NCBI GenBank assembly: GCA_048772705.1 | Contig: JBLWGC010000104.1 | Span: 372,001-436,000 of the forward strand | Source of the DNA: Leidyana gryllorum EB-2025a | Lineage: Eukaryota > Protista > Apicomplexa | Direction of reading: 5' to 3' | DNA length: 64,000 nt | In this document: in pieces, positions 1 through 64,000 of the stretch | How positions within the stretch are numbered: the first letter of the stretch is position 1 | Layout of the letters: each line of letters begins with the position of its first letter | Position numbers and translations under genes: made by a program | Notes under the pieces: generated by a model | The model's database searches: none | Seen by the model: the letters and a program-made list of their open reading frames with translations, nothing else | Told to the model about the DNA's origin: nothing

Positions 1-85
1 GATCGTCTTCAGCGCTGCGATGTCCGCTTTCTTCAGGCTTGCGCTTCTGAAAAAAGCGTGTAATGGGCACATCTCCCTTGCCCAT
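1..85 (-). CDS. 5' end of a gene running off the window (MGKGDVPITRFFQKRKPEES...), with a possible N-terminal PIP-box-like motif
   Basis: ATG at 85 (minus), open to the window edge. ITRFF resembles a PCNA-interacting motif. Only 28 codons are visible. Confidence 0.35.
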   Translation of the reverse strand, partial: MGKGDVPITRFFQKRKPEESGHRSAEDD

Positions 86-130
86 TGGTCAAATCAGTCT
101 GCGGTGACTTAGTCAATGTGTGAACCAATT

Positions 131-1383
131 TTACTCTGAGTCTGAACCATTCATTTCACTTTCACCATCACTGTCACCATCTTGCCCTTTGCCCTCCTCA
201 TCACTCTCCTCAAATCTATCATCTGACCCCTCTTCCTCCTCTTCTTCGTCTACGGAAGATTCACTTACTGAGGAGTCATCATCGTCTTGAGCATCTCGTC
301 TCCTCTTTTTGACCTTGGTTTCTTCTTCGCCTTCGTCTTCCGCGGAGCTCTCCTCACTGCTGCTCTCTTCATTGTCTCTTTGCTGTTGTAGAGCCAACTG
401 CATTCTTTGAGCAGCTCGGCGTTGACGCCGAACTCCGGTATCAAAGTCTGCCCGCTCCCATTCTTTCAATCCAATCTCTCTCATTTCTTGTTCTAACTCC
501 CACTGTTGAATGGCTTGGTCGATCGTTTGTCTACTGGGCAGTTTATCGCCTCCACTCCAAGAGATCTGCAGTCAGCACATATGTAAGCGACCGCAAAGGG
601 AGAGCGATAACTCACGTTGACATCCTTACAGCGTCGCATCAAGCGAAGCTTTAGCTCTTTGATGTAGGCCTGTGGATCTTCCTTGTTGAGACCCTTATAG
701 ATAGCCGGACCACATTTCAGCGCTTTGGCGAATGCCAGCCATTTAGACTTCGGGTCATCAGTGCCCTTTGTGGCAGTTTTGGATCGGGCGACTGGTTTCT
801 TCTTGGGTTTCTCGCTCTCACGTTCGCGACTCGTCTTTGACTCCTTCTCTGCGCGATCGGTCTTTTTGGTCCGAGTTGCAGCTGGGCTCTTGGCACTGGA
901 GTCTTGTTCAGACGCTTTCGAGACTCGCTGCTTCTTCTTACGTCCCGACGACGGCTCCGGTGACTCCTGTCTCCCCCTTTTCCGACCTCTGCGAGGTTTT
1001 GATGCCGCCACTGCGCTGTCGGTGAGGTCAGAATCCGGTACCGCCGAGTTGGCAGTGAGGGTGGGCACAAAGGAGTGTGTACCTTCCCTCCCAGATTGGG
1101 AGTCCGGAGTGCCATCCTGTTGGGTCTGAGCGACTCGTTCTTCTTTCATTAGCTCATAGAGGCTAGCGGCGACGATTTTGGCAGCCTTCTTGACCATATC
1201 CTTGACATCCTTGTCATCGGTGATGAGACTAACTTTTATCTCGAGGTGGTCAGCGAGGAAGCCGAATATCCTGGTGGGGGTCAGCTCGGCAAGAGGAACT
1301 CCACTTCGTAAAATGAGGTCAGAGAGGAGGTTTTGAAGGCTTTCATCGTCAAGAAGTAGCGTCTGTAGTCGGGCTGGTATCAT
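131..1383 (-). CDS. Acidic/basic nuclear protein, HIRIP3/histone-chaperone-like; 2 exons (intron 566-615)
   Basis: ORF 493-1383 joins ORF 131-484 in frame through a GTGAGT...TGCAG intron. It has a K/R-rich NLS-like middle, an ELEQEM...RRQRRAA segment and an acidic tail. Confidence 0.55.
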
Positions 1384-1406
1384 GTAGCTAAAATGTCTTT
1401 TTGGGC

Positions 1407-2829
1407 ATGACCAATCCCGAAGTTGACTTGGAAGACCGCCAGCACCCCCAGCCGGCTTCGGAACCCCGAACCAAATGGAGAAGGGTCCAAGATGACCCCC
1501 ATACCGTCAAGCTTTACGATGTCAATCGCCCCTTGCTGCAAATTGCTCCAATGCTGCACGTCAGTGACCGGCACTTTCGGTAAGCCTTTGCCCGCTTTTC
1601 GCATGAACTATACGCGATATCCCAGCAATTTCATACGTATGCTGACTGCTAAAGCGCAATTATGGACGGAGATGGTGGTAGATTCTACTATAAAGCACAC
1701 CGATGATTTGCCCCGGCATCTTGGCTATGACCAGGTGGAGCATCCTATCGTGTGCCAGCTCGGAGGTTCTAACCCCGAGGAGATGGCCGCGGCGGCGAAG
1801 GTCGTGGAGGAGTGGGGTTATGACGAAGTTAATGTGAACGTCGGGTGCCCAAGCAGTCGAGTAGTTGACTGTGGATTGTTTGGAGCACTGTTGATGAAAG
1901 ACCCGGAACTCGTATCTCGGATCTGTACGAGTATGAAGGCCCAAACGAGTATACCTGTGACCATCAAGACTCGTATCGGGGTCGACTCTGAAGATTCTTT
2001 CGACTGGTTATCGGACGTTATTAAGGTACGTGGTGGATTCGTGCTGCTCTCGCGGTCTGCTGTCTCGCTTTCTGCTAACTACTGTTCTCTCGCAGACAAT
2101 GAAGGGTTCTGGGGTTGAGCATTTCATTATGCACGCTCGTCCGGCTTGGCTGAACAAAAAGCTCTCGCCGGCGCAGAATCGGTCAATACCGCCTCTGAAT
2201 TTGGACCGGGTATACGAGATCGCCGAAGCTTTTCCCGAGCTGAACTTTTCGATCAATGGGGGCATCCAGAGTCTGGAAGAAGTCGAGGAGCTTTTGGGGC
2301 GACCGCGGGATCCAAAGGATCCGAGTTCGGGCAGTCTGCTGCACGGAGTGATGATAGGACGTGCTGCTTCTGACAAACCCGCCTTTCTAGCTGGCACAGA
2401 TACTAGACTATATCGGGAGAAAAGTAACCCAAAAACGGCCTGGTCGCGGGAGACTGTTTTGGAGGGTTATCGCGAATACGTTACTGATGTCAGTCGACGG
2501 TCAGCGGAGGGTACTCTCCACACCTTCAAGCACGTGTTCCCGCTGTTGCGACCAATCGTAGGGCTTTTTCACAGCACCAAAGGGAGCAAATTGTATCGAC
2601 AGAGTATCGGTGAGTCACCATTTACGACAGACAGCAGATTAACTCCGACACCGCCCTCGCAGACCGCCACATTCGTGAGTTCAGCAGTAAGGACAGTCCA
2701 GAGGAAGTTCTCTCAAAGCTCATGAATTTCATTGAACAAGCCTTGCCCGAGCTCTACTCAGCCCCCATCGTCCCAGACACATCTGAGCCCAAGACGGAAG
2801 CTGAGACTGATGAAAAGTCCGAAACCTGA
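1407..2829 (+). CDS. dusA: tRNA-dihydrouridine synthase, DusA-like; 4 exons (introns ~1580-1625, 2027-2095, 2610-2661)
   Basis: Motifs IAPM, WTEMV, QLGGS, NVNVGCPS, GALLM, KTRIG, IMHAR, INGGI and GVMIGRA. Canonical GT-AG introns restore the frame. Confidence 0.9.
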
Positions 2830-3263
2830 AACTGCTCTATCGCGTGCGTTGTCTGGGTGGGCGCCCGCACTCGATCAAGGATCAACGATCGATCTCTGTG
2901 TGTCAATAAGTAGAGTCTCTTTGCTGTGGTCTTATCAAATGCAAATGTCTCCTCCATTGCTGATGGCATTCCGTATGGCTCATCTCTATCCCACCCAACC
3001 GATATTCTCTCACAATGGCTCACCTCACAATCATCTTTGCTCTTTGCTCATTGCTATTGCGGCCTATTGGTCTGATGTGCCACGTACATTCACAGTGTCG
3101 GCGAGCGAGAAGCTCCTATGGCGGTTCGGACTGAGGTTTGTATCCACTCTGGGCTGGTTATGGATGAGTGAAGGATTGCGATCTACGATCGTTACTCATT
3201 CCTGAAGGGTCGATCAAGCGGAGTCTCAAGTTTTTTTTTTGCCGTGTCTGAAGGGCAGTCGAG

Positions 3264-4484
3264 ATGACAGCGACTGTGAGTGATGGCTCTTTCGTGGAAG
3301 TCGAGGACTTTCGGCCAGCGTCGAGTCGAGGATGGATTGTCGCAGTGATGGCCACTACCACTCTCGTGGCGGGTGCCGCGACTGCCATAACTGTCAAGAT
3401 GCAGAACCGGGTGGAGCTGCCAATCTGCAAAGACTGTGAAGAGGTGGAATACTTTGATCAGCCGTACTGGCAGACGTTCATTATGTTCTGCGGCGAGGCT
3501 CTATGCCTCGTGGTATGGTGGATAGACATTTGGTGGCGCAATCGTAAGGGACGCAAGCTGACCAAGTTGGAATTCCCAAACAATGAGGCGTCGTTCAATA
3601 AGCCCAGAACTCCCTATTGGTGGTGGATATTCCCCGCATTGGCGGATCTCCTGAGCACTGGACTCTACAACATGGCTTACACGATGACTTACGCCTCCAC
3701 TATTTTGGTTCTGAGTAATTCATCCCTCATCATCACCGGCATTTTGTCCATTATAATGCTTAAGCGCCCCATGAGAGTCCACGAATGGCTCGGTATTCTC
3801 GTGATGACCGCTGCCATGGGAGTTTCCAGCATCCAGGCTATTCGCAGCCCCGATACTGAGACCAATGTGGATGAAAATCGGGCCTGGTTGGGAATTTTGC
3901 TCACCATCATCGGCTCGGTCATTGGAGCTATCCAATTCATTCTCGAGGAATGGTTCTATAAGCGTACTTACTTTGCTCCCATGGGCGCCATGGGACTGCA
4001 AGGAGTTTGGGGCGGACTCATGTCCATTGTAGGAATAATGATTTGCCACTGGACCGGGACATACGATTTCGGAGTAGCTTGGTACCAGATGAATGCATCA
4101 GGCACTCTTGTCGCTGGTAATATTGTACAGCTGTTCGCGGCACTCGCGTCCAACGGGGCCGGACTAAGTACCACCAAGTTGGGATCCGGACTTCTTCGAG
4201 CTGCCATCTGGGCTCTGCGCAGTCCTATCATCTGGATTTTGGAGCTCATTCTGGGCTGGCAAGCCTTCGGATGGGAGCAACTCGTTGCACTCATCCTCTC
4301 AGGTATTGGCTTCTGGGTCTATGTCTCCCTGCTGCCCCTCACCCCAACCAAAACACCATGGCTATACAAGATCATGAGACGTCAAGTTCCTTGCTGCTGC
4401 ATAAAGGCGGTACCAGAGGACGATGAGACTAAGGAAGTATCACCTTCAGTCGCCGTGAACGAGGTAGCTGCGGAATCTGTGTGA
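3264..4484 (+). CDS. SLC35F6-like / DMT-superfamily transporter, paralog 1 (intronless)
   Basis: About 10 hydrophobic helices; FDQPYWQTFIMFCGEALCL, PALADL and QFILEE motifs. Confidence 0.85.
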   Translation: MTATVSDGSFVEVEDFRPASSRGWIVAVMATTTLVAGAATAITVKMQNRVELPICKDCEEVEYFDQPYWQTFIMFCGEALCLVVWWIDIWWRNRKGRKLTKLEFPNNEASFNKPRTPYWWWIFPALADLLSTGLYNMAYTMTYASTILVLSNSSLIITGILSIIMLKRPMRVHEWLGILVMTAAMGVSSIQAIRSPDTETNVDENRAWLGILLTIIGSVIGAIQFILEEWFYKRTYFAPMGAMGLQGVWGGLMSIVGIMICHWTGTYDFGVAWYQMNASGTLVAGNIVQLFAALASNGAGLSTTKLGSGLLRAAIWALRSPIIWILELILGWQAFGWEQLVALILSGIGFWVYVSLLPLTPTKTPWLYKIMRRQVPCCCIKAVPEDDETKEVSPSVAVNEVAAESV

Positions 4485-4726
4485 ATTTTTTCTCAGATGA
4501 CTGTTCTAGTCATCTCGCCTGGACCAACTCTACCTGACCTCCCCTAGCAATTGACAATGATCTCTTCTTATTTACCGATGCATTTGTGAGTGATCAAAAC
4601 GGCTCCTCCACGACTTAACAGTCACAAAAACGTACCTTCCGTGGCTGAGCCCTCGACTATCCGACTATCCGCACGCGCTCCCATCACACACAGTGCGCTT
4701 GCTTGATTTTTGGTAGGTGTTTCAAG

Positions 4727-5995
4727 ATGGAGAAGGACAATGATGTTGAATCCTTCGTCGAGGTCGGAGATTTTGAGCGACGGTCGGGCCGACGATGGAT
4801 CGTTTGGGTGATGGCAGCCACAACTTGTATTACGGGAGCTCTGACTGTGATTGCTGTCAAGATGCAGAACCGGATCGAGTTACCTATCTGTGACGGCTGC
4901 GTTGAAGAACAATACTTTGACCAGCCCTATTGGCAAGTCTTCATCATGTTCTGTGGCGAAGCCATATGTCTCGTTGTGTGGTGGATTGATATATGGTGGC
5001 GGAATCGTAAAGGTCGACGATTGACACTTTTCGAATTTCCCAACAATGAGGCCTCCTTCAACAAGCCTAGGACGCCCTTTTGGTGGTGGATTTTTCCTGC
5101 TCTCGCCGACTTGTTATGCAACGGCCTATTTAATATGGCTTACACAATGACCTACGCTTCCACCATCTTAGTTTTGAGTAATGCTTCTCTGATTTTGACT
5201 GGTATCCTCTCCATTGTCATGTTGCGCCGCCCTCTGAGGGTCCACGAGTGGCTGGGTATCTTGGTCATGACCGCTGCTATGGGAGTGGCAAGCATCCAGG
5301 CCATCCGATCACCAGAAAGTGAGACCAATATCGACAGTGATCGTGCTTGGTTGGGTATCATACTGACGTTGGTGGGCTCCGTTGTCGGATCGGTCCAATT
5401 CATTCTTGAAGAGTGGTTTTATACACGGACTTACTTTGCACCAATGGGAGCTATGGGACTCCAAGGTGTCTTCGGGATCCTAATGTCGATCGCAGCTATG
5501 GCGATCTGTCATTTGACAGGTCAATACGACTTCGCTGTTGGCTGGTATCAAATGAATTCTTCCAAGACCATCATGACGGGTAGTTTGCTACAGACCATTG
5601 GTGCAGTTTTTAGTAACGGTGCGGGCCTCTGCACGACCAAACTTGGATCGGGCCTCATGCGTGAACTCGTGTGGGCCCTTCGAAGTCCCATCATCTGGAT
5701 TTTGGAGCTCATTGTTGGCTGGCAGAGTTTCTCTTGGGAACAGCTAGCAGCACTCATTCTGTCTGGTGTTGGCTTCTGTATCTATCTGCTGATGCTCCCA
5801 TTTCGATCAGACACTTCATCGTGTACCCAATCGGTCCTCAGGAAGCAAATTCCTTGTTTCTGTATCAAGCCGCTGCCTGAGCCAGAATCGGAGAACTCAT
5901 TCAAGGGAGGACAGCTGCTGGGTCCCATGGAGACCCATCATGTGGTCGGGGAATCTGGTGCCGAGCTGACCAACAAGCCGACAGATGCAGTCTGA
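4727..5995 (+). CDS. SLC35F6-like transporter, paralog 2
   Basis: Highly similar to paralog 1 along its length; first ATG at 4727. Confidence 0.85.
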   Translation: MEKDNDVESFVEVGDFERRSGRRWIVWVMAATTCITGALTVIAVKMQNRIELPICDGCVEEQYFDQPYWQVFIMFCGEAICLVVWWIDIWWRNRKGRRLTLFEFPNNEASFNKPRTPFWWWIFPALADLLCNGLFNMAYTMTYASTILVLSNASLILTGILSIVMLRRPLRVHEWLGILVMTAAMGVASIQAIRSPESETNIDSDRAWLGIILTLVGSVVGSVQFILEEWFYTRTYFAPMGAMGLQGVFGILMSIAAMAICHLTGQYDFAVGWYQMNSSKTIMTGSLLQTIGAVFSNGAGLCTTKLGSGLMRELVWALRSPIIWILELIVGWQSFSWEQLAALILSGVGFCIYLLMLPFRSDTSSCTQSVLRKQIPCFCIKPLPEPESENSFKGGQLLGPMETHHVVGESGAELTNKPTDAV

Positions 5996-6424
5996 ACTTC
6001 AGCAGGCTGCTTTTTGGCGATCTTGCATGATCTCCTTTGTATCGAACACGTGTGTAATTAGCTATGTGATCGATCGAATGTCCGCGCGTTAAACGGGCTG
6101 ATTTCCTCTCAATAGACAGCAGAACTTTTTTGTCGCTTCTCAGAGGAGCCAGGTCGGTTGGGAACGTGTTACCCAAATGAAATTAGAGAACTGGTTCAAG
6201 ATCGGGGCCTTGGACTCGCAAGTGGTCGAGTGATCAGTCGTTGTACTCGACAGTACAGATCGCGATCACTTTGTTCTTGAGCAGCAAGTAGCAAAGCTTG
6301 CATCAGATAATTGTGGCCAAGACCGATTCGTTTGAGTTACTGTTGCAGCGATACGCAAGCTCGCGGAGTACTGTCGAGCGACAACGGTGATTCCGCCTCA
6401 TTCTCTTCCACTAAAGTTCTGAGT

Positions 6425-7717
6425 ATGGACGATAAGGCTCACACCGATGACATGGGTCGGGCGGCGGTGGCTTCCGACTTAGAGTTTGGGGAGATTGGAG
6501 TGCAAAGCGGCAAGCCGAGAGGATGGCTCGTCGCAGGGATGGCTGCTGCCAGCCTCGTAGCGGGCGTCGGGAGCGCCTTAGCGGTAAAGATGCAAAATCG
6601 AGTCAAGACTGCCATCTGCCAGGATTGCATCACAGAAGATGAAATGGAGTATTTTGATCAGCCGTATTGGCAGACCTTCATCATGTTTTGTGGCGAAGCT
6701 TTGTGTCTGGTGGTGTGGGGTATCGAGATCTGGTGGAGAGATCGTCAAGGACGTCGCTTGATGTATATGGAATTCCCTAACAATGAAACCTCATTCAATA
6801 AGCCCAGAACGCCATATTGGTGGTGGATTTTTCCCGCTCTGGCCGATCTCATGTCAACAAGTTTCCTCAATATGGCGCTGACCATGACATATGCCTCAAC
6901 CATCTTAGTTTTGAATAACACTAACTTAATCTTAACGGGAATACTGGCTGTTGTTATGATACGCACCCCTCTGAGGGTTCACCAATGGCTCGGAATATGT
7001 GTCATCACTGCTGCCATGGGCGTGACCAGCATCCGCGCCATACGATCCCCTGAAAGTCAGACCAACACGGACCCCGACAAAGCGTGGTTGGGCATCATTC
7101 TGACCATATTGGGTGCTGGTATTGGAGCCGTTCAAGTTGTGCTAGAGGAGTGGTACTATAAGCGACGATACTTCCCTCCCATGGCTTCAATGGGCCTCCA
7201 AGGCCTTTTCGGGGCTGCGATGTCAATCGTGGCGATGCTTCTGTCGCATTATACGGGTGTGTACGACTTCCGCGTTGGCTGGTACCAAATGAATTCTTCG
7301 AAAGCTATCATGAGTGGGAACATATCCCACATTTTCTCTTCACTGATCTGCAATGGAAGTGGCCTTTGCACCACCAAGCTGGGATCGGCACTCTTGCGAG
7401 CCGCCGTGTGGGCACTTCGCAGTCCCGTTGTGTGGGTTGTGGAGCTTACCCTCGGATGGCAAAGCTACGCGTGGGAGCAACTGGTTGCTTTAATACTTGC
7501 CGGGGTGGGATTTTCCATCTATGTCTGTCTACTTCCGCTCTCGCAAGACAAAACTCCAACCATATATCGATGGATGAAACGCCAAGTGCCATGCTTCTGC
7601 ATAAGACCTTCAGACGTCGAAGAGACTCACTTCGACGAACCCTCAAAGATGATAGCTCACACTGAGCCAACCATCGGCTCTGACGCCGACACCGACGAGA
7701 AGTCCAATGCGATCTGA
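6425..7717 (+). CDS. SLC35F6-like transporter, paralog 3
   Basis: Same motifs as paralog 1; first ATG at 6425. Confidence 0.85.
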   Translation: MDDKAHTDDMGRAAVASDLEFGEIGVQSGKPRGWLVAGMAAASLVAGVGSALAVKMQNRVKTAICQDCITEDEMEYFDQPYWQTFIMFCGEALCLVVWGIEIWWRDRQGRRLMYMEFPNNETSFNKPRTPYWWWIFPALADLMSTSFLNMALTMTYASTILVLNNTNLILTGILAVVMIRTPLRVHQWLGICVITAAMGVTSIRAIRSPESQTNTDPDKAWLGIILTILGAGIGAVQVVLEEWYYKRRYFPPMASMGLQGLFGAAMSIVAMLLSHYTGVYDFRVGWYQMNSSKAIMSGNISHIFSSLICNGSGLCTTKLGSALLRAAVWALRSPVVWVVELTLGWQSYAWEQLVALILAGVGFSIYVCLLPLSQDKTPTIYRWMKRQVPCFCIRPSDVEETHFDEPSKMIAHTEPTIGSDADTDEKSNAI

Positions 7718-8016
7718 AACACCGATTCGACTTAACTCTACGCCGCACACGTGTGCTAACAACAAGATCAAGACGTGTGCTAGCTAATAGTGTATGCAAT
7801 GACAGCAGTAGACAGATGCTGATCGATTTATACAGATCTCCCTCCTTTTTTGGTTGAAACACCGAATCGTACAGTCTTGCAGAGCCAATGCAGTTGAGTG
7901 TCTGGCAGTTAGTGGGCCTGCCTGCTGCCCAGCACCCCTTCCACGCTTTCCATATGGGTAGAGCATAATTTTTCGTTCAAGGGAGCAAAGCGAAAGACTC
8001 GGAAGTGCCATCCGTG

Positions 8017-9297
8017 ATGGAAGATCTAGAAGGTGACAAGGCACGGATTGCGCAAGGTGCAAAGACTGCCCATTTATCAGATGAGGATATTCAGCAGCGT
8101 ATTGCGGGCAGCGAGTCGAATACGTTGAGTCTGGTACCTCCGCGGCGGTGGTTCATAACTGCGGCGTCTTTGACAACATTGATTGCCGGCTGCATGTGTG
8201 TGTTGGCCGTAAAGTACCAAAATCGAACGAAATATCCAGTTTGTGATGGATGTCCGGCGGAGTATTTCGATCAGCCGTACTGGCAAACGTTCATAATGTT
8301 TGCTGGAGAAGCGATGTGTTTGATTGTATGGTGGATCGAGATCAAATTACGTGATCGGGCTGGACGGAAGCTCATGTATATGGAGTTCCCTCGGAGCAGT
8401 CGATCGTTCAATAAGCCGCGTACCCCGTATTGGTGGTGGATCATGCCAGCTTTTCTGGATTTGATTGGCACTGCATTCGTCAATATGGCTTTCACAATGT
8501 CTTATGCGTCGACAATCCAGATGTTGCGAAACACAATGCTGATTTGTACATCCTTCTTCTCTGTTACGATGTTGCGGAGGCCATTGCGGGTCCACGAATG
8601 GATTGGTATAGTGGTGATGACGATTGGTATGGCGGTGGCGAGCATACAAGCCATTCGGTATCCGGAAAGTGCGACAAATTTGCACCGAGATCGTGCTTGG
8701 CTGGGGATTGTACTAACATTGGTCGGGACTGTATTCAACGCTTTTCATCTGATTCTTGAGGAATGGTATTACCACCGAGCGTATTTTCCTCCCATGGCGT
8801 CGATGGGACTGCAGGGACTTTTTGGTCTTGGCATGAATATAATTGCTATCATAATAGCGCATGCTGCGGACATCAGTAACTTCAAGCACGGATGGTACCA
8901 AATGAACCATTCGCGTGATATTTTCCTTGGTAATATATGGTATCTTGCTGTCGTGTGTATATTTAACGGCGCTGCAATTTGTACCACTAAACTGGGGTCC
9001 GGACTGCTGCGAGCTGTAATATACTCTCTCCGGTCGCCTCTGCTTTGGATCGTCGAACTCTGTCTCGACTGGCAGGACTTTTCGTGGGAGCAACTAATCG
9101 CCCTCTTCCTGGCGGCCTTCGGATTTCTGATTTACGCCTTTATTATACCCACAGTGTCGAAAACGGACACCCCAACAGCATACCGAAGGTTGAAGCATCA
9201 AATCCCATGTTGCTGCACTGACCCTATACCCGATTCTGACGATGAAGAGCTCTTCTCCGACACCAATAGTTTTCGAGACGACGCAGCACAATTGTGA
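8017..9297 (+). CDS. SLC35F6-like transporter, paralog 4
   Basis: Same motifs, and retains the family-typical ASTIQMLR; first ATG at 8017. Confidence 0.85.
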   Translation: MEDLEGDKARIAQGAKTAHLSDEDIQQRIAGSESNTLSLVPPRRWFITAASLTTLIAGCMCVLAVKYQNRTKYPVCDGCPAEYFDQPYWQTFIMFAGEAMCLIVWWIEIKLRDRAGRKLMYMEFPRSSRSFNKPRTPYWWWIMPAFLDLIGTAFVNMAFTMSYASTIQMLRNTMLICTSFFSVTMLRRPLRVHEWIGIVVMTIGMAVASIQAIRYPESATNLHRDRAWLGIVLTLVGTVFNAFHLILEEWYYHRAYFPPMASMGLQGLFGLGMNIIAIIIAHAADISNFKHGWYQMNHSRDIFLGNIWYLAVVCIFNGAAICTTKLGSGLLRAVIYSLRSPLLWIVELCLDWQDFSWEQLIALFLAAFGFLIYAFIIPTVSKTDTPTAYRRLKHQIPCCCTDPIPDSDDEELFSDTNSFRDDAAQL

Positions 9298-9598
9298 TTC
9301 GGCACTGCTTTATCTGTTTGTGTGTGATCAATACTTCGCCATTGGGTGTGGCTTCAAACCGCTCCCTCCAACAGGCATAGCAGGCAACCCCTAAATTCGT
9401 TTGAGAATCGTGGCAAACAGGCAATGAACACAAATCCTCTTGAAAGTGGCGAATGCAGCCACTCGGGAACGCTGTGCTACTGCTCGTGTGTACTCCACCA
9501 AAAAAATAGAGAGACAATATCACACAATGCGACTTGAGCCCACACGGCCTGAGCGTCGCAGAATTAATGTGTCAAATCTCTATATTTCCCCACAAAAG

Positions 9599-10654
9599 AT
9601 GACATTTGTCGCACTGATTGTCGAGGCACATAAAGGGTGAGTCACTCGTCAATAACTTACTCACAGAGCGTATTCTAGTATCGGGTTTGAGGTCACAAAG
9701 AAACTGGTCGAGCATTTCAAGGAGGCAAATATCGATGATGCCGTCCTTTACGTTTCGGCATGCGACACCCGAAATGCCTTGATAACTGCTGAGAAACTGA
9801 ACAAAGGCTTGTCCAAAGCACTCGTTTGCCCTTTTGAGCTGAACCTCTGGGAGCGAGAAAGCTGTGCCAAAGCGGTGAAACGGATCAGAGAGCAACATAA
9901 GGGATTGGACCTGCTCATAATCAACTCCAACTGGCTTCCACCCACTCCCGAAAAACCCGAGGAGGATCCTTTGTGGGGATTCCGCACCATCAGCCGACCC
10001 TTCAACGGGCTTATTAACATCTTAGATGCTTTTCTGCCTGAGGTGCGAGAGGGTGGTAAAGCCATTGCTACCTGCTCGTCTGTCGGAGAGTGGGCCTGGT
10101 CACAGTTAGACAAAGAGAAGCAACATTTGATCAAAGGCATCTATGATCCAATCAGCCTTCGAGGTACCTATGAAGCCATTGAGAGGTATGCAACCCCCAG
10201 TCGGCAATCTAGTTTCTACCTCGCGCAGGGCCGCTCGTGAGCAGGTACTTAAGGATAATGGCTGGGGCCCTTCTATATTCGGAATTTCGCAAGTGCTGGG
10301 TGGGTGTCCTTGGCACAGCTGTTGTTCACCCCCTTTTAGTCGCCAAACTGTGCAAGTTCTACAGTCAATATGTTCCTGACAATTCCGTTCTCTTGAGCAT
10401 CGTGGCTGGTAGGTGCTCTCGCATGACTGGCTTGCTCCTACATACCAAATGTGTTCCAGATGATTCCGAAACTGAAATCGAAGGATGGACAAAACCAGAC
10501 ATTCCACTGGCTAAAGCGGTGAGTAACATAACATGCGCGCTGAATGAACAGCAAACAGGCTGAAGAGGTCATGAAGTTTGCCACGGGAGAATTTGACCAC
10601 AAAGCTTTCCAAGGCGCATACGTTGTCGACGGCCAAAACCGGTTGTATTTCTGA
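9599..10654 (+). CDS. Carbonyl-reductase-like SDR paralog with degenerate active site (multi-exon)
   Basis: Collinear with the 11747 gene (MTFVAL..., GLDLL, PEEDP, DAFL). TGGNKGIG is replaced by EAHKGIG, NAG by NSN and YGLSK by FGISQ. Confidence 0.75.
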
Positions 10655-10899
10655 TCACCGGGATTATTGTCCAAGGCGAAAAGCGCTACCAGCACCCATG
10701 GCTGACCGACATGCCGAACATCCGACCGCATTGGGCGTTGGCGCACACGTGTGTGGCTCCACTGTATACATGGTTGGGAGGAAGGACCGGCCGCAATTTC
10801 ATGATAGGGTTGGACGTTTTGGTGCAGGTCAAATTTCGATTAGATAGTAGTCCTGACTGATCCTGTTCAGTGTAAGGTCAAAAATTTGACGCCTCTTAT

Positions 10900-11713
10900 A
10901 TGCTCAATTGGGTCCGGCAGCTGGTGGGTGTGGGAGCTCAGAAAGGCGAGAAGGGTGCCAACTCAGGTTGTACACACTATCGTCGTAACTGTGATATCAT
11001 AGCCCCGTGCTGGTAGGTGGCTGAATAGTATTGGCACACAATTTCTAATATGCGATGGTAGCCGCCGATCCTTTCCCTGTGTGTTGTGTCACAATGAGGA
11101 CCCCACTGTTGAGTGAGTACAGGGTAACATAAGCTGTTAGTTGGCTGCCACGACAGGTGCTCCAAGTTAGAGAATGCTGGGGTACGAGAGATGCGTTGTC
11201 GTTCTTGCCATGAAGTACAAGAGGCCACAGACAAATGTATTGTTTGTAAGGAGTCTTTTGGAGACTACTGGTGTCAAACGTGCAAGATTGTCCACACGAA
11301 CAATTCGTCAAAGGTGGGTGGCGCTTGTCTGGTCGAGTAGATCATATTTGGCAACCCAGTCTATATATCATTGCGAGGAGTGCGGTATTTGCCGTCTTGG
11401 CAAAGTTTCGGACGTAAAACACTGCCGGAAATGCGGCGTGTGTTATCAGAGTCGATATTTCGACCAACATAAATGCATTGGTGGGGGCCGTTATTTGAGT
11501 CTTCCCTATATCTCGGTGTTTTCGACAGAGAATGTTGGTGAGGAATGGTGCGCTCTGTGTTTGGACCCATTGAGCTCACCCACGCAAGTGGCAGTCCATC
11601 TGCTGACTTGCGGTCATTGTTTCCATAAGAATTGTCTCGAAGTTCTAGTAAAACACGGAGGAAACTCAGCCAGACACTGTCCCTTGTGTCAGGTATCGAT
11701 GTACGAGTCGTAG
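10900..11713 (+). CDS. RCHY1: CHY zinc finger + RING-H2 E3 ligase (RCHY1/Pirh2-like), 5 exons
   Basis: GCTHYRRNCDIIAPCC, FPCVLCHNE, YHCEECGICRLG, HCRKCGVC, HKCIE and RING CALC...CGHCFHKNC...CPLC. Confidence 0.85.
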
Positions 11714-11746
11714 ATCTCTGGTTTTTTTTTCTCAACCACTCGATCA

Positions 11747-12871
11747 ATGACCTTCGTCGCCCTCGTTACTGGAGGCAATAAAGGGTGAGGTTGAGGAGTG
11801 TACCGAATTGAACCAGTGACCAGAATTGGCTATGAATTGGTCAAAAGGCTCGCTCAACACATAGTGGACAAAAGAAATGGCGATGGAGTGGTGTATCTGG
11901 GATCTCGAGATGCCACCAGAGGCGAGACTGCTGCTACTGAGATCAACCAGTTGCTGGGAAAGTCGCTCGTCAAGCCCCTTGTCTTAGTGAGACACGTGTG
12001 TGCACCCATCGAACATTCAGCGGTCAGGATGTGGACACACGGGAATCGGTCGTGAGAGCTGCAGAGGAGATCAAAAAGGATCACAGTGGTTTGGACGTCT
12101 TGGCATGCAATGCGGGCTGGGCGCCGAAAGCCCATGAAAATCCCGAGGATAATCCGGAAATCATGACCAAGACCTTCAAGACCAACTACTATGGTGTTCG
12201 GTATTGTATTGACGCTTTCCTGAGCACAATGCGGCGAGGTGGACGCGTTGTTGTGACCTCGTCCTGCGCAGGAGAATCCACCTGGACGGCCAGCAGTCCG
12301 GAGAGTCAGAATCGGCTGAGAGAAATAACTACGTTGGCCGAGCTCGACGAACTGGCTGAGGAGCTCACTAAGTGAGTGCGCACAATGACGACGGCCGATC
12401 ACCCCGATTGTTGCAGATATGCGGAGAGTAAGTCTTTCAAAGCCCATGGCTGGCCTGTGTCTGCTTATGGACTCTCGAAACTGCTGGGTGAGCGATATGC
12501 TCGGGGGGATCTTGAGAGATCCCCCTCGCGGTAACGCCTCTGTCATCACTATTTATTGCGCCTAGTCACTAAACTGTGTACAATCTATGGACAATTCGCC
12601 TTGGATGGCGTCTTGGTGGTCAGTGTGCATCCAGGTGGGCAAAGACAGTCTAAGACGGGTGACTAATATGTGCAGGCTGGTGTAAATCGGATATGGCTGG
12701 TTGGGAGAGGCCTCCCCTCACGTCGGGCGAAGGGGTGAGTACAACATTACGTGGTGTTGCAACTTTCGTCGTTAGGCTGACCGACTATTTCACGCTTGCA
12801 CCATGCTGAGCCCCGCTGATACCAAACAGGGTTCGTATTTCGCCGATTTTGAAAACAAGTCGTATATGTGA
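11747..12871 (+). CDS. Carbonyl reductase (NADPH), CBR1-like SDR, multi-exon
   Basis: VALVTGGNKGIG, LGSRD, GLDVLACNAG, TNYYG, RVVVTSS, WPVSAYGLSK and VHPGWCKSDM. Confidence 0.9.
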
Positions 12872-12975
12872 CCACACTGTGACCACTGGTGCATGTTACA
12901 TGGAGTGTTTGCACGCTTGCACCCCACAGCGAATCTTAGCTTTCAACTGAGCCTTTCATTTCAACTTCGATCGAA

Positions 12976-13800
12976 ATGCGTCTTTCTGTCCTCCTTATCG
13001 CTGCCGCTATCGGCGTTGCCTCTGCTGAGCTCGAGCCCAAGTCTCAGGTCGCCACCTGTGTCACTGTGGACAGCGGTGACGACGATGAGGGTGAAGAAGA
13101 CCGACGTATGGCTGAAGGAGATGAGAAGCCCGATTGCTGTCCCAAGGACGAGTGCAAGTCTCCCATGGACAACGAGGACGACATCGAGGCCTGTCTCGCC
13201 GCCATCCCTCCTGAGTGCCACTTGAAGATTGAGGAGACCTACGAAATCCAGGACGAGGAGGACTCCTTCTGCCAGTCTGACGACACTCTTATGATGAAGA
13301 ACCCCTTCGCTGGTGAGGACATGGAGGTCAGCAGCATCGTCATCGAGGATGTTTTGGAGGAGGGCTGTGATCCCGATAAGATGCACGGCGAAGTCAAGAG
13401 CGACCTCTCCATCGACACGGAGCAGTGTGAGGCCCCTGAAGATCTCGCCGATAAGGCCCCTGAGGGTGTTGAAGCTGAGGGCAAGAACCTTGTCGTCAAG
13501 CCCGATACCCTTAAGGGTGCTGAGGAGGGTCTGGTCATCAGCTTCGCTGAGCCCGCGACTCCCGGCGCCGACAGACGTCTCCAGGAGGGCGGCTGCAAGC
13601 TCGGTGACGCCAAGGTCGTCATCACCACCGTCACTGAGAAGCCCGGTGTCTTGGGCGAGTCCTCTACCGAAGCCTCTGACGAGGAGACCACCAAGCCCGG
13701 CGAAACTACCAAGCCCGGCGAAACTACCACCAAGAAGAGCGGTGTTGCTCCCCTGGTTGCCCTTTCTGGCGCTGCTGTCCTCACCACTATGCTTCTGTAG
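12976..13800 (+). CDS. Secreted acidic Cys-containing surface protein, likely GPI-anchored
   Basis: N-terminal signal peptide, Thr-rich stalk (ETTKPG repeats) and a C-terminal small-residue plus hydrophobic tail (SGVAPLVALSGAAVLTTMLL). Strong C/G-ending codon bias. Confidence 0.8.
   Translation: MRLSVLLIAAAIGVASAELEPKSQVATCVTVDSGDDDEGEEDRRMAEGDEKPDCCPKDECKSPMDNEDDIEACLAAIPPECHLKIEETYEIQDEEDSFCQSDDTLMMKNPFAGEDMEVSSIVIEDVLEEGCDPDKMHGEVKSDLSIDTEQCEAPEDLADKAPEGVEAEGKNLVVKPDTLKGAEEGLVISFAEPATPGADRRLQEGGCKLGDAKVVITTVTEKPGVLGESSTEASDEETTKPGETTKPGETTTKKSGVAPLVALSGAAVLTTMLL
13690..13725 (+). repeat. 18-bp tandem repeat x2 (ACCAAGCCCGGCGAAACT) encoding TKPGET
   Basis: Direct inspection. Confidence 0.85.
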
Positions 13801-14072
13801 AGAAGGGAGACGGAAGGAAGATCAGTTTTTTCTTTTCTGAGTGATTTTGCTATCCCTTCGGATAGATAGATTGCGTGATTGATAAACAACTTCAGCGTGC
13901 CGTTATCGTTGTTCTCTACATCACTTTGTCACTTTCAGTATCTTCGAGTGGGCATTCCCCACAAATGCTAAGCCTAAGCCGTGCTCGCGGAGTCGCCATC
14001 TGGGGTCGGCAGATTAGATCATCATCAGACACAAAAGCAAAAGTCTTCACTTCTTGTCTGCCTCCGTCTCAC

Positions 14073-15740
14073 TCAGCACACTCCGAATCGTCCGAGGTAC
14101 ACTCCGGCTGGTCTACTTCTCAGAGCAATGAGGCCGTCGGGCCGTATGTAATAAAGTGCACTACTGTCGTTGCCTACGCATAGTTCGCGGGCGAGCAGTA
14201 TGTCAGAAGGAACGACAACCGTTCCTCGTTTAGTCGCGGGTTTCACAAAGGCATCGGTCCACTCGCAGAAGGTTATACGCAGAAAGCTCGTGGGAAGCAA
14301 TTGAAACGGTTCAGGCGGATGCATTTTTGTAACCATCTTATCGAAGGCCTGACTGTCGACAGCCTCCTGTCCCACTCCGTCGATATATATCCACATCCCG
14401 CGATTAAAGGGTTTGAGAGTGGAGAGCCATTGCTCGTCGTCATCGGCTCGTCTCACCAGAAGGTTCGGGAAACGACAGCCAATTGGGGTATTGCATTTCG
14501 ACCACTTTGAGTCCATACCTCTCCACATCTCCCAGCCCCCAAACGCGTCTTGCGGCCGTAGGGTCGCTTGGTACAAAGCTCGCACGAATTTCATTCTCAA
14601 CGGCCAGCAGAACGGTTTCAGCACTCCCATCAGACAGCTCATCACCATCACTTGAAATGGCGTTCGTGTGTTGAACATATTCCGACTCCGAGCAGTCATC
14701 TTCAAGATATCTTGAGCCACCGGCGCCCGTTCCGGGTAATAAGAATCGAGCACTGAGGGGTTCGTGTTGTACTTGAGGACGGAGCCAAGTTTCCACACCA
14801 GGTTCATAGCATCTTGATAGCCAGTATTCAGTCCCTGCCCGCCGGCCGGACTGTGAACGTGCGCAGCGTCACCCGCCAAGAAGACGTTTCCAACGCGATA
14901 TTGAGATGCTATACGAAAGTTAAGCACCAGACGGTGACACCACACAAACTCAGCAGTCGAGTAATCTTCCCCTCCCCTTCTCTTCACCTCTTCAGCAAAC
15001 AGCTGAGTAGAGGGGTGGGTAGTGGTGTCGAACGGGCAGCTCTTGCTGTCAGGCCATCCGCACACCAACCGTTTTAGACAGTCACCAATTGGCATCTCCA
15101 TACAGGGCCCATTCGCGTTGTGGAACACTCTAAAGAGACCCTCGCCGGGGCCATTGGTCTTGACATCGGCCAGCCAAACGACCGACTTGTCCGTATAGCC
15201 ATCGAAAGTAACGCCCACCGCCTTGCGTACGCTACTGTGACCGCCATCCGCACCTATCAGATACTTGGATCTAATTTCCAAACCACCTCCGGTCGTCTTG
15301 TCCAAACATTGAGTGATCACTCCTCCTTCTTCTTGTTTGAGGGAAACAAATTCAACGCCCGCTCGGTAATCTCCTCCTGCATTCAGGTAACGTTGACGAC
15401 ATATTTCCTCTTGTTTAGACTGCGCCAACATCAGAACGCTTTCTCGCATGTCGTTAACGCCGGAAAAGAAACCATCCCACATATGTGTTCTGGTCGGAAA
15501 TACGTGGCAAAAACCGCGTACGTTCGTTGCGATGCATCGCACTTGATCTCCAAGTCCCTCAATCGAGTCGAAAAGCTCCATTGTTCGAGGTGTGATACCG
15601 AATGCGCGCGAATAGCCCTCGCGCGCCAATGATTTCTCGATCAAAATCACATTCACATCATAGTATCGCTTCAGCAAATAAGCACTCAGCAGACCTACTG
15701 GTCCTCCGCCAACGATCAACACGTCGCACTCACACGACAT
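14073..15740 (-). CDS. FAD-dependent aromatic monooxygenase (FAD_binding_3; PheA/TfdB-like), intronless
   Basis: DVLIVGGGPVGL, YLIGADGGHSSVRK, VFLAGDAAHVHSPAGGQGLNTGYQDAMNLVWKL, LDSY..ER and IRPDG. Confidence 0.92.
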   Translation of the reverse strand: MSCECDVLIVGGGPVGLLSAYLLKRYYDVNVILIEKSLAREGYSRAFGITPRTMELFDSIEGLGDQVRCIATNVRGFCHVFPTRTHMWDGFFSGVNDMRESVLMLAQSKQEEICRQRYLNAGGDYRAGVEFVSLKQEEGGVITQCLDKTTGGGLEIRSKYLIGADGGHSSVRKAVGVTFDGYTDKSVVWLADVKTNGPGEGLFRVFHNANGPCMEMPIGDCLKRLVCGWPDSKSCPFDTTTHPSTQLFAEEVKRRGGEDYSTAEFVWCHRLVLNFRIASQYRVGNVFLAGDAAHVHSPAGGQGLNTGYQDAMNLVWKLGSVLKYNTNPSVLDSYYPERAPVAQDILKMTARSRNMFNTRTPFQVMVMSCLMGVLKPFCWPLRMKFVRALYQATLRPQDAFGGWEMWRGMDSKWSKCNTPIGCRFPNLLVRRADDDEQWLSTLKPFNRGMWIYIDGVGQEAVDSQAFDKMVTKMHPPEPFQLLPTSFLRITFCEWTDAFVKPATKRGTVVVPSDILLARELCVGNDSSALYYIRPDGLIALRSRPAGVYLGRFGVC

Positions 15741-16083
15741 CGCCAATTGTGTACAAGTGTAGATTAAGCAGATGAATGAATACACACACTCTCTCTAACT
15801 AGCAGAATTTAATCCCACACGCACGCGACAAACACTGCGTGTGCCTCAATGATCTATTGACCACAATGTCGCTTGGGCTTTGATGGTCAGCTTTATATTA
15901 TTTCCCAGCACGCATAGGTGACACAGCAGTCTCCAGCTAACCTCACTCTGCTCCATTGACTCGCACATTCACCCCTACTTGCTCATCAAGTTTGTTCGTA
16001 TTGGTGTTTTCATCAAAGGAACAGTTAATTGAAGTCACTTTCGAGAAAAAAAGGTGTCACAGAAGTTGGTTTGGTGCCATAAC

Positions 16084-17562
16084 ATGACGACGGAAATCCC
16101 AGCTTCACCCACTGTGACCGATCACGACCCTGACTTCTCACCTAATGCTCAGTCAGCAGCACCTCTCCTCCGGCTCGATAGCGCTGCTGGAAGTCGATCC
16201 ACGGGAAGCGACATGTCCCCTGCACACGCCATCCGGACTCCGGGCAACAAATACACCCTTGGAGTACACTCGGAATATGGAAAACTCAATGCGGTCATCA
16301 TCTGCAAACCAGGATTGGCCCATGCCCGCCTGACCCCCGCTAATTGCGATCATTTTTTGTTCGATGAGCTATTGTGGGTCGAGCGCGCTGAACAAGATCA
16401 TGCTTACTTTGTTGCGCAAATCGCCAAAAGAGGTGTTGAGGTATTCGAGTTCCAGGATCTATTAGCCGAGACATTTTCACACGCCCCCGAGGCTGTTGAC
16501 TGGATCCTTCACAGACGTTTACGAAAGAACCATAATTCTACAGAACTCGTTGAGGTGAGCCCCGAGACGCACGCGCACACACATGTGTGGTTTGCAAGTT
16601 TGTGTGCCTCACCGACTACTGTATTCTTGTAGGGACTTGATAGGTGGTTACGCCGCAGAAGTCCCCAGGAACTTGCTGAACGTTTAATTGGTGGAATCGT
16701 CAAGTTCGAAGTAGATGGTGACGAGGACTTCGGTCCTTTGACTTCAGGCTTCAGCGACAACGCATTCTACCTGGATCCGCTGCCCAATACGATATTTCAA
16801 CGTGACAGTTCCGCCTGGTTATATGACGGAGTTGTCTTGAACAAGATGTTTGCACCCACTAGACGCCAAGAGTCGGCTATGTTGGAGTGCATTTACAGGT
16901 TTCATCCGATGTTTGCTGGCCGAGTCGGCTTTTGGTGGGGCGACAAGCCCGAAGATCAAGAAGATCCGTCAACAACATTCGAAGGCGGAGACATCATGCC
17001 TGCTGGAAACGGAGTAGTTCTGATAGGTCTATCTCAGCGCACGACTCGGAGCGCTGTATGCGAGTTGGCCCCACGCATCCTAGGAAAAGCAGGAGGAGCC
17101 CAGCGAATTGTGGGGTGTCATATGCCCAGGGGAAGGGCAATCATGCATTTAGACACCGTCTTCACATTCATCGACCGCGATTTGGTCACATTTTACCCGG
17201 AGGTCATTGACAAGATAAAGTGCGAATCATTCACGCTGGACAGCGAGACCGGGGAAATTCGGACAGAGATGCACTCCGAGCATATGCTGGACGTTGTTCG
17301 GGAAGTGTTGAACTGTCCCGAACTGAAAGGCGTACCCACCGGAGGCAATGTGTTTGAACGGGAGCGCGAGCAGTGGGATGACGCGAACAATGTGTTCGTC
17401 TTATCTCCTAGAGTGGTCGTGGCTTATGACCGGAATGTCAAGACCAATGCCGCGTTGCGAGCACATGGTGTGGAGGTGATTGAGATTCCAGGCTCGGAGC
17501 TTGGCCGAGGACGTGGCGGTGCGCACTGTATGACTTGCCCAATAAGTAGGGACCCCGCGTAG
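16084..17562 (+). CDS. arcA: Arginine deiminase, 2 exons (intron 16555-16631)
   Basis: [48 protein letters not shown] and [23 protein letters not shown]...TTGTAG intron joins the two ORFs in frame. Confidence 0.95.
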
Positions 17563-17822
17563 TCGCTTTCTGTGTTTGTGCTTTGCGTCTTCGTGATGTG
17601 ATGATGCGTTTGAGAAGTACAAACCATGCGATGGTCGAAGACGTTGTTGTTGTTGTTGTTCGGCCTTGCTGTAAGCGTTGATCAAAAAATCAAGATCCAG
17701 AGGCGTAAACTATGGAGGATATCGATCAGCCAGGCCCACACTGCCAGGACGTGTCCCATAACCTGATGGTAGAGCAAGTTGTGCCACTATTTGGGCACTT
17801 AGCTTGGCGGAATGACACAGGT

Positions 17823-18758
17823 TCAACTCACCAACCATAGTGTGGGGCACATTTTCCGCACCGTTTCTACCATCTGATCATCAGAGTGCTCCAATGAGGC
17901 GAGAAGACTCAGACCGCCTGTCAAAGTTCGGGAGAAGAAGAGATCGGGAAATGATTGGAAAAGAAAGTCCACCATGGTATATTGATTGGCAGCAACCGCG
18001 TAGTGGACAACCGAGGAGCCTCCAAAGTCCAGGCATTGCCGGAGCGGGATTGTGTAGGTGGCACGGTGTAATGCCTTGAACACATGTAGGAACCCCAATT
18101 GAGCAGCGAGATGGATCGGCATAGTGCCTGCAGAGAAGCTTTGTCCGGTCGCCAGGGCGGGAAAGTTAGTCAACAACCACTCCACAACGTCGACATTGCC
18201 CGATGTGACAGCAGCGTGAAGCACATTGAGTCCATCAAAGTCAGTTCGCTCGAAGAGAGTGGTCCTTCCCATAGTCGCGAGTGCCCGGAGCACCTCTAAA
18301 TGCCCTGCTGCAGCAGCTATATGTGGGAGGGTAACACCTCCGTTTGTTCGGCTGACGAGAAGTTGAAGGTCCGCTTTGAGCAGACTCGTGACCATCTCGG
18401 TTCGGCCATCACGTACTGCGTAGCCAATGGCCGACATTCCCTCAATGTCTGTCTCATAGAGCAAAGTGCGTCCGCCCTTTTTCAGAACCCATTCCAGGAC
18501 GGCGACCTTTCCACTCTCCACGGCAGCGTGTAAAGGAGTGGATCCGTCATCGGCCGATATCGTCATCAACACGGGGTATTCTTCGCACAAAACCTCAACC
18601 ACCGATAGAGCTCCGGCTTTGAGGGCTGTGCATAGCACAGTCTCGCCAGTCTCAGAGTGTACAATCAGATTGTTGCTTTCGCTCAGGACGGGCCGCAGGG
18701 CGGCAACATTATCGTTCTCTGCGGCCAGTTGTAAGGAGCATTTGGGCTTTGTGAGCAA
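17823..18758 (-). CDS. Ankyrin-repeat protein (start uncertain)
   Basis: About 8 repeats of the GxTPLHxAA..G type. There is no in-frame ATG at the ORF start, so an upstream exon is probable. Confidence 0.8.
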   Translation of the reverse strand: MLTKPKCSLQLAAENDNVAALRPVLSESNNLIVHSETGETVLCTALKAGALSVVEVLCEEYPVLMTISADDGSTPLHAAVESGKVAVLEWVLKKGGRTLLYETDIEGMSAIGYAVRDGRTEMVTSLLKADLQLLVSRTNGGVTLPHIAAAAGHLEVLRALATMGRTTLFERTDFDGLNVLHAAVTSGNVDVVEWLLTNFPALATGQSFSAGTMPIHLAAQLGFLHVFKALHRATYTIPLRQCLDFGGSSVVHYAVAANQYTMVDFLFQSFPDLFFSRTLTGGLSLLASLEHSDDQMVETVRKMCPTLWLVS

Positions 18759-18947
18759 AATAGATCAACAAGTGGAACTGTCGTACCCTGAAGAAGTCGA
18801 GTGTTACGGCTAGAGTTGACGAGAGAAAGTCTCACCGAGTCATATGATTACACCTCAGTTGCGAGACTTTTATCTTTCAACTGAGGCGACAACTTTATTG
18901 GTTCAAAATCACATTACGCTAATGATCGGAGCCCGTCACTCACACGA

Positions 18948-19856
18948 ATGATTCACGTACTCGATGGTCCCCTACTGACGTCGGAGGCACAATCCTCAAC
19001 AGAGACTCTGGAGACGTCGCTGCCAACACCTCCACCTCCACCGGTCCAGCATTGTTTGGAGACACCACGGGTCGATGGGTGTGGTACATCTGGAGTACAG
19101 AGGTGTACTGCCGTGTTGTTCCCTTCGGACAGCGTTTTCGTGGACGCCATAATCGCTGATGATGTCATGCAGATGGGCGATCTATTCCACAGATGTCGAG
19201 AGAAGGGCCGGTGTCCGGCGGAAGCATTCCACCCCATGCATCTGGCAGCTCAGCATGGAGCTCTCAAGTCGCTGATGCAGTTAGTTTGTTGGGGACTCGA
19301 CCCAGTCTACAGTTTGAACGAGCGGGGATACACACCTCTAATGGAAGCCGTGGCTCACGGGCGAGTGGAGTGTGTGAGATTCTTGTGTCAGCATTACGGA
19401 GAAGGAGCCATCAGCGTGGTGGAGCGTGATGGGTTCTGTGCACTTGGGATCGCTGCTCAAACAGGTCACATTGATTGTTTCAGACTGCTGATCCAACACG
19501 GTGCCGATCCTCTGCTGACACGTGACAAGACGGGAAGCTCAGTTTTTGTCATGGCGGCAGCAGCCAATCAAACTTCTATCCTCAAATATATTCATCAGTC
19601 TCATCCCGAGGTGGAGTGGCTGAGAACAGATGACAATCTCTCGGCATTGGAGGTGGCCATAGTGAATCGGTCTCATGATGCCGTGGCGCTGTTGGGCGAC
19701 TGGCAATCGAAAAAATCAATGGCCATGGGATCTCCGATTCTGTGGGTGGAGAGACGCCTATTAGCATTTTTGTATCTATGGTGGTGGACTCTCCTAATGC
19801 AACCTCTGTCGCGGTGTTTGTCTCGGTTGAATAGTAACCATCACATCTCTCGCTAA
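18948..19856 (+). CDS. Ankyrin-repeat protein with hydrophobic C-terminal segment
   Basis: HPMHLAAQHG, GYTPLMEAVAHG and ALGIAAQTGH repeats; LLAFLYLWWWTLLM tail. Confidence 0.85.
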   Translation: MIHVLDGPLLTSEAQSSTETLETSLPTPPPPPVQHCLETPRVDGCGTSGVQRCTAVLFPSDSVFVDAIIADDVMQMGDLFHRCREKGRCPAEAFHPMHLAAQHGALKSLMQLVCWGLDPVYSLNERGYTPLMEAVAHGRVECVRFLCQHYGEGAISVVERDGFCALGIAAQTGHIDCFRLLIQHGADPLLTRDKTGSSVFVMAAAANQTSILKYIHQSHPEVEWLRTDDNLSALEVAIVNRSHDAVALLGDWQSKKSMAMGSPILWVERRLLAFLYLWWWTLLMQPLSRCLSRLNSNHHISR

Positions 19857-19914
19857 GTATCGCAAAAGTGAGAGATCGATTAGATCCCGTCTCTGTCTAG
19901 ATGTTTGATCCGTC

Positions 19915-21441
19915 TCATGGGGCGATCTTCGCCCACGAGACTTGGGCTACTGCGAGGCTCGATATGAGAGTAAAATCTAATTGGTGATGTCCCTGTCCTT
20001 CAACGTTGTATATGGCCGACAGGACTGTCTTGGTGCTGCCGTCTTGGATGGTCATCGTTTGGATGCCACACTTGACAAACGTCCCGAATGATCTGCCAAT
20101 CGGTACCATGAGTGTGTGTGCAGCTTCGATCGCGTTGAGTGAATTCTGTTGATCTGTGGTGGAGCGATTTGGGGCGCTTATGAAATCCGTGTCGCAAATG
20201 AAAGTCCAGGAATGGGTCGGTCTCTTGTGGGGCGTGATCGGCGAGAAAGAGTAGCTTTCGACATTTATGCTCTCCCCGCAGCTGATACGCAGTACATCAT
20301 GCGATGTCTTGGACTCACACACCACATAGTATGTCATACTGCGTCCCTGGTGTATGCTGAGAGAGCATTTCTGCGATCGACTGTGATGAGTGCGTGTGGG
20401 CTTGTGTCTGCGAAGCCACCTGTCGAGTTTGGGTGTCCAAAATTCCTTTTGCTCGGCGCTCGCCTGCTCCAGTGCCTGGGCTATGACGCTTTGCGCTCGT
20501 TTGCTATCCTCCTTGGACGACCTCTTTGGCAGTCTCCTGACCGAGGGACACGGGAGGTTGACGTCTGGGAGTTCCAGGTTGCCGAGAACAATCTGCTCTT
20601 CTGTGGACGGGGCCTCAACGTGCTGACGGCGCTCAGCTAATGCGATAGCCTTTCTCGCCTTTGTCACTTGATACAACGACACCTGTATCACCTTGGAGAC
20701 ACTATCGATCACAACCCGGAGCTCGTGATTCGTATTGTACCGAGCGGCGACGGTGTACTCATTTCGTCTAACGGAGTGATATGTGTGGCAAAGATCCAAT
20801 TGGCTTCGGTGCTGCACAGCTATCGATTGCATTCCGCCGACTTCTCTGAGGATCGGAAGAGCCCCGACAACGATGTTGGCTCTCAAATGATTATCGTTGA
20901 TGTCAATCTCATCTTTGATGACGTATTTTTTGGTCCGAAGGAGGCGCAGGTCATCCTCATCTGAGATCTTCTGAACGGGAATCTGTTCCAATTGATCACT
21001 CCCTTTGTCCATCCATACTATGCCTATCAGTTTGTCGCCCTCAAAGCTCTCTGCAAAAAGTCGTTTGCCCTCAACCCGGAAGAATTGTGTCATCCACCGC
21101 CCCACTCGGTGTTCCCTCTCCGGCAATATGCTTTTGTCCCAACCCTCCAAGCGCTCTCTCCACCAGCATTTGATCTTCTCGTCCTGTTGATTCTCTATCG
21201 TTCGGATGTACTTCCGTCGACTGCCTAGCGTTATGCCTCGGGAGACGGGTACGAGACTGAAGTCTGGGAGGCTGCGCCAGATTCGATTGAGAGCGACCGC
21301 ATTGGAGATGCATTCTCGCGATGCAACCAGCGCTGCCATCTCCCGTCCACTCAAAGGACAGAGCAACGGGTGAAAGAGACTTCGAGAAGGGCATATGGGG
21401 CCCCTCCGCTGTTTGAGCACACGAGAGACTCTCTCTGTCAT
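19915..21441 (-). CDS. Orphan protein with 2 copies of an unrecognised repeated domain (array gene A)
   Basis: 508-aa intronless ORF whose two halves share a W..L..W helix followed by beta-strand patterns. Confidence 0.7.
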   Translation of the reverse strand: MTERVSRVLKQRRGPICPSRSLFHPLLCPLSGREMAALVASRECISNAVALNRIWRSLPDFSLVPVSRGITLGSRRKYIRTIENQQDEKIKCWWRERLEGWDKSILPEREHRVGRWMTQFFRVEGKRLFAESFEGDKLIGIVWMDKGSDQLEQIPVQKISDEDDLRLLRTKKYVIKDEIDINDNHLRANIVVGALPILREVGGMQSIAVQHRSQLDLCHTYHSVRRNEYTVAARYNTNHELRVVIDSVSKVIQVSLYQVTKARKAIALAERRQHVEAPSTEEQIVLGNLELPDVNLPCPSVRRLPKRSSKEDSKRAQSVIAQALEQASAEQKEFWTPKLDRWLRRHKPTRTHHSRSQKCSLSIHQGRSMTYYVVCESKTSHDVLRISCGESINVESYSFSPITPHKRPTHSWTFICDTDFISAPNRSTTDQQNSLNAIEAAHTLMVPIGRSFGTFVKCGIQTMTIQDGSTKTVLSAIYNVEGQGHHQLDFTLISSLAVAQVSWAKIAP

Positions 21442-21759
21442 ACCATCGACCTGCCAACTAAAAACCGATGTTGGTCAAAATTTTTCGGTACTCGACGCCG
21501 CACCGCCGATGATGGCTGTGTGACCGAAATCTGACGTTCTGCGGGCGCAGTTCTTATCAATTGCTACCGGCTGGATGCAATTCAACAGCTGACTGATCTA
21601 TTGTTCGCTGATCTGTCGTTCAGGTTGATGGATCTAATTCTCCTCGTGGCCAACAACAGTGATGAAAGTTTACTGTACACTGAACATAAAGGGGATTCTC
21701 TCGTCTGTCCACTTTGCTGCTTGCGTGTGTTCGTGCGTGTCCTCACAGTGGAGTTTCCT

Positions 21760-24700
21760 TCAGCCCTCCAAGTCAACTACTGACTTGACACGAATTCTAA
21801 TTGACCCACTCGAGCCAACAACTTCGAGCAAAAATTTGTTGTGGCCAGGCTTCTGGAAGATGTGTTGGTAACGAATTTCGCCGTTAGCCAGTCTCTGGAA
21901 CAGGGGTGCGATATCCGTGCTAGTGGGAAACCCTTCCAGTCGCTCTATACATCTGTGCGCGACAGCCAGAACTCCTTCTGACGTCTGGAACTGTGGCGCG
22001 ACCTCCTCAATCTTTCGCTCGTACAGATACTCAACATCCTCTGGAGCGTCCGTGTCGAGCATCAAAAGCGATGGCTCCACAACAAATTCCGCGCACATCA
22101 GTTTTGAGACCACCAGAAGTCGTTCGCCTCTTTCGTCCGTCCGCTTGAACAGGAACAATTTCTTATCGGGCACCAGTAGTGTGGGTGTACAGTAAAGAAC
22201 GGTGGCACGACGGTTGAGTTGTGCCTGTTGTTTGCCCTCACGGTTGGTCTGTGACTGTTTGCACTGACGGTTCATCTGCCGTATCCATTCGCTTCCTTCG
22301 TCGGGCTTCTGCTCCCTCCTCCAGTAATGGATGATTTTGTCCCAGTCTTCTGGCAGTGGCCGATGACAGAGTGTGGTTTCAAAGTGTGTAAGTTTCCATT
22401 CTGCTTCACTCGCCGTGACAACGTCCAACAAATCCTTCCATCCCTCTTTTGTCGGCATTGCCTCCCATGAAAGTTCAGGATTGGACGAACGGAGGGCAGA
22501 GAAACGTCTATCCACTTGAAATGGAGAAACTGGTGCAGAGGATTCTCCGTCTAAAGTATCTGGTGATGACGCCTCTGCCTTCGATTGCGAGCGATAGACA
22601 ACGGAGGTTGACTCGTGGGCACAGTCAGTTGTGTCGACCGGGTACAGATAAGGCGAGACTGCTTCTGCCGAGTCGGCACCCGCGGTGGGTGGTGAGTCAC
22701 CCGGTTGCCATTTGATCCCGACGGTTCCCCCCGTCTCCAGGAAGGCGATAATGTCATAACTCTCATGGTCCTGCCCCACTGCTCCTGTCGGGAACGACAA
22801 TGCATTCACTTCCCCGTACACGCCCTTCAAGGACGATGCGAAAGTCATCAGGGTGTTCAACAAACTGCCCCTGTCGCCTTGGTCTCCTTCAACATGGAGA
22901 GGGAGGGTTTTGTGTTGAAGCACCGACTCGTGGTCGAGCGGTACTACTGGAACCGCGCGAACCTCGCCTTGTGCAGAAGTCCCCGCAACCTCACAGATAA
23001 CCCCGTCTTGTATCCGAAAGGTCCAATAATCGGTTTCTTGAGATGCGCCAATGCTCTTTGTTACCCAATAATGCTCGACTTCAGCCCCATCGTCCTCCCA
23101 AACGACATGCCGAACATTCCCGGGACCATATCTCTGGTCAAGACGCCTTCTGAGTTCCTCCTCATTCACCAAGTCCGCACCGTCCATTAGGACAGCATAC
23201 GTCCGCTTGCCGGTGGAAGAGGTCTTCTCGTCACTTGGAGGGCTATCGACTCGTGTCTCGTTTGTCATCGCTATTCCTTGAGATATCGTCGAAAGTCTGG
23301 ACCTTCGATCGCCAACGCTAAAAGATTGAGAGATTCTAAATGTCAGCGGACGCTCAAGGGACTTTCTGGGCCTCCGCGTAACGAGACGAGGCGAAGACAA
23401 AAGTAAAGACCTCCTGAAGCCAATTGTATCGTGAAGAGGCTTTGGAGAAGCGCTTGGGGACGTCATCGCCATACCTTCGCAAATTACTCCCCACTGCTCT
23501 TGCGTCCACCATTCCACCAAGCTGGGGTCATTATGTTGGGTTACCTCGGGGGGTGCGACCCACCAGTGCTTCAAAGCCCGATCATCCGACTCATTTGACG
23601 ATGACACCATAAAAGTAACGCGATCCCCCGGGTTTTTCCGGAACACATGGCATCCTTTGCTGGACATTCTGATAATGAGCGGAGTCGCTGGATCACTTCC
23701 TGGAGGAGGAATGTATCGGAGCCAACGTGCCTTATCCCCGCCTTCTTTGTGGAACGTAATGCAACCGTCAGTCTGTGGGCCGTCCGTCTGTTGGGCGTCA
23801 GTCTGTTGGGCCTCAGTCTGTTGGGCGTCCGTCTGTTGAACGTCAATCTGTGGGCCGTCCGTCTGTGGGCCGTCCGTCTGTTGGGCGTCAGTCTGTGGGC
23901 CGTCCGTCTGTTGAACGTCAATCTGTGGGCCGTCCGTCTGTTGGGCGTCAGTCTGTGGGCCGTCCGTCTGTTGGGTGTCTGTCATTCTATCGAGTATATT
24001 CTTGATCGATGAGAGGTCCCGAAAGTCTTCCGAAGTCTCTCCATCCCCCAACACTCGGAGCTGTTTGGCCACAGCCAAGCGTGCGAACTGGTCATTGGAA
24101 AGATTTTCGTAATTGACAAAGGACTGCAACTTGACACCGCTGTTTTCGCACACAGTGGCCGCTAAGACATGGTCACGATCGACGGACAGCACAAGATTAC
24201 AGTCATCGCCAGCAATTTCTCTGCTGAAATCGATTTTGTGACTTCTAGTGGAATTGCCGTCTCTTGGTGACAAGTGCCGCAATATAGCCCCCAACAACGG
24301 CTCCCACCACACCGGTTGAGTCTTGGACCAGCACCCTTGGTACGGAACGATCTTCACCGACTCCTCGATCAAACTCGCAGGCACAACAGTGTGGTCCACC
24401 TTCAAGAGGACCATCTTTGAGTTCTTGACATCGAACCACAGTATATCACACTGACCCCCCTCGTTTCTGGTGGCCATCAACTCCTTTGTCTCTCGACACC
24501 ACCGGAAATGGGGCTCTTCAGTTTTCTTCTTGGGGGATCTGGGGAGCGGACTCGACCGCTTATCGAGTGCATCAATCCATTTCGCTCCTATGGGGTCCAG
24601 GCCGTGAGTCTGGAAATGGCTCTGCAAGGCATTGCGGAGATAACTCCTGCGTGTCCAATTTTCGAAAGACACTCCCCGCAAACCTTCTACTTCATCTGAT

Positions 24701-24852
24701 TGTTGAGTGTTGGGTGGCAACGGGGCGTCATCATCATTGCTGCCTCCCCCAAGCCCACACGAGCAGAGGGAGAGCAGTCCGCTCAACAACCCCGGGACTA
24801 AATGGGCATCGCTAACGTGAGGTGCTGCTGCGTGAAGGCGAATGTGCGTCAT
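21760..24852 (-). CDS. Orphan protein with ~4 copies of the same domain plus a pentapeptide repeat (array gene B)
   Basis: 1030-aa intronless ORF. Confidence 0.75.
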   Translation of the reverse strand: MTHIRLHAAAPHVSDAHLVPGLLSGLLSLCSCGLGGGSNDDDAPLPPNTQQSDEVEGLRGVSFENWTRRSYLRNALQSHFQTHGLDPIGAKWIDALDKRSSPLPRSPKKKTEEPHFRWCRETKELMATRNEGGQCDILWFDVKNSKMVLLKVDHTVVPASLIEESVKIVPYQGCWSKTQPVWWEPLLGAILRHLSPRDGNSTRSHKIDFSREIAGDDCNLVLSVDRDHVLAATVCENSGVKLQSFVNYENLSNDQFARLAVAKQLRVLGDGETSEDFRDLSSIKNILDRMTDTQQTDGPQTDAQQTDGPQIDVQQTDGPQTDAQQTDGPQTDGPQIDVQQTDAQQTEAQQTDAQQTDGPQTDGCITFHKEGGDKARWLRYIPPPGSDPATPLIIRMSSKGCHVFRKNPGDRVTFMVSSSNESDDRALKHWWVAPPEVTQHNDPSLVEWWTQEQWGVICEGMAMTSPSASPKPLHDTIGFRRSLLLSSPRLVTRRPRKSLERPLTFRISQSFSVGDRRSRLSTISQGIAMTNETRVDSPPSDEKTSSTGKRTYAVLMDGADLVNEEELRRRLDQRYGPGNVRHVVWEDDGAEVEHYWVTKSIGASQETDYWTFRIQDGVICEVAGTSAQGEVRAVPVVPLDHESVLQHKTLPLHVEGDQGDRGSLLNTLMTFASSLKGVYGEVNALSFPTGAVGQDHESYDIIAFLETGGTVGIKWQPGDSPPTAGADSAEAVSPYLYPVDTTDCAHESTSVVYRSQSKAEASSPDTLDGESSAPVSPFQVDRRFSALRSSNPELSWEAMPTKEGWKDLLDVVTASEAEWKLTHFETTLCHRPLPEDWDKIIHYWRREQKPDEGSEWIRQMNRQCKQSQTNREGKQQAQLNRRATVLYCTPTLLVPDKKLFLFKRTDERGERLLVVSKLMCAEFVVEPSLLMLDTDAPEDVEYLYERKIEEVAPQFQTSEGVLAVAHRCIERLEGFPTSTDIAPLFQRLANGEIRYQHIFQKPGHNKFLLEVVGSSGSIRIRVKSVVDLEG
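23766..23980 (-). repeat. 15-bp minisatellite (~14 units) encoding QTDGP/QTDAQ/QIDVQ pentapeptides
   Basis: Variants of GTCTGTGGGCCGTCC and GTCTGTTGGGCGTCA in tandem on the plus strand. Confidence 0.95.
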
Positions 24853-24983
24853 TGAAGTTGAGGATCTGGCGACAAAAGCGACTTGGCCTCACTCTGCAAA
24901 AAAAAAACTACTACCGTTATGGACTATCGCATTTGTACCTGCCTGAAGGCTCTATGTCGAGTCGACGAAGACGACAACGATCG

Positions 24984-27900
24984 TCACTCCTTGAGCAACT
25001 GGACTGAGAATTTGTCTTCGCACAGTCCGTACAGGACGCGGATGGAATATCCTTGATTAAACCGCACGGTGTAAACGGCCTGATCTACATCATGCCTCAT
25101 TTGTAAAGTGTGTCCCACTGGTTTACCCAACCAGACCAGAACGCTATCGATCAGAGGTGTTGCGGCTTCGATGGCAATTTCGGGGTATTGTATTGTAGTA
25201 ACCGCCTCTTGTCTGCCCGAAAGTGGAACCGGGATGTCCAACAACACCTTGCCGACCGCATACTCGGGGTCACATAATTTCATCTGTGTGGTGCTATTCT
25301 GTTGCAACCGCAGTATGCGAGGTATCTTCGACTCATCACCGTCTGTCGGGAGATATGTCAGAAACTCCGAGCCTCCCTGTGTTCGAAGGGCTCGAAAGCA
25401 AAATCCCGGATCGACGCCTTGTTCCGTCTTTTCTGCCCACTCTTTGAGTACATCCGCCCACCACTCCAGTTGAACCACCGGCTGACATTGGCTTTGATAA
25501 GTCGAAAGCAGCGCTGCATTGCATTCTCGGGATTGCAATCTCGGTCGCTGCCAGGGCTTATGTGCTCTGGCTCGCAGTGCCCCACATATGTTTCGAGTTT
25601 TGTAGTCATTCGGTGACACTCGAGTCTTCTTGAGCGTAACAAACCTGTCTACCGATATTGTGGCCGACTCAGCGTCGGTGTTGATACCGAAAACACTCGT
25701 CTCTGGTCCCTCGTCACCATCTGCTTCGACGCAGACTGCCAAACTGTACTTTTCTCCACCCCTCTCAATTGCAACATCCAAAGCCACCCAAGCTATCCTT
25801 TCGATTGAGTTGTCAAGACTCGAGAGAATGCTGAGAGCCTTTGAGTCGGTAGATCTGTTCATCCGATCCACTGATTGATTGAGTTTGTATTCTTGGTGGA
25901 AACTCGTGTCCAGAACCCACACCCCTACGGGGCCTGGAAGATGGTGTCGCGCCCCCAAGACTTCAAACCGCGTCTCCAACACCGGGAAGGCGGTAAACTT
26001 ATTCTCCTTACGATTAAATTGCCATATGTACCGCAACTCTCCATTCTCATGTGTCTCCCCCCACACGTCGCTTTTGCCATCATCAGACGACTTGAAGAAT
26101 TTACTCTTGAAACCGGCTGCGGTAAATGATTTCTTCGGAAGGAAAGATTGACCCCAGCCCGCGAGGAAAGGTGGCACAGGCGCAGAATCCGGTAGCGTTG
26201 CACTGCCGGCCAATCGCATTGCGGTCGCCCGAGCCTTACGGGGAACAGTGACTCTCTTGAAAAACTTGGGCGCCTTGAGAAGTGTGTTGAAAATGGGCTT
26301 CACTGACTCGGGAGTTGGAGGACCGCTCATTCCGTCCAGAGAAGTGTAGCTGGAAGGCCGTGATCCCTTTGGTGAGCCTTGACGCCCTCTCAGATATGGG
26401 GGGACGGGTGCCTCATCGGATGAACGGTTTCCTCCTCGCGAAAAGGGTTTCTTAGGGGTCAGAGGACTTGTGTCTCCGACTGCGTTGCACAAACTAACCT
26501 CCAATTTCCGATCCCGAAGGTGGAAATGGAGCTGGTAGGGCTGTTGGTGTTTCGAGAAATGGTGTACGAAAGCTACACTCTCATTGTCGTCCGGCGAATA
26601 TGCCATGTGAGACTTCACCGATACACCTCCTGAGTGTTCCATTTGTCTCACGTATGTGTCCACCACTCTCAGAAAAGTGTCCAGCGTGACGGTAAGGTGA
26701 CTCGGGAGCTCAATTGTGTTTGTGCAAAAGGGGCTTTCCGCCTTCTCGAGAATGCGCACATCGATATCCCTCGCAAGGCCCTCGCACGGGATGTAGAGTA
26801 CTCGAGAGACTCGACCATCGTTGTTCGGCAGAGCATAGGTGACATACAGAGCTTTGCCCTCAGTCTGGAGGAACTTGAGCTCATATGTCCCGCTCTGGAA
26901 GTGTGCTTGCTGCTGCTCTTCGCTTGCGTTCATCCAAGGCACCAAAACCAACTGCCACCATTCCATTGCTTCACGCCACTTCCATGGCTGATCGACTGGA
27001 AGTGCTCCAGGCGTCCAAAGCTCAGCCTTCTCCTCGTTCTCGTTCTCGATGACTCCCCCAATCTCATCTTTACTCGCCACGGAGTCGCTCTCTTTTGAAA
27101 TCGCGCTACTCTTGCCGCCGGTGGAGGAAAGGTCGTTCCCGGACTCCTCCACACTGAATGCCTTCAGCTCCAAGATTTTGGGAACTTCAGTCAGTCTGAT
27201 GTTTAGCGCTTCTGAGATTCGGTCCCGGGCAGACACGGCTGATTGAGTTGTTGGCTGAAGGAGGCCGGCGAAGAGTGAGTTTGGGCTCGGGATTTGGAAG
27301 TTTGCTGTGCGCTGGCCAGCTGGCAGCCCATCCACTTCACTAGTCTTATCGACCACCTCTTGGATTGTCGGCAGTGTAAGTTTGAGCGGTTGGCGGTGTG
27401 ATTTTGGACCACGTCGTCTTGATGGGGTGACAACGCTCCGCGTGGGCGGCGGTGGAGCAGGCCGCTTAACGTTGACTGGCCGGGTGGGTTGTTTCACACT
27501 GTCCTTCACGGCCTCAGGAGTAGTCTTCTGCTGGGGGGCCCGCTTCTCTGACGCTCGGGGAACACTCTGTTGCGTCACCACTGTTTCAGCCGCTTTCTCA
27601 GCGATCTGTTGCGGTTTGGGAACAGTCTGTTGAGTCACCGCTGTCTCAGTCGGCTTGGGAACAGTCTGGTGGATTGCCGCCTGCTTAGCCGTGCTGAGGG
27701 GGGCCGCCCGGCTGGTGAGCTGAGGAGAGCCGTGGCCACCCAACGCTTCGACGACAGGTTTGGAGGGAGGGGCAGGGCTACTCGGTGTGGTACCAGATCG
27801 CTGAGCTGCCGCCTGCTCCCGACTACTCCATGCAGATAGTGCAAGTTTGACAGTATTGGAAGTATCACACGAGGGTTTACGAGAAGCCCACGTGGATTCC

Positions 27901-28661
27901 TCAAATTTAATGGTTGCCGAGGGGGCAGTCCCATTCACTTTGACACTCGGGGTCGGACTGGGCGGCTGTTTGTTATTGACATTGGCTCCCAAGACTTGAG
28001 CTCTCTGTTTAGGTGGCAATGGGGCTGGAGACTTCTTATGGTGTTGTGGGGCAGAGACTTTGGCTGCTTGAGTAGCGGCAACGGTTCTCAACGGCTGCTT
28101 AGATTGCTGAGCATTGAGCGGTTTGGCAGTCGTGACTGTTGGTGGTGAGTTAGCCTGATGCAAAACTTTCGAGGGCTTCGAGTTCACTAATAAACCTCTG
28201 GGTGTGGTGGCACTTGGTTGCATCCTGGCTGTGATCTTGATATTGGTTGGTGGGGAGGATGGAGGAGGAGGTATTTGGGTTCCAGCAGCCGGTGGGGCAT
28301 TAGGAGTGCGAAGAGAGGTTAGTTTGTTGAGCTTGGAGCCCGGTTTTGACTGGTGACTCTGTCCAGGTGATACCTGTCTCGATTGTGGTTGTATTGGTTT
28401 CTTGTTGTGTATCTCGATTCGAGGCTGTGCTCCGGACGTGACTCGGTTCTCGACGGCTTGACCGGATTGGAGTGCTTCCAATTGACGGCGTATGGCGCTC
28501 ACTGATGTCACTGTTTGCCCTCCAGAAGCCTCAGACCCCCCACGAGCTTCAACCATATTTGGGAGAACATGTTGCTTCAACTCGGTTGCAAACACACCGA
28601 GAAGGGCTCCACGGTAGACTCTGGTGTCGCTGGCTTGATTCTCAATTCGTACTAATGTCAT
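24984..28661 (-). CDS. Orphan protein: long P/Q/T/K-rich disordered N-terminus plus ~3 copies of the repeated domain (array gene C)
   Basis: 1225-aa intronless ORF. Confidence 0.75.
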   Translation of the reverse strand: MTLVRIENQASDTRVYRGALLGVFATELKQHVLPNMVEARGGSEASGGQTVTSVSAIRRQLEALQSGQAVENRVTSGAQPRIEIHNKKPIQPQSRQVSPGQSHQSKPGSKLNKLTSLRTPNAPPAAGTQIPPPPSSPPTNIKITARMQPSATTPRGLLVNSKPSKVLHQANSPPTVTTAKPLNAQQSKQPLRTVAATQAAKVSAPQHHKKSPAPLPPKQRAQVLGANVNNKQPPSPTPSVKVNGTAPSATIKFEESTWASRKPSCDTSNTVKLALSAWSSREQAAAQRSGTTPSSPAPPSKPVVEALGGHGSPQLTSRAAPLSTAKQAAIHQTVPKPTETAVTQQTVPKPQQIAEKAAETVVTQQSVPRASEKRAPQQKTTPEAVKDSVKQPTRPVNVKRPAPPPPTRSVVTPSRRRGPKSHRQPLKLTLPTIQEVVDKTSEVDGLPAGQRTANFQIPSPNSLFAGLLQPTTQSAVSARDRISEALNIRLTEVPKILELKAFSVEESGNDLSSTGGKSSAISKESDSVASKDEIGGVIENENEEKAELWTPGALPVDQPWKWREAMEWWQLVLVPWMNASEEQQQAHFQSGTYELKFLQTEGKALYVTYALPNNDGRVSRVLYIPCEGLARDIDVRILEKAESPFCTNTIELPSHLTVTLDTFLRVVDTYVRQMEHSGGVSVKSHMAYSPDDNESVAFVHHFSKHQQPYQLHFHLRDRKLEVSLCNAVGDTSPLTPKKPFSRGGNRSSDEAPVPPYLRGRQGSPKGSRPSSYTSLDGMSGPPTPESVKPIFNTLLKAPKFFKRVTVPRKARATAMRLAGSATLPDSAPVPPFLAGWGQSFLPKKSFTAAGFKSKFFKSSDDGKSDVWGETHENGELRYIWQFNRKENKFTAFPVLETRFEVLGARHHLPGPVGVWVLDTSFHQEYKLNQSVDRMNRSTDSKALSILSSLDNSIERIAWVALDVAIERGGEKYSLAVCVEADGDEGPETSVFGINTDAESATISVDRFVTLKKTRVSPNDYKTRNICGALRARAHKPWQRPRLQSRECNAALLSTYQSQCQPVVQLEWWADVLKEWAEKTEQGVDPGFCFRALRTQGGSEFLTYLPTDGDESKIPRILRLQQNSTTQMKLCDPEYAVGKVLLDIPVPLSGRQEAVTTIQYPEIAIEAATPLIDSVLVWLGKPVGHTLQMRHDVDQAVYTVRFNQGYSIRVLYGLCEDKFSVQLLKE

Positions 28662-28990
28662 TGTGTCGAAATTTTGTTTAAGTTAGGTATGAAGTGGTCG
28701 ACTGGGTGGGTGGTGGTCAGTCTGTGATTGATTATCTGGCAATCACCATTGATAAAACTAACTAGTCCAACGTAAAACAGAGTGAGTAATAGAATAGCTA
28801 ACGCTAGCGATAAGCATAATTTGCAACTAAACGATTCATTCATGCGCTTAAGGGATCTGCTCACGAGTGGATCGTCCAGCATACGTTAATGGAGCGATTT
28901 CTCTTTTTTTATCTCCAACGATCCAATATCCGTGGCCTCTTGTGAGGGGTGTTCTGATGCCGTCTCCATAAATTTGACACCACAAATCTC

Positions 28991-31548
28991 TCAGAGTGAG
29001 GTGACCACACTGTCGTTGTGGAAAGAGCGGCTGATGTCCTCAAGCGGTGCCTCGCAGGCGCTATCGCGATCGGTGGTGGCGGAGCTCGCCGCACTAAAGG
29101 TGATTTCCACGCCAGGTTCGTTTACCTCACTACTGAGGACGGATTCCTGGTTGGACAATCGGTTCAACGCCTGGGAGCGACACCACACTTGAGACTCCAG
29201 GCAGGGATTAAGAGCTCCTCCATTCTGATCCAGCTCGGTTACCTCCTGAAGTTCCTGTTGTCCGTCGCTCCCAAAAAACTCCGCATCATTATCATTCTCG
29301 AAACCTGTGAGCGCGTCGAACCACTCAGGCTCCTCACTTTGCAGCGATGAGTCGCTCGGCTGCGGAGCGCCCGGCCGAGAAGAGTTTGTGTCCGCAATGC
29401 TCGGGGGAAAACGCTTGCACAGCAGTGGGGCGAGGCGTCTGGCTTCGTGCACTGTCGCGATTTCGTCATCGGTTAGTCTGCGGCACTCTTGGAGGACAAA
29501 GATTTCTGCAGATGCCATGCGAGCTTTTGAGGGATCTTTGTTGAATGCGAGGCAAACGAGACTGCGCTTTTGTGTCTTGGCATTGTAAAAGTGCGCGACG
29601 ACGTCAAACTGTCTGAAATGCCCTTTCACAAGAACTTCTTGGTCGAGTGCACATCCTTCGAGACTCCCAAGAACACTACTCTTCGTGGCGAAGAGTCTCT
29701 GTATGCCGAGAAGACCGACAATGGTCGCGTTATCCTCAATCGTCTGCGAGAAGGGGTGCTCAGAATCACTGATACCATTTAGTTTGGCAAGAACTTTGTA
29801 CTTGCGCCTCTCGTCAGGCTTGATGAGTTTGATTTCGTTGCAATGCTGCTCACTTCGGCATTTGAGGGCAACTAATGTTCCGCGAGGGTCTTCCTGCACG
29901 GCCACAGCGTTACCAAACGAGACCGGATCGATAACAGTGGTGTAACTGAGCCAGCGACTCCCATCGGGGCGAGGCCAAACGCTGGGTTTCACCGGGCAGA
30001 GGGGCAGATGTTGGAGCCGGTGCAACATTGGGGTGATCTCCCGACTGAGCGGATATTGGAGCGAGTTCTCCACCATCAGCTTCATCACAGGCACTACTTC
30101 CGGCAGAATGAGGTCGAAGCTGGTTTCAGACACAGGCTTCGCCAAGGCAGTGTACCACTTATGTCGTTGTACACAAACCGGATGAGGGTGTTTGAGCCAG
30201 CCATCGGAGTCCATTTGTATTTGTACTTTGGTGCCTCTTCGACGTACTCGTTCTTGATGACTTGATGGACTGCTTCCAGGAAACGGACCCTTGAAGCCAT
30301 GTCCTTCTTTGGCTGTGAGGAGACTCTCACTCTAACAGTTTTGCGAATGTCCCAAACCAAGGCATCTGCATCCACCTCGGGTTTCTTAGAAAACTGGATG
30401 ATCCCCTCTGCTTTCGAAATCTTCCAAAACAGTCCAGGGAGCTCGACCCAGTGAGCCTTCCCGAAGGTGGCGTGAGCCCACTGCGGAAGGAAATGCGAGA
30501 GATCGGTGTAGGGAAACTTCTCGGGCTGCAAAGCCTCGACCTGGCCATTCAACTCGTGAATGCGACCGAGACGGAAGTAAGTTGTGTCTCCCTTTGTCCA
30601 CCACGCATCTCTTTGAAACGCTGATGTTGGGTCCCTCACAAAAACTGGTGGCAGCTTGGGAGCCGGGTCAGTTGAGCAGTCGGGGCAGCAACACGGGTTG
30701 GAAAGAAGCGAGTAAACAATCTCTTCCCCAACCTGTTTCGCGCAGATGAGGAAAGGCTCATCGCCACAAGTCGCCCCCATTGAGATGGGATGTGATCCTC
30801 CAATCGCAATATCCCACTTAATTGGGTGCCCATTGATTTTTGTGTTGAGACCCACCCACTCAAGGTGATCAACCAATCTCTCTTTGACACAGAATCGCAT
30901 CAAACAGGCAAACACAGATTGCCAATTCTTTCCCTTGGACGGAACGTGACGAATTCTCCCTTCTTTCGACCATTTCCCATTTTTCACAAGCATTGGGTTC
31001 ACCTTCGGTTCGCGAACCTCCAAATCACACACCTTTCTCGCACCGCTGTCCCACCACATCAATCGACGAGGTGCAGGTCTCTTGCCTCCACGCGGTTCGG
31101 CCCGGAGCTGCAACAGCATCTCTTTGGAAGAAGATCGGTACATTTTGGCTTCCAAGCCCTGAAACAGGCGTCTTTTGCCACCAAATAATCTGGAATTGAA
31201 CCAATCCCCCAATACCCCCTTCCAGATCGAGACTGATTCGCTGTCCAACTCTCTCTCGATCGCACTCTGCAGCAATTTCTTCGACTTCCTCTCCAAGCTT
31301 CCTGACTCCAGTTTTGGACACCCATACAACTCCAAACCCTCAGGTCGCGACGCGAGTCCCGCTATCACGTTTGTGACAATCTTTCCCATCAGGGGAACCA
31401 GTGATGAAGGCGGAGACGCCTCTCTGCGAGTCTCCTGATTCGAACGAACGCAACTTGACACCATCTTAGTGTGTGGGGGGTAGGTTTTTTTTTGCCACTG
31501 TCTGCCGGTCGACAGTGGGCAGTGAACTTCAGCAGTCCTCAAGGGCAC
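28991..31548 (-). CDS. Orphan protein with ~3 copies of the repeated domain (array gene D). Two overlapping ORFs joined by a possible intron 30120-30172 or a frameshift; first ATG at 31464
   Basis: ORFs 30094-31548 and 28991-30214 overlap in different frames. Removing GTACAA...ACCAG (53 nt) fuses them in frame. Confidence 0.6.
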
Positions 31549-31948
31549 TGGTGATCGAAATAGAGCGCTTTAGCGATAGATTCGCGTGTGTTGATCTCTA
31601 CGTAACATAGAGTCCCCCCCCGACGGCTGCGTACATACATGATACATAGATGACGCCACCAGGGAGGGAGCGCTAGACGGAAGCAGTGCAATGGGGGACG
31701 AGACAGCCCATCTGACGACTGGATATGTTGTCATCGATTGGTTATGGCACCCATCTCTACCTACGATGGGGGGTGACGGTCAAAATTCCGGATCTTGTTT
31801 TTGTTGAATACCCAGTGGGCGGAGCGTTGTCCCCTGGCTACGGCTTCCCAATTGGATGGGAATGGGTGGCAACCGCTATGTTAACGTGGTGGTGAACGAT
31901 TCCGGAGTTTAGTGTACTGGAATGCTTTTTTGAAGGAGGTGAGACACG

Positions 31949-33886
31949 ATGGAGACAGGTTTGGAGTCATTAACTTCCGCTCTGGTGAGCGCGGTGACTA
32001 ACGAAGATGTGACGATGCTGCATTGGATCCGAGACCATAGCGGAGGACGTATGCCGAGTTTGTTGGAGAAGCTTGTGGCCGACGGGTCGTCTTTATTCCA
32101 CATTGCCGCTTCTTGTGGGTCTGTGAGAGTGATGAATGTGTTGACTGATTGGGGATTACGGCCACACCTCCGCGACACTCGTGGATGGACAGTATTCATG
32201 AGTGCAGTTTACGAGGATCAGGTGGGATCAATGGAGTGGCTATACTCACGGTACCCCTCAGCGCTGCATGGTCGGGGTCGCAATGGGGTGACGGCATTAC
32301 ATTTGGCTGTCAAGAATGGATGTTTGCGAGCAACGAAGCGACTAATACAATGGGGACTGACGCCTGACAAAGTAGTGGACGAGTTTGGGGTCGATGCAAT
32401 GATGACGGCGGCAGCAGCAAACCAAGTGACGACAATGGCCTACTTATACGATCGGTGCCCTCGGATTCTGGAACTACGGACTCCGTCTCGCCGTTGTGCT
32501 CTACACTTCGCCGCATCCAATGGCTCCCGTGAAGCCTTGGAACTATTATTGGAATGGGGGATGGATCCAGCGACCAAAGCGGATGAGAATGGAGAGACAC
32601 CGTTGATGGTAGCGATTGCCAACAATCACTTGGAAGTGGTGGTGCGACTTTTTGAGCAGTATCCTGAGCTGTTCAAACAACGAGCTCGCGGCGGAAGGAC
32701 TGTTTACCATTACGCGGCTGAAGGCGGGGCCGTAGAAATCCTGGAACAATTAGATACTTGGGGACTGGACTACTTGAATACCGAAGACTGTGATCGCCAG
32801 ACCGGTTTCACAGTTGCAGCTGCTACTAACAGAGTTGAGGCGATGCGATGGTTCTACCGACAGCGCCCGTCCAGACTGCTGCACCGAACGGTATTTGGCC
32901 TAACGGCTTTGCACCTCGCGGCAGCGTCAGGTGCTCTACGAGCAATGGAACAATTGGTCGCCTGGGGTATGAGGCCGGACAGTACTTTGGATGACTGGGG
33001 TCATACTGCCTTGATGTTGGCTGCCTTGGGCGACCAACGCGAAGCGGCCACCTGGTTGAATGATAGGTGTGTGGCGTTGATAAATGTTAATCTAAAACCA
33101 GCATGGCATCTCCAACAAGAAGAATGTGTAAGACGCTTGTGGACAACGACTACCCTGACGGGAAGGTGCAAAGCATCGTCTCCGTCATCGGGTTTAGGCG
33201 CATGGCTGCTCGAGCCGTATCGAAAAGCGGCCACATTGATAGATCGATTGGATGTTGGTGACTTCTCTCCTCTTCATATAGCTGCCTTGGCTGGTTCCTT
33301 AAGCACCTTGAACCTGTTGATCAAATGGGGGTTGCATCCTAATGAAACCGTCACGCAAGACGGAGTGACGGTTCTCATGGTAGCGGGGGTGGCCAACGAA
33401 GTAGAAACCATGCAATGGTTACATCAATATTACCCACGGCTGATCCATCGACGGATGAAAGGCGGCTTGACTGCTCTCCATCTGGCTGCGGAACAGGGTG
33501 CACTGGACTCCGTCAAAGTGTTAGTCGGATGGGGACTAAGTCCCACCCATCTGGTTGACGAGGAGAAATTGAATCCTTTCATGCGGGCGGTGGCAGCCAA
33601 TCAAGTTGAGGTGATGCGATGGATTTTCGACTTGGATCCCCAAGCTCTACTTGAGAGAGACGCGGGAGCGGCGATGCATCTCGCGTGCCAAGCTGATGCT
33701 GACGAGGCTATTGCGATGCTCAATGCCTGGGAAACTCAACAACACAAGTGCGCTCACCCTCCTCCCGTTGCTCTGTCTCCCTACTCTGCTTCCAAGACTA
33801 TCAGTGCCTTATTTATGTTCAGTGGCGGTTTGGCTCTCGGTCTGGCCATGACTGCGCTCAGCAGGATTGCCTCCCATTTGTCATGA
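31949..33886 (+). CDS. Large ankyrin-repeat protein with C-terminal tail-anchor-like helix
   Basis: About 16 ANK repeats (TALHLAA..G); C-terminal ISALFMFSGGLALGLAMTAL. Confidence 0.92.
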   Translation: METGLESLTSALVSAVTNEDVTMLHWIRDHSGGRMPSLLEKLVADGSSLFHIAASCGSVRVMNVLTDWGLRPHLRDTRGWTVFMSAVYEDQVGSMEWLYSRYPSALHGRGRNGVTALHLAVKNGCLRATKRLIQWGLTPDKVVDEFGVDAMMTAAAANQVTTMAYLYDRCPRILELRTPSRRCALHFAASNGSREALELLLEWGMDPATKADENGETPLMVAIANNHLEVVVRLFEQYPELFKQRARGGRTVYHYAAEGGAVEILEQLDTWGLDYLNTEDCDRQTGFTVAAATNRVEAMRWFYRQRPSRLLHRTVFGLTALHLAAASGALRAMEQLVAWGMRPDSTLDDWGHTALMLAALGDQREAATWLNDRCVALINVNLKPAWHLQQEECVRRLWTTTTLTGRCKASSPSSGLGAWLLEPYRKAATLIDRLDVGDFSPLHIAALAGSLSTLNLLIKWGLHPNETVTQDGVTVLMVAGVANEVETMQWLHQYYPRLIHRRMKGGLTALHLAAEQGALDSVKVLVGWGLSPTHLVDEEKLNPFMRAVAANQVEVMRWIFDLDPQALLERDAGAAMHLACQADADEAIAMLNAWETQQHKCAHPPPVALSPYSASKTISALFMFSGGLALGLAMTALSRIASHLS

Positions 33887-34057
33887 CTTTGTGGTGAATT
33901 TCAACAAAAGTTTCTGTGTCAATTAATCAATCCCTTTCTCATTGTGTTGGTGTTGGTGGTGGTTGGGAGTTCCTTTCCTAATTCGTGCCCACACCCGGAA
34001 AAAGGGAGGACGACGTCTCTAACTGACTATAACTTGTTGTTGTCGATCGAAGAATCT

Positions 34058-34813
34058 TCAGTCTTCCTCCTCTTCCTCCTCAGAGTCAGCTGAGGAGTCA
34101 TCGGAGCTGTCGTCCATAGTCAAGAAAGGTGATGGGTAGATTTGGCGGCGAATCAGCTCGCCAAAGTCAGAGAGGAAGGGCACATCGTCCAGATCCTTCT
34201 CGCTGAACCAAGTGAACAGCGAGTACTCGCTATCGTCCTCGCAGTCCTGACATTCGCAGTCGGTCTTGTGGTCGTCTTGTTTGGACTGAGTCTTGGCCAC
34301 GAGCTTGCGGAAATCCTTGGAATCATCCTTGAAGGTGATCTCGGTCACGGTGGTCTCAGACTCCTTGACACTCTCGTCCTCGTCAAAAACGACCTTCTTG
34401 GTCAGGACGACTGGGGAGAAGGTCTCCGCGGCCGATGGCTTGAACTCGAACGTCACCTGGTACGATCCATTCTCGTCGAGATGATCGCTGACGTGGATGG
34501 ACCTGAGGTGCTTTTGGAGGAACTCCAATTCGGGCTCGGGCAGGTAGCGACGCATGAACGGGTTGCCAGTGATAGCGGTCGCCCAGAAGCCTTCCTCTTC
34601 CTTCAAGAGCTCATCGCGCTCCTTGAGCAGAGGAACCTTCTTCTGCTCGTACTTTTGTTGGATTTTAGTCTGCTCCTGGAGACATTGAGTATCAATCTCG
34701 TTCAACTTGGTTTGGATAGGTTGGAGCTTCTCAATGAATGGAGCCAATGAGTCGGTTTTGGCGCTCTTGGCCTTGTTACCAGCACTCTCAGTCGCGGCTC
34801 TCTTTCCGGCCAT
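34058..34813 (-). CDS. Nucleosome assembly protein (NAP/SET family)
   Basis: PLLKERDELL...GFWATAI..NP, YQVTFEF, LTKKV, SLFTWFS and GELIRRQIYPSP; acidic tail. Confidence 0.92.
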   Translation of the reverse strand: MAGKRAATESAGNKAKSAKTDSLAPFIEKLQPIQTKLNEIDTQCLQEQTKIQQKYEQKKVPLLKERDELLKEEEGFWATAITGNPFMRRYLPEPELEFLQKHLRSIHVSDHLDENGSYQVTFEFKPSAAETFSPVVLTKKVVFDEDESVKESETTVTEITFKDDSKDFRKLVAKTQSKQDDHKTDCECQDCEDDSEYSLFTWFSEKDLDDVPFLSDFGELIRRQIYPSPFLTMDDSSDDSSADSEEEEEED

Positions 34814-34859
34814 CTTCACGCACGCCCAAAAAAATTGCTACTATGTTGCCTAACAATCC

Positions 34860-36168
34860 ATGGCCTTCCCGCCCCGCCCGCCCGGAGTCAGACCCAAAGA
34901 CCTGATTCGAGAACACTACGAACCCCAACAGCAGCCATTACCTCTCTGGTCAGACTACTTTGCCGAGCACGATGTCCTCGATTTGCCCGGAAGTGGTCGT
35001 CACTTCAATGCGTACTTTGCTGGCAACTGGTCTCCAGGAGCCACCGAACCCGTTATAGTCTTTTTCCACGGTGCTGGACACTCCGCCCTCACCTGGGCGC
35101 TTGTAACCGTGAGTGCTCGCTGCCACTCTCTGCTGCACTCATTCATTAGAGAACTTTGGCACCTCACACTCTGATTGCCGCCTTTGACTGTCGTTACCAC
35201 GGAGACACCCGTTGCACTGACAACCGTCCCTTATCCATCGAGACACTCGTGCAAGACGGTGTTGACTTTGTTGCAGCCGTGAGTGCTGTTATTATTGTTG
35301 TTGTGATGAACTCGCGAACTCGCCCTCTCCCCCTCCCTCTCCGGTTAAGCACCGACCTTTTGTGACACTCCGCATGCCGATGCCAACTGAGCGATAATGT
35401 GCTGCATTGGCTTCTGGTTCAACGCGCAGCGGCCCTTTCATCTTCAATCTCAGGTACGTCAGCGTCTGGAAGCGCGAACGAGGGGTCCGGGTGGCCCTAT
35501 TATTCTCTGTGGCCACTCTCTCGGTGGCTCTGTGGTAGCGCGTGTGGGGAAGAGACTTCAGGATGTGGATGAGGGGGTTTTCGCCGTGGTGCTGCTGGAC
35601 GTCTGTGAAGGCGTAGCCCTCGAAGCTTTACATTTAAATCACCACTTTATCAGTCAATACCCCAAATCCTTCTCACGTCTCCAAGACGCGATCACCTGGG
35701 CACTGACCCACGTGGTACGAAGCGAAGAGTCTGCACGGATCAGTATCCCGTCTCAGTTAAAAGAGGTGGACGGTGTCTGGTGAGACTCTCTCTCTCTCTC
35801 TCTCTTCCCCTCCAATGCACCGCCTCTTTTCGAACTTAGGGTCTGGAAGGTTGATCTGGAGGCGACGGAACCGTATTGGCGGGAGTGGTTCGAGGGAATG
35901 GACGATGACTTCTTGGCCTTAAAGGCGTTCAAAATCTTGGTGCTCGCTGGCACACCTCACGACCGCCTCGATAAGAGGCTGACGGTGGCCCACATGGAGG
36001 GGAGATTTCAATTAAACATCATTGCCAAGACGGGCCATGTTATCCAGGTGGGCCTTGACCGGTTCAGCGGTTTCACAACGGTATCAGGAGGATCAATCTG
36101 ACCAGCTGTCGCAAGTTCTGATGTCATTTGTGTCTCGTTGCAAAGTTTTGGGTAATCTGAAGCGCTAG
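34860..36168 (+). CDS. PPME1: Protein phosphatase methylesterase 1 (PME-1), multi-exon
   Basis: WSDYF, FFHGAGHSALTWA, AFDCRYHG, GHSLGG, LDVCEG.A, SARISIPSQL, YWREWFEG, RLDKRLTVAHMEGRFQL and GHVIQED. Confidence 0.92.
35291..35398 (+). ncRNA. Candidate intronic box C/D snoRNA in PME-1 intron 35279-35453
   Basis: Box C GTGATGA 35303-35309, D' CCGA 35352-35355, C'-like TGTGACA 35361-35367 and box D CTGA 35387-35390. Flanking ATTATTGT/GCGATAAT can pair. The host intron is 175 nt, far longer than the local norm. Confidence 0.65.
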
Positions 36169-36242
36169 AGGGGCGACATTGAGCTCAGACATGCGACGTG
36201 CTTAAGTTATATTATTCGCTGTCCAACTATCAACCAAACCAA

Positions 36243-39200
36243 ATGTTCTCTGAGGCGAAGTACACCCCTGCTGATCGTCAGCTCTTCCCCGTTCGTCGTT
36301 CGTCAACTGTACGACTCACTGAAGTTGTTTTAGAGAGTACGCACAGATTCCTCTATCAGACTCATCTGTCAATCTACGCACTCTGCAGCACCCATTCTCG
36401 ACTGTCCTACAGCCCAGAAATGGGTCCGCAAGTCTCTCTTGGAGACAAGAGGCATTATATCTGTCCATCAGTCTTTGGCCAAACCAGGCTATCTGCACCT
36501 CGAGGATGCCTGGCCACTTAGTGTATTACATGTGGTACACAGGAGCGGAATCGTTACACCGATGGTGGGCTTCCGGATGTCTCCGCCTCACTCCTCACAT
36601 TCTGTTCCAGAAACTCTGTGAAATCCTTACGAGTATCGGCTGTCGCGTTCTCAATATGGAACTGAGAAACCTCAGTATCAACAAAACTCCCCTCTTGGAG
36701 GACGAGGTGACGGTCTCCACCATCCCGCTCCCCCCCGAGACGGCCAACAAGTCGGCGGCGGCCTTCCTCAAGAACTTTGTATTATCGGTAATTAGACCTC
36801 AAACAAATGTCTCCCTATCCCTACTGCCGTCCCATACAGGTCGCTGGAGTTCGGTTTGCAACTGTGTTGGATTGGCCCGCCCGGATCTGCGTCTCCTACT
36901 CGCCGAGTGTCATATCTTATCGCGCACTGGAACGCGAAGTCCAACGAGGCATCAACGAGTTCTCAATCCACACCAACAAGCCTATGACCTCTCCCCAGCC
37001 TCATTCACCACCGTCGTCGCCGTATTGGGCTCGACAGCTGTGGATCATTCTCAGTGGACTGTGTATCTGTCAGATACCGCAGTGCGGCTTCTTAGAGTGA
37101 GAGCCTTCACACTTTCGATCTCTGTCAAACTGTTGCTCATCATTTTAGCACTCCCTGGCTTTCCGGGCTTAGCATTCGGGACCTAGCGTCTGTTAGCTTA
37201 GTGTTGTACACTTTCGCAGTGTATTCGGCCCCCCACCACCGCTTTGTCTTTCAAGTGAGTTGCCGTTGCCTTTGTGTCGTTGTCGCTCGCCACTCATTCA
37301 CAAACAGAGCTTTATGAGACGGAATACAGAGATGGGAACACTTCACGTGATTGTCATGGCTGGGACAGCCTTGTTGGGGGCGGGTCTTTTGACACACGCT
37401 ATGCACCTGTTGTACGCCCTCCTGGTGGACTTCAAGTTGGATCCGCGTAGTGACGACTTGGCCGCTAAAACCTGTGCTATGGCGGCTTTGACTCTTAGCA
37501 TTCCCTTCTCCCAATCTGTGAGTCTCTTGTGCCAAGAATTAGGTCCAGACACACTCGGTTCTCTCAACAGTGCTTTATGCGTCAATGCTCTCGTGGATGG
37601 CTGCGTCCCTCAAAGTCTGCTCTGTAAGTTTTAGTGATTAGCATTCCAATATATCCCATTCCAGGGAGACTAATGTCTTTTTGGGGAGCGGTGAATCCGG
37701 CACGGGAGAGTGGGTCCCCGCCTCTCAGATCAAACCGGGAGACCTGGTGACCTTTTCAGCAGGAAATGAAGTACTCTGTGATTGTATTGTAGAATCTATG
37801 GTGAGTGGCGACTCCAGTTTTGGGCGATGAGACAACGAGAGTAGACGGATAACGCAACCGTTCACGCACCGTATCAAAGTTGCAGCCAAGAGTCTGAAGT
37901 TTTCAAGGTTCAAGTGGGACAGCGTATTGCAGGTGGCTCTGTGGTAGATCGTGGGAAGATAACCGTCGTGATCCGCCAAGAGATGGATCAGTCGGCCACA
38001 CAAAAGCTTCAGGATGTCGCAGATTGGATGCCAATGTTGGGAGGCATTCTAGGAGCCCAGTCACGATCAGCCAAATTTGTAGTCACCTTCCAGGGCTGGA
38101 TCGCCACTCTGTATCTCGTGTCACTAGTCCTGCGTATTCTACTTCGTATCAACGTGAGTGTCAGTCAAGTGTCAGCTTCTCCTCCCAAACCTCCGACAGA
38201 CCGCCGAGTATCTGATGCACGACCTGAGAGCTGTGATGCTCGTTATTTTGGCCTTCCCTCCCACATTATTCTGTGAGTCAAATTCTGTCGTTGTGGAGAC
38301 ACACACACACACACACTTAAATCGTTCAGTTCACTGCATCATCCCGGCGTGTGGATTTGTAAAGGACACATTGCTCAGGAACCGATTGGGACTCATTGTG
38401 GATGTCAATGCACTCTCGAATGCTCCCAAAGCGGGCTACTGCCTATTAGATCTCCCCGCTTCAGCAGAGCCCAATGACAACTATGTGAGAGCTAGTCTGC
38501 AGCCACAAGCCTCTAAGCTTCACATCATATCACCACGTCAAGTGGAGAGCCTCGGGGCTGCCTGTGGGCGCGTTCTTCACAACGAAACTTCTGTTGTCGA
38601 CACCCTCGAAGCCTTTTTGGAAGGGACTGAGACTGGGCTGCAAGAGGCAGCAGAATCCGGAGGAATGACCACCAACCCTGCGCAAACAACAGCTGCTGCC
38701 TTCTGGCTGATCGTTCGTACCATTCTTAGCGCCTCGGACAGCCGAACGTCCATTGCTCAAAATCTTCTCTCCACAGCCAACGAGCATTGTCCGACCCTCG
38801 CAGATCACAACAATACCCTCCACAACATTGATCTTCGAGCCAGCCGGGAGCCAATGACGTGGGTGCTGGCTGGTCACCTGGTCAGATTGACATTGGATCC
38901 GACCTCCCTCACCTCTGCCAGTGAAACTGTAGGTACATCCGGGCTTGTGTGATGACCACCTCTTCCTCGGCAGACGCGTATCGGTCAGCAAGGAGTTCTC
39001 GGGTTGGTGGATATTTACCTCACCATTGATGAAGAGGTCGTAGGTAGGCAGACAGTAGAGTTACGGAACCTTTTCACTATCTCTCTCTCTCTGTTTCCAA
39101 ACAGCTGCCATTCCTTCAAGACTGACATTTGACACTCAGAGTTTGGAGGCATTCCAACGACTGATCGCCGTAAGTAGGAGTGCCGTTGCCGGTTGACCGA

Positions 39201-40096
39201 TATTTTCCGATCGGTAGGCTTATCGATTCGATGGATGGATAGCTCACGGGTACGCTAATGCCTTATCGGAGTACATTGCTCGGACTGTGGGAGTACCTCG
39301 CGATCACGTAGTGCGTGTGGGTCTGACATGCGGAGACACACTGGAGAGCTTGGCCAACAGCATAGCGTCCGGGGAGCGGGTGTTGGAAGGATATACGGAG
39401 GCATCTGATGGGTCGAGGCGGCCGGCGACCACAGTTGGCGGCGCCATTCTTTTGCTGAAGGCCTCGACCCCCGATGAGTTGGACCCGATCGGCCCAGAAG
39501 CCAAGCACATAATCAGCTGCTCCTTGTTACCAACTTTACACCCGGACTTCGAAAGTTCCCCATCAATGCGATGTTTCGACCGTCAGGCCAATATTCAGTT
39601 GCTGTCATACGAGTGAGTCACATATAAGAGACGATGTGTGATTGTTTGATCACAATGCAGCTTGGGGGCCGTCTCGACCATCTTGTATTGGGGACGAAAG
39701 CTTCAATTTGTGCTGACAATGGCGGTGGGATGGTATTACGTGATAATTGCTGCCAACTGTATCCTGAGTGTGAAGGCTATGGCGAAAGAGATCAATGCGG
39801 GATACACCGGATTCGCCAACTTTCTTTTGTTGGTCTCTTTCAACACAGCGGGTGCTCTGGTCGCCAGATTCGCTACGATTCGGTACCTTCGGAAGCTACC
39901 AACTTGGGCCGACAGTCACGTGCGGGCAGGTCAACCTCAAAGCCATATCTTATCGGTGCAAGACGATACCCAAGAGAGAGCTTCTTTAAATCCAGACGCC
40001 GCCTTGGTGGTTGCCTCGTCTCCCCGGTATCAAAAGACAGATGCTCAAAGCTTGGCAGGAGCTGTGATGTCTGGACAGGAATACGTCGATATCTGA
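36243..40096 (+). CDS. Highly divergent P1B-type (heavy-metal/Cu) ATPase homolog with degenerate catalytic motifs, many exons
   Basis: In P1B order: 2 HMA-like domains, TM block with NTEMGTL, A domain (IKPGDLVTFSAGNEVLCDCIV; IAGGSVVDRGKITV), VILAFPPTL, GLIV...CLLDLPAS, IYLTIDEEVV, IAHGY...IARTVGV, ANIQLLS and two final TMs. Confidence 0.7.
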
Positions 40097-40104
40097 TTTT
40101 TTCT

Positions 40105-40404
40105 TCACTTGAAGGGTTGTTGACGAACAGCTTTTGGCCAATATCCCTTGTTCACAGGTGCGACAAATTGGTAAGCTGGACCTGTTGGAGCCATCAATCG
40201 CGGAGTTGATGGTGGTGTCTCCTCCAGTATGACCACAGGTAGTTCAGGGGGCTCGATCTCGTTAGACCTTCCAGTCAAACACAGCCCCCGCTGCAATCTA
40301 GGCTGATGTATGAGCATTAGAACGCAGATCACAACGCCCACAGCATATGCAACAACGAGGGCCCAGGCACCCTCGACCCAATACCGATCGGCCCTCTCCG
40401 ACAT
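40105..40404 (-). CDS. Small single-pass membrane protein, hypothetical
   Basis: 99-aa ATG-started ORF with one strong hydrophobic helix, filling the gap between two genes. Confidence 0.5.
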   Translation of the reverse strand: MSERADRYWVEGAWALVVAYAVGVVICVLMLIHQPRLQRGLCLTGRSNEIEPPELPVVILEETPPSTPRLMAPTGPAYQFVAPVNKGYWPKAVRQQPFK

Positions 40405-40459
40405 GTCTCGCCTCGTCTCACCACCACCACATGCAAGGTGCGTATAAAGATAGAGTCGG

Positions 40460-41291
40460 TCAAACCGTCAGCTGCTTCAGTCGAATTTCAAGTTCAGCCA
40501 AATCCTCCTCTAATTGTGGTATACGTTCCACTTTCTGAAAGAGGGAAAACTTATTCATTAGTCCTCGTCAGTGCACCGCCAATACGGCCACTCGCTGCAC
40601 GCAAGCCACACACACACACACGTACCGATTCCTGGTTTTGTAACAAATCCTGCCCCGCAGACTGCTTGACTGCGAGCTGCCGAGCCTCATGAAGTTTCTT
40701 GCGAGTGATCTTCATTTTGTTCTTGACCTCTTCTGGATCTGTGAGCCCATCAAGGTCAATCTTGGAGTGCATGCGACCTTGAACGCCACGCTCGGATGCT
40801 GCTACTACAGAGGTTTGGACTGTCGAGCCATTGTCGAATGTGGGTTCCTCAATGATTAGCATTGGGCCGGGCGGGGGTATGCCGATCTTCTTTGGCCGTC
40901 TCTTCTTCTTTTGCGTCTCAGGAGCGTTGACCGCGTGGGCTCCCGCTACTTCACCGTTAGACTGCCGCCGCTGAGCACTGGGGGCGGGAGCAGGGAGACC
41001 CGGAGGGCATCGACGCGCCTCTTCGATCCCTCGTCTGACCAGAGCCCCGCGACTTTGGAAGCGCTCGCGCTCTTCCTAGAAGAGGGAAGTTACTTTTAAT
41101 CAGCGTAAATAGACTCGTCGTACCATGGGCATGAAGCCTGGGCGAACTTTGATCGCCTTACGGATAGAACCATCTGGGCGTCTAGAGGCAGCGATCATCT
41201 TCTCCCCCGTTTCGCAGATGATGTATGTTTCGCCAGCGCCAGAGCGCTCAATCAGCGCTCCAGGTGGGACGAGGGATCGGCTGTTCAACAT
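40460..41291 (-). CDS. PYM1: Partner of Y14 and Mago (PYM1/WIBG), 3 exons
   Basis: Mago-binding motif IAASRRPDGSIRKAIKVRPGFMP. C-terminal helix pair KMKITRKKLHEA...NQESKVERIPQLEEDL after splicing. Confidence 0.88.
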
Positions 41292-41302
41292 GACGAAAAA
41301 TT

Positions 41303-41578
41303 TCACGTGCAGTGTTCTTGGTGGTCATTCGGAGCGCGTTGTGGAGTAGTGAGGGCTTTGCCAGTAAGAGTCTCTCCCTGTCTGCGAAACGCCGGCTGGT
41401 TCGCTGTGTCAGTTGGATGTGCCTCTTCAGCCACCTGGTCACTGACGATCTGGGCTAACGTTTGACTCCTTTCCAGAGTGGCTAAGCGCCGAGCATCACG
41501 AGTGAATTCCTCGTCAACCTTTGTTTCATCTAAAGGGTTTCTATTGGCTTCCTTTGGAGCGACTTTCTGTTGATCCAT
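41303..41578 (-). CDS. Small hypothetical hydrophilic protein (91 aa)
   Basis: ATG-started ORF (AAAATAATG context) that fills the gap between the glutaredoxin and PYM1. Confidence 0.45.
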   Translation of the reverse strand: MDQQKVAPKEANRNPLDETKVDEEFTRDARRLATLERSQTLAQIVSDQVAEEAHPTDTANQPAFRRQGETLTGKALTTPQRAPNDHQEHCT

Positions 41579-41628
41579 TATTTTATAGCTTAGGGCAGGC
41601 AGGCACACACGCACACGCTACACACTTT

Positions 41629-42576
41629 TCAGATGCCTAGTGCTTGACGAATCCCGTCGGGTCCGACGTCTTTAAGGGTATCCGTGAAGATGTCGAGACC
41701 TCCAAAGAACTTCCCGCCAGCATAGATTTGGGGGAAAGTAGGCCAGTCACTGTATTTCTTCAGATAGGTCCGCATATGAGGCATATCGAAGATGTTGAAA
41801 CTCTCGAACGGTAACGCCAGGTCATTGAGCAAATTAACCAATTGTTTGCTGAATCTGCAGTATGGTTGCGTCTTCTTGCCTTTGATAAAGACCACCAGGT
41901 CGGCAGATGTAGTCATCTTTTTAGCCGCCTCTTCCAGATGTTGCAATACCCGCTTTTCAGCCTCTTGTATCTCTTCTTTGTGCTCCTGATACTTCTCGGG
42001 ATCACAACATTCAGCATTGCCTTCCACCACGATACGTCCGTTAACATACAGTGCGGTGTCTTGGTCGCACTCGATCCTGTGGTAGAGAACGGTGGCCTCT
42101 GGCAACTCCATCACGCTTTTCAGGGCCGTCATAACATTTTCCGGGATAAAGCCTCCGGTAGCGCGCAGCATCAAAGGATTCCGGCTCGCCACAGCGGTTT
42201 CAATTTCACCTTCGGTTTCGTGATACTGGCGCACCAGCTTGGGAATGTCAATGGACGGAATTGCCGGAGTGGTTTTTGCCGTCTCAATCGCGTCTAGCGC
42301 CTTCTTCGGATTGAACCCAACCACTTGGTGCCGCACGGCACCCGCATAGGTGACCCAAAGGGTCGGCAGAGCCGTGACAAGCATACGCTGAATGTCCCTG
42401 GTAGTCCACTTCGGACCACGCACAAGGACAATATGACGGTGTTCTTCCGGCAATGGTAGATTCGACAAAACCTCCTTCATAGCCTTGCACACCTCATCAG
42501 TCTCGTGGACGTAGAGGAACGCTTGAACGGCTTCCCCGGCTCCATCTATTGCTCTGATAACTTCTACTGGGAGCAT
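41629..42576 (-). CDS. Multidomain monothiol glutaredoxin (Trx + Grx, GRX3/PICOT-like)
   Basis: VFIKG...PYCRFS, FNIF, LKKYSDWPTFPQIY.GG.FFGGLDI; N-terminal Trx-like ALPTL...VVGFNP. Confidence 0.9.
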   Translation of the reverse strand: MLPVEVIRAIDGAGEAVQAFLYVHETDEVCKAMKEVLSNLPLPEEHRHIVLVRGPKWTTRDIQRMLVTALPTLWVTYAGAVRHQVVGFNPKKALDAIETAKTTPAIPSIDIPKLVRQYHETEGEIETAVASRNPLMLRATGGFIPENVMTALKSVMELPEATVLYHRIECDQDTALYVNGRIVVEGNAECCDPEKYQEHKEEIQEAEKRVLQHLEEAAKKMTTSADLVVFIKGKKTQPYCRFSKQLVNLLNDLALPFESFNIFDMPHMRTYLKKYSDWPTFPQIYAGGKFFGGLDIFTDTLKDVGPDGIRQALGI

Positions 42577-43104
42577 TGAGTTTGACAGCCAAAAATTCTA
42601 AACTAAGATATTCGCCGACCTCGAGCAAATGGGGGAGGGCTGGGTGCAGACTGTCTGTGGGAGATGAGTCACTCTCACAATGGACTGACTGACCCCAGTT
42701 CGTCACAACTTTCTATCTTTGAGGATAAGTCTGTGTGGGCGGTACTTGGTACTTTGTACTCTCCACTTTTCTACTTTGAGTCTGTTTGCCACGTCTGTTC
42801 TACCTCCCGCCTCGTCCGATCTCTATGCAGTCTCGTGCTGACTAAAAGTCGAGTCGGCTCGGGAGACGGTCATTGGACCGCCAACGGACTCTGGGTCGAC
42901 GACGGTTGGAGATTGTCGCCCACCTGGTCGATCGAGTGTGTCGACTTTGTCTCTCCCTGTCACGGGCTCATTGAAAAGTTGGAATGGTTAGGTAGATCAC
43001 CACAGATCGGTTTGAGACTCACTCATTCCGATCTTTGGCTCGCCGGGGATGCCTGGGGCAGTGGGGGACTGCGATCGTGGACGAGTTGCTATTTTAATTT
43101 TTTT

Positions 43105-44256
43105 ATGTGGGCCTGTTGGGGAGGGGTGGCTGCTGGTCAGCCCAAGAAAGCAGCTACGCGTGGGTCTTATGTATCGCGGGCAGTGGTTTCATCAACTTCG
43201 GGTATTCCACCGTCGTGCTATGCATATCGGCCGAACCAGTGTTGGGGTTGTGGATTGGGTGCCGACAGGGAAAAGAATCTGTGTGCTAAATGTCGCACTC
43301 CAGAGCCTTTGCCTCACAGCGCTGTGGTTCAGGTCGTTCGGTATTTAGGAGACGTCGGGCTGCAGGAGTTGGACCCAGCTGAGCTGTTGCATTCGCGCTT
43401 CTTGGGTACTGCGGAAGAGATCTTTGCCTCTCACCATAAAAGGAGGGTTGCCCCAACAAAGCAGTGTCGTAGTAGTACGTATCCTGTCAAGAGCACAAAG
43501 TCAGCTTTGAAGGAGTGGGGATGCGAGGCAACGGACGAAATGACTGAGAAGTTGCTGGAAATGGATGCGTTGGATATGACGACCATACATTTATGGGTGA
43601 AGCGCCAGCCCTGTATTTGGTTGGCCGTATTTTGGTTGGAAAAGATTCTGTCTGTCAAGGAAGTAATGCGACTGAGTGCTCGGCTGCACCAATTGAGCTC
43701 CTATGCCAATCCTCGGCTGCGACCCGTTTTGGGGCGACACCGAACAGCAGATCTGTTCGCGAAGGAACTAAAGATTCGCCGAGACTTCATCAACAACCCC
43801 GGTCAATTGGGTTATTCAAGACTTACCTCCTGCTACATTGCGATCGATGAGACGGGTGCTCAACGCACCCAGGCTCGGCAGTTACAGGAAATCGTAATTA
43901 CTCCCTTCCTCCCGCACGAGTTGGCACGAGTGGTTTTGCTCCATGAGCTCGTGCACGCAGCACTTTGGCTCAAGAAACCCTACAACATCGGTGCGGGAGG
44001 GAAGCATCCATCTGAGGAGACAATTTGCCACATTGTGACGTTAGACTACATCAAAGCGCGACTCTCATTGCTGTCAAGGTCGACCTACAATGGCCAGGAC
44101 AGGGATAGAATGATACTACATCATCGCTATAAACGCTGCCAAGAGGACGCCCACAAAGACCCCTATTTTTCCAAGTGGATGCGAATCTACAATTTGTACG
44201 GATGGGAAGCCTTGGCTGACTCATTCTTTAGCATTGTTCGACAAAAAACTCTATGA
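43105..44256 (+). CDS. DA1-like zinc metallopeptidase (HExxH); ORF is open from 42664, likely start 43105
   Basis: IVITPFLP...VVLLHELVHAALWL and SEETICHIV match the DA1 LAHEMMHAWLRL / EEGICQV pattern. N-terminal CxxC...CxxC; T-tract directly before ATG 43105. Confidence 0.75.
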   Translation: MWACWGGVAAGQPKKAATRGSYVSRAVVSSTSGIPPSCYAYRPNQCWGCGLGADREKNLCAKCRTPEPLPHSAVVQVVRYLGDVGLQELDPAELLHSRFLGTAEEIFASHHKRRVAPTKQCRSSTYPVKSTKSALKEWGCEATDEMTEKLLEMDALDMTTIHLWVKRQPCIWLAVFWLEKILSVKEVMRLSARLHQLSSYANPRLRPVLGRHRTADLFAKELKIRRDFINNPGQLGYSRLTSCYIAIDETGAQRTQARQLQEIVITPFLPHELARVVLLHELVHAALWLKKPYNIGAGGKHPSEETICHIVTLDYIKARLSLLSRSTYNGQDRDRMILHHRYKRCQEDAHKDPYFSKWMRIYNLYGWEALADSFFSIVRQKTL

Positions 44257-44719
44257 ACGACAATTTATCTCTGCACTCCCTCACCACTGTGATAAGCTGA
44301 AATATTGCCTTCATGGCAGTGGTGGGTGCTCTCGTTGTCCATAAGTGTTCCCTGCACACGTTGTAACGTGCCCAGCCGGGTGGATCTGACCTGACCGCCA
44401 ACCCCCCTCTCGATCTGATGTCTGGCCGATCTCCTGAGAATAATAGCAGCGACCGACCGACCGTTATACCAGTCCCACTGTGATTATCATTCCCGATCAA
44501 CGGAGAAGAGGAGTCGGCAATAGGAGTTCTCGGCACAGTTTCAGGTCCACCGGCAGAGGAGCAGACGACGGAAGTCTGAAGAGTGGCATGGCAATAAGTG
44601 GCCAGCGTATCACTGCCTGTCACGGTGTAAGTCTCTTCATCAAGGCGATGATCTGCAATGTCGGTGGACGCCGGTCTGACGCTGGGGGGCCCTTCAGTAA
44701 AGTTGCCTGTCGATCTCAA
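44228..44719 (-). CDS. Possible hypothetical protein exon
   Basis: 163-codon open frame in an unusually large convergent gap. It has no ATG at its start and would need an upstream exon. Confidence 0.3.
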   Translation of the reverse strand: MRSTGNFTEGPPSVRPASTDIADHRLDEETYTVTGSDTLATYCHATLQTSVVCSSAGGPETVPRTPIADSSSPLIGNDNHSGTGITVGRSLLLFSGDRPDIRSRGGLAVRSDPPGWARYNVCREHLWTTRAPTTAMKAIFQLITVVRECRDKLSFIEFFVEQC

Positions 44720-44943
44720 TAAAAATTTAATATCTTAACCGCCTCAATTAGATCCGCACACATCATCTAGCCCGGGAGCGCTTTGCAGTGTTGAGCACCA
44801 GTGGAAAGTACAGTGAACGACGATGTAGCTATACGGGAATGCATACGTGCTGAAATGCATCACGCGGATTGGTCAAGGGTGGAGGTGTACGTCTGCTGTG
44901 TACGTGGGGGATGTATATATGGGCGAGTGTGCGCTCGGCTACG

Positions 44944-47214
<2,271 letters not shown>

Positions 47215-47319
47215 TCTGGTGCCTACTCTAAGTAGGAAGCATCACTTCGCTCCAGAAAAAATTCAGCAAGCTGCCCACGGTGCAGGGAAGAAGCATTCCA
47301 GTGTTTTTTCCGCGACCCG

Positions 47320-48137
47320 ATGTTCTTCAACTGGTGAGGCTTGCGCCGATTGATGTGTTCCAGTGCGATTGGACGGCAGGTTCTGGAACGTCCTCAACTG
47401 GCTGGGGTTGTCGCACAAAAATGCTAAGATCCTGTTCCTGGGACTCGACAATGCCGGCAAGACGACTCTGCTGCACGTTTTGAAGGATGACCGGCTGTCG
47501 ACTCACGTTCCTACTCTCCATCCGCGTAAGCGACCGTCTCCGAGCGGCACGTCTCCTGACAGACTCGGAGGAGCTCATCATGGGCGGTGTCAAGTTTAAG
47601 ACCTTTGACCTGGGTGGTCACGAGACCGCCCGCCGTATTTGGAAGGACTACTTTGCCACCGTCGACGGGGTGATATTCATGGTCGACGCATCGGATCGAT
47701 CAAGGTTCCGCGAAGCTAAAGACGAGCTCGACGTGAGTGGAAGACACAGATGGCCCCCATTACTTTTCTGTCTCACACAGCAATTGCTCAATTCCCAAGA
47801 ATTGTGCAACACACCTTTCTGCGTCTTGGGTAATAAGATAGATATTCGCGAAGCGGCTTCCGAAGATGAACTAAGAATGGGCCTGGGATTGCTGCAACAT
47901 GTGACCTATGGCCGAGAGGTACGCGTCTTTCGAGTCCACCATTTCCCCTTTCACTCTTTCTCCGCTCAACAGACAAGAAGATCGGACACCCAAGTGCGAC
48001 CGATCGAGGTATTCATGTGCAGCGTGGTACAGCGGATGGGCTACAACGAGGGTAAGAGGGCGTTGTTCCGATCGATCAATCAATTAATCTTTCTTTGACC
48101 TGCAGCTTTCACATGGTTGGCTCAGTTCTTGCCCTGA
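47320..48137 (+). CDS. SAR1: Small GTPase SAR1, 6 exons
   Basis: [48 protein letters not shown] and AFTWLAQFL. Confidence 0.97.
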
Positions 48138-48196
48138 ATATGAATGTGAAATGAGACCAAAAAAATAGCTTTTCGCAGCTTATCATCATCAACACC

Positions 48197-49183
48197 ATGG
48201 ATCAACATCGTGTAGTCATAGGGCACTCTTTGATCACTCCCCGCCACGACCAAATCAAAGCCGGTCCCATCTCCATTGGACCCGTCAGCCGTCCTGACAT
48301 CGAGGAGGCGGTCAAAGCTGCGGGCGGGACACTCGTCGCTCTGGGAGAAGAGACTCGCGGACTGGTCTGGTTGGTCAACAATGCTTCCGAATTCACCAAG
48401 GCCATGGCAAAGTGTCCCAACTGTCAGTGGGTCCAGTTGCCGTGGGCGGGTGTTGACAGGTTCACTCCCACACTGCAGCAATTCGCTGGCAGACGGGACA
48501 TAGTCTTTACCTCTGCAAAGGGCGCCTACGCCGAGCCCGTCGCCGAGCACGCCGTGGCTCTGACCCTCGGTGGGCTTCGTTTATTCCCCAAGAGAGCCCG
48601 CGCTTCGAGATGGGAAGACACTGAAATGGGAACGAGTCTCTATGGACTAAATGTCGTCGTAATTGGTGCTGGCGGTATAGCGACAGAGTACATTCGGTTG
48701 TTGAAGCCTTTCCGATGCACTTTTACTGTTGTCAGAAACCGAGCGGGGACTGTGGAGGGAGCCGAGAAGGTCGTGACCTTCCAGGATCTCCATTCGGTGC
48801 TCCCGTCTGCTGATGTCGTTATAATTGCCGCCCCTCTGACGCCTGCCACCACTAAAATGTTCTCCACCGCCGAATTCAAAATGATGAAGAAAACAGCGTA
48901 CATAGTCAATGTTGGTCGCGGCCCCATCATTGATACTGACGCTCTGGGTGCAGCTATTGAGAACAATGAGATCGGCGGCGCGGGCCTCGATGTCACCGAC
49001 CCCGAGCCGCTGCCAGAAGGACACCCCTTGTGGAAGGACGAACGAGTCATGATCACCCCCCACTCTGCCGACACTGAGGAGATGTGCAAACCGCTACTGG
49101 CGGCCAGAACTAAGGCTAATGTCTCGGCTCTGTTGAATGGGACGGAGTTTGAAGGTCTGGTGGATCTCCAACTCGGATACTAA
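48197..49183 (+). CDS. D-isomer-specific 2-hydroxyacid dehydrogenase (intronless)
   Basis: WVQLPWAGVD, YAEPVAEHA, VIGAGGIA, IVNVGRG, GAGLDVTDPEPLP and ITPHSA. Confidence 0.92.
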   Translation: MDQHRVVIGHSLITPRHDQIKAGPISIGPVSRPDIEEAVKAAGGTLVALGEETRGLVWLVNNASEFTKAMAKCPNCQWVQLPWAGVDRFTPTLQQFAGRRDIVFTSAKGAYAEPVAEHAVALTLGGLRLFPKRARASRWEDTEMGTSLYGLNVVVIGAGGIATEYIRLLKPFRCTFTVVRNRAGTVEGAEKVVTFQDLHSVLPSADVVIIAAPLTPATTKMFSTAEFKMMKKTAYIVNVGRGPIIDTDALGAAIENNEIGGAGLDVTDPEPLPEGHPLWKDERVMITPHSADTEEMCKPLLAARTKANVSALLNGTEFEGLVDLQLGY

Positions 49184-49237
49184 GCAGGCAGGCATTGGAT
49201 TTTTAGTTTCGTGAAAGAGGGAATGGAAGGCACAAAT

Positions 49238-49265
49238 AACACCACCACCACCACCACCACCACCA
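49238..49265. repeat. (ACC)n microsatellite between convergent 3' ends
   Basis: About 9 ACC units. Confidence 0.85.
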
Positions 49266-49486
49266 GTTGACATGAAATTCCACACCAAAAGCAGTACTGC
49301 CTATGGCAGATGGTGGCAGAAGAGTGGGCACACGCGCGCGGGCGCGCCTTCAAAACAAAGCTGTTCCTCACACGCTCGCACCCGGCAATGCACAGAGAGA
49401 ATTGTGAGCTCAAAATGTCTGATAGAAGCGAGAATCCGATGCGGCGCGCGCTGTTTGGCCCCCATTTCCTGTTCCGTCCACACCCC

Positions 49487-49874
49487 TTAGTGGCCGCCAA
49501 CTTGTTGTACCATAGCGTCAATCAAGTCGCCGTCCTCCATACCCAATTCCTCGGGAGTGTGGTCGCCACGGATACGTTCACCGTCGTAAAGGAAGCGCAC
49601 AGCATCAGGAGACTAAAGTAAGAAGAGGCGTTATGGAGAAAGGGTATTGGTGGTAGTGATAGCTTACCTGTCCGAGCCTGGCGCAGTAGGTATTCATCAG
49701 CTTCTCCATCTTTGTCTTCCGCTTGATTCGGAAGTATACCTCGTTGCCATCAACGGACCGGACCTTCAATTGAATATGAGTCTGCTCGGTGGGCTGAGCG
49801 GCAGCCGCTTCCTCAGTCCTCTCGGGGTTCTGTTCGGTGCTCTTCTCAGCGGACGGATCGTTGTTCTCAGACAT
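49487..49874 (-). CDS. SUMO: SUMO, 2 exons
   Basis: [28 protein letters not shown]...RFLYDGERI...[19 protein letters not shown]. Confidence 0.97.
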
Positions 49875-49967
49875 CCTCTCTAACTACTCCTCTCAAAAAA
49901 GAATTTCTCCTTTTTCAAATCACTCAACCCACTCGCCTAACCATTGTTCAATCTCAACTCCCATCAT

Positions 49968-52900
49968 CTAATTTAGATCACATATGGGCTCCCATTCTGC
50001 CCTCCCCCAACTCACCGCTACCATATCTTCGAATGCATTTCCACCCTGAGGCCGTACTGCCTTGGTGACACCCCCGAACTGCAGTCGGACAGCCGCCTCC
50101 CCATCTGCCCGACTTTTTCCCGTTTCCAAATTGATTACTTTCTCCTTCACCCGCTGTCGTACTCCTCGGCTCCCGCGACAATCGTCTACCCGTGGGAGCA
50201 TTAATTGCACACGCCAATATCCCGTCTCCAAAGACCGAGAATGTGTGTACACCTTCAGCAGCCTCCATCGCTTCTTCCGTAAACGCGAACAACTGAAGAT
50301 ACCTCCAGAATCTGACCCCAGTCTCTCGATCACTTTCGCTTTGACCGCGTCTGCGTTCAGTTAGTTAGTTAGCCACACCGAGTCTTCACTCATTAGCAGC
50401 CACACTCACCATTCAGAGACCGGTACAGCCGTAGAGGGCCCGGTATCAGAGTCAGCGAGAGTCCGGTTGGAGGGCTCAAACAGAGAGAGACGTCATTTGG
50501 TTTGGGCGTGTTGGACGCAATCACAACCACACGCAACTCCAACGCCGCCTTCCTCTCATCCTCGTCTCCGCAACGACAAACGAGTGCTGCCTCAACATCG
50601 CCAAACAGAGAGGCAAACGAAGCCGCCGGGAGCAACGAGACGAGTTTTCGTTGCCGATGGTTCCGCGGCCGGGAACTATACAAGGAGATGCTGTTACAGA
50701 CGAGCTCAAAGGCCATCTTCCGCTCAGACATTAGCACCAGAGAGATACCCGACAGACTGATCCGTGCCTCTTCGTCTTCTTGGAGACCGGGATAATCCGC
50801 GTCAATGTGACTCACCTTCACGCGACACGATATCATGCGTATCGGGTGAGGCCGAAGTATCACACGCGGTAACATCTCTTCGGAACAAGTAGACCCGGGA
50901 CTCACCCGACGAGAGGGTTCACGAAGCGAACTTCTCGAACCGCTCGGCGACAAAGTGTCAGAAGCCGACGTTGGCGTCGGAGGAGGTGGGGGCGGGCTGA
51001 AGAATCTGGTGGAAGTGCTGGTGGGAGAGTCCTGCGGCTGTGAAGTGGTGGTGGTCGTCGTCGTCCCGCGCAGAATAAAGGTATCTGGAGGCTCGGGCCG
51101 TCTGCGCGCTGCTTGGATGACGGACACAGAGGTGTGTCTGTGGTGATGCATCGGCGACCAGGGCGGCGACTGCACGGGCTCGGCCAAACTGGATATACAC
51201 TCAAACTGCTCCGATGGCCGCAACAACTGCTTTACACTGAGCAAATCAGGCCCATGGAATCTAAGCGGATACTCATCACGTGAGAGATAGCGATTCTACC
51301 AATGAAGCAGCAGCAGCGGCAGATTAAGTTGGGATGCCGAGTTGGGCGCTTACCAAGTCGCGCTGTACAAAATGTCGCAGAAGCCATTTGTTCCCCACAA
51401 GTATTCGCTCTTCAGGCGAGGGGGGTTTACGCTGGAAGGACAACGTGGGGGGTGCACTGAGGCCCAAGAAGGACGTAGTGGAGGCCACCAGAGCGAGACG
51501 GAAATCACTACTGATATGGTGAGGCGGCTGATCTCGATCTTGTTGGAGATACTGAGCCAGCAATTGCCACAAATGAAGAGCAGAATTGGGTGCGGAAGCC
51601 GTAGGCGAGAATTGGGACTCCAGCACTGACATTGAACATCGGCGGGCTTGACGGACTGGACGACGGAGAGCGTGACACGCTGCCCTTACGGTCGGTGAGA
51701 ATGAGCTCTCATCGCTCACACGTGGGTTTTTCTGCTCACACTTATGTTATTGGGTCGCGAGAACGTACTGAGAGGATCCGAACAGTCTCGAAGATTATTC
51801 GGAGTGTCAACCGCACTTCGTGGAACGCCACCACAGCGCATTGCCCAACCAGAGATCCTTCTGGAAGCTCAGCCTGGTCAAGATGGGATTGAAGCGGGGC
51901 GGAGTCGGAAATATCGGATGCGTGGCTTGCGTTGGGTGTGTGGCGTGTGTTGGATGTGTTGGTTGTGTGGGATGTGTTGGCTGTGTGGGTTGTGTTGGCT
52001 GTGTGGGCTGTGTGGGCTGTATAGGATGTGGATCCAGTGTCGGGTGTGTCGGGTGTGTGCTCTGTTTCGGATGTGTGCTCTGCCTCGGCTTCGTGGCGAG
52101 AGTAGCATATATTGCTGCGCTTGACTCACCAGGACAGTGCGAACCAATCGAAGACTCCGATCAGTCCAAAACCAAGCCGGAGCGCTCGCTTGCTCGAACA
52201 TGGAGGCGTCGGCTAAGAAGAAGAGTGCTGACCAAACCGACTCGCCGCCACCTTCCGCGGCTCCGTCTGCGACACCGCCGTCTGCAAACCAAGACCGACC
52301 CTCAAACATGTTCGGCCACCGAGGATGAGAGTTCCCAGGAAACTCCTCCCCACCACTATCAACATCAAACGGTTTGCTTGCCAGCTTCAGCATTCGATTC
52401 AACTCCGTCGCCATGCTGTGCAAGACAGGCGTGTTGCTAAGGGAGTTGAGCTCGGCTTCCGACATGAGTCCTGGATTCATTCCTGCTCTCCGACTGACAG
52501 CTGAACAGATCAGGTCTAGAGCCTTGACCGGATCAGTGGCTGAACAGCGCACGAGCAGCTCTGACAAGATGAGGTCGGCCCAGGCATATTTGTACCAGTC
52601 CATGAGGAGGGATGCAACTCGCTCCCCGCAGAGGCCTTCCTCGTGGAAGCGTTCCGATCCTTGACGCGGCAGGCTGACCACCCCCCTCGCGTATCGCCAT
52701 AACAACCGCACTCGTTGGCTTCTGGGCATTGTTGCGACTTGCTGCAGTGCAATTGAAGTGAAGTATCAATGTCCGTCCCATCATCGAAAGCAGTTTGAGG
52801 GAGGGGGAAGTATTGGCGCGTTTTGAAGCACGGTGGGGGTGGGGGGCGTGTGAGTGTGAGTGTGTCGAATAGTATGTAGGCATCCGCCTTATGCGAACTT

Positions 52901-54093
52901 ACACTGCATTTGAGCCATGGCCTCAAAGTGGCTGCAGCGCTTGCGTACTTGATGCGTCTGCGTAGTCTTCTCAATTGTCGCCACTGCTGATGAGTGATGG
53001 AGAAGAATAAGCCTTCGGAGGCGGAAACGGTGACGAGCATTTTCTCGACCACCCCGGGTACCTCAGACACTTTTGATCGAAAAGGGTCTCTGACCAGTCT
53101 TTGGCCGAGCTCTTCGCCAGGGCTGATTGGAGTTTTGGGGTCCGATCGATCGCTGCTCACCGGTTGAGGAGGGCTTCAATGTCGACACTGAGGTTTGGGA
53201 CCGCCCATATGATCTCTTCGTCAAGAGTGGTGTGGGAGGGGGAGTCATCGGAAGCCGCGCGCTTGCTGGTGTACAGGCGAGCCCCGGTTGATCGCAATTG
53301 GAGTCTCGATTTTTTCTGGGCTGTGAATAGATGCCCGAGGGAAGACTCGATTCTCGCGTCCCGTGATTGGGCGGCGAGACTGTCAAAAACGATGCCCCAT
53401 TTCTCATCGTCAGCTTGAAGGATAACATTGACATTACGAAACCGAACCTACGGAGGGCTGCTGTGTTGTTGAACATCCCAGTCGGCTGTAACGTACCGCT
53501 ATCCGAGGATCATAGCGTAACCAAAAGTCGATCACTCGTTGTAGTCGGCCTCTATTATTTGAGGAGCTGTCCGGGTCTTGGGTTCTTGTTCTCCTCCGGT
53601 GATCTTTGTCGCAGTCGGTGACAGGAGAGGAGGGGGGAGATGTTTGATAGGCGCTGAGTGCCACAGCAATAATTCTCTGTGCCTGGCGTAGATTATCAGC
53701 GGTCCGGATGGGAGACGGGGTACCGCCACTGGGTGCCACATCGAAGACAAGCTCGAGTCCAGTTGCACATATACTCGTAGATCCTTGTGTCAATGATAAG
53801 TTCAATTGTAACTTGGCCACCTTGCCGTGTTTCAGCGTCATGGGGGGTAAACGAGGTAACGGCCGTCTCGGATTACTGCCATTGGCCCCGGGTTTCAGGG
53901 TGAACTCTCGCACCCAGAAACGCTGGAGATCGCGATTTACTTCGTTTACATCCACAATAATGTCATGGAATACCAAACCTTGGGTTACCAAATGCCATAC
54001 ACTGATACTCTGCTTCAGATTCTGGAAGTACTTGAGAAAGACAAAATCGCCCGTTGCTTTGGCTCGAATCTTCTCCCAAGTGGACCGCCACAT
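49968..54093 (-). CDS. Chorein-N (VPS13/ATG2/BLTP-like) lipid-transfer protein, multi-exon, divergent
   Basis: The N-terminus LKYFQNL..SISVW...GLVFHDIIVD...LKHGKVAKLQLNL...ATGLELVF fits the chorein-N pattern. Downstream ORFs (51324-51719, 50393-51244, 49968-50333) link in frame through GT-AG introns. Confidence 0.55.
51915..52090. repeat. Degenerate 9-bp tandem repeat (TGTGTTGGN/TGTGTGGGN on plus)
   Basis: About 18 imperfect units. They read as T/H/N- or T/Q/P-rich low complexity on the coding (minus) strand. Confidence 0.85.
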
Positions 54094-54220
54094 ACTCCCA
54101 AACTCCTCACCAACCCAAACAAACACACTTTTCTATTCAAATCCCATCCCTCGCTTCAATCTGAAGTGCTCTGATCAGTATGACGCTTTCGGTATGGCCG
54201 GCCTCTGTCCCTCGCGATTC

Positions 54221-55603
54221 TCACAATCTCAACCGCTCGACTGTCCCGGCGTAACAAGAATTGAATGTGTCTTCGACATCTGAGCTGATCTCGTCAGAGT
54301 TCGTGGAAATGAGCCCAGTGCCCTGGCCTTCGCGGGTGGGACTCTCCAAACAGTCGTGGTACTTCTCAGTGGGAGACCCCCACATAAGCTTTCTGGACTC
54401 CTGAACTATCTGCGCGGTACGGTCGGGCGAAGCGAATCGATACGGCTTTCCCGACAATGTCGCCCCTGGCCCTATCCGAAGGGGCGACGGGTCGAGCTGG
54501 TCTGACTGCCCGAAAGTCTGCTCGGTGATGCGAGGCTCAAGAGGCGGAACACACCCCACCTGTGGATAGCGTTCACGCGCTATCGCACGCTTTCCGGCTA
54601 TGGAGTTACGGGGGGGTGCGCCCATAAGCTCCTCGAGACTAAGTGGCTTCCGCCGAGACGAATCACCCCACCTAACGCGGCCGGCCTCTTCCTTCCCTTC
54701 TAATGCAGTGAAAGGCTTCCCTCCCTTTGCTATTCGTTTGCGCTCTCGCCGTCTGCGCTCCATTGCGAGCAGCTCCTCTCGGTCCCTCCAGTCCAGAATC
54801 TCCTCAGCCCGTAGAGCTTTGATCCTTTGCGATTCTTCACTCTCAGAATCGGAACTCTCCTCGCTGAGTCCTCTCTCCTTCAGAAATCGACGCCGCCGGC
54901 GTGCCTCCCTCTCCTCCTCTGTCAACTCCTCCCCGTCTGAGGAGAACTCCCACACTTCCTGTTTCCATTCATTTTCGACCACCTCTGGGGGCTGAGGTGG
55001 TTCAAAGGATTGTCGTCTTGGGGGAGACACCTTAGGTCTTCCTGACCAGCGTCCCCTATTGGGACCTGGCCATCTTGCCCATCTTCCTTTGATGCGCCCT
55101 CGCCAAAGTTCGGGCTCGGTTGGGTCGCTATCGCTGGAGATCGCCGGCGGTTTGTACTCAAAGAGGGTATCAGTCATCTTTCGGGGTCTGGAGAGAAGTT
55201 CTGGAGATTCTGTGGTTTGATTTGTGACCAAAGGGCGGTTTGTGACTCCAGCATTCACCGCGAAAGTCCGTTTCTGCTGAGTGAAAGGGATAGTTTGTCT
55301 GGGCCGATTGAGCCCAGCGAGTACTAACTCGGCGGCCATATCCTCCTGGGGATATCTGGACTCTGGTGGCAAAGAATCGATCAGATCTTTGTGCAGATCT
55401 GAGAGCGCCTCTTCGATTTGCACCGCAGCCTTACGGCTGAGGGCTGACGATTTGCTCAGTTTCTCCACAGCTTCAGCGCTCCCGAATCGACGTATGTTCG
55501 GTAACCACTCCTCCTGGTAGGAGGAAGTCGCCGTGGTGGTGTTGTTCTTAGCCGTTTCGGCGGGAAGGGTAGCAGTGCGATTTTTCGGGTCCGGCTGGCT
55601 CAT
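54221..55603 (-). CDS. Hypothetical charged, largely disordered protein
   Basis: Single long ORF with E/R/S-rich tracts; ATG 55603 is preceded by GTGTCAAATA. Confidence 0.6.
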   Translation of the reverse strand: MSQPDPKNRTATLPAETAKNNTTTATSSYQEEWLPNIRRFGSAEAVEKLSKSSALSRKAAVQIEEALSDLHKDLIDSLPPESRYPQEDMAAELVLAGLNRPRQTIPFTQQKRTFAVNAGVTNRPLVTNQTTESPELLSRPRKMTDTLFEYKPPAISSDSDPTEPELWRGRIKGRWARWPGPNRGRWSGRPKVSPPRRQSFEPPQPPEVVENEWKQEVWEFSSDGEELTEEEREARRRRRFLKERGLSEESSDSESEESQRIKALRAEEILDWRDREELLAMERRRRERKRIAKGGKPFTALEGKEEAGRVRWGDSSRRKPLSLEELMGAPPRNSIAGKRAIARERYPQVGCVPPLEPRITEQTFGQSDQLDPSPLRIGPGATLSGKPYRFASPDRTAQIVQESRKLMWGSPTEKYHDCLESPTREGQGTGLISTNSDEISSDVEDTFNSCYAGTVERLRL

Positions 55604-55892
55604 AGTAGACAAAGGAGTGCTATTTGACACACAGTCCAATCAGAGTACGTCGTTGTCCTTCACCGCTTTGGAAATACGAACGCTTTTCCGCCGCCATTGG
55701 CGCAGAACTGCGCGTGGGGCGGCGCTTTCTCGCGTACTGCGCGTTTTGAACATGGCTACTTCTCGCGTAACACTTCTGTCAGCCTACACTATCTACAATT
55801 GCTGCTGCGGGGGACATTGATTCATTGTTCAATTCATCTTAGACTGGAAATCATTACTCGGCGGCGGATGGCCACTGGGCTTAAACCATTCG

Positions 55893-56467
55893 TTCACGCC
55901 TCAGTGGTCTCTACCGCATCCGATGGTGGTGGGATCTGGCCATTACCAGTAGGGGGTGGTGAGGGAGACTCCTCTTCTTTTCTGATACATCCGATGTTGG
56001 CTGCCTCGGGCGGTTCCTCTCCCTCTTCTGGGGCAGAGACTTGACGGTCAAAAATCTGCGTATTGACCGGCCCTCCTCTGGACTTAAATGCGCCGCAGCA
56101 CCCGCTCTTGTCTTCTGCACACTATGTTGGCAGGTATTTCGAGGTTTGTCGAGTGTACTCACTTTGCGGTGCAGTTTGTGGCAGATGTCCGCGAAATGAT
56201 GACCCCGCTGTGGGAATAAGAATCTGGACACAGTCTCGATCAACGTACAGAGGGTTGTCTGACAGTAGGTCGAACCTCATCGGCATGCGTGGTGACTCTG
56301 ATAGGGGGATGCTGAATGAGTGACTTGATGTCACTGCACTTTCTCTTGAACTCGTCTGTCTTATTGGCAAAGTTGGCCGAGCTCAATTTAAATCGAGGGT
56401 CATCATCGTCATCCGCTCGACATTGCATAGTCACATTGTCTTCAGTCAAAGAGCCAACACTGGGCAT
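55893..56467 (-). CDS. Small hypothetical protein, ~3 exons
   Basis: ATG 56467. Two putative short GT-AG introns give a continuous frame ending VETTEA*. Confidence 0.4.
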
Positions 56468-56555
56468 TTGGGGAGATATTTAATACTGCCAATTAAGCAG
56501 AGTATATGGGCGGGCGGGCCGGCCGGCCGATTGGACACAGAATTGGGACAGTCAG

Positions 56556-59500
56556 TTACACTTGTTGTTTCACTAACTACTACTATGCTACGGCTTTCCG
56601 CCGCGGCTGACAAACAAGCTCGTTGGCTATCTGTGTAAGACGGTCAGCTGCGGCTGACTTGATCTGTACCAACTCCGCAGTGAGATCATCGATCTCCTTC
56701 TCCTTGTCAACGGCGAGCGCTTCTGCCTCCTGCAGCTTCTTCTCCAAGTCCTCCAGCTTCGCCTGTACAGACACATATATCACACATACGCCACACCTCT
56801 GATTCACTCACTTGTTGTGTTGATTGGGCGGCTTCTTGTTCCTTCTTGAGCTCTTCCAGCGCTTCTTCGACCCGTTTGCGGCTCAGTTGCTCTTCATTGG
56901 CTCGTTCGGTATCCCTCTGCCGTTTCAAATCCTCTATTTCCCGGGCAACCAAGTCCAAACAGGCGACCTTTTCTTGCAGATCCTGGCGCAAATGCTCGTT
57001 CTACAAACGTAGATTGCAGAGAAACAGCAGACCTAAGACGGTCAGGGTCACCTGTGTCTGTAGCTCGAAGAGTTTCCGAGTATTCTCAAAGGGAACCTGA
57101 GAAACACACAATATATCCGCCTCCCCCATCTCCTCACCTGCTGAGGCTCTTGGGCGGCTTTCTGCAATTGCTCTTCCCGCTTCCGGGCATTCGACTTGGT
57201 CTCTTGGAGCTCCTTCTCCAGCGCCTGATACTTCTCTCTCAGCTTTGACACGTACAGCGCTTGCTCCTCCATCATCTTGTTCTTGATCGTCAAGCCCACC
57301 TCCTTCTCAGCCAGACTCTTCTCCAAGCTCGAGCACCGTCCGTTCACTTTCACGATCTACGCAAGAGGGAAGTGAAGTATGATCAACATCCACACCACAC
57401 AGTCTCATCCACCTACCTGAACGCGCAACTCCTCCCGCTCGACCTCCACAGCCCTCAGACTCTCTCTCAATTCCGCAATGAGATCCATGTGCTCCCCTTC
57501 CTTCTCCTTCAGCGCCTCAAAGTCTTCGAGTGGAGCATTTCGCTTCTTCAACGCGTTGTAAGCCTTTCGGAGGCGACCCAACGAACTGGCCATATCCTGG
57601 CACTCCGCACTGAAGAGAGAAGAGGGATTCGATATGCCGGCGGCCGCCATCCGTCGCTCACCTCAGCTTGGCCACTTCCTCCGCTCGTTGCTGCACGAGA
57701 TTCTGTCGCTGGGTTTCTAGTTTGTCAGCGCGCTGCTTCTCAGTCGCCGCTTCTTCTTCAGCTTTAGCCAACTGCGCGCTCCATTTGAAAAAGGACCAAC
57801 ACTCGCTATCACTCACCGCGCCCGAAAGCTTCTGTATCTCTGACCGAGCCGCGGTCAGATCCGCTTCTCTCTTCTCCTCTTGTGCTCGTGCGTCAGTCAA
57901 TAGTTGCTGAAACGGGAAGAAAGTGTACACAATCTTCGATGATGAGTCGAGTCTCACGTTTAAGGTGGCAACCACGGAATTCCAATGTTTGTCAAGAGCG
58001 TTGAGTTCATCTTCGTGTTTCTTCCGGTTCATTCGCATCTTGTCTTCATTAGCCTTATTGGTATCGGCAATTTCGCGTTGCCAGTTACTGCGCACTTCGG
58101 CGAGCGATTTTTGAAGTGTCAGCAATTCGTGGCTCCTTGTAACAGCTTCACTGCTCAGACATTGCACTTCGTTATCGCGAGCCGCCAAAGCTTCACGTAG
58201 TCGATTCTGCTCATTGCGAAGTTGGGCCTCTCGTTCGGCCGCGTGAGTCTGCAGATTCGCAAACGACCGCTCCCAGTTGGCCAGGGTCTCGTCGTACTGC
58301 AAGATAAAAAGTGACAGGTCTTTCACCGATGATCTCTCCTCCTGTGGCCCCACCTTCTCGCATTTGGCACGTAGATGCCGTCGCTCCTCAGCAAACTCCG
58401 CGGTATCGCGAGATCGTTCGATCGATTTCTCTTGCAGGGCGGCTTCGAGTCTCTGTATCGCTCGTAATGATCGTTGACGATCCGCTTCGGCCTCTCGCAA
58501 TATCTGTCAAAAAAGGGTGACGTCTCCCATCGGTCGCACACACGCGCGTTAACTCACCATGTTTCGTTCCTCGATGGCTGTTGAGACTTGTACATCAGCT
58601 TCATGTAGTATTCCACGAACCACCGATTCCATTTCAGGGTCCAGATGCAATAGTGGGTCGTGTGGGGACAAGGAGGGGAGACCCCGGCAGTCCACAGCGG
58701 CACCTGGACATCCGCTTCCTCCGAATTGACAACTCCGTGCACAGCTGCAGGAATCCGGTATAGATTCGGTCGGGATGGGGCCACCATTGCGCGAATAGCG
58801 GCTTCGCGGTTGAGATCCAAAACACCTCGGCAAGAATGCAGAGGATCCTTGCTGCTCGATGATATCGGTATCGGACGGCACTTCTCCATCGGACAATCGT
58901 TTCAAAAGCTCACACAACAGCTCCTTTGTGGACTGTTGTGCACCTCGTGAGTTGGTATCGCTCGTCTTGTCAATTGCAATCACTTCGCCAAACGTAATGC
59001 CTGGAACACTCTGTCGTCTCCCTGCAGGCATAGACGACTCCTCCGAAGCTGACGACGAATGGGGCCGAGCGTCATCCACTGACGGACGGGAGGTCTGCCG
59101 CCGAGCGGCCTTCCCAGGATGGCCTGTCGACGACGACATACCTCCTCCGCTCAGATTAACACTCGGAGCTCTGCTTCGGCTATGCGATCGGACCGGCAGT
59201 GGTTTGCCAAACAGATTCAGACCACCGAATCGGCGCTTTGTCTCATTCGGACCCCCTTCGCCACTCATGGGCTGATGCTGACCGGACCAGTCGTTATTTG
59301 GTACAGAGGACTTGCGCGGTGGATTGGGCTGTTGTGGAGCCTCACTGGTCCAGTTGCTATCAGACACCGATTTCTTGCTGCTCAGCTGTGCCGCTGCCGA
59401 CGACGTGGTTTGATCATCCTGTGTAGTCAACAGTTGCTGTCCGTCAACGGATACGCCGCCAGCGACAGGTGCCAGCTGAGGAGCTTTCATAGGCGGCGGA

Positions 59501-61020
59501 GAGGCAGGAGGGAGCTTCATGACGGGCGACAGACTGGCAGAGTTCCTGCGGGGAGTCAACGGCTCGCAGACACCACCACCACAAAGCTTCGGAGAGGTCA
59601 GTGGAGGTTGTTGTGTGGGAGCAAACGAGGCAAACTGTAAATGATTAACCATCACTGCCGCAGCTTGCGAGTTATCCATAATGATCGAAGAAGTGCTTGC
59701 AGCACTTCTCTGCCATTGAGTCTTTGTTCCTTCGTCTTCTCCCGCGAGGTGTGTCGAGACTACGCTGTTGGCCTCGTGACCCATCTCTCGATCTTTGGCT
59801 CGACTGCGATCACATGGCAGTAATCGAGCGCCATCACTCTCTTCGGCCACTGTAGCTGTATCCTCCTCCGTCTTATAGTTCAAGCAGATCTGCAACCACG
59901 CATAAGCGTCACTCTCAGCTGCCGTCGCAGTGGCAGCAGCACTATCAGTTCCAAGGAAGGGATATGCCAATAGCTGTGTGGGCGATGACATTCGCAACCA
60001 TGAGCCTCCCTTCGATACACCCAGAGGAGGTGACGATGTCGTCAACGGTTGACGAGTGGCACTTTCACCACTTCCAGGACGCTCCGTGGATACATCATCG
60101 GGTGCAGTCGAGTTTTTTCGGTAAGGGTGGGTGGCTGATGTAGGTGGGGGCCAATCAGACCTCGCAGGTAGCTCCTCCGTGGTGGAACTGTCATCAACAC
60201 AGTGCGCCTGGGCGGTGGGTGGACTAGGTGGCTCCTCTCCCATCCCCCCACCCATACAATCGTATACTAATTCATTGGGAATGGGAGAGGCTGCTGACAA
60301 CTCTTCGTCGTGTTGACGCTGTTCATGGTCTGTTCTGGGGCTTCGCAACGGGGTAGGGTCAACCATGGGAGACTTGATAGGCCATGGGTTGTTGATGTAA
60401 CCCTCCACTTCGTCGTCATCAACTCCATCGTCCAAGGGAATTGAGTCGGCTTCGCTGCCCTCGTGGTGTCCGGGGGTATCGGCAGACAAAGTCCAACTCA
60501 AAACCGATACCTCCTGAGATGGCGGAGGGTCTGACATTTGAGCTGTCAAGATCTCTTCTTCATCGTCAAACAAAAGGTCGTCGAAGAAATGCTCCGATGA
60601 CGACTGCTTGTCACCCACTGTGTGGCGCGGCTGCAAACCTGTTTCGTGTTCCGCTACCTCTGCTCGTTGGGCTCTGCGATAATTCCGTCCTGGTAATGCT
60701 GAGTCACTGCTGGCTAAACTAAGTGCGAACGGAGCTGATGCGATAGCACTGAGGGGTGGGCGACGCCCTGGTAAACTGGCGTCGCAAACGGGACGGTGGC
60801 GTGCTGGCTTGGGGGCAGGACTGGGCTCATTTGACCACGGCGAGGATGAGCGCCAGGGCGGCCTGCTGATCAAAACTGGAGACTGAGTCGTAACCTCTCT
60901 ATCTAGCATTGGACACGGCAAAGCGCAAAGCGACTCCGCAGCCGCCCGAACACACCTTTTCCATGCTGCCTTGGGAATGCTCCCCGGCATAGCCGCCTTC
61001 CCGTCTGGCCATCTCTCCAC
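56556..61020 (-). CDS. Large protein with disordered N-terminus and long C-terminal coiled coil (TACC-like architecture), multi-exon; start uncertain (60990-61020)
   Basis: An S/P-rich 823-aa ORF is followed by E/K/R/Q heptad-rich exons separated by GT-AG introns, ending KEKEIDDLT...LTQIANEL. Confidence 0.6.
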
Positions 61021-61043
61021 AGTTCAAATTTTTCCATAGGCGT

Positions 61044-64000
61044 ATGGCCGAGCCGGCACCCCTGCTCGACTCCAGGGCTTTTCAGGCTCTCTCTAGCTTC
61101 GTCCGGAATGACGTCATTGGTCATAACGCTCAAATTGAAACCCCATATGGTAAGTCAAGGCTTTCAGGGATCTATCAACTCTTTTTAGGCCGTCGCAGGT
61201 TAATCTATGCGGATTATACCGCGTCCGGACGTGCTTTGGGCACAATTGAAGACTTTATCAGACAAAAGGTATGCGTGTGTCTCAAATGATCGCACACCAC
61301 ACTTCCAGGTGCTCCCTGAGTACGGAAATGTCCATTCTGAGTCCACCTCAACGGCCCGCCAGTCTTCTTGTTATCGGGAAGAGGCACGTAGCATTATCCG
61401 TAGCTACTTCAACGCTTCACATGAGGATGCCGTGATCTTCACCGGTAACGGCTCGACTGGCGCGTCCAGTAAGCTTCTGGAGGTGCTGGATCGCGCGGGA
61501 TGGATTCAAAGTCATTCGACCGATCGACGAACGATCTTGGAGACTCGCTGGCACTCTTTTGTCTGTCGAATATGTGATCTGCAACTCAAGAACGAGTCGG
61601 CGTGCAAAGCCCACTTACGCTCCCAAGCGCACTTGACCAAAGTTGTCAATACGCCCAAACGTTTGCCATCGAAGCGAATAATTGTTTTCGTGCTGGACCC
61701 AAGTTTGCATCACAGTAGCTTCCTGCCTTTCCGAGAACTGCGAAATCGCGAGGAAGATGGCGCTTCGATCCGTTTCCACACCGTGTTTATCAACAACGAT
61801 GCGGCTACTGGTCATTGTGACCTGAAGCATTTGTATCAAACACTCAAGACACTTGCAAAGCTGAAGCACGACATTGAGAGCGCGAATGACGACACCTTTC
61901 TGCAAACTTATTGCATTCTGAGTGGTTGTTCGAATGTCTCAGGTATCAAATTACCCGTAGCCAAAGTCAATTCGATGATTCACTCCTTCGGAGCTTTCGC
62001 TTTGTGGGACATGGCTTCGGGATTGGGTCACATGAAGATTGATCTGAGTGCCCAACAAGATATCCCTGGATCCGACATCGATGCTGCCTTTATCTCCCCT
62101 CACAAGTTGATGGGTGGACCAGACACGCCGGGTATTCTGCTGGTGAAGCGGCGAATGCTTATCAATCCGGTTCCCACATCTCCTGGTGGCGGGGTGGTGC
62201 GTTTTGTTAGTAAAGAACAACAACTATACAGTCTGGTAAGTCGACTCGAGAAGAGTGATTGAAGTGACGATCGTTATTGCAGAATAGTGAAGTACGTGAG
62301 GAAGCGGGAACTCCGAATATTGTGGCGTGCATTCGGGCTGGTCTGGTCTTCCGCATGTGTAGTTTGATCCCGCTCGCCATGACGCTGAGTCAAGAGGCAG
62401 AGTATCTCAACACGTTGTTGAAGAGCTGGGTGAAACAACCCAACATACATCTCCTGGGGCCATCGGCTGTTACCAAAATATGGGGCAAAGGCGGTGCAGA
62501 ACACGTCTCCGAAGCGCTGAAAGCCACCGAAGGCAATCTTTGCCATAGGAAAGCCGTTGTTTCCTTCTTGGTCAAGTATGGCAACGGCACGAAAGACGAC
62601 CCCCAGGCCGGAGACGAGACATTTGAGCAGACACAAGAGGTGCCTACAGCTGATGGTACGAAAACGATCACCACTTTCAAGTATCGGAGTCGACGAACAC
62701 GGGGAGGTCTCTTTCTCCATCATAACTTTGTTTGTGCCGTGCTGAACGACGTGTTCGGAATTCAAGCTCGCCCCGGCTGTGCCTGCGCTGGTCCTTTAGC
62801 GCATGAGCTTCTCGATCTTGACCAATCGTTGGTGCGACAATTCGCTGATTGCTTGGAGGAAAGCGGGGCAGAGGTCCTTCGTCCAGGTTTCACTCGTATA
62901 TCTCTCCACTACAGTATGAACTGGGACGACATTGAGATCATCGACGCTGCCGTGAAATGGATATCGACCAATGGCTGGAAGCTTCTGCCTTTCTACACTT
63001 TCCACACGGACAGTGGCGAGTGGACGCAGAATGTCGTGAAGCCGTCCAAGTTTAGACAGTGGTTGAGTGTCTTGAGAACAGCTCCCAGGGGCAAAGACTG
63101 GATATTCACCACGGATAAGGAGGTCACCAATGACTCTTCTGGCGGGAGCAACACGGAGGACTCTCCTGTGACCAAAAGAGATCCCAGGAAGATCGTCGGC
63201 GCTGTGGCTCTCCCAGGCATGGGAGGGGCTATGGACGAGTTGAAAAATACTCTCGCCCAGAGGAAGAACATCTTGAAGAAGGCCGGGACCAATGCCACGG
63301 CTCCCAAGCCAGCAGCCCCCAAAAGTACACCTGGAGAGTTCCTCGGTGGAGAGGGCCTCAAGCCAAGCGACATCCTGAAACGTCGACGCAGTATGGGAAT
63401 GAAAGATGCCCCAGTTCCCGGAAACTCCACCACACCATCGAATACGGAGTTGAGGACGTCGAAAAGGGCACCAACTGTTCCCGCTTCGTTGCACGCGACC
63501 GCATTAGCTGAAGCCGTTTCCAAGAAGAACGAAGCTCCGTCTCAAGTGGTGGAGGTGCGACCGATGGCGGCAGCACCGACTGAAGAGACGGGTGTTCGAA
63601 GGTTGGCAAATGTAGCTGTGAACAAATCAGCAGCACCGGCCGCTAAACCTGGAAAGGTGGTGGAAGTTGCCAAGGCGGTGGATGTGAACAACAATAACAC
63701 GGAGACGGAAGAGGAGGACGAAGGCCACACCAGTGCGGCATTCTTGGACCCGGATGTGATCCGGATAATCACTCGTGGAGAGGACACTGTGCCCGAGGAG
63801 CTGGGTGAATACTATGTGGCCGCGAATCGGCTCATTGACGCTCTGACGTACTCCGGCTCAGATAAGAACGCATCTTCCGTCCAGTTTGAGAGACGGTTGG
63901 CCAATTTGAATAAGAGGGGGTTAACACCTCCTCTTCCGGCCGAATATGCCCATCTTCTGTGGTTTGCGTTGCCGGGGGATGCGGTGTACTCCCTCGGGCT
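61044..64000 (+). CDS. Class V PLP aminotransferase / cysteine-desulfurase-like protein with inserted C2H2 zinc finger; runs off the window
   Basis: IYADYTASGR, YGNVHS, VIFTGNGSTG, SNVSG, ISPHKLMGGP.TPG.L, EEAGTPNI, LNDVFGIQAR.GCACAGP and RPGFTRISL. Confidence 0.92.

Follow-up and report, generated by a model that had tools for sequence, protein, structure and literature searches.

The window analysed here is a 64,000-nucleotide stretch of the Leidyana gryllorum EB-2025a genome (JBLWGC010000104.1:372001-436000; the parent assembly holds 15.5 Mb in 237 contigs). Its ORF list contains an array of four co-oriented coding regions, all on the minus strand. Gene A (19915-21441) encodes 508 residues with two copies of a repeated domain. 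Gene B (21760-24852; 1030 residues) has up to four globular blocks, and gene C (24984-28661; 1225 residues) has a long disordered N-terminal part followed by up to three copies. Gene D (28991-31548) consists of two overlapping open frames, a first reading frame D1 (30094-31548) and a second frame D2 (28991-30214), the latter encoding a globular block and then an acidic tail. Across the array, repeated globular blocks are set apart by low-complexity linkers.

Codon preference, trained on neighbouring genes, ranked the annotated frame first among the three frames of its strand for each of the five ORFs; of the antisense frames a single one, in A, was not outscored. Both frames of gene D are open over 30094-30331, and codon preference moves from D1 to D2 at about 30190-30140. 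Many GT-AG bridges can be placed at this junction and none is compelling, so that the switch could stem from a short intron, a genuine frameshift or an error in the assembly. D1 and D2 were used as separate, unjoined queries in all searches. Short GT-AG introns are visible in the neighbouring genes, and an intron-like GT..AG segment read between C and B (24894-24937, minus strand) would probably belong to the 5' UTR of B. An in-frame splice from C to B (GT 24987, AG 24866) can be drawn, but such pairs are common by chance and it was set aside. The sequence-only reading had described four essentially intronless genes; the four co-oriented coding regions stand, but D is not one clean ORF and the intron-like segment lies just upstream of B. 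An internal Met at D1 residue 55 (31384-31386) is followed by Gly and has Thr at position 6; speculatively, this would be an N-myristoylation site if it were the true start.

The array is flanked by three ankyrin-repeat ORFs, at 17823-18758 (minus strand), 18948-19856 (plus strand, convergent with A) and 31949-33886 (plus strand, divergent from D). Other genes of the window include an arginine deiminase at 16084-17562 (Pfam ADI, E 5.5e-94), apparently interrupted by an intron near 16555-16632. An intronless ORF at 12976-13800 has a hydrophobic leader at its N-terminus, an acidic body containing cysteines and a hydrophobic C-terminus, and resembles a GPI-anchored surface protein. Four tandem plus-strand ORFs at 3264-9297 have similar N-termini and a hydrophobic segment and seem to form a paralogous array of transporter type. 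The window also encodes a nucleosome assembly protein, whose match to PDB 5x7v (E 9e-29) is much stronger than that to its plant and human homologues (2e-15); 5x7v is the protein of Plasmodium falciparum, as would suit an apicomplexan source.

A repeated domain and the grading of its copies

Twelve candidate copies, all on the minus strand, were excised by hand with boundaries set by the motifs of the sequence-only reading; those motifs that were looked up are present, including IEAA in both A and C. A fair count by sequence would be four firm, three likely, four borderline and one unsupported. The firm copies are A1 (20656-21180, residues 88-262), A2 (19918-20454, residues 330-508, the C-terminal end of its protein), C1 (26478-26975, residues 563-728) and C3 (24987-25478, residues 1062-1225, which ends protein C). 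In the alignment, the AIEAA strings of A2 and C3 line up column for column. BLASTP among the five ORFs gave a single match at E 0.001, between A and C. Pairwise shuffle tests gave z values of about 7.7 for C1-C3, about 6 for A1-C1, and about 4 for A1-A2 and A2-C1. With the remaining three as reference, the score of each firm copy was matched by no more than 1 of 500 shuffles, and each whole copy scored above all 345 decoy windows; these tests favour the hypothesis to some extent because the boundaries come from the motifs and some decoys are non-coding frames.

The strict motif W-x3-[LIV]-x2-W occurs six times in 3654 residues; A and C hold two each, B and D1 one each. Shuffled sequences contained 0.31 on average and none of 5000 reached six, nor did any of 1000 when 25 spacings were allowed; decoy ORFs contained a single one in 16,302 residues. 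Likely copies are B1 (24103-24594, residues 87-250), B4 (21763-22359, residues 832-1030, with the W motif and ending protein B) and D1a (30679-31239, with the W motif). Their support lies in the first half, where mean z is 1.15-1.68 and the decoy 99th percentile is 1.16, B4 lying at that line. In the same half-copy test the borderline candidates B2 (23443-24015, residues 280-470), B3 (22687-23211, residues 548-722) and D1b (30145-30636) reached the 90-95th percentile or slightly higher, and C2 (25626-26114, residues 850-1012), which lacks the W motif, was borderline in its second half only. The globular block D2a, within D2, gave no signal and is unsupported as a copy. Mutual sequence similarity is significant for A1, A2, C1 and C3, partial for B1, B4 and D1a, and short of significance for the rest. 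The repeated module proposed earlier is borne out by the four firm copies and more weakly by the others, D2a contributing nothing; of the 11-12 copies claimed, shuffle and decoy tests leave four firm, and about seven if the likely ones are counted in.

A and C alone might share the domain, with B and D being unrelated orphans or carrying merely a convergent Trp-rich amphipathic helix. Several results point this way: hhalign left B1, B4 and D1a unlinked to the core profile (E 0.08-0.37), a blind six-frame search with a four-copy HMM placed no B or D segment above background (HMMER penalises the long ORFs there), and the copy boundaries were hand-picked. Against it, a globular block starts with the strict W motif in B as in D, the first half of D1a reaches z 3.8 against C1 and again against C3, and the meander of B2 reaches z 3.2 against C3. 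We consider a domain confined to A and C unlikely, though hardly negligible.

In a six-copy alignment identities are 10-23%; invariance is confined to the Trp and Leu of the first helix, and there is no invariant polar or metal-binding residue and no conserved Lys/Arg column. At the DNA level the only repetition within the array is a minisatellite, and the copies have no DNA similarity to one another. Given these identities and this lack of DNA similarity, the duplications are either old or fast-evolving; instead of diversifying rapidly, as had been proposed, the copies may simply be old.

The minisatellite is a coding array of about 14 units of 15 bp in B (23765-23983, minus strand), encoding a Q/T/D-rich pentapeptide repeat. 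Disordered or minisatellite linkers had been described between copies; low-complexity linkers do separate the blocks, but the minisatellite seems to lie inside a copy, interrupting B2. Gene C carries 17 PxxP motifs and two polyproline runs, the runs falling in its 370-residue basic disordered region (27372-28484, minus strand; P/S/T/Q-rich, pI 11.6). A second basic stretch of C, the linker at 26163-26411 (minus strand), contains APVPP-[YF]-L twice, 76 residues apart, a possible linear binding motif.

Relatives and predicted fold

No significant match was found in Pfam (searched with whole proteins and with single copies), PHROGs, NCBIfam, PADLOC or PDB sequences, and Rfam gave no match. A ToxS row for C1 (E 0.005) fell short of its cut-off. 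The one match of A among 1.84 billion representatives is a tandem-repeat ORF, and its ten weak matches lie on A residues 1-85, outside the domain; it was set aside as a repeat artefact. The two matches of B each cover 7% of the query, and the displayed alignments of one sit on the minisatellite peptide; both were set aside too. Word-based searches with C 545-1225 and with the core alignment found nothing, as did a metagenome scan with A. An ESM Atlas feature search returned none for C1; for A, endonuclease-like rows at 0.85 had only 86 of 256 features in common, which is chance level. The word-based searches are restricted to proteins of similar length and all the database searches are weak at 20% identity, so the result means the lack of a close relative rather than absence. 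The description of the domain as lineage-specific and of no known family agrees with the lack of a Pfam match and with copies that are highly diverged and repeated in the shuffle and decoy tests.

Searches of the 15.5 Mb genome itself returned the array alone, with a first filter too coarse for 20% identity. A weak D1 match on contig C204 was rejected as lying inside an apparent glycine decarboxylase gene; the multi-exon gene at C204:114752-118099 was recognised by eye as this enzyme (glycine cleavage P protein). The first pattern search was dominated by a long repeat array of 21-bp type at contig C35:383853-385880, whose opposite strand probably codes for a mucin-like Thr-rich repeat. Genome-wide, the WWxxxLxxW DNA pattern by itself showed no enrichment, with 49 sites and 57 for the control. 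Two of the sites lie on the contig of the array but outside the window, at JBLWGC010000104.1:781542 and 782016, on the minus strand, in one frame and 158 codons apart (781542-782042). This spacing is about one domain length, and chance would yield about 0.005 such pairs, for a distance range picked after the pair was seen. We regard the site as a candidate second locus of the domain.

Models were built of two copies, C3 and C1, and have the same order of elements; their alignments share sequences, and the two are not fully independent. At low confidence, the models describe a domain of about 165-180 residues made of two helix-plus-antiparallel-meander units. The helix/meander/helix/meander layout read from the sequence matches both models, whereas its closing three-strand meander has four strands in each. 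Foldseek searches of Atlas, BFVD and PDB gave nothing reaching E 0.001 or TM 0.5, and hhalign did not link the two halves of the domain to each other. Below significance, at least the second half resembles the TBP-like/KA1 class, and the fold is probably not new. Its fold neighbours are mostly binding modules: the KA1 domains of METTL16, SAD-B, MARK3, AMPK, TUT1 and Kcc4, the TBP-like domains of RnlA, the DcrB/SciW/EagT6 group, adaptin appendages and Mediator subunits. The RnlA domains recur among the matches of both models.

Possible functions of the array proteins

Our preferred reading, held tentatively, is that A-D may well be intracellular, non-catalytic scaffolds or adaptors, their domains binding partners on open sheets and their linkers acting as tethers. 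It rests on the homology and motif statistics, the element order common to the C3 and C1 models, fold neighbours that are mostly binding modules, the lack of a hydrophobic segment, the lack of an invariant polar residue and the PxxP richness of C. In the current gene models, whose starts are unconfirmed, no signal peptide or transmembrane segment was found in A-D by hydropathy (19-residue maxima 1.15-1.62). Repeated duplication of one domain would have given four old tandem paralogues, a common descent that is shown for A and C and probable for B and D. In the first helix, the Trp/Leu/Trp face would pack on the sheet and be retained as structural core while the surfaces diverged. The proteins would remain in the cytoplasm or nucleus, each open sheet taking up a partner peptide or protein, with disordered proline-rich or acidic linkers spacing the domains of a multivalent scaffold.

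The domains might instead bind RNA or acidic membranes in the manner of KA1, as in METTL16 and TUT1 (U6 snRNA) or the MARK and SAD kinases (acidic phospholipids). We consider this improbable: the modelled copies are acidic (pI 5.8 for C1 and 5.0 for C3), basic positions are not conserved and Pfam gave no KA1 match. Structurally, a KA1 core comprises two helices and five strands (PMC4454167); the matched half of the array domain is predicted to have one helix.

The locus could also be an intracellular recognition or defence island, its diversified sensors acting with the three flanking ankyrin-repeat proteins and having, for instance, viruses or hyperparasites as targets. The clustering in tandem, the extreme divergence and the presence of ankyrin genes to either side of the array speak for it, as do the best genomic match of the right-hand ankyrin gene, which is a left-hand one, and the recurrence of RnlA TBP-like domains in both models' searches. 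However, no effector domain (HEPN, NTPase, kinase or nuclease) accompanies the array and the PADLOC rows are weak (E about 0.03); the ankyrin genes share no more than 25-33% identity, with an unlinked ankyrin gene scoring nearly as high. Such an island appears distinctly improbable.

Host-interaction families of parasites are typically orphans in tandem arrangement, which together with the uncertain 5' ends of the genes counts for A-D being exported or surface-exposed factors. The current gene models offer neither signal peptide nor transmembrane segment behind the host-interaction role suggested earlier, and the long basic disordered regions are more in keeping with an intracellular protein, which makes export very doubtful. 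Least probable of all is the broadest proposal, that all 11-12 blocks form one new family present at several loci and in other gregarines, its tandem two-platform domains making up a diversifying system of intracellular recognition, an immune-like receptor repertoire working with the flanking ankyrin proteins.

On the sequence evidence, then, the array holds a real, undescribed repeated domain, the demonstrable copies of which had been overcounted. With at least four and probably at least seven occurrences, and no relative in the large collections searched, the domain represents unannotated protein space and can seed a new family profile. Gregarines are early-branching apicomplexans, and to our knowledge their lineage-specific proteins are almost unstudied. 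If the domain is a true stand-alone tandem TBP-like or KA1-like module, it would extend a fold class known mostly as an appendage of enzymes and large complexes.

Comparison with known systems

The array copies are only 7-17% identical to KA1 domains (METTL16, TUT1, SAD-B, MARK3, AMPK, Kcc4) in structural alignments, and the terminal copies are predicted to end on a strand without the closing helix. KA1 sits C-terminal to a kinase or RNA-modifying enzyme, whereas A-D have no catalytic domain and carry many copies per protein. A conserved basic patch is described for KA1-type domains (PMC7229813); the array domain has no corresponding Lys/Arg column. The N-terminal tandem TBP-like domains of RnlA/LsoA (NTD, NRD) gave E 0.012 in Foldseek, yet overall TM is 0.25 and rmsd 19, and the match is not significant. 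RnlA/LsoA further has a C-terminal HEPN ribonuclease, and no HEPN or RnlA match was found in A-D with Pfam, NCBIfam or PADLOC; the array is also eukaryotic, and the two halves of its domain are not linked as tandem domains by hhalign. The Mog1/PsbP/DcrB fold, which includes the Eag chaperones SciW and EagT6, aligns with about half of a copy at less than 11% identity and an rmsd of about 4. Yeast YER067W (PDB 3bcy), a single-domain protein, aligns at rmsd 4.1 and 7% identity, below the trust level of the tool.

Lineage-specific tandem orphan families of parasites resemble the array in being clustered, co-oriented, intron-poor paralogues without detectable homologues. They differ in that the array lacks a secretion signal and is built of domain-plus-linker modules, the domain matching no described family. 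The array domain falls outside both KA1 and RnlA and may work like their binding platforms.

Follow-up and report, generated by a model that had tools for sequence, protein, structure and literature searches.

Gene structure at the locus

The window (i.e. the whole 64,000-nucleotide stretch of DNA analysed here) contains, on its plus strand, an apparently intact, intron-rich, single-copy protein-coding gene of a gregarine-like apicomplexan genome. A splice-aware model search joins it into a single chain from the ATG at 36506 to the stop codon at 40096 by removing 12 predicted introns, which leaves an open frame of ~968–978 codons and a predicted protein of ~970 residues (Table 1). The predicted introns are 41–100 nt long and of the GT..AG type, with GTRAGT-like donors in 12 of 12 and YAG acceptors in 12 of 12. 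They carry no coding signal in any frame and fit the genome-wide intron size distribution (mode 40–59 nt, almost none <35 nt). The short exon 5 is the sole canonical splice path into the frame of the actuator (A) domain.

Table 1. Predicted exons and other features of the gene, in window coordinates
Feature	Position	Strand	Score or basis
Possible first exon (predicted), ATG 36243, 22 codons	36243-36308	+	0.03 bits per codon
HMA1-like open frame with CPTA (36403-36414)	36334-36520	+	0.112 bits per codon versus -0.03 in other frames
Exon 1: N-terminal soluble region, start of the 'second HMA-like' segment; ATG 36506 or 36530	36506-36787	+	0.124 bits per codon
Exon 2: end of the second HMA-like segment, Pro/Ser-rich linker, first hydrophobic helix (residues 163-179)	36840-37096	+	
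Exon 3: segment of weak hydrophobicity	37197-37254	+	gene model
Exon 4: two hydrophobic helices (residues 211-227 and 250-266)	37308-37517	+	0.205 bits per codon
Exon 5: short basic linker ahead of the A-domain, weakest exon of the model	37571-37623	+	in-frame score -0.101
Exon 6: N-terminal half of the A-domain, PGDLV 37735-37749	37665-37800	+	PF00122, TIGR01494, genome-wide six-frame match
Exon 7: C-terminal half of the A-domain, SQES 37884-37895, LQDVADW 38007-38027, then helix M3	37845-38153	+	PF00122
Exon 8: helix M4, FPP 38254-38262 at the P1B CPC position	38200-38272	+	positional equivalence
Exon 9: DLPAS 38449-38463 (Asp at 38449), then ~150 residues at the N-domain position	38330-38928	+	gene model, global alignment
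Exon 10	38974-39039	+	gene model
Exon 11	39140-39169	+	gene model; 100-nt intron after exon 10
Exon 12: HGY 39245-39253 at the TGD position; EGYTEA 39386-39403	39218-39612	+	tblastn, hhalign, segment test
Exon 13: two C-terminal helices (residues 844-860 and 874-890), ~75-residue hydrophilic tail, TGA 40094-40096	39661-40096	+	0.189 bits per codon

The gene model scores 135.8 bits; the reverse complement reaches 19.5 bits, and none of 30 Markov shuffles exceeds 22.9 bits. Its in-frame codon score (0.143 bits per codon, with both off-frames negative) lies inside the range of 0.03–0.22 bits per codon obtained for 22 long ORFs of the same window, and its codon usage and codon-position GC agree with those of the window's bona fide ORFs. 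No second copy of exon 9 or exon 12 was found in the same genome. Because 968 stop-free codons are combined with 12/12 canonical splice sites and an in-range codon score, the case that the initial annotation of this DNA had made for a protein under selection, and against a decaying gene, is well supported.

Two details of the exon chain could differ from the model: the 100-nt intron before exon 3 (37097-37196) may conceal an alternative exon, and an alternative 61-nt intron (39044-39104) in the exon 10/11 region would add ~12 residues.

The 5' end and the HMA-like segments

An open frame with canonical splicing had been proposed for the traced exons. This holds for 36506-40096 with its 12 introns, but not for 36334-36520, where introns of 22 and 25 nt would be needed. 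The possible first exon starts 75 nt past the stop codon of an upstream PME-1-like gene; its connection to the HMA1-like frame requires a 25-nt intron (36309-36333, donor GTACGA), and the connection of that frame to the gene body requires either a 22-nt intron (36521-36542) or a frameshift, both intron sizes being atypical for this genome. When the splice criteria were relaxed, no canonical path at the 5' end took in the HMA1-like frame, and this end could carry a frameshift lesion.

The two HMA-like domains of the initial annotation are not recovered by profile methods. None of the N-terminal pieces matches PF00403 (HMA) at E up to 10, and tests of the two segments against our own profiles gave scores within the nulls (p ~0.055 for the HMA1-like segment). 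The HMA likeness of the second segment is visible by eye and in global alignment, and is not significant in the profile tests. There is no CxxC in the gene model. Across the genome, matches of the HMA model are limited to contig C230 and a single weak site. The initial annotation had asked whether the genome carries a canonical Cu-ATPase at another locus, and C230 indeed contains one (G000:C230:~391.7-396.3 kb) that has CPC, DKTGT, TGD, GDGSND and an HMA domain.

Actuator domain and TGD region

Exon 6 matches Pfam PF00122 with an E value of 1.7e-5 (24.8 bits, profile positions 12-43) and exon 7 with 0.074 (13 bits, profile positions 58-101), the matches in these two adjacent exons being colinear, while the NCBIfam model TIGR01494 matches exon 6 at 4.3e-4 and the heavy-metal model TIGR01525 gives 0.024; every Pfam and NCBIfam score falls under the curated cut-offs (28.1 bits for PF00122). 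The joined A-domain scores 12.1 bits (E 8.5e-6) against our own A-domain profile, a value reached by 0/1000 shuffles, and in the segment test the A-domain scores 25.6 bits where the null is -1.8 +/- 3.8. The claim that TGE is missing is literally correct, as its position reads SQE, but the Glu is kept and SQES aligns to TGES.

The region in which the initial annotation read HGY for TGD (exon 12) is weakly matched at the expected site: tblastn aligns it with the genome's own Cu-ATPase (E 0.007) and hhalign with a P1B alignment at the TGD columns (E 0.01). Its best segment placement is also the expected site, though the sequence reads HGY. A global profile alignment of the model, which is forced and whose free-end semi-global version collapsed to trivial overlaps, reaches z 4.6–6.9 against full shuffles and 2.3–3.7 against shuffles of local windows, and it keeps the motif vestiges in register. 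On these sequence statistics, P-type ATPase homology is shown for the actuator domain only.

Membrane topology

Kyte–Doolittle peaks fall into three groups, i.e. residues 163-179, 181-199 (weak), 211-227 and 250-266, then 418-434 and 448-464, and finally 844-860 and 874-890. This hydropathy prediction gives a layout of 3-4 + 2 + 2 helices, which matches the eight-helix topology of P1B pumps, and the A-domain is flanked by helix pairs just as it is in the P-type family. FPP sits in a hydrophobic helix that fits M4, a segment whose profile test is not significant, and is separated from the Asp of DLPAS by 46 residues compared with 44 in CopA. The P1B assignment is the most likely one given this topology and the weak, correctly placed match of the TGD region.

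Absence of catalytic and metal-binding motifs

DKTG, DKT, CPC, TGD and GDGxND are absent from all plus-strand frames of 36100-40300, and the model contains no YN, MxxSS or HP, the last in agreement with the reported loss of the N-domain HP. Since no such motif occurs in any plus-strand frame, alternative splicing cannot restore DKTGT or CPC, and a return of either motif by this route is ruled out by the three-frame scan.

The sequences CPTA, FPP, DLPAS with its Asp, and HGY lie exactly where they had been placed (Table 1). By position, FPP would stand for CPC, DLPAS for DKTGT, HGY for TGD and SQES for TGES. The claimed loss or alteration of CPC, DKTGT, GDGxND and the late transmembrane ligands stands as far as the motifs are concerned, but the equivalence of sites is positional and not significant: we infer FPP and DLPAS as counterparts of CPC and DKTGT from their position, and the profile segment tests of M4-DKTGT, GDGxND and M5/M6 scored within their nulls. 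EGYTEA comes to lie under GDGiNDa in the forced global alignment only, and the segment test did not put GDGxND at that site. The reading that the predicted protein is derived from a P-type ATPase and would lack the catalytic motifs is supported by the matches of the A-domain together with the topology and the motif scan.

Similarity outside the actuator domain

Along about 85% of its length, the protein is not significantly similar to any family. For exon 9, phmmer returned 0 matches among 1.84 billion representatives, a JGI metagenome scan and an ESM Atlas feature search found no relative, and neither Pfam nor NCBIfam gave a match. Searches of exons 7, 9 and 12 against the PDB by sequence returned noise only, hhalign found no match of exons 8, 9 and 13 to the P1B alignment, and the Pfam Hydrolase model did not match. 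A whole-family HMM scores 3.9 bits with the joined model, barely over shuffles. Single-sequence AlphaFold2 models reach a pLDDT of 36 for exon 9 and 43 for exon 12, and a Foldseek search with the latter gave no match at E <= 0.001, an outcome that the pLDDT of 43 makes meaningless.

The description of a full-length pump of intact architecture was overstated, as neither the HMA domains nor the P/N identity of the large loop can be demonstrated by sequence.

Interpretation and alternative explanations

The best explanation as a whole, to which we give a probability of roughly 60%, is a maintained, motif-less descendant of a P-type (likely P1B) ATPase with a non-catalytic role; the product is probably a non-catalytic P1B-derived membrane protein. 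Such a protein would have kept a layout of soluble N-terminus, three to four helices, actuator domain, two helices, a ~370-residue cytosolic loop, two helices and a tail, and the large loop may represent a degenerate P/N domain. The aspartyl-phosphate intermediate would not be formed, and therefore no pumping would take place. Copper transport would presumably be carried out by the canonical Cu-ATPase on C230, and the protein described here might be kept for a non-catalytic membrane role as a scaffold, regulator or binding partner. The roles of scaffold, regulator, sensor or passive carrier put forward in the initial annotation are speculative. More tentatively, and well short of even odds, it could be a stand-alone pseudo-pump, i.e. 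a paralogue of the P1B copper ATPase that has lost all catalytic and metal-binding motifs, is under purifying selection in gregarines and serves as a non-catalytic membrane component, for example by regulating or partnering the canonical Cu-ATPase or a membrane complex specific to the parasite.

We consider it unlikely that the gene encodes a membrane protein without kinship to P-type ATPases, either an orphan or one specific to its lineage, whose A-domain match and vestiges are due to chance or convergence. The ~85% of its length without significant similarity to any family and the sub-threshold Pfam and NCBIfam scores speak for this explanation. However, the A-domain signal recurs in three profile libraries and is reached by none of the shuffles (0/1000 and 0/200), it is located between helix pairs exactly as in the family, two methods put the best placement of the TGD region at the expected site, and the global colinear alignment has a z-score of about 3–7.

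A duplicated Cu-ATPase that is now a pseudogene, either untranslated or recently inactivated, with an openness that is an artefact of the chosen introns, seems quite improbable. At such a depth of divergence, neutral decay should scatter stops (~1 per 21 codons) and erode splice sites, whereas the model retains 968 open codons, 12/12 canonical junctions, normal codon bias and hydrophobic helices, with controls scoring far below it. The pseudogene explanation draws instead on the HMA1-like frame, which joins the body only via 22- and 25-nt introns or a frameshift, on the absence of all catalytic motifs, on a search for RNA runs that listed none, and on the searches with phmmer and the JGI metagenome scan (exon 9), in which no orthologues were found.

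A still-active, unorthodox P-type ATPase that uses the Asp of DLPAS, the Glu of SQES and acidic substitutes in EGYTEA is hardly credible. In its favour, the counterparts of the phosphorylated Asp and of the A-domain Glu, the two residues on which the chemistry depends, remain at aligned positions, and both Asp of GDGxND are conservatively replaced by Glu in the global alignment. Against it, the Lys, Thr and Gly of DKTGT, TGD, the P-domain Lys and the N-domain HP, which the family needs for phosphoryl transfer and nucleotide binding, are absent together with the P1B metal ligands (CPC, YN and MxxSS), and the alignments at these sites are themselves not significant.

Among kinases, phosphatases and proteases, pseudoenzymes are familiar. 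To our knowledge, those of P-type pumps are hardly documented and no P1B-derived pseudoenzyme has been described before, so that a pseudo-pump, if true, would be the first. Our literature search for P-type pseudoenzymes found nothing relevant beyond the degenerate flippase module in the guanylate cyclases of alveolates (PMC13466520). For the time being the importance of the gene is limited: it comes from a single genome, no orthologue was found, and ~85% of the protein is past sequence recognition, so that it may be just another instance of extreme divergence in gregarines. If the reading is true, it would show that a P-type scaffold lends itself to reuse even when the catalytic cycle is gone, and parasite membrane biology would gain a new object of study.

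Comparison with known systems

The predicted protein resembles P1B pumps (CopA/ATP7/Ccc2) in that (i) its A-domain is detectable by PF00122 and TIGR01494, (ii) only two helices follow the large loop, (iii) a Pro is present in the helix predicted before this loop and (iv) the helix of the TGD region is correctly placed. It differs from them in that CPx, DKTGT, HP, TGD, GDGxND, YN, MxxSS and CxxC are missing, HMA domains are undetectable and the N-domain region is ~80 residues longer.

Compared with the genome's own pump on C230, BLAST-level similarity is confined to one 31-residue stretch, and the A-domain motif reads SQES instead of SGES. The reading frame has been kept although the resemblance to any P1B pump, this one included, is almost erased. 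The gene has at least 12 predicted introns, whereas two were seen and a third is implied in the examined part of the C230 gene. An ATPase that lies 5 kb before the window is ruled out as the parent copy, being a P2-type pump.

Degenerate P4-ATPase (flippase) modules are known from the guanylate cyclases of alveolates (P4GC), notably in gregarines, Cryptosporidium and the GC-beta of Plasmodium; these proteins retain the module with altered or lost DKTGT and A-domain motifs, and loss or modification of the ATPase activity has been proposed (PMC13466520). P4GC modules are ten-helix members of the P4 subfamily, come fused to a cyclase and show conservation throughout the alveolates. By contrast, the gene described here is stand-alone and P1B-like in its predicted topology, and no orthologue was detected in the searches made. 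What the two would share is a membrane module derived from a P-type ATPase, in the same lineage, with degenerate motifs.

Gene model and coding evidence

The motif-less gene lies on the plus strand of the window (G000:C104:372001-436000) in a eukaryotic assembly of 15.5 Mb with a GC content of ~52%. As the initial annotation stated, the ORF track is fragmented here, and the codon positions that it gave are exact: CPTA at 36403-36414, FPP at 38254-38262, DLPAS from 38449 and HGY at 39245-39253. The gene was modelled by dynamic programming over GT..AG introns of 30-130 nt, with a codon log-odds table trained on open frames 300 codons or longer in the window and the fetched loci, among which no exon of the studied gene qualified. 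The search gave one chain, from ATG 36506 (or 36530) to TGA 40094-40096. A further in-frame intron (intron 8) was inserted by hand because its removal restores P1B-like spacing, bringing the total to 12. Donors are GTGAGT (6), GTAAGT (2), GTAGGT (2), GTGAGA (1) and GTAATT (1), and acceptors are CAG (9) and TAG (3). The spliced model (36506-40096) contains 968 stop-free codons, which bears out the open frame and canonical splice sites previously described.

Short introns are typical of genes in this genome: two of the canonical Cu-ATPase's introns measure ~41-47 nt, and a survey of GTRAGT..YAG candidates with coding flanks peaks at 40-59 nt and yields hardly any shorter than 35 nt. The model is weakest at exon 5 (37571-37623), whose coding score is negative, at the two 100-nt introns, where small exons may be concealed or alternative sites used, and at the 5' end. 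Read in another frame, intron 2 gives the hydrophobic sequence SVKLLLIILALPGFPGLAF (about 37110-37180), which may be a missed exon or a second membrane helix modelled differently. Intron 8 contains a (CA)n microsatellite (38297-38315); its retention would add 19 residues after the FPP helix and leave the frame unbroken.

Predicted introns of the motif-less gene (window positions) and location of the canonical Cu-ATPase gene
Feature	Position	Strand	Basis or remark
Intron 1	36788-36839	+	gene model
Intron 2	37097-37196	+	gene model; 100 nt
Intron 3	37255-37307	+	gene model
Intron 4	37518-37570	+	gene model
Intron 5	37624-37664	+	gene model
Intron 6	37801-37844	+	gene model
Intron 7	38154-38199	+	gene model
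Intron 8	38273-38329	+	hand-added, in frame; 57 nt, stop-free
Intron 9	38929-38973	+	gene model
Intron 10	39040-39139	+	gene model; 100 nt
Intron 11	39170-39217	+	gene model
Intron 12	39613-39660	+	gene model
Canonical Cu-ATPase (locus L015, G000:C230:389500-399000)	C230:~391.7-396.3 kb	minus	HMA domain PF00403, E 1e-10

The gene search scored 135.8 bits on the real strand; the reverse complement reached 19.5 bits, and none of 30 first-order Markov shuffles exceeded 22.9 bits. The codon score amounts to 0.143 bits per codon in frame versus -0.135 and -0.101 off frame, and GC by codon position is 0.557/0.455/0.577. These codon statistics are indistinguishable from those of 22 long ORFs in the window (in-frame scores 0.03-0.22), and the concatenated introns score negatively in all frames and have a lower GC (0.48). 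The studied gene is a real, single-copy, multi-exon coding gene. Its own paralogue fails to find it by BLAST, apart from a tblastn match of the genome's own pump to the TGD region (E 0.007). An open frame and a coding signature that persist despite this loss of similarity rule out neutrality, and the earlier view that selection on a protein, not decay, is at work holds in the face of such deep divergence.

The 5' end is less clear-cut. The HMA1-like frame (36334-36520) scores positively for coding (0.112 bits per codon) and lacks an ATG of its own; it reaches the upstream ATG 36243 only via a 25-nt intron, and the downstream body only via a 22-nt intron (36521-36542) or else a one-base frameshift. 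Since both putative introns are far below the size range of the genome's introns, 36243-36520 may represent a genuine exon that is spliced unusually, an indel in the assembly or a relic in decay before the start at 36506/36530. Over ~185 nt (36334-36518) none of the three plus-strand frames is interrupted by a stop; the HMA-like frame has the best coding score there, though no canonical splice joins it to its neighbours. Upstream, a co-oriented PME-1-like esterase gene (35397-36168) ends 75 nt ahead of ATG 36243, a very tight spacing.

Topology and motif content

Hydropathy peaks occur at model residues 163-179, 181-199 (weak), 211-227 and 250-266 before the A-domain, and at 418-434 and 448-464 after it, followed by a ~370-residue loop, two further peaks (844-860 and 874-890) and a hydrophilic tail. 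In P2-P5 pumps, four to six helices follow the large loop. The studied gene matches the P1B pattern, with two predicted helices after the loop and three to four ahead of the A-domain, so that its modelled helix count is P1B-like. FPP and the Asp of DLPAS are 46 residues apart, versus a spacing of 44 in a bacterial CopA.

A scan of 36100-40300 in the three plus-strand frames found no DKTG, DKT, CPC, TGD or GDG.ND, and no GDG in the right region. The sole literal TGE (37702) lies where the A-domain starts and not at the catalytic loop. Restoration of DKTGT/CPC by alternative splicing, proposed as a way to refute the initial annotation, is therefore impossible.

Relationship to P1B-ATPases

Family and database searches were made exon by exon. 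The sole Pfam family matched is E1-E2_ATPase (PF00122), colinearly on exon 6 (E 1.7e-5; profile 12-43) and exon 7 (E 0.074; 58-101), both under the 28.1-bit cut-off. Exon 6 also matches TIGR01494 (P-type ATPase, 4.3e-4) and TIGR01525 (heavy metal, 0.024) in NCBIfam. The TGD region, in exon 12, is matched by hhalign (E 0.01). A PDB sequence search with exons 7, 9 and 12 gave no match; exon 9 has no relative among 1.84 billion representative proteins, JGI metagenomes or the ESM Atlas, and searches with exons 9 and 12 found no paralogue elsewhere in the genome. Single-sequence AlphaFold2 gave pLDDT values of 36 (exon 9) and 43 (exon 12), and a fold search with the latter model returned noise.

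The joined model, i.e. the spliced conceptual protein, was compared by local scripts with a profile of 108 P1B proteins. The whole-family HMM scores 3.9 bits (best shuffle 2.4), and the A-domain sub-profile 12.1 bits (E 8.5e-6), which 0 of 1000 shuffles reach; the M3-M4-DKTGT, C-terminal P-domain + M5/M6 and HMA sub-profiles are all within their nulls. Forced global alignment gives z 4.6-6.9 versus full shuffles and 2.3-3.7 versus shuffles within 8-30-residue windows that keep the hydropathy profile. Its traceback places SQES under TGES and LQDVADW under piqrlADkv in the A-domain, FPP at the CPC site in the M4 helix, the Asp of DLPAS under that of DKTGT, HGY under TGD and EGYTEA under GDGiNDa. 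Segment-wise placement recovers the A-domain (25.6 bits vs null -1.8 +/- 3.8) and puts the TGD segment best at its expected site; it does not recover M4-DKTGT, GDGxND or M5/M6. An A-domain of P-type ATPase type lies between helix pairs. The 'dead' P1B-ATPase first described is partly confirmed: its coordinates, open gene and motif loss stand, but HMA profile tests give no significance to its HMA domains.

The canonical Cu-ATPase, whose presence elsewhere in the genome the initial annotation proposed checking, keeps CPC, DKTGT, TGD and GDGSND and matches TIGR01525 (2e-66) and TIGR01511 (4e-64). Its best named relative is a protein of the gregarine Blabericola migrator (43% identity), followed by Vitrella, and the organism is accordingly taken as a gregarine-like apicomplexan. 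It has SGES for TGES, NKHP for SEHP and a ~250-residue Pro-rich low-complexity insert that precedes the first conserved helices. The SGES of its A-domain loop corresponds to SQES in the motif-less gene, a small hint that the two copies may share an origin within the lineage. Another P-type ATPase gene, of P2 type (Ca/Na-type), lies 5 kb ahead of the window (G000:C104:365284-368955); it is the genome's best PF00122 match and is unrelated to the locus of the motif-less gene.

A probable non-catalytic role

All signature motifs are missing from the studied gene, and a canonical paralogue exists elsewhere in the genome. The retained Asp and Glu could serve some unorthodox chemistry, but we regard this as very improbable. 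The large loop is probably a degenerate P/N domain, and the protein would be unable to run the phosphorylation cycle and is probably maintained for a non-catalytic membrane role. The pseudo-pump reading is partly confirmed: selection on a protein and A-domain descent are upheld, and a P1B-derived pseudo-pump is plausible. Within the same lineage, degeneration of a P-type module has been described for the flippase portion of alveolate guanylate cyclases (PMC13466520).
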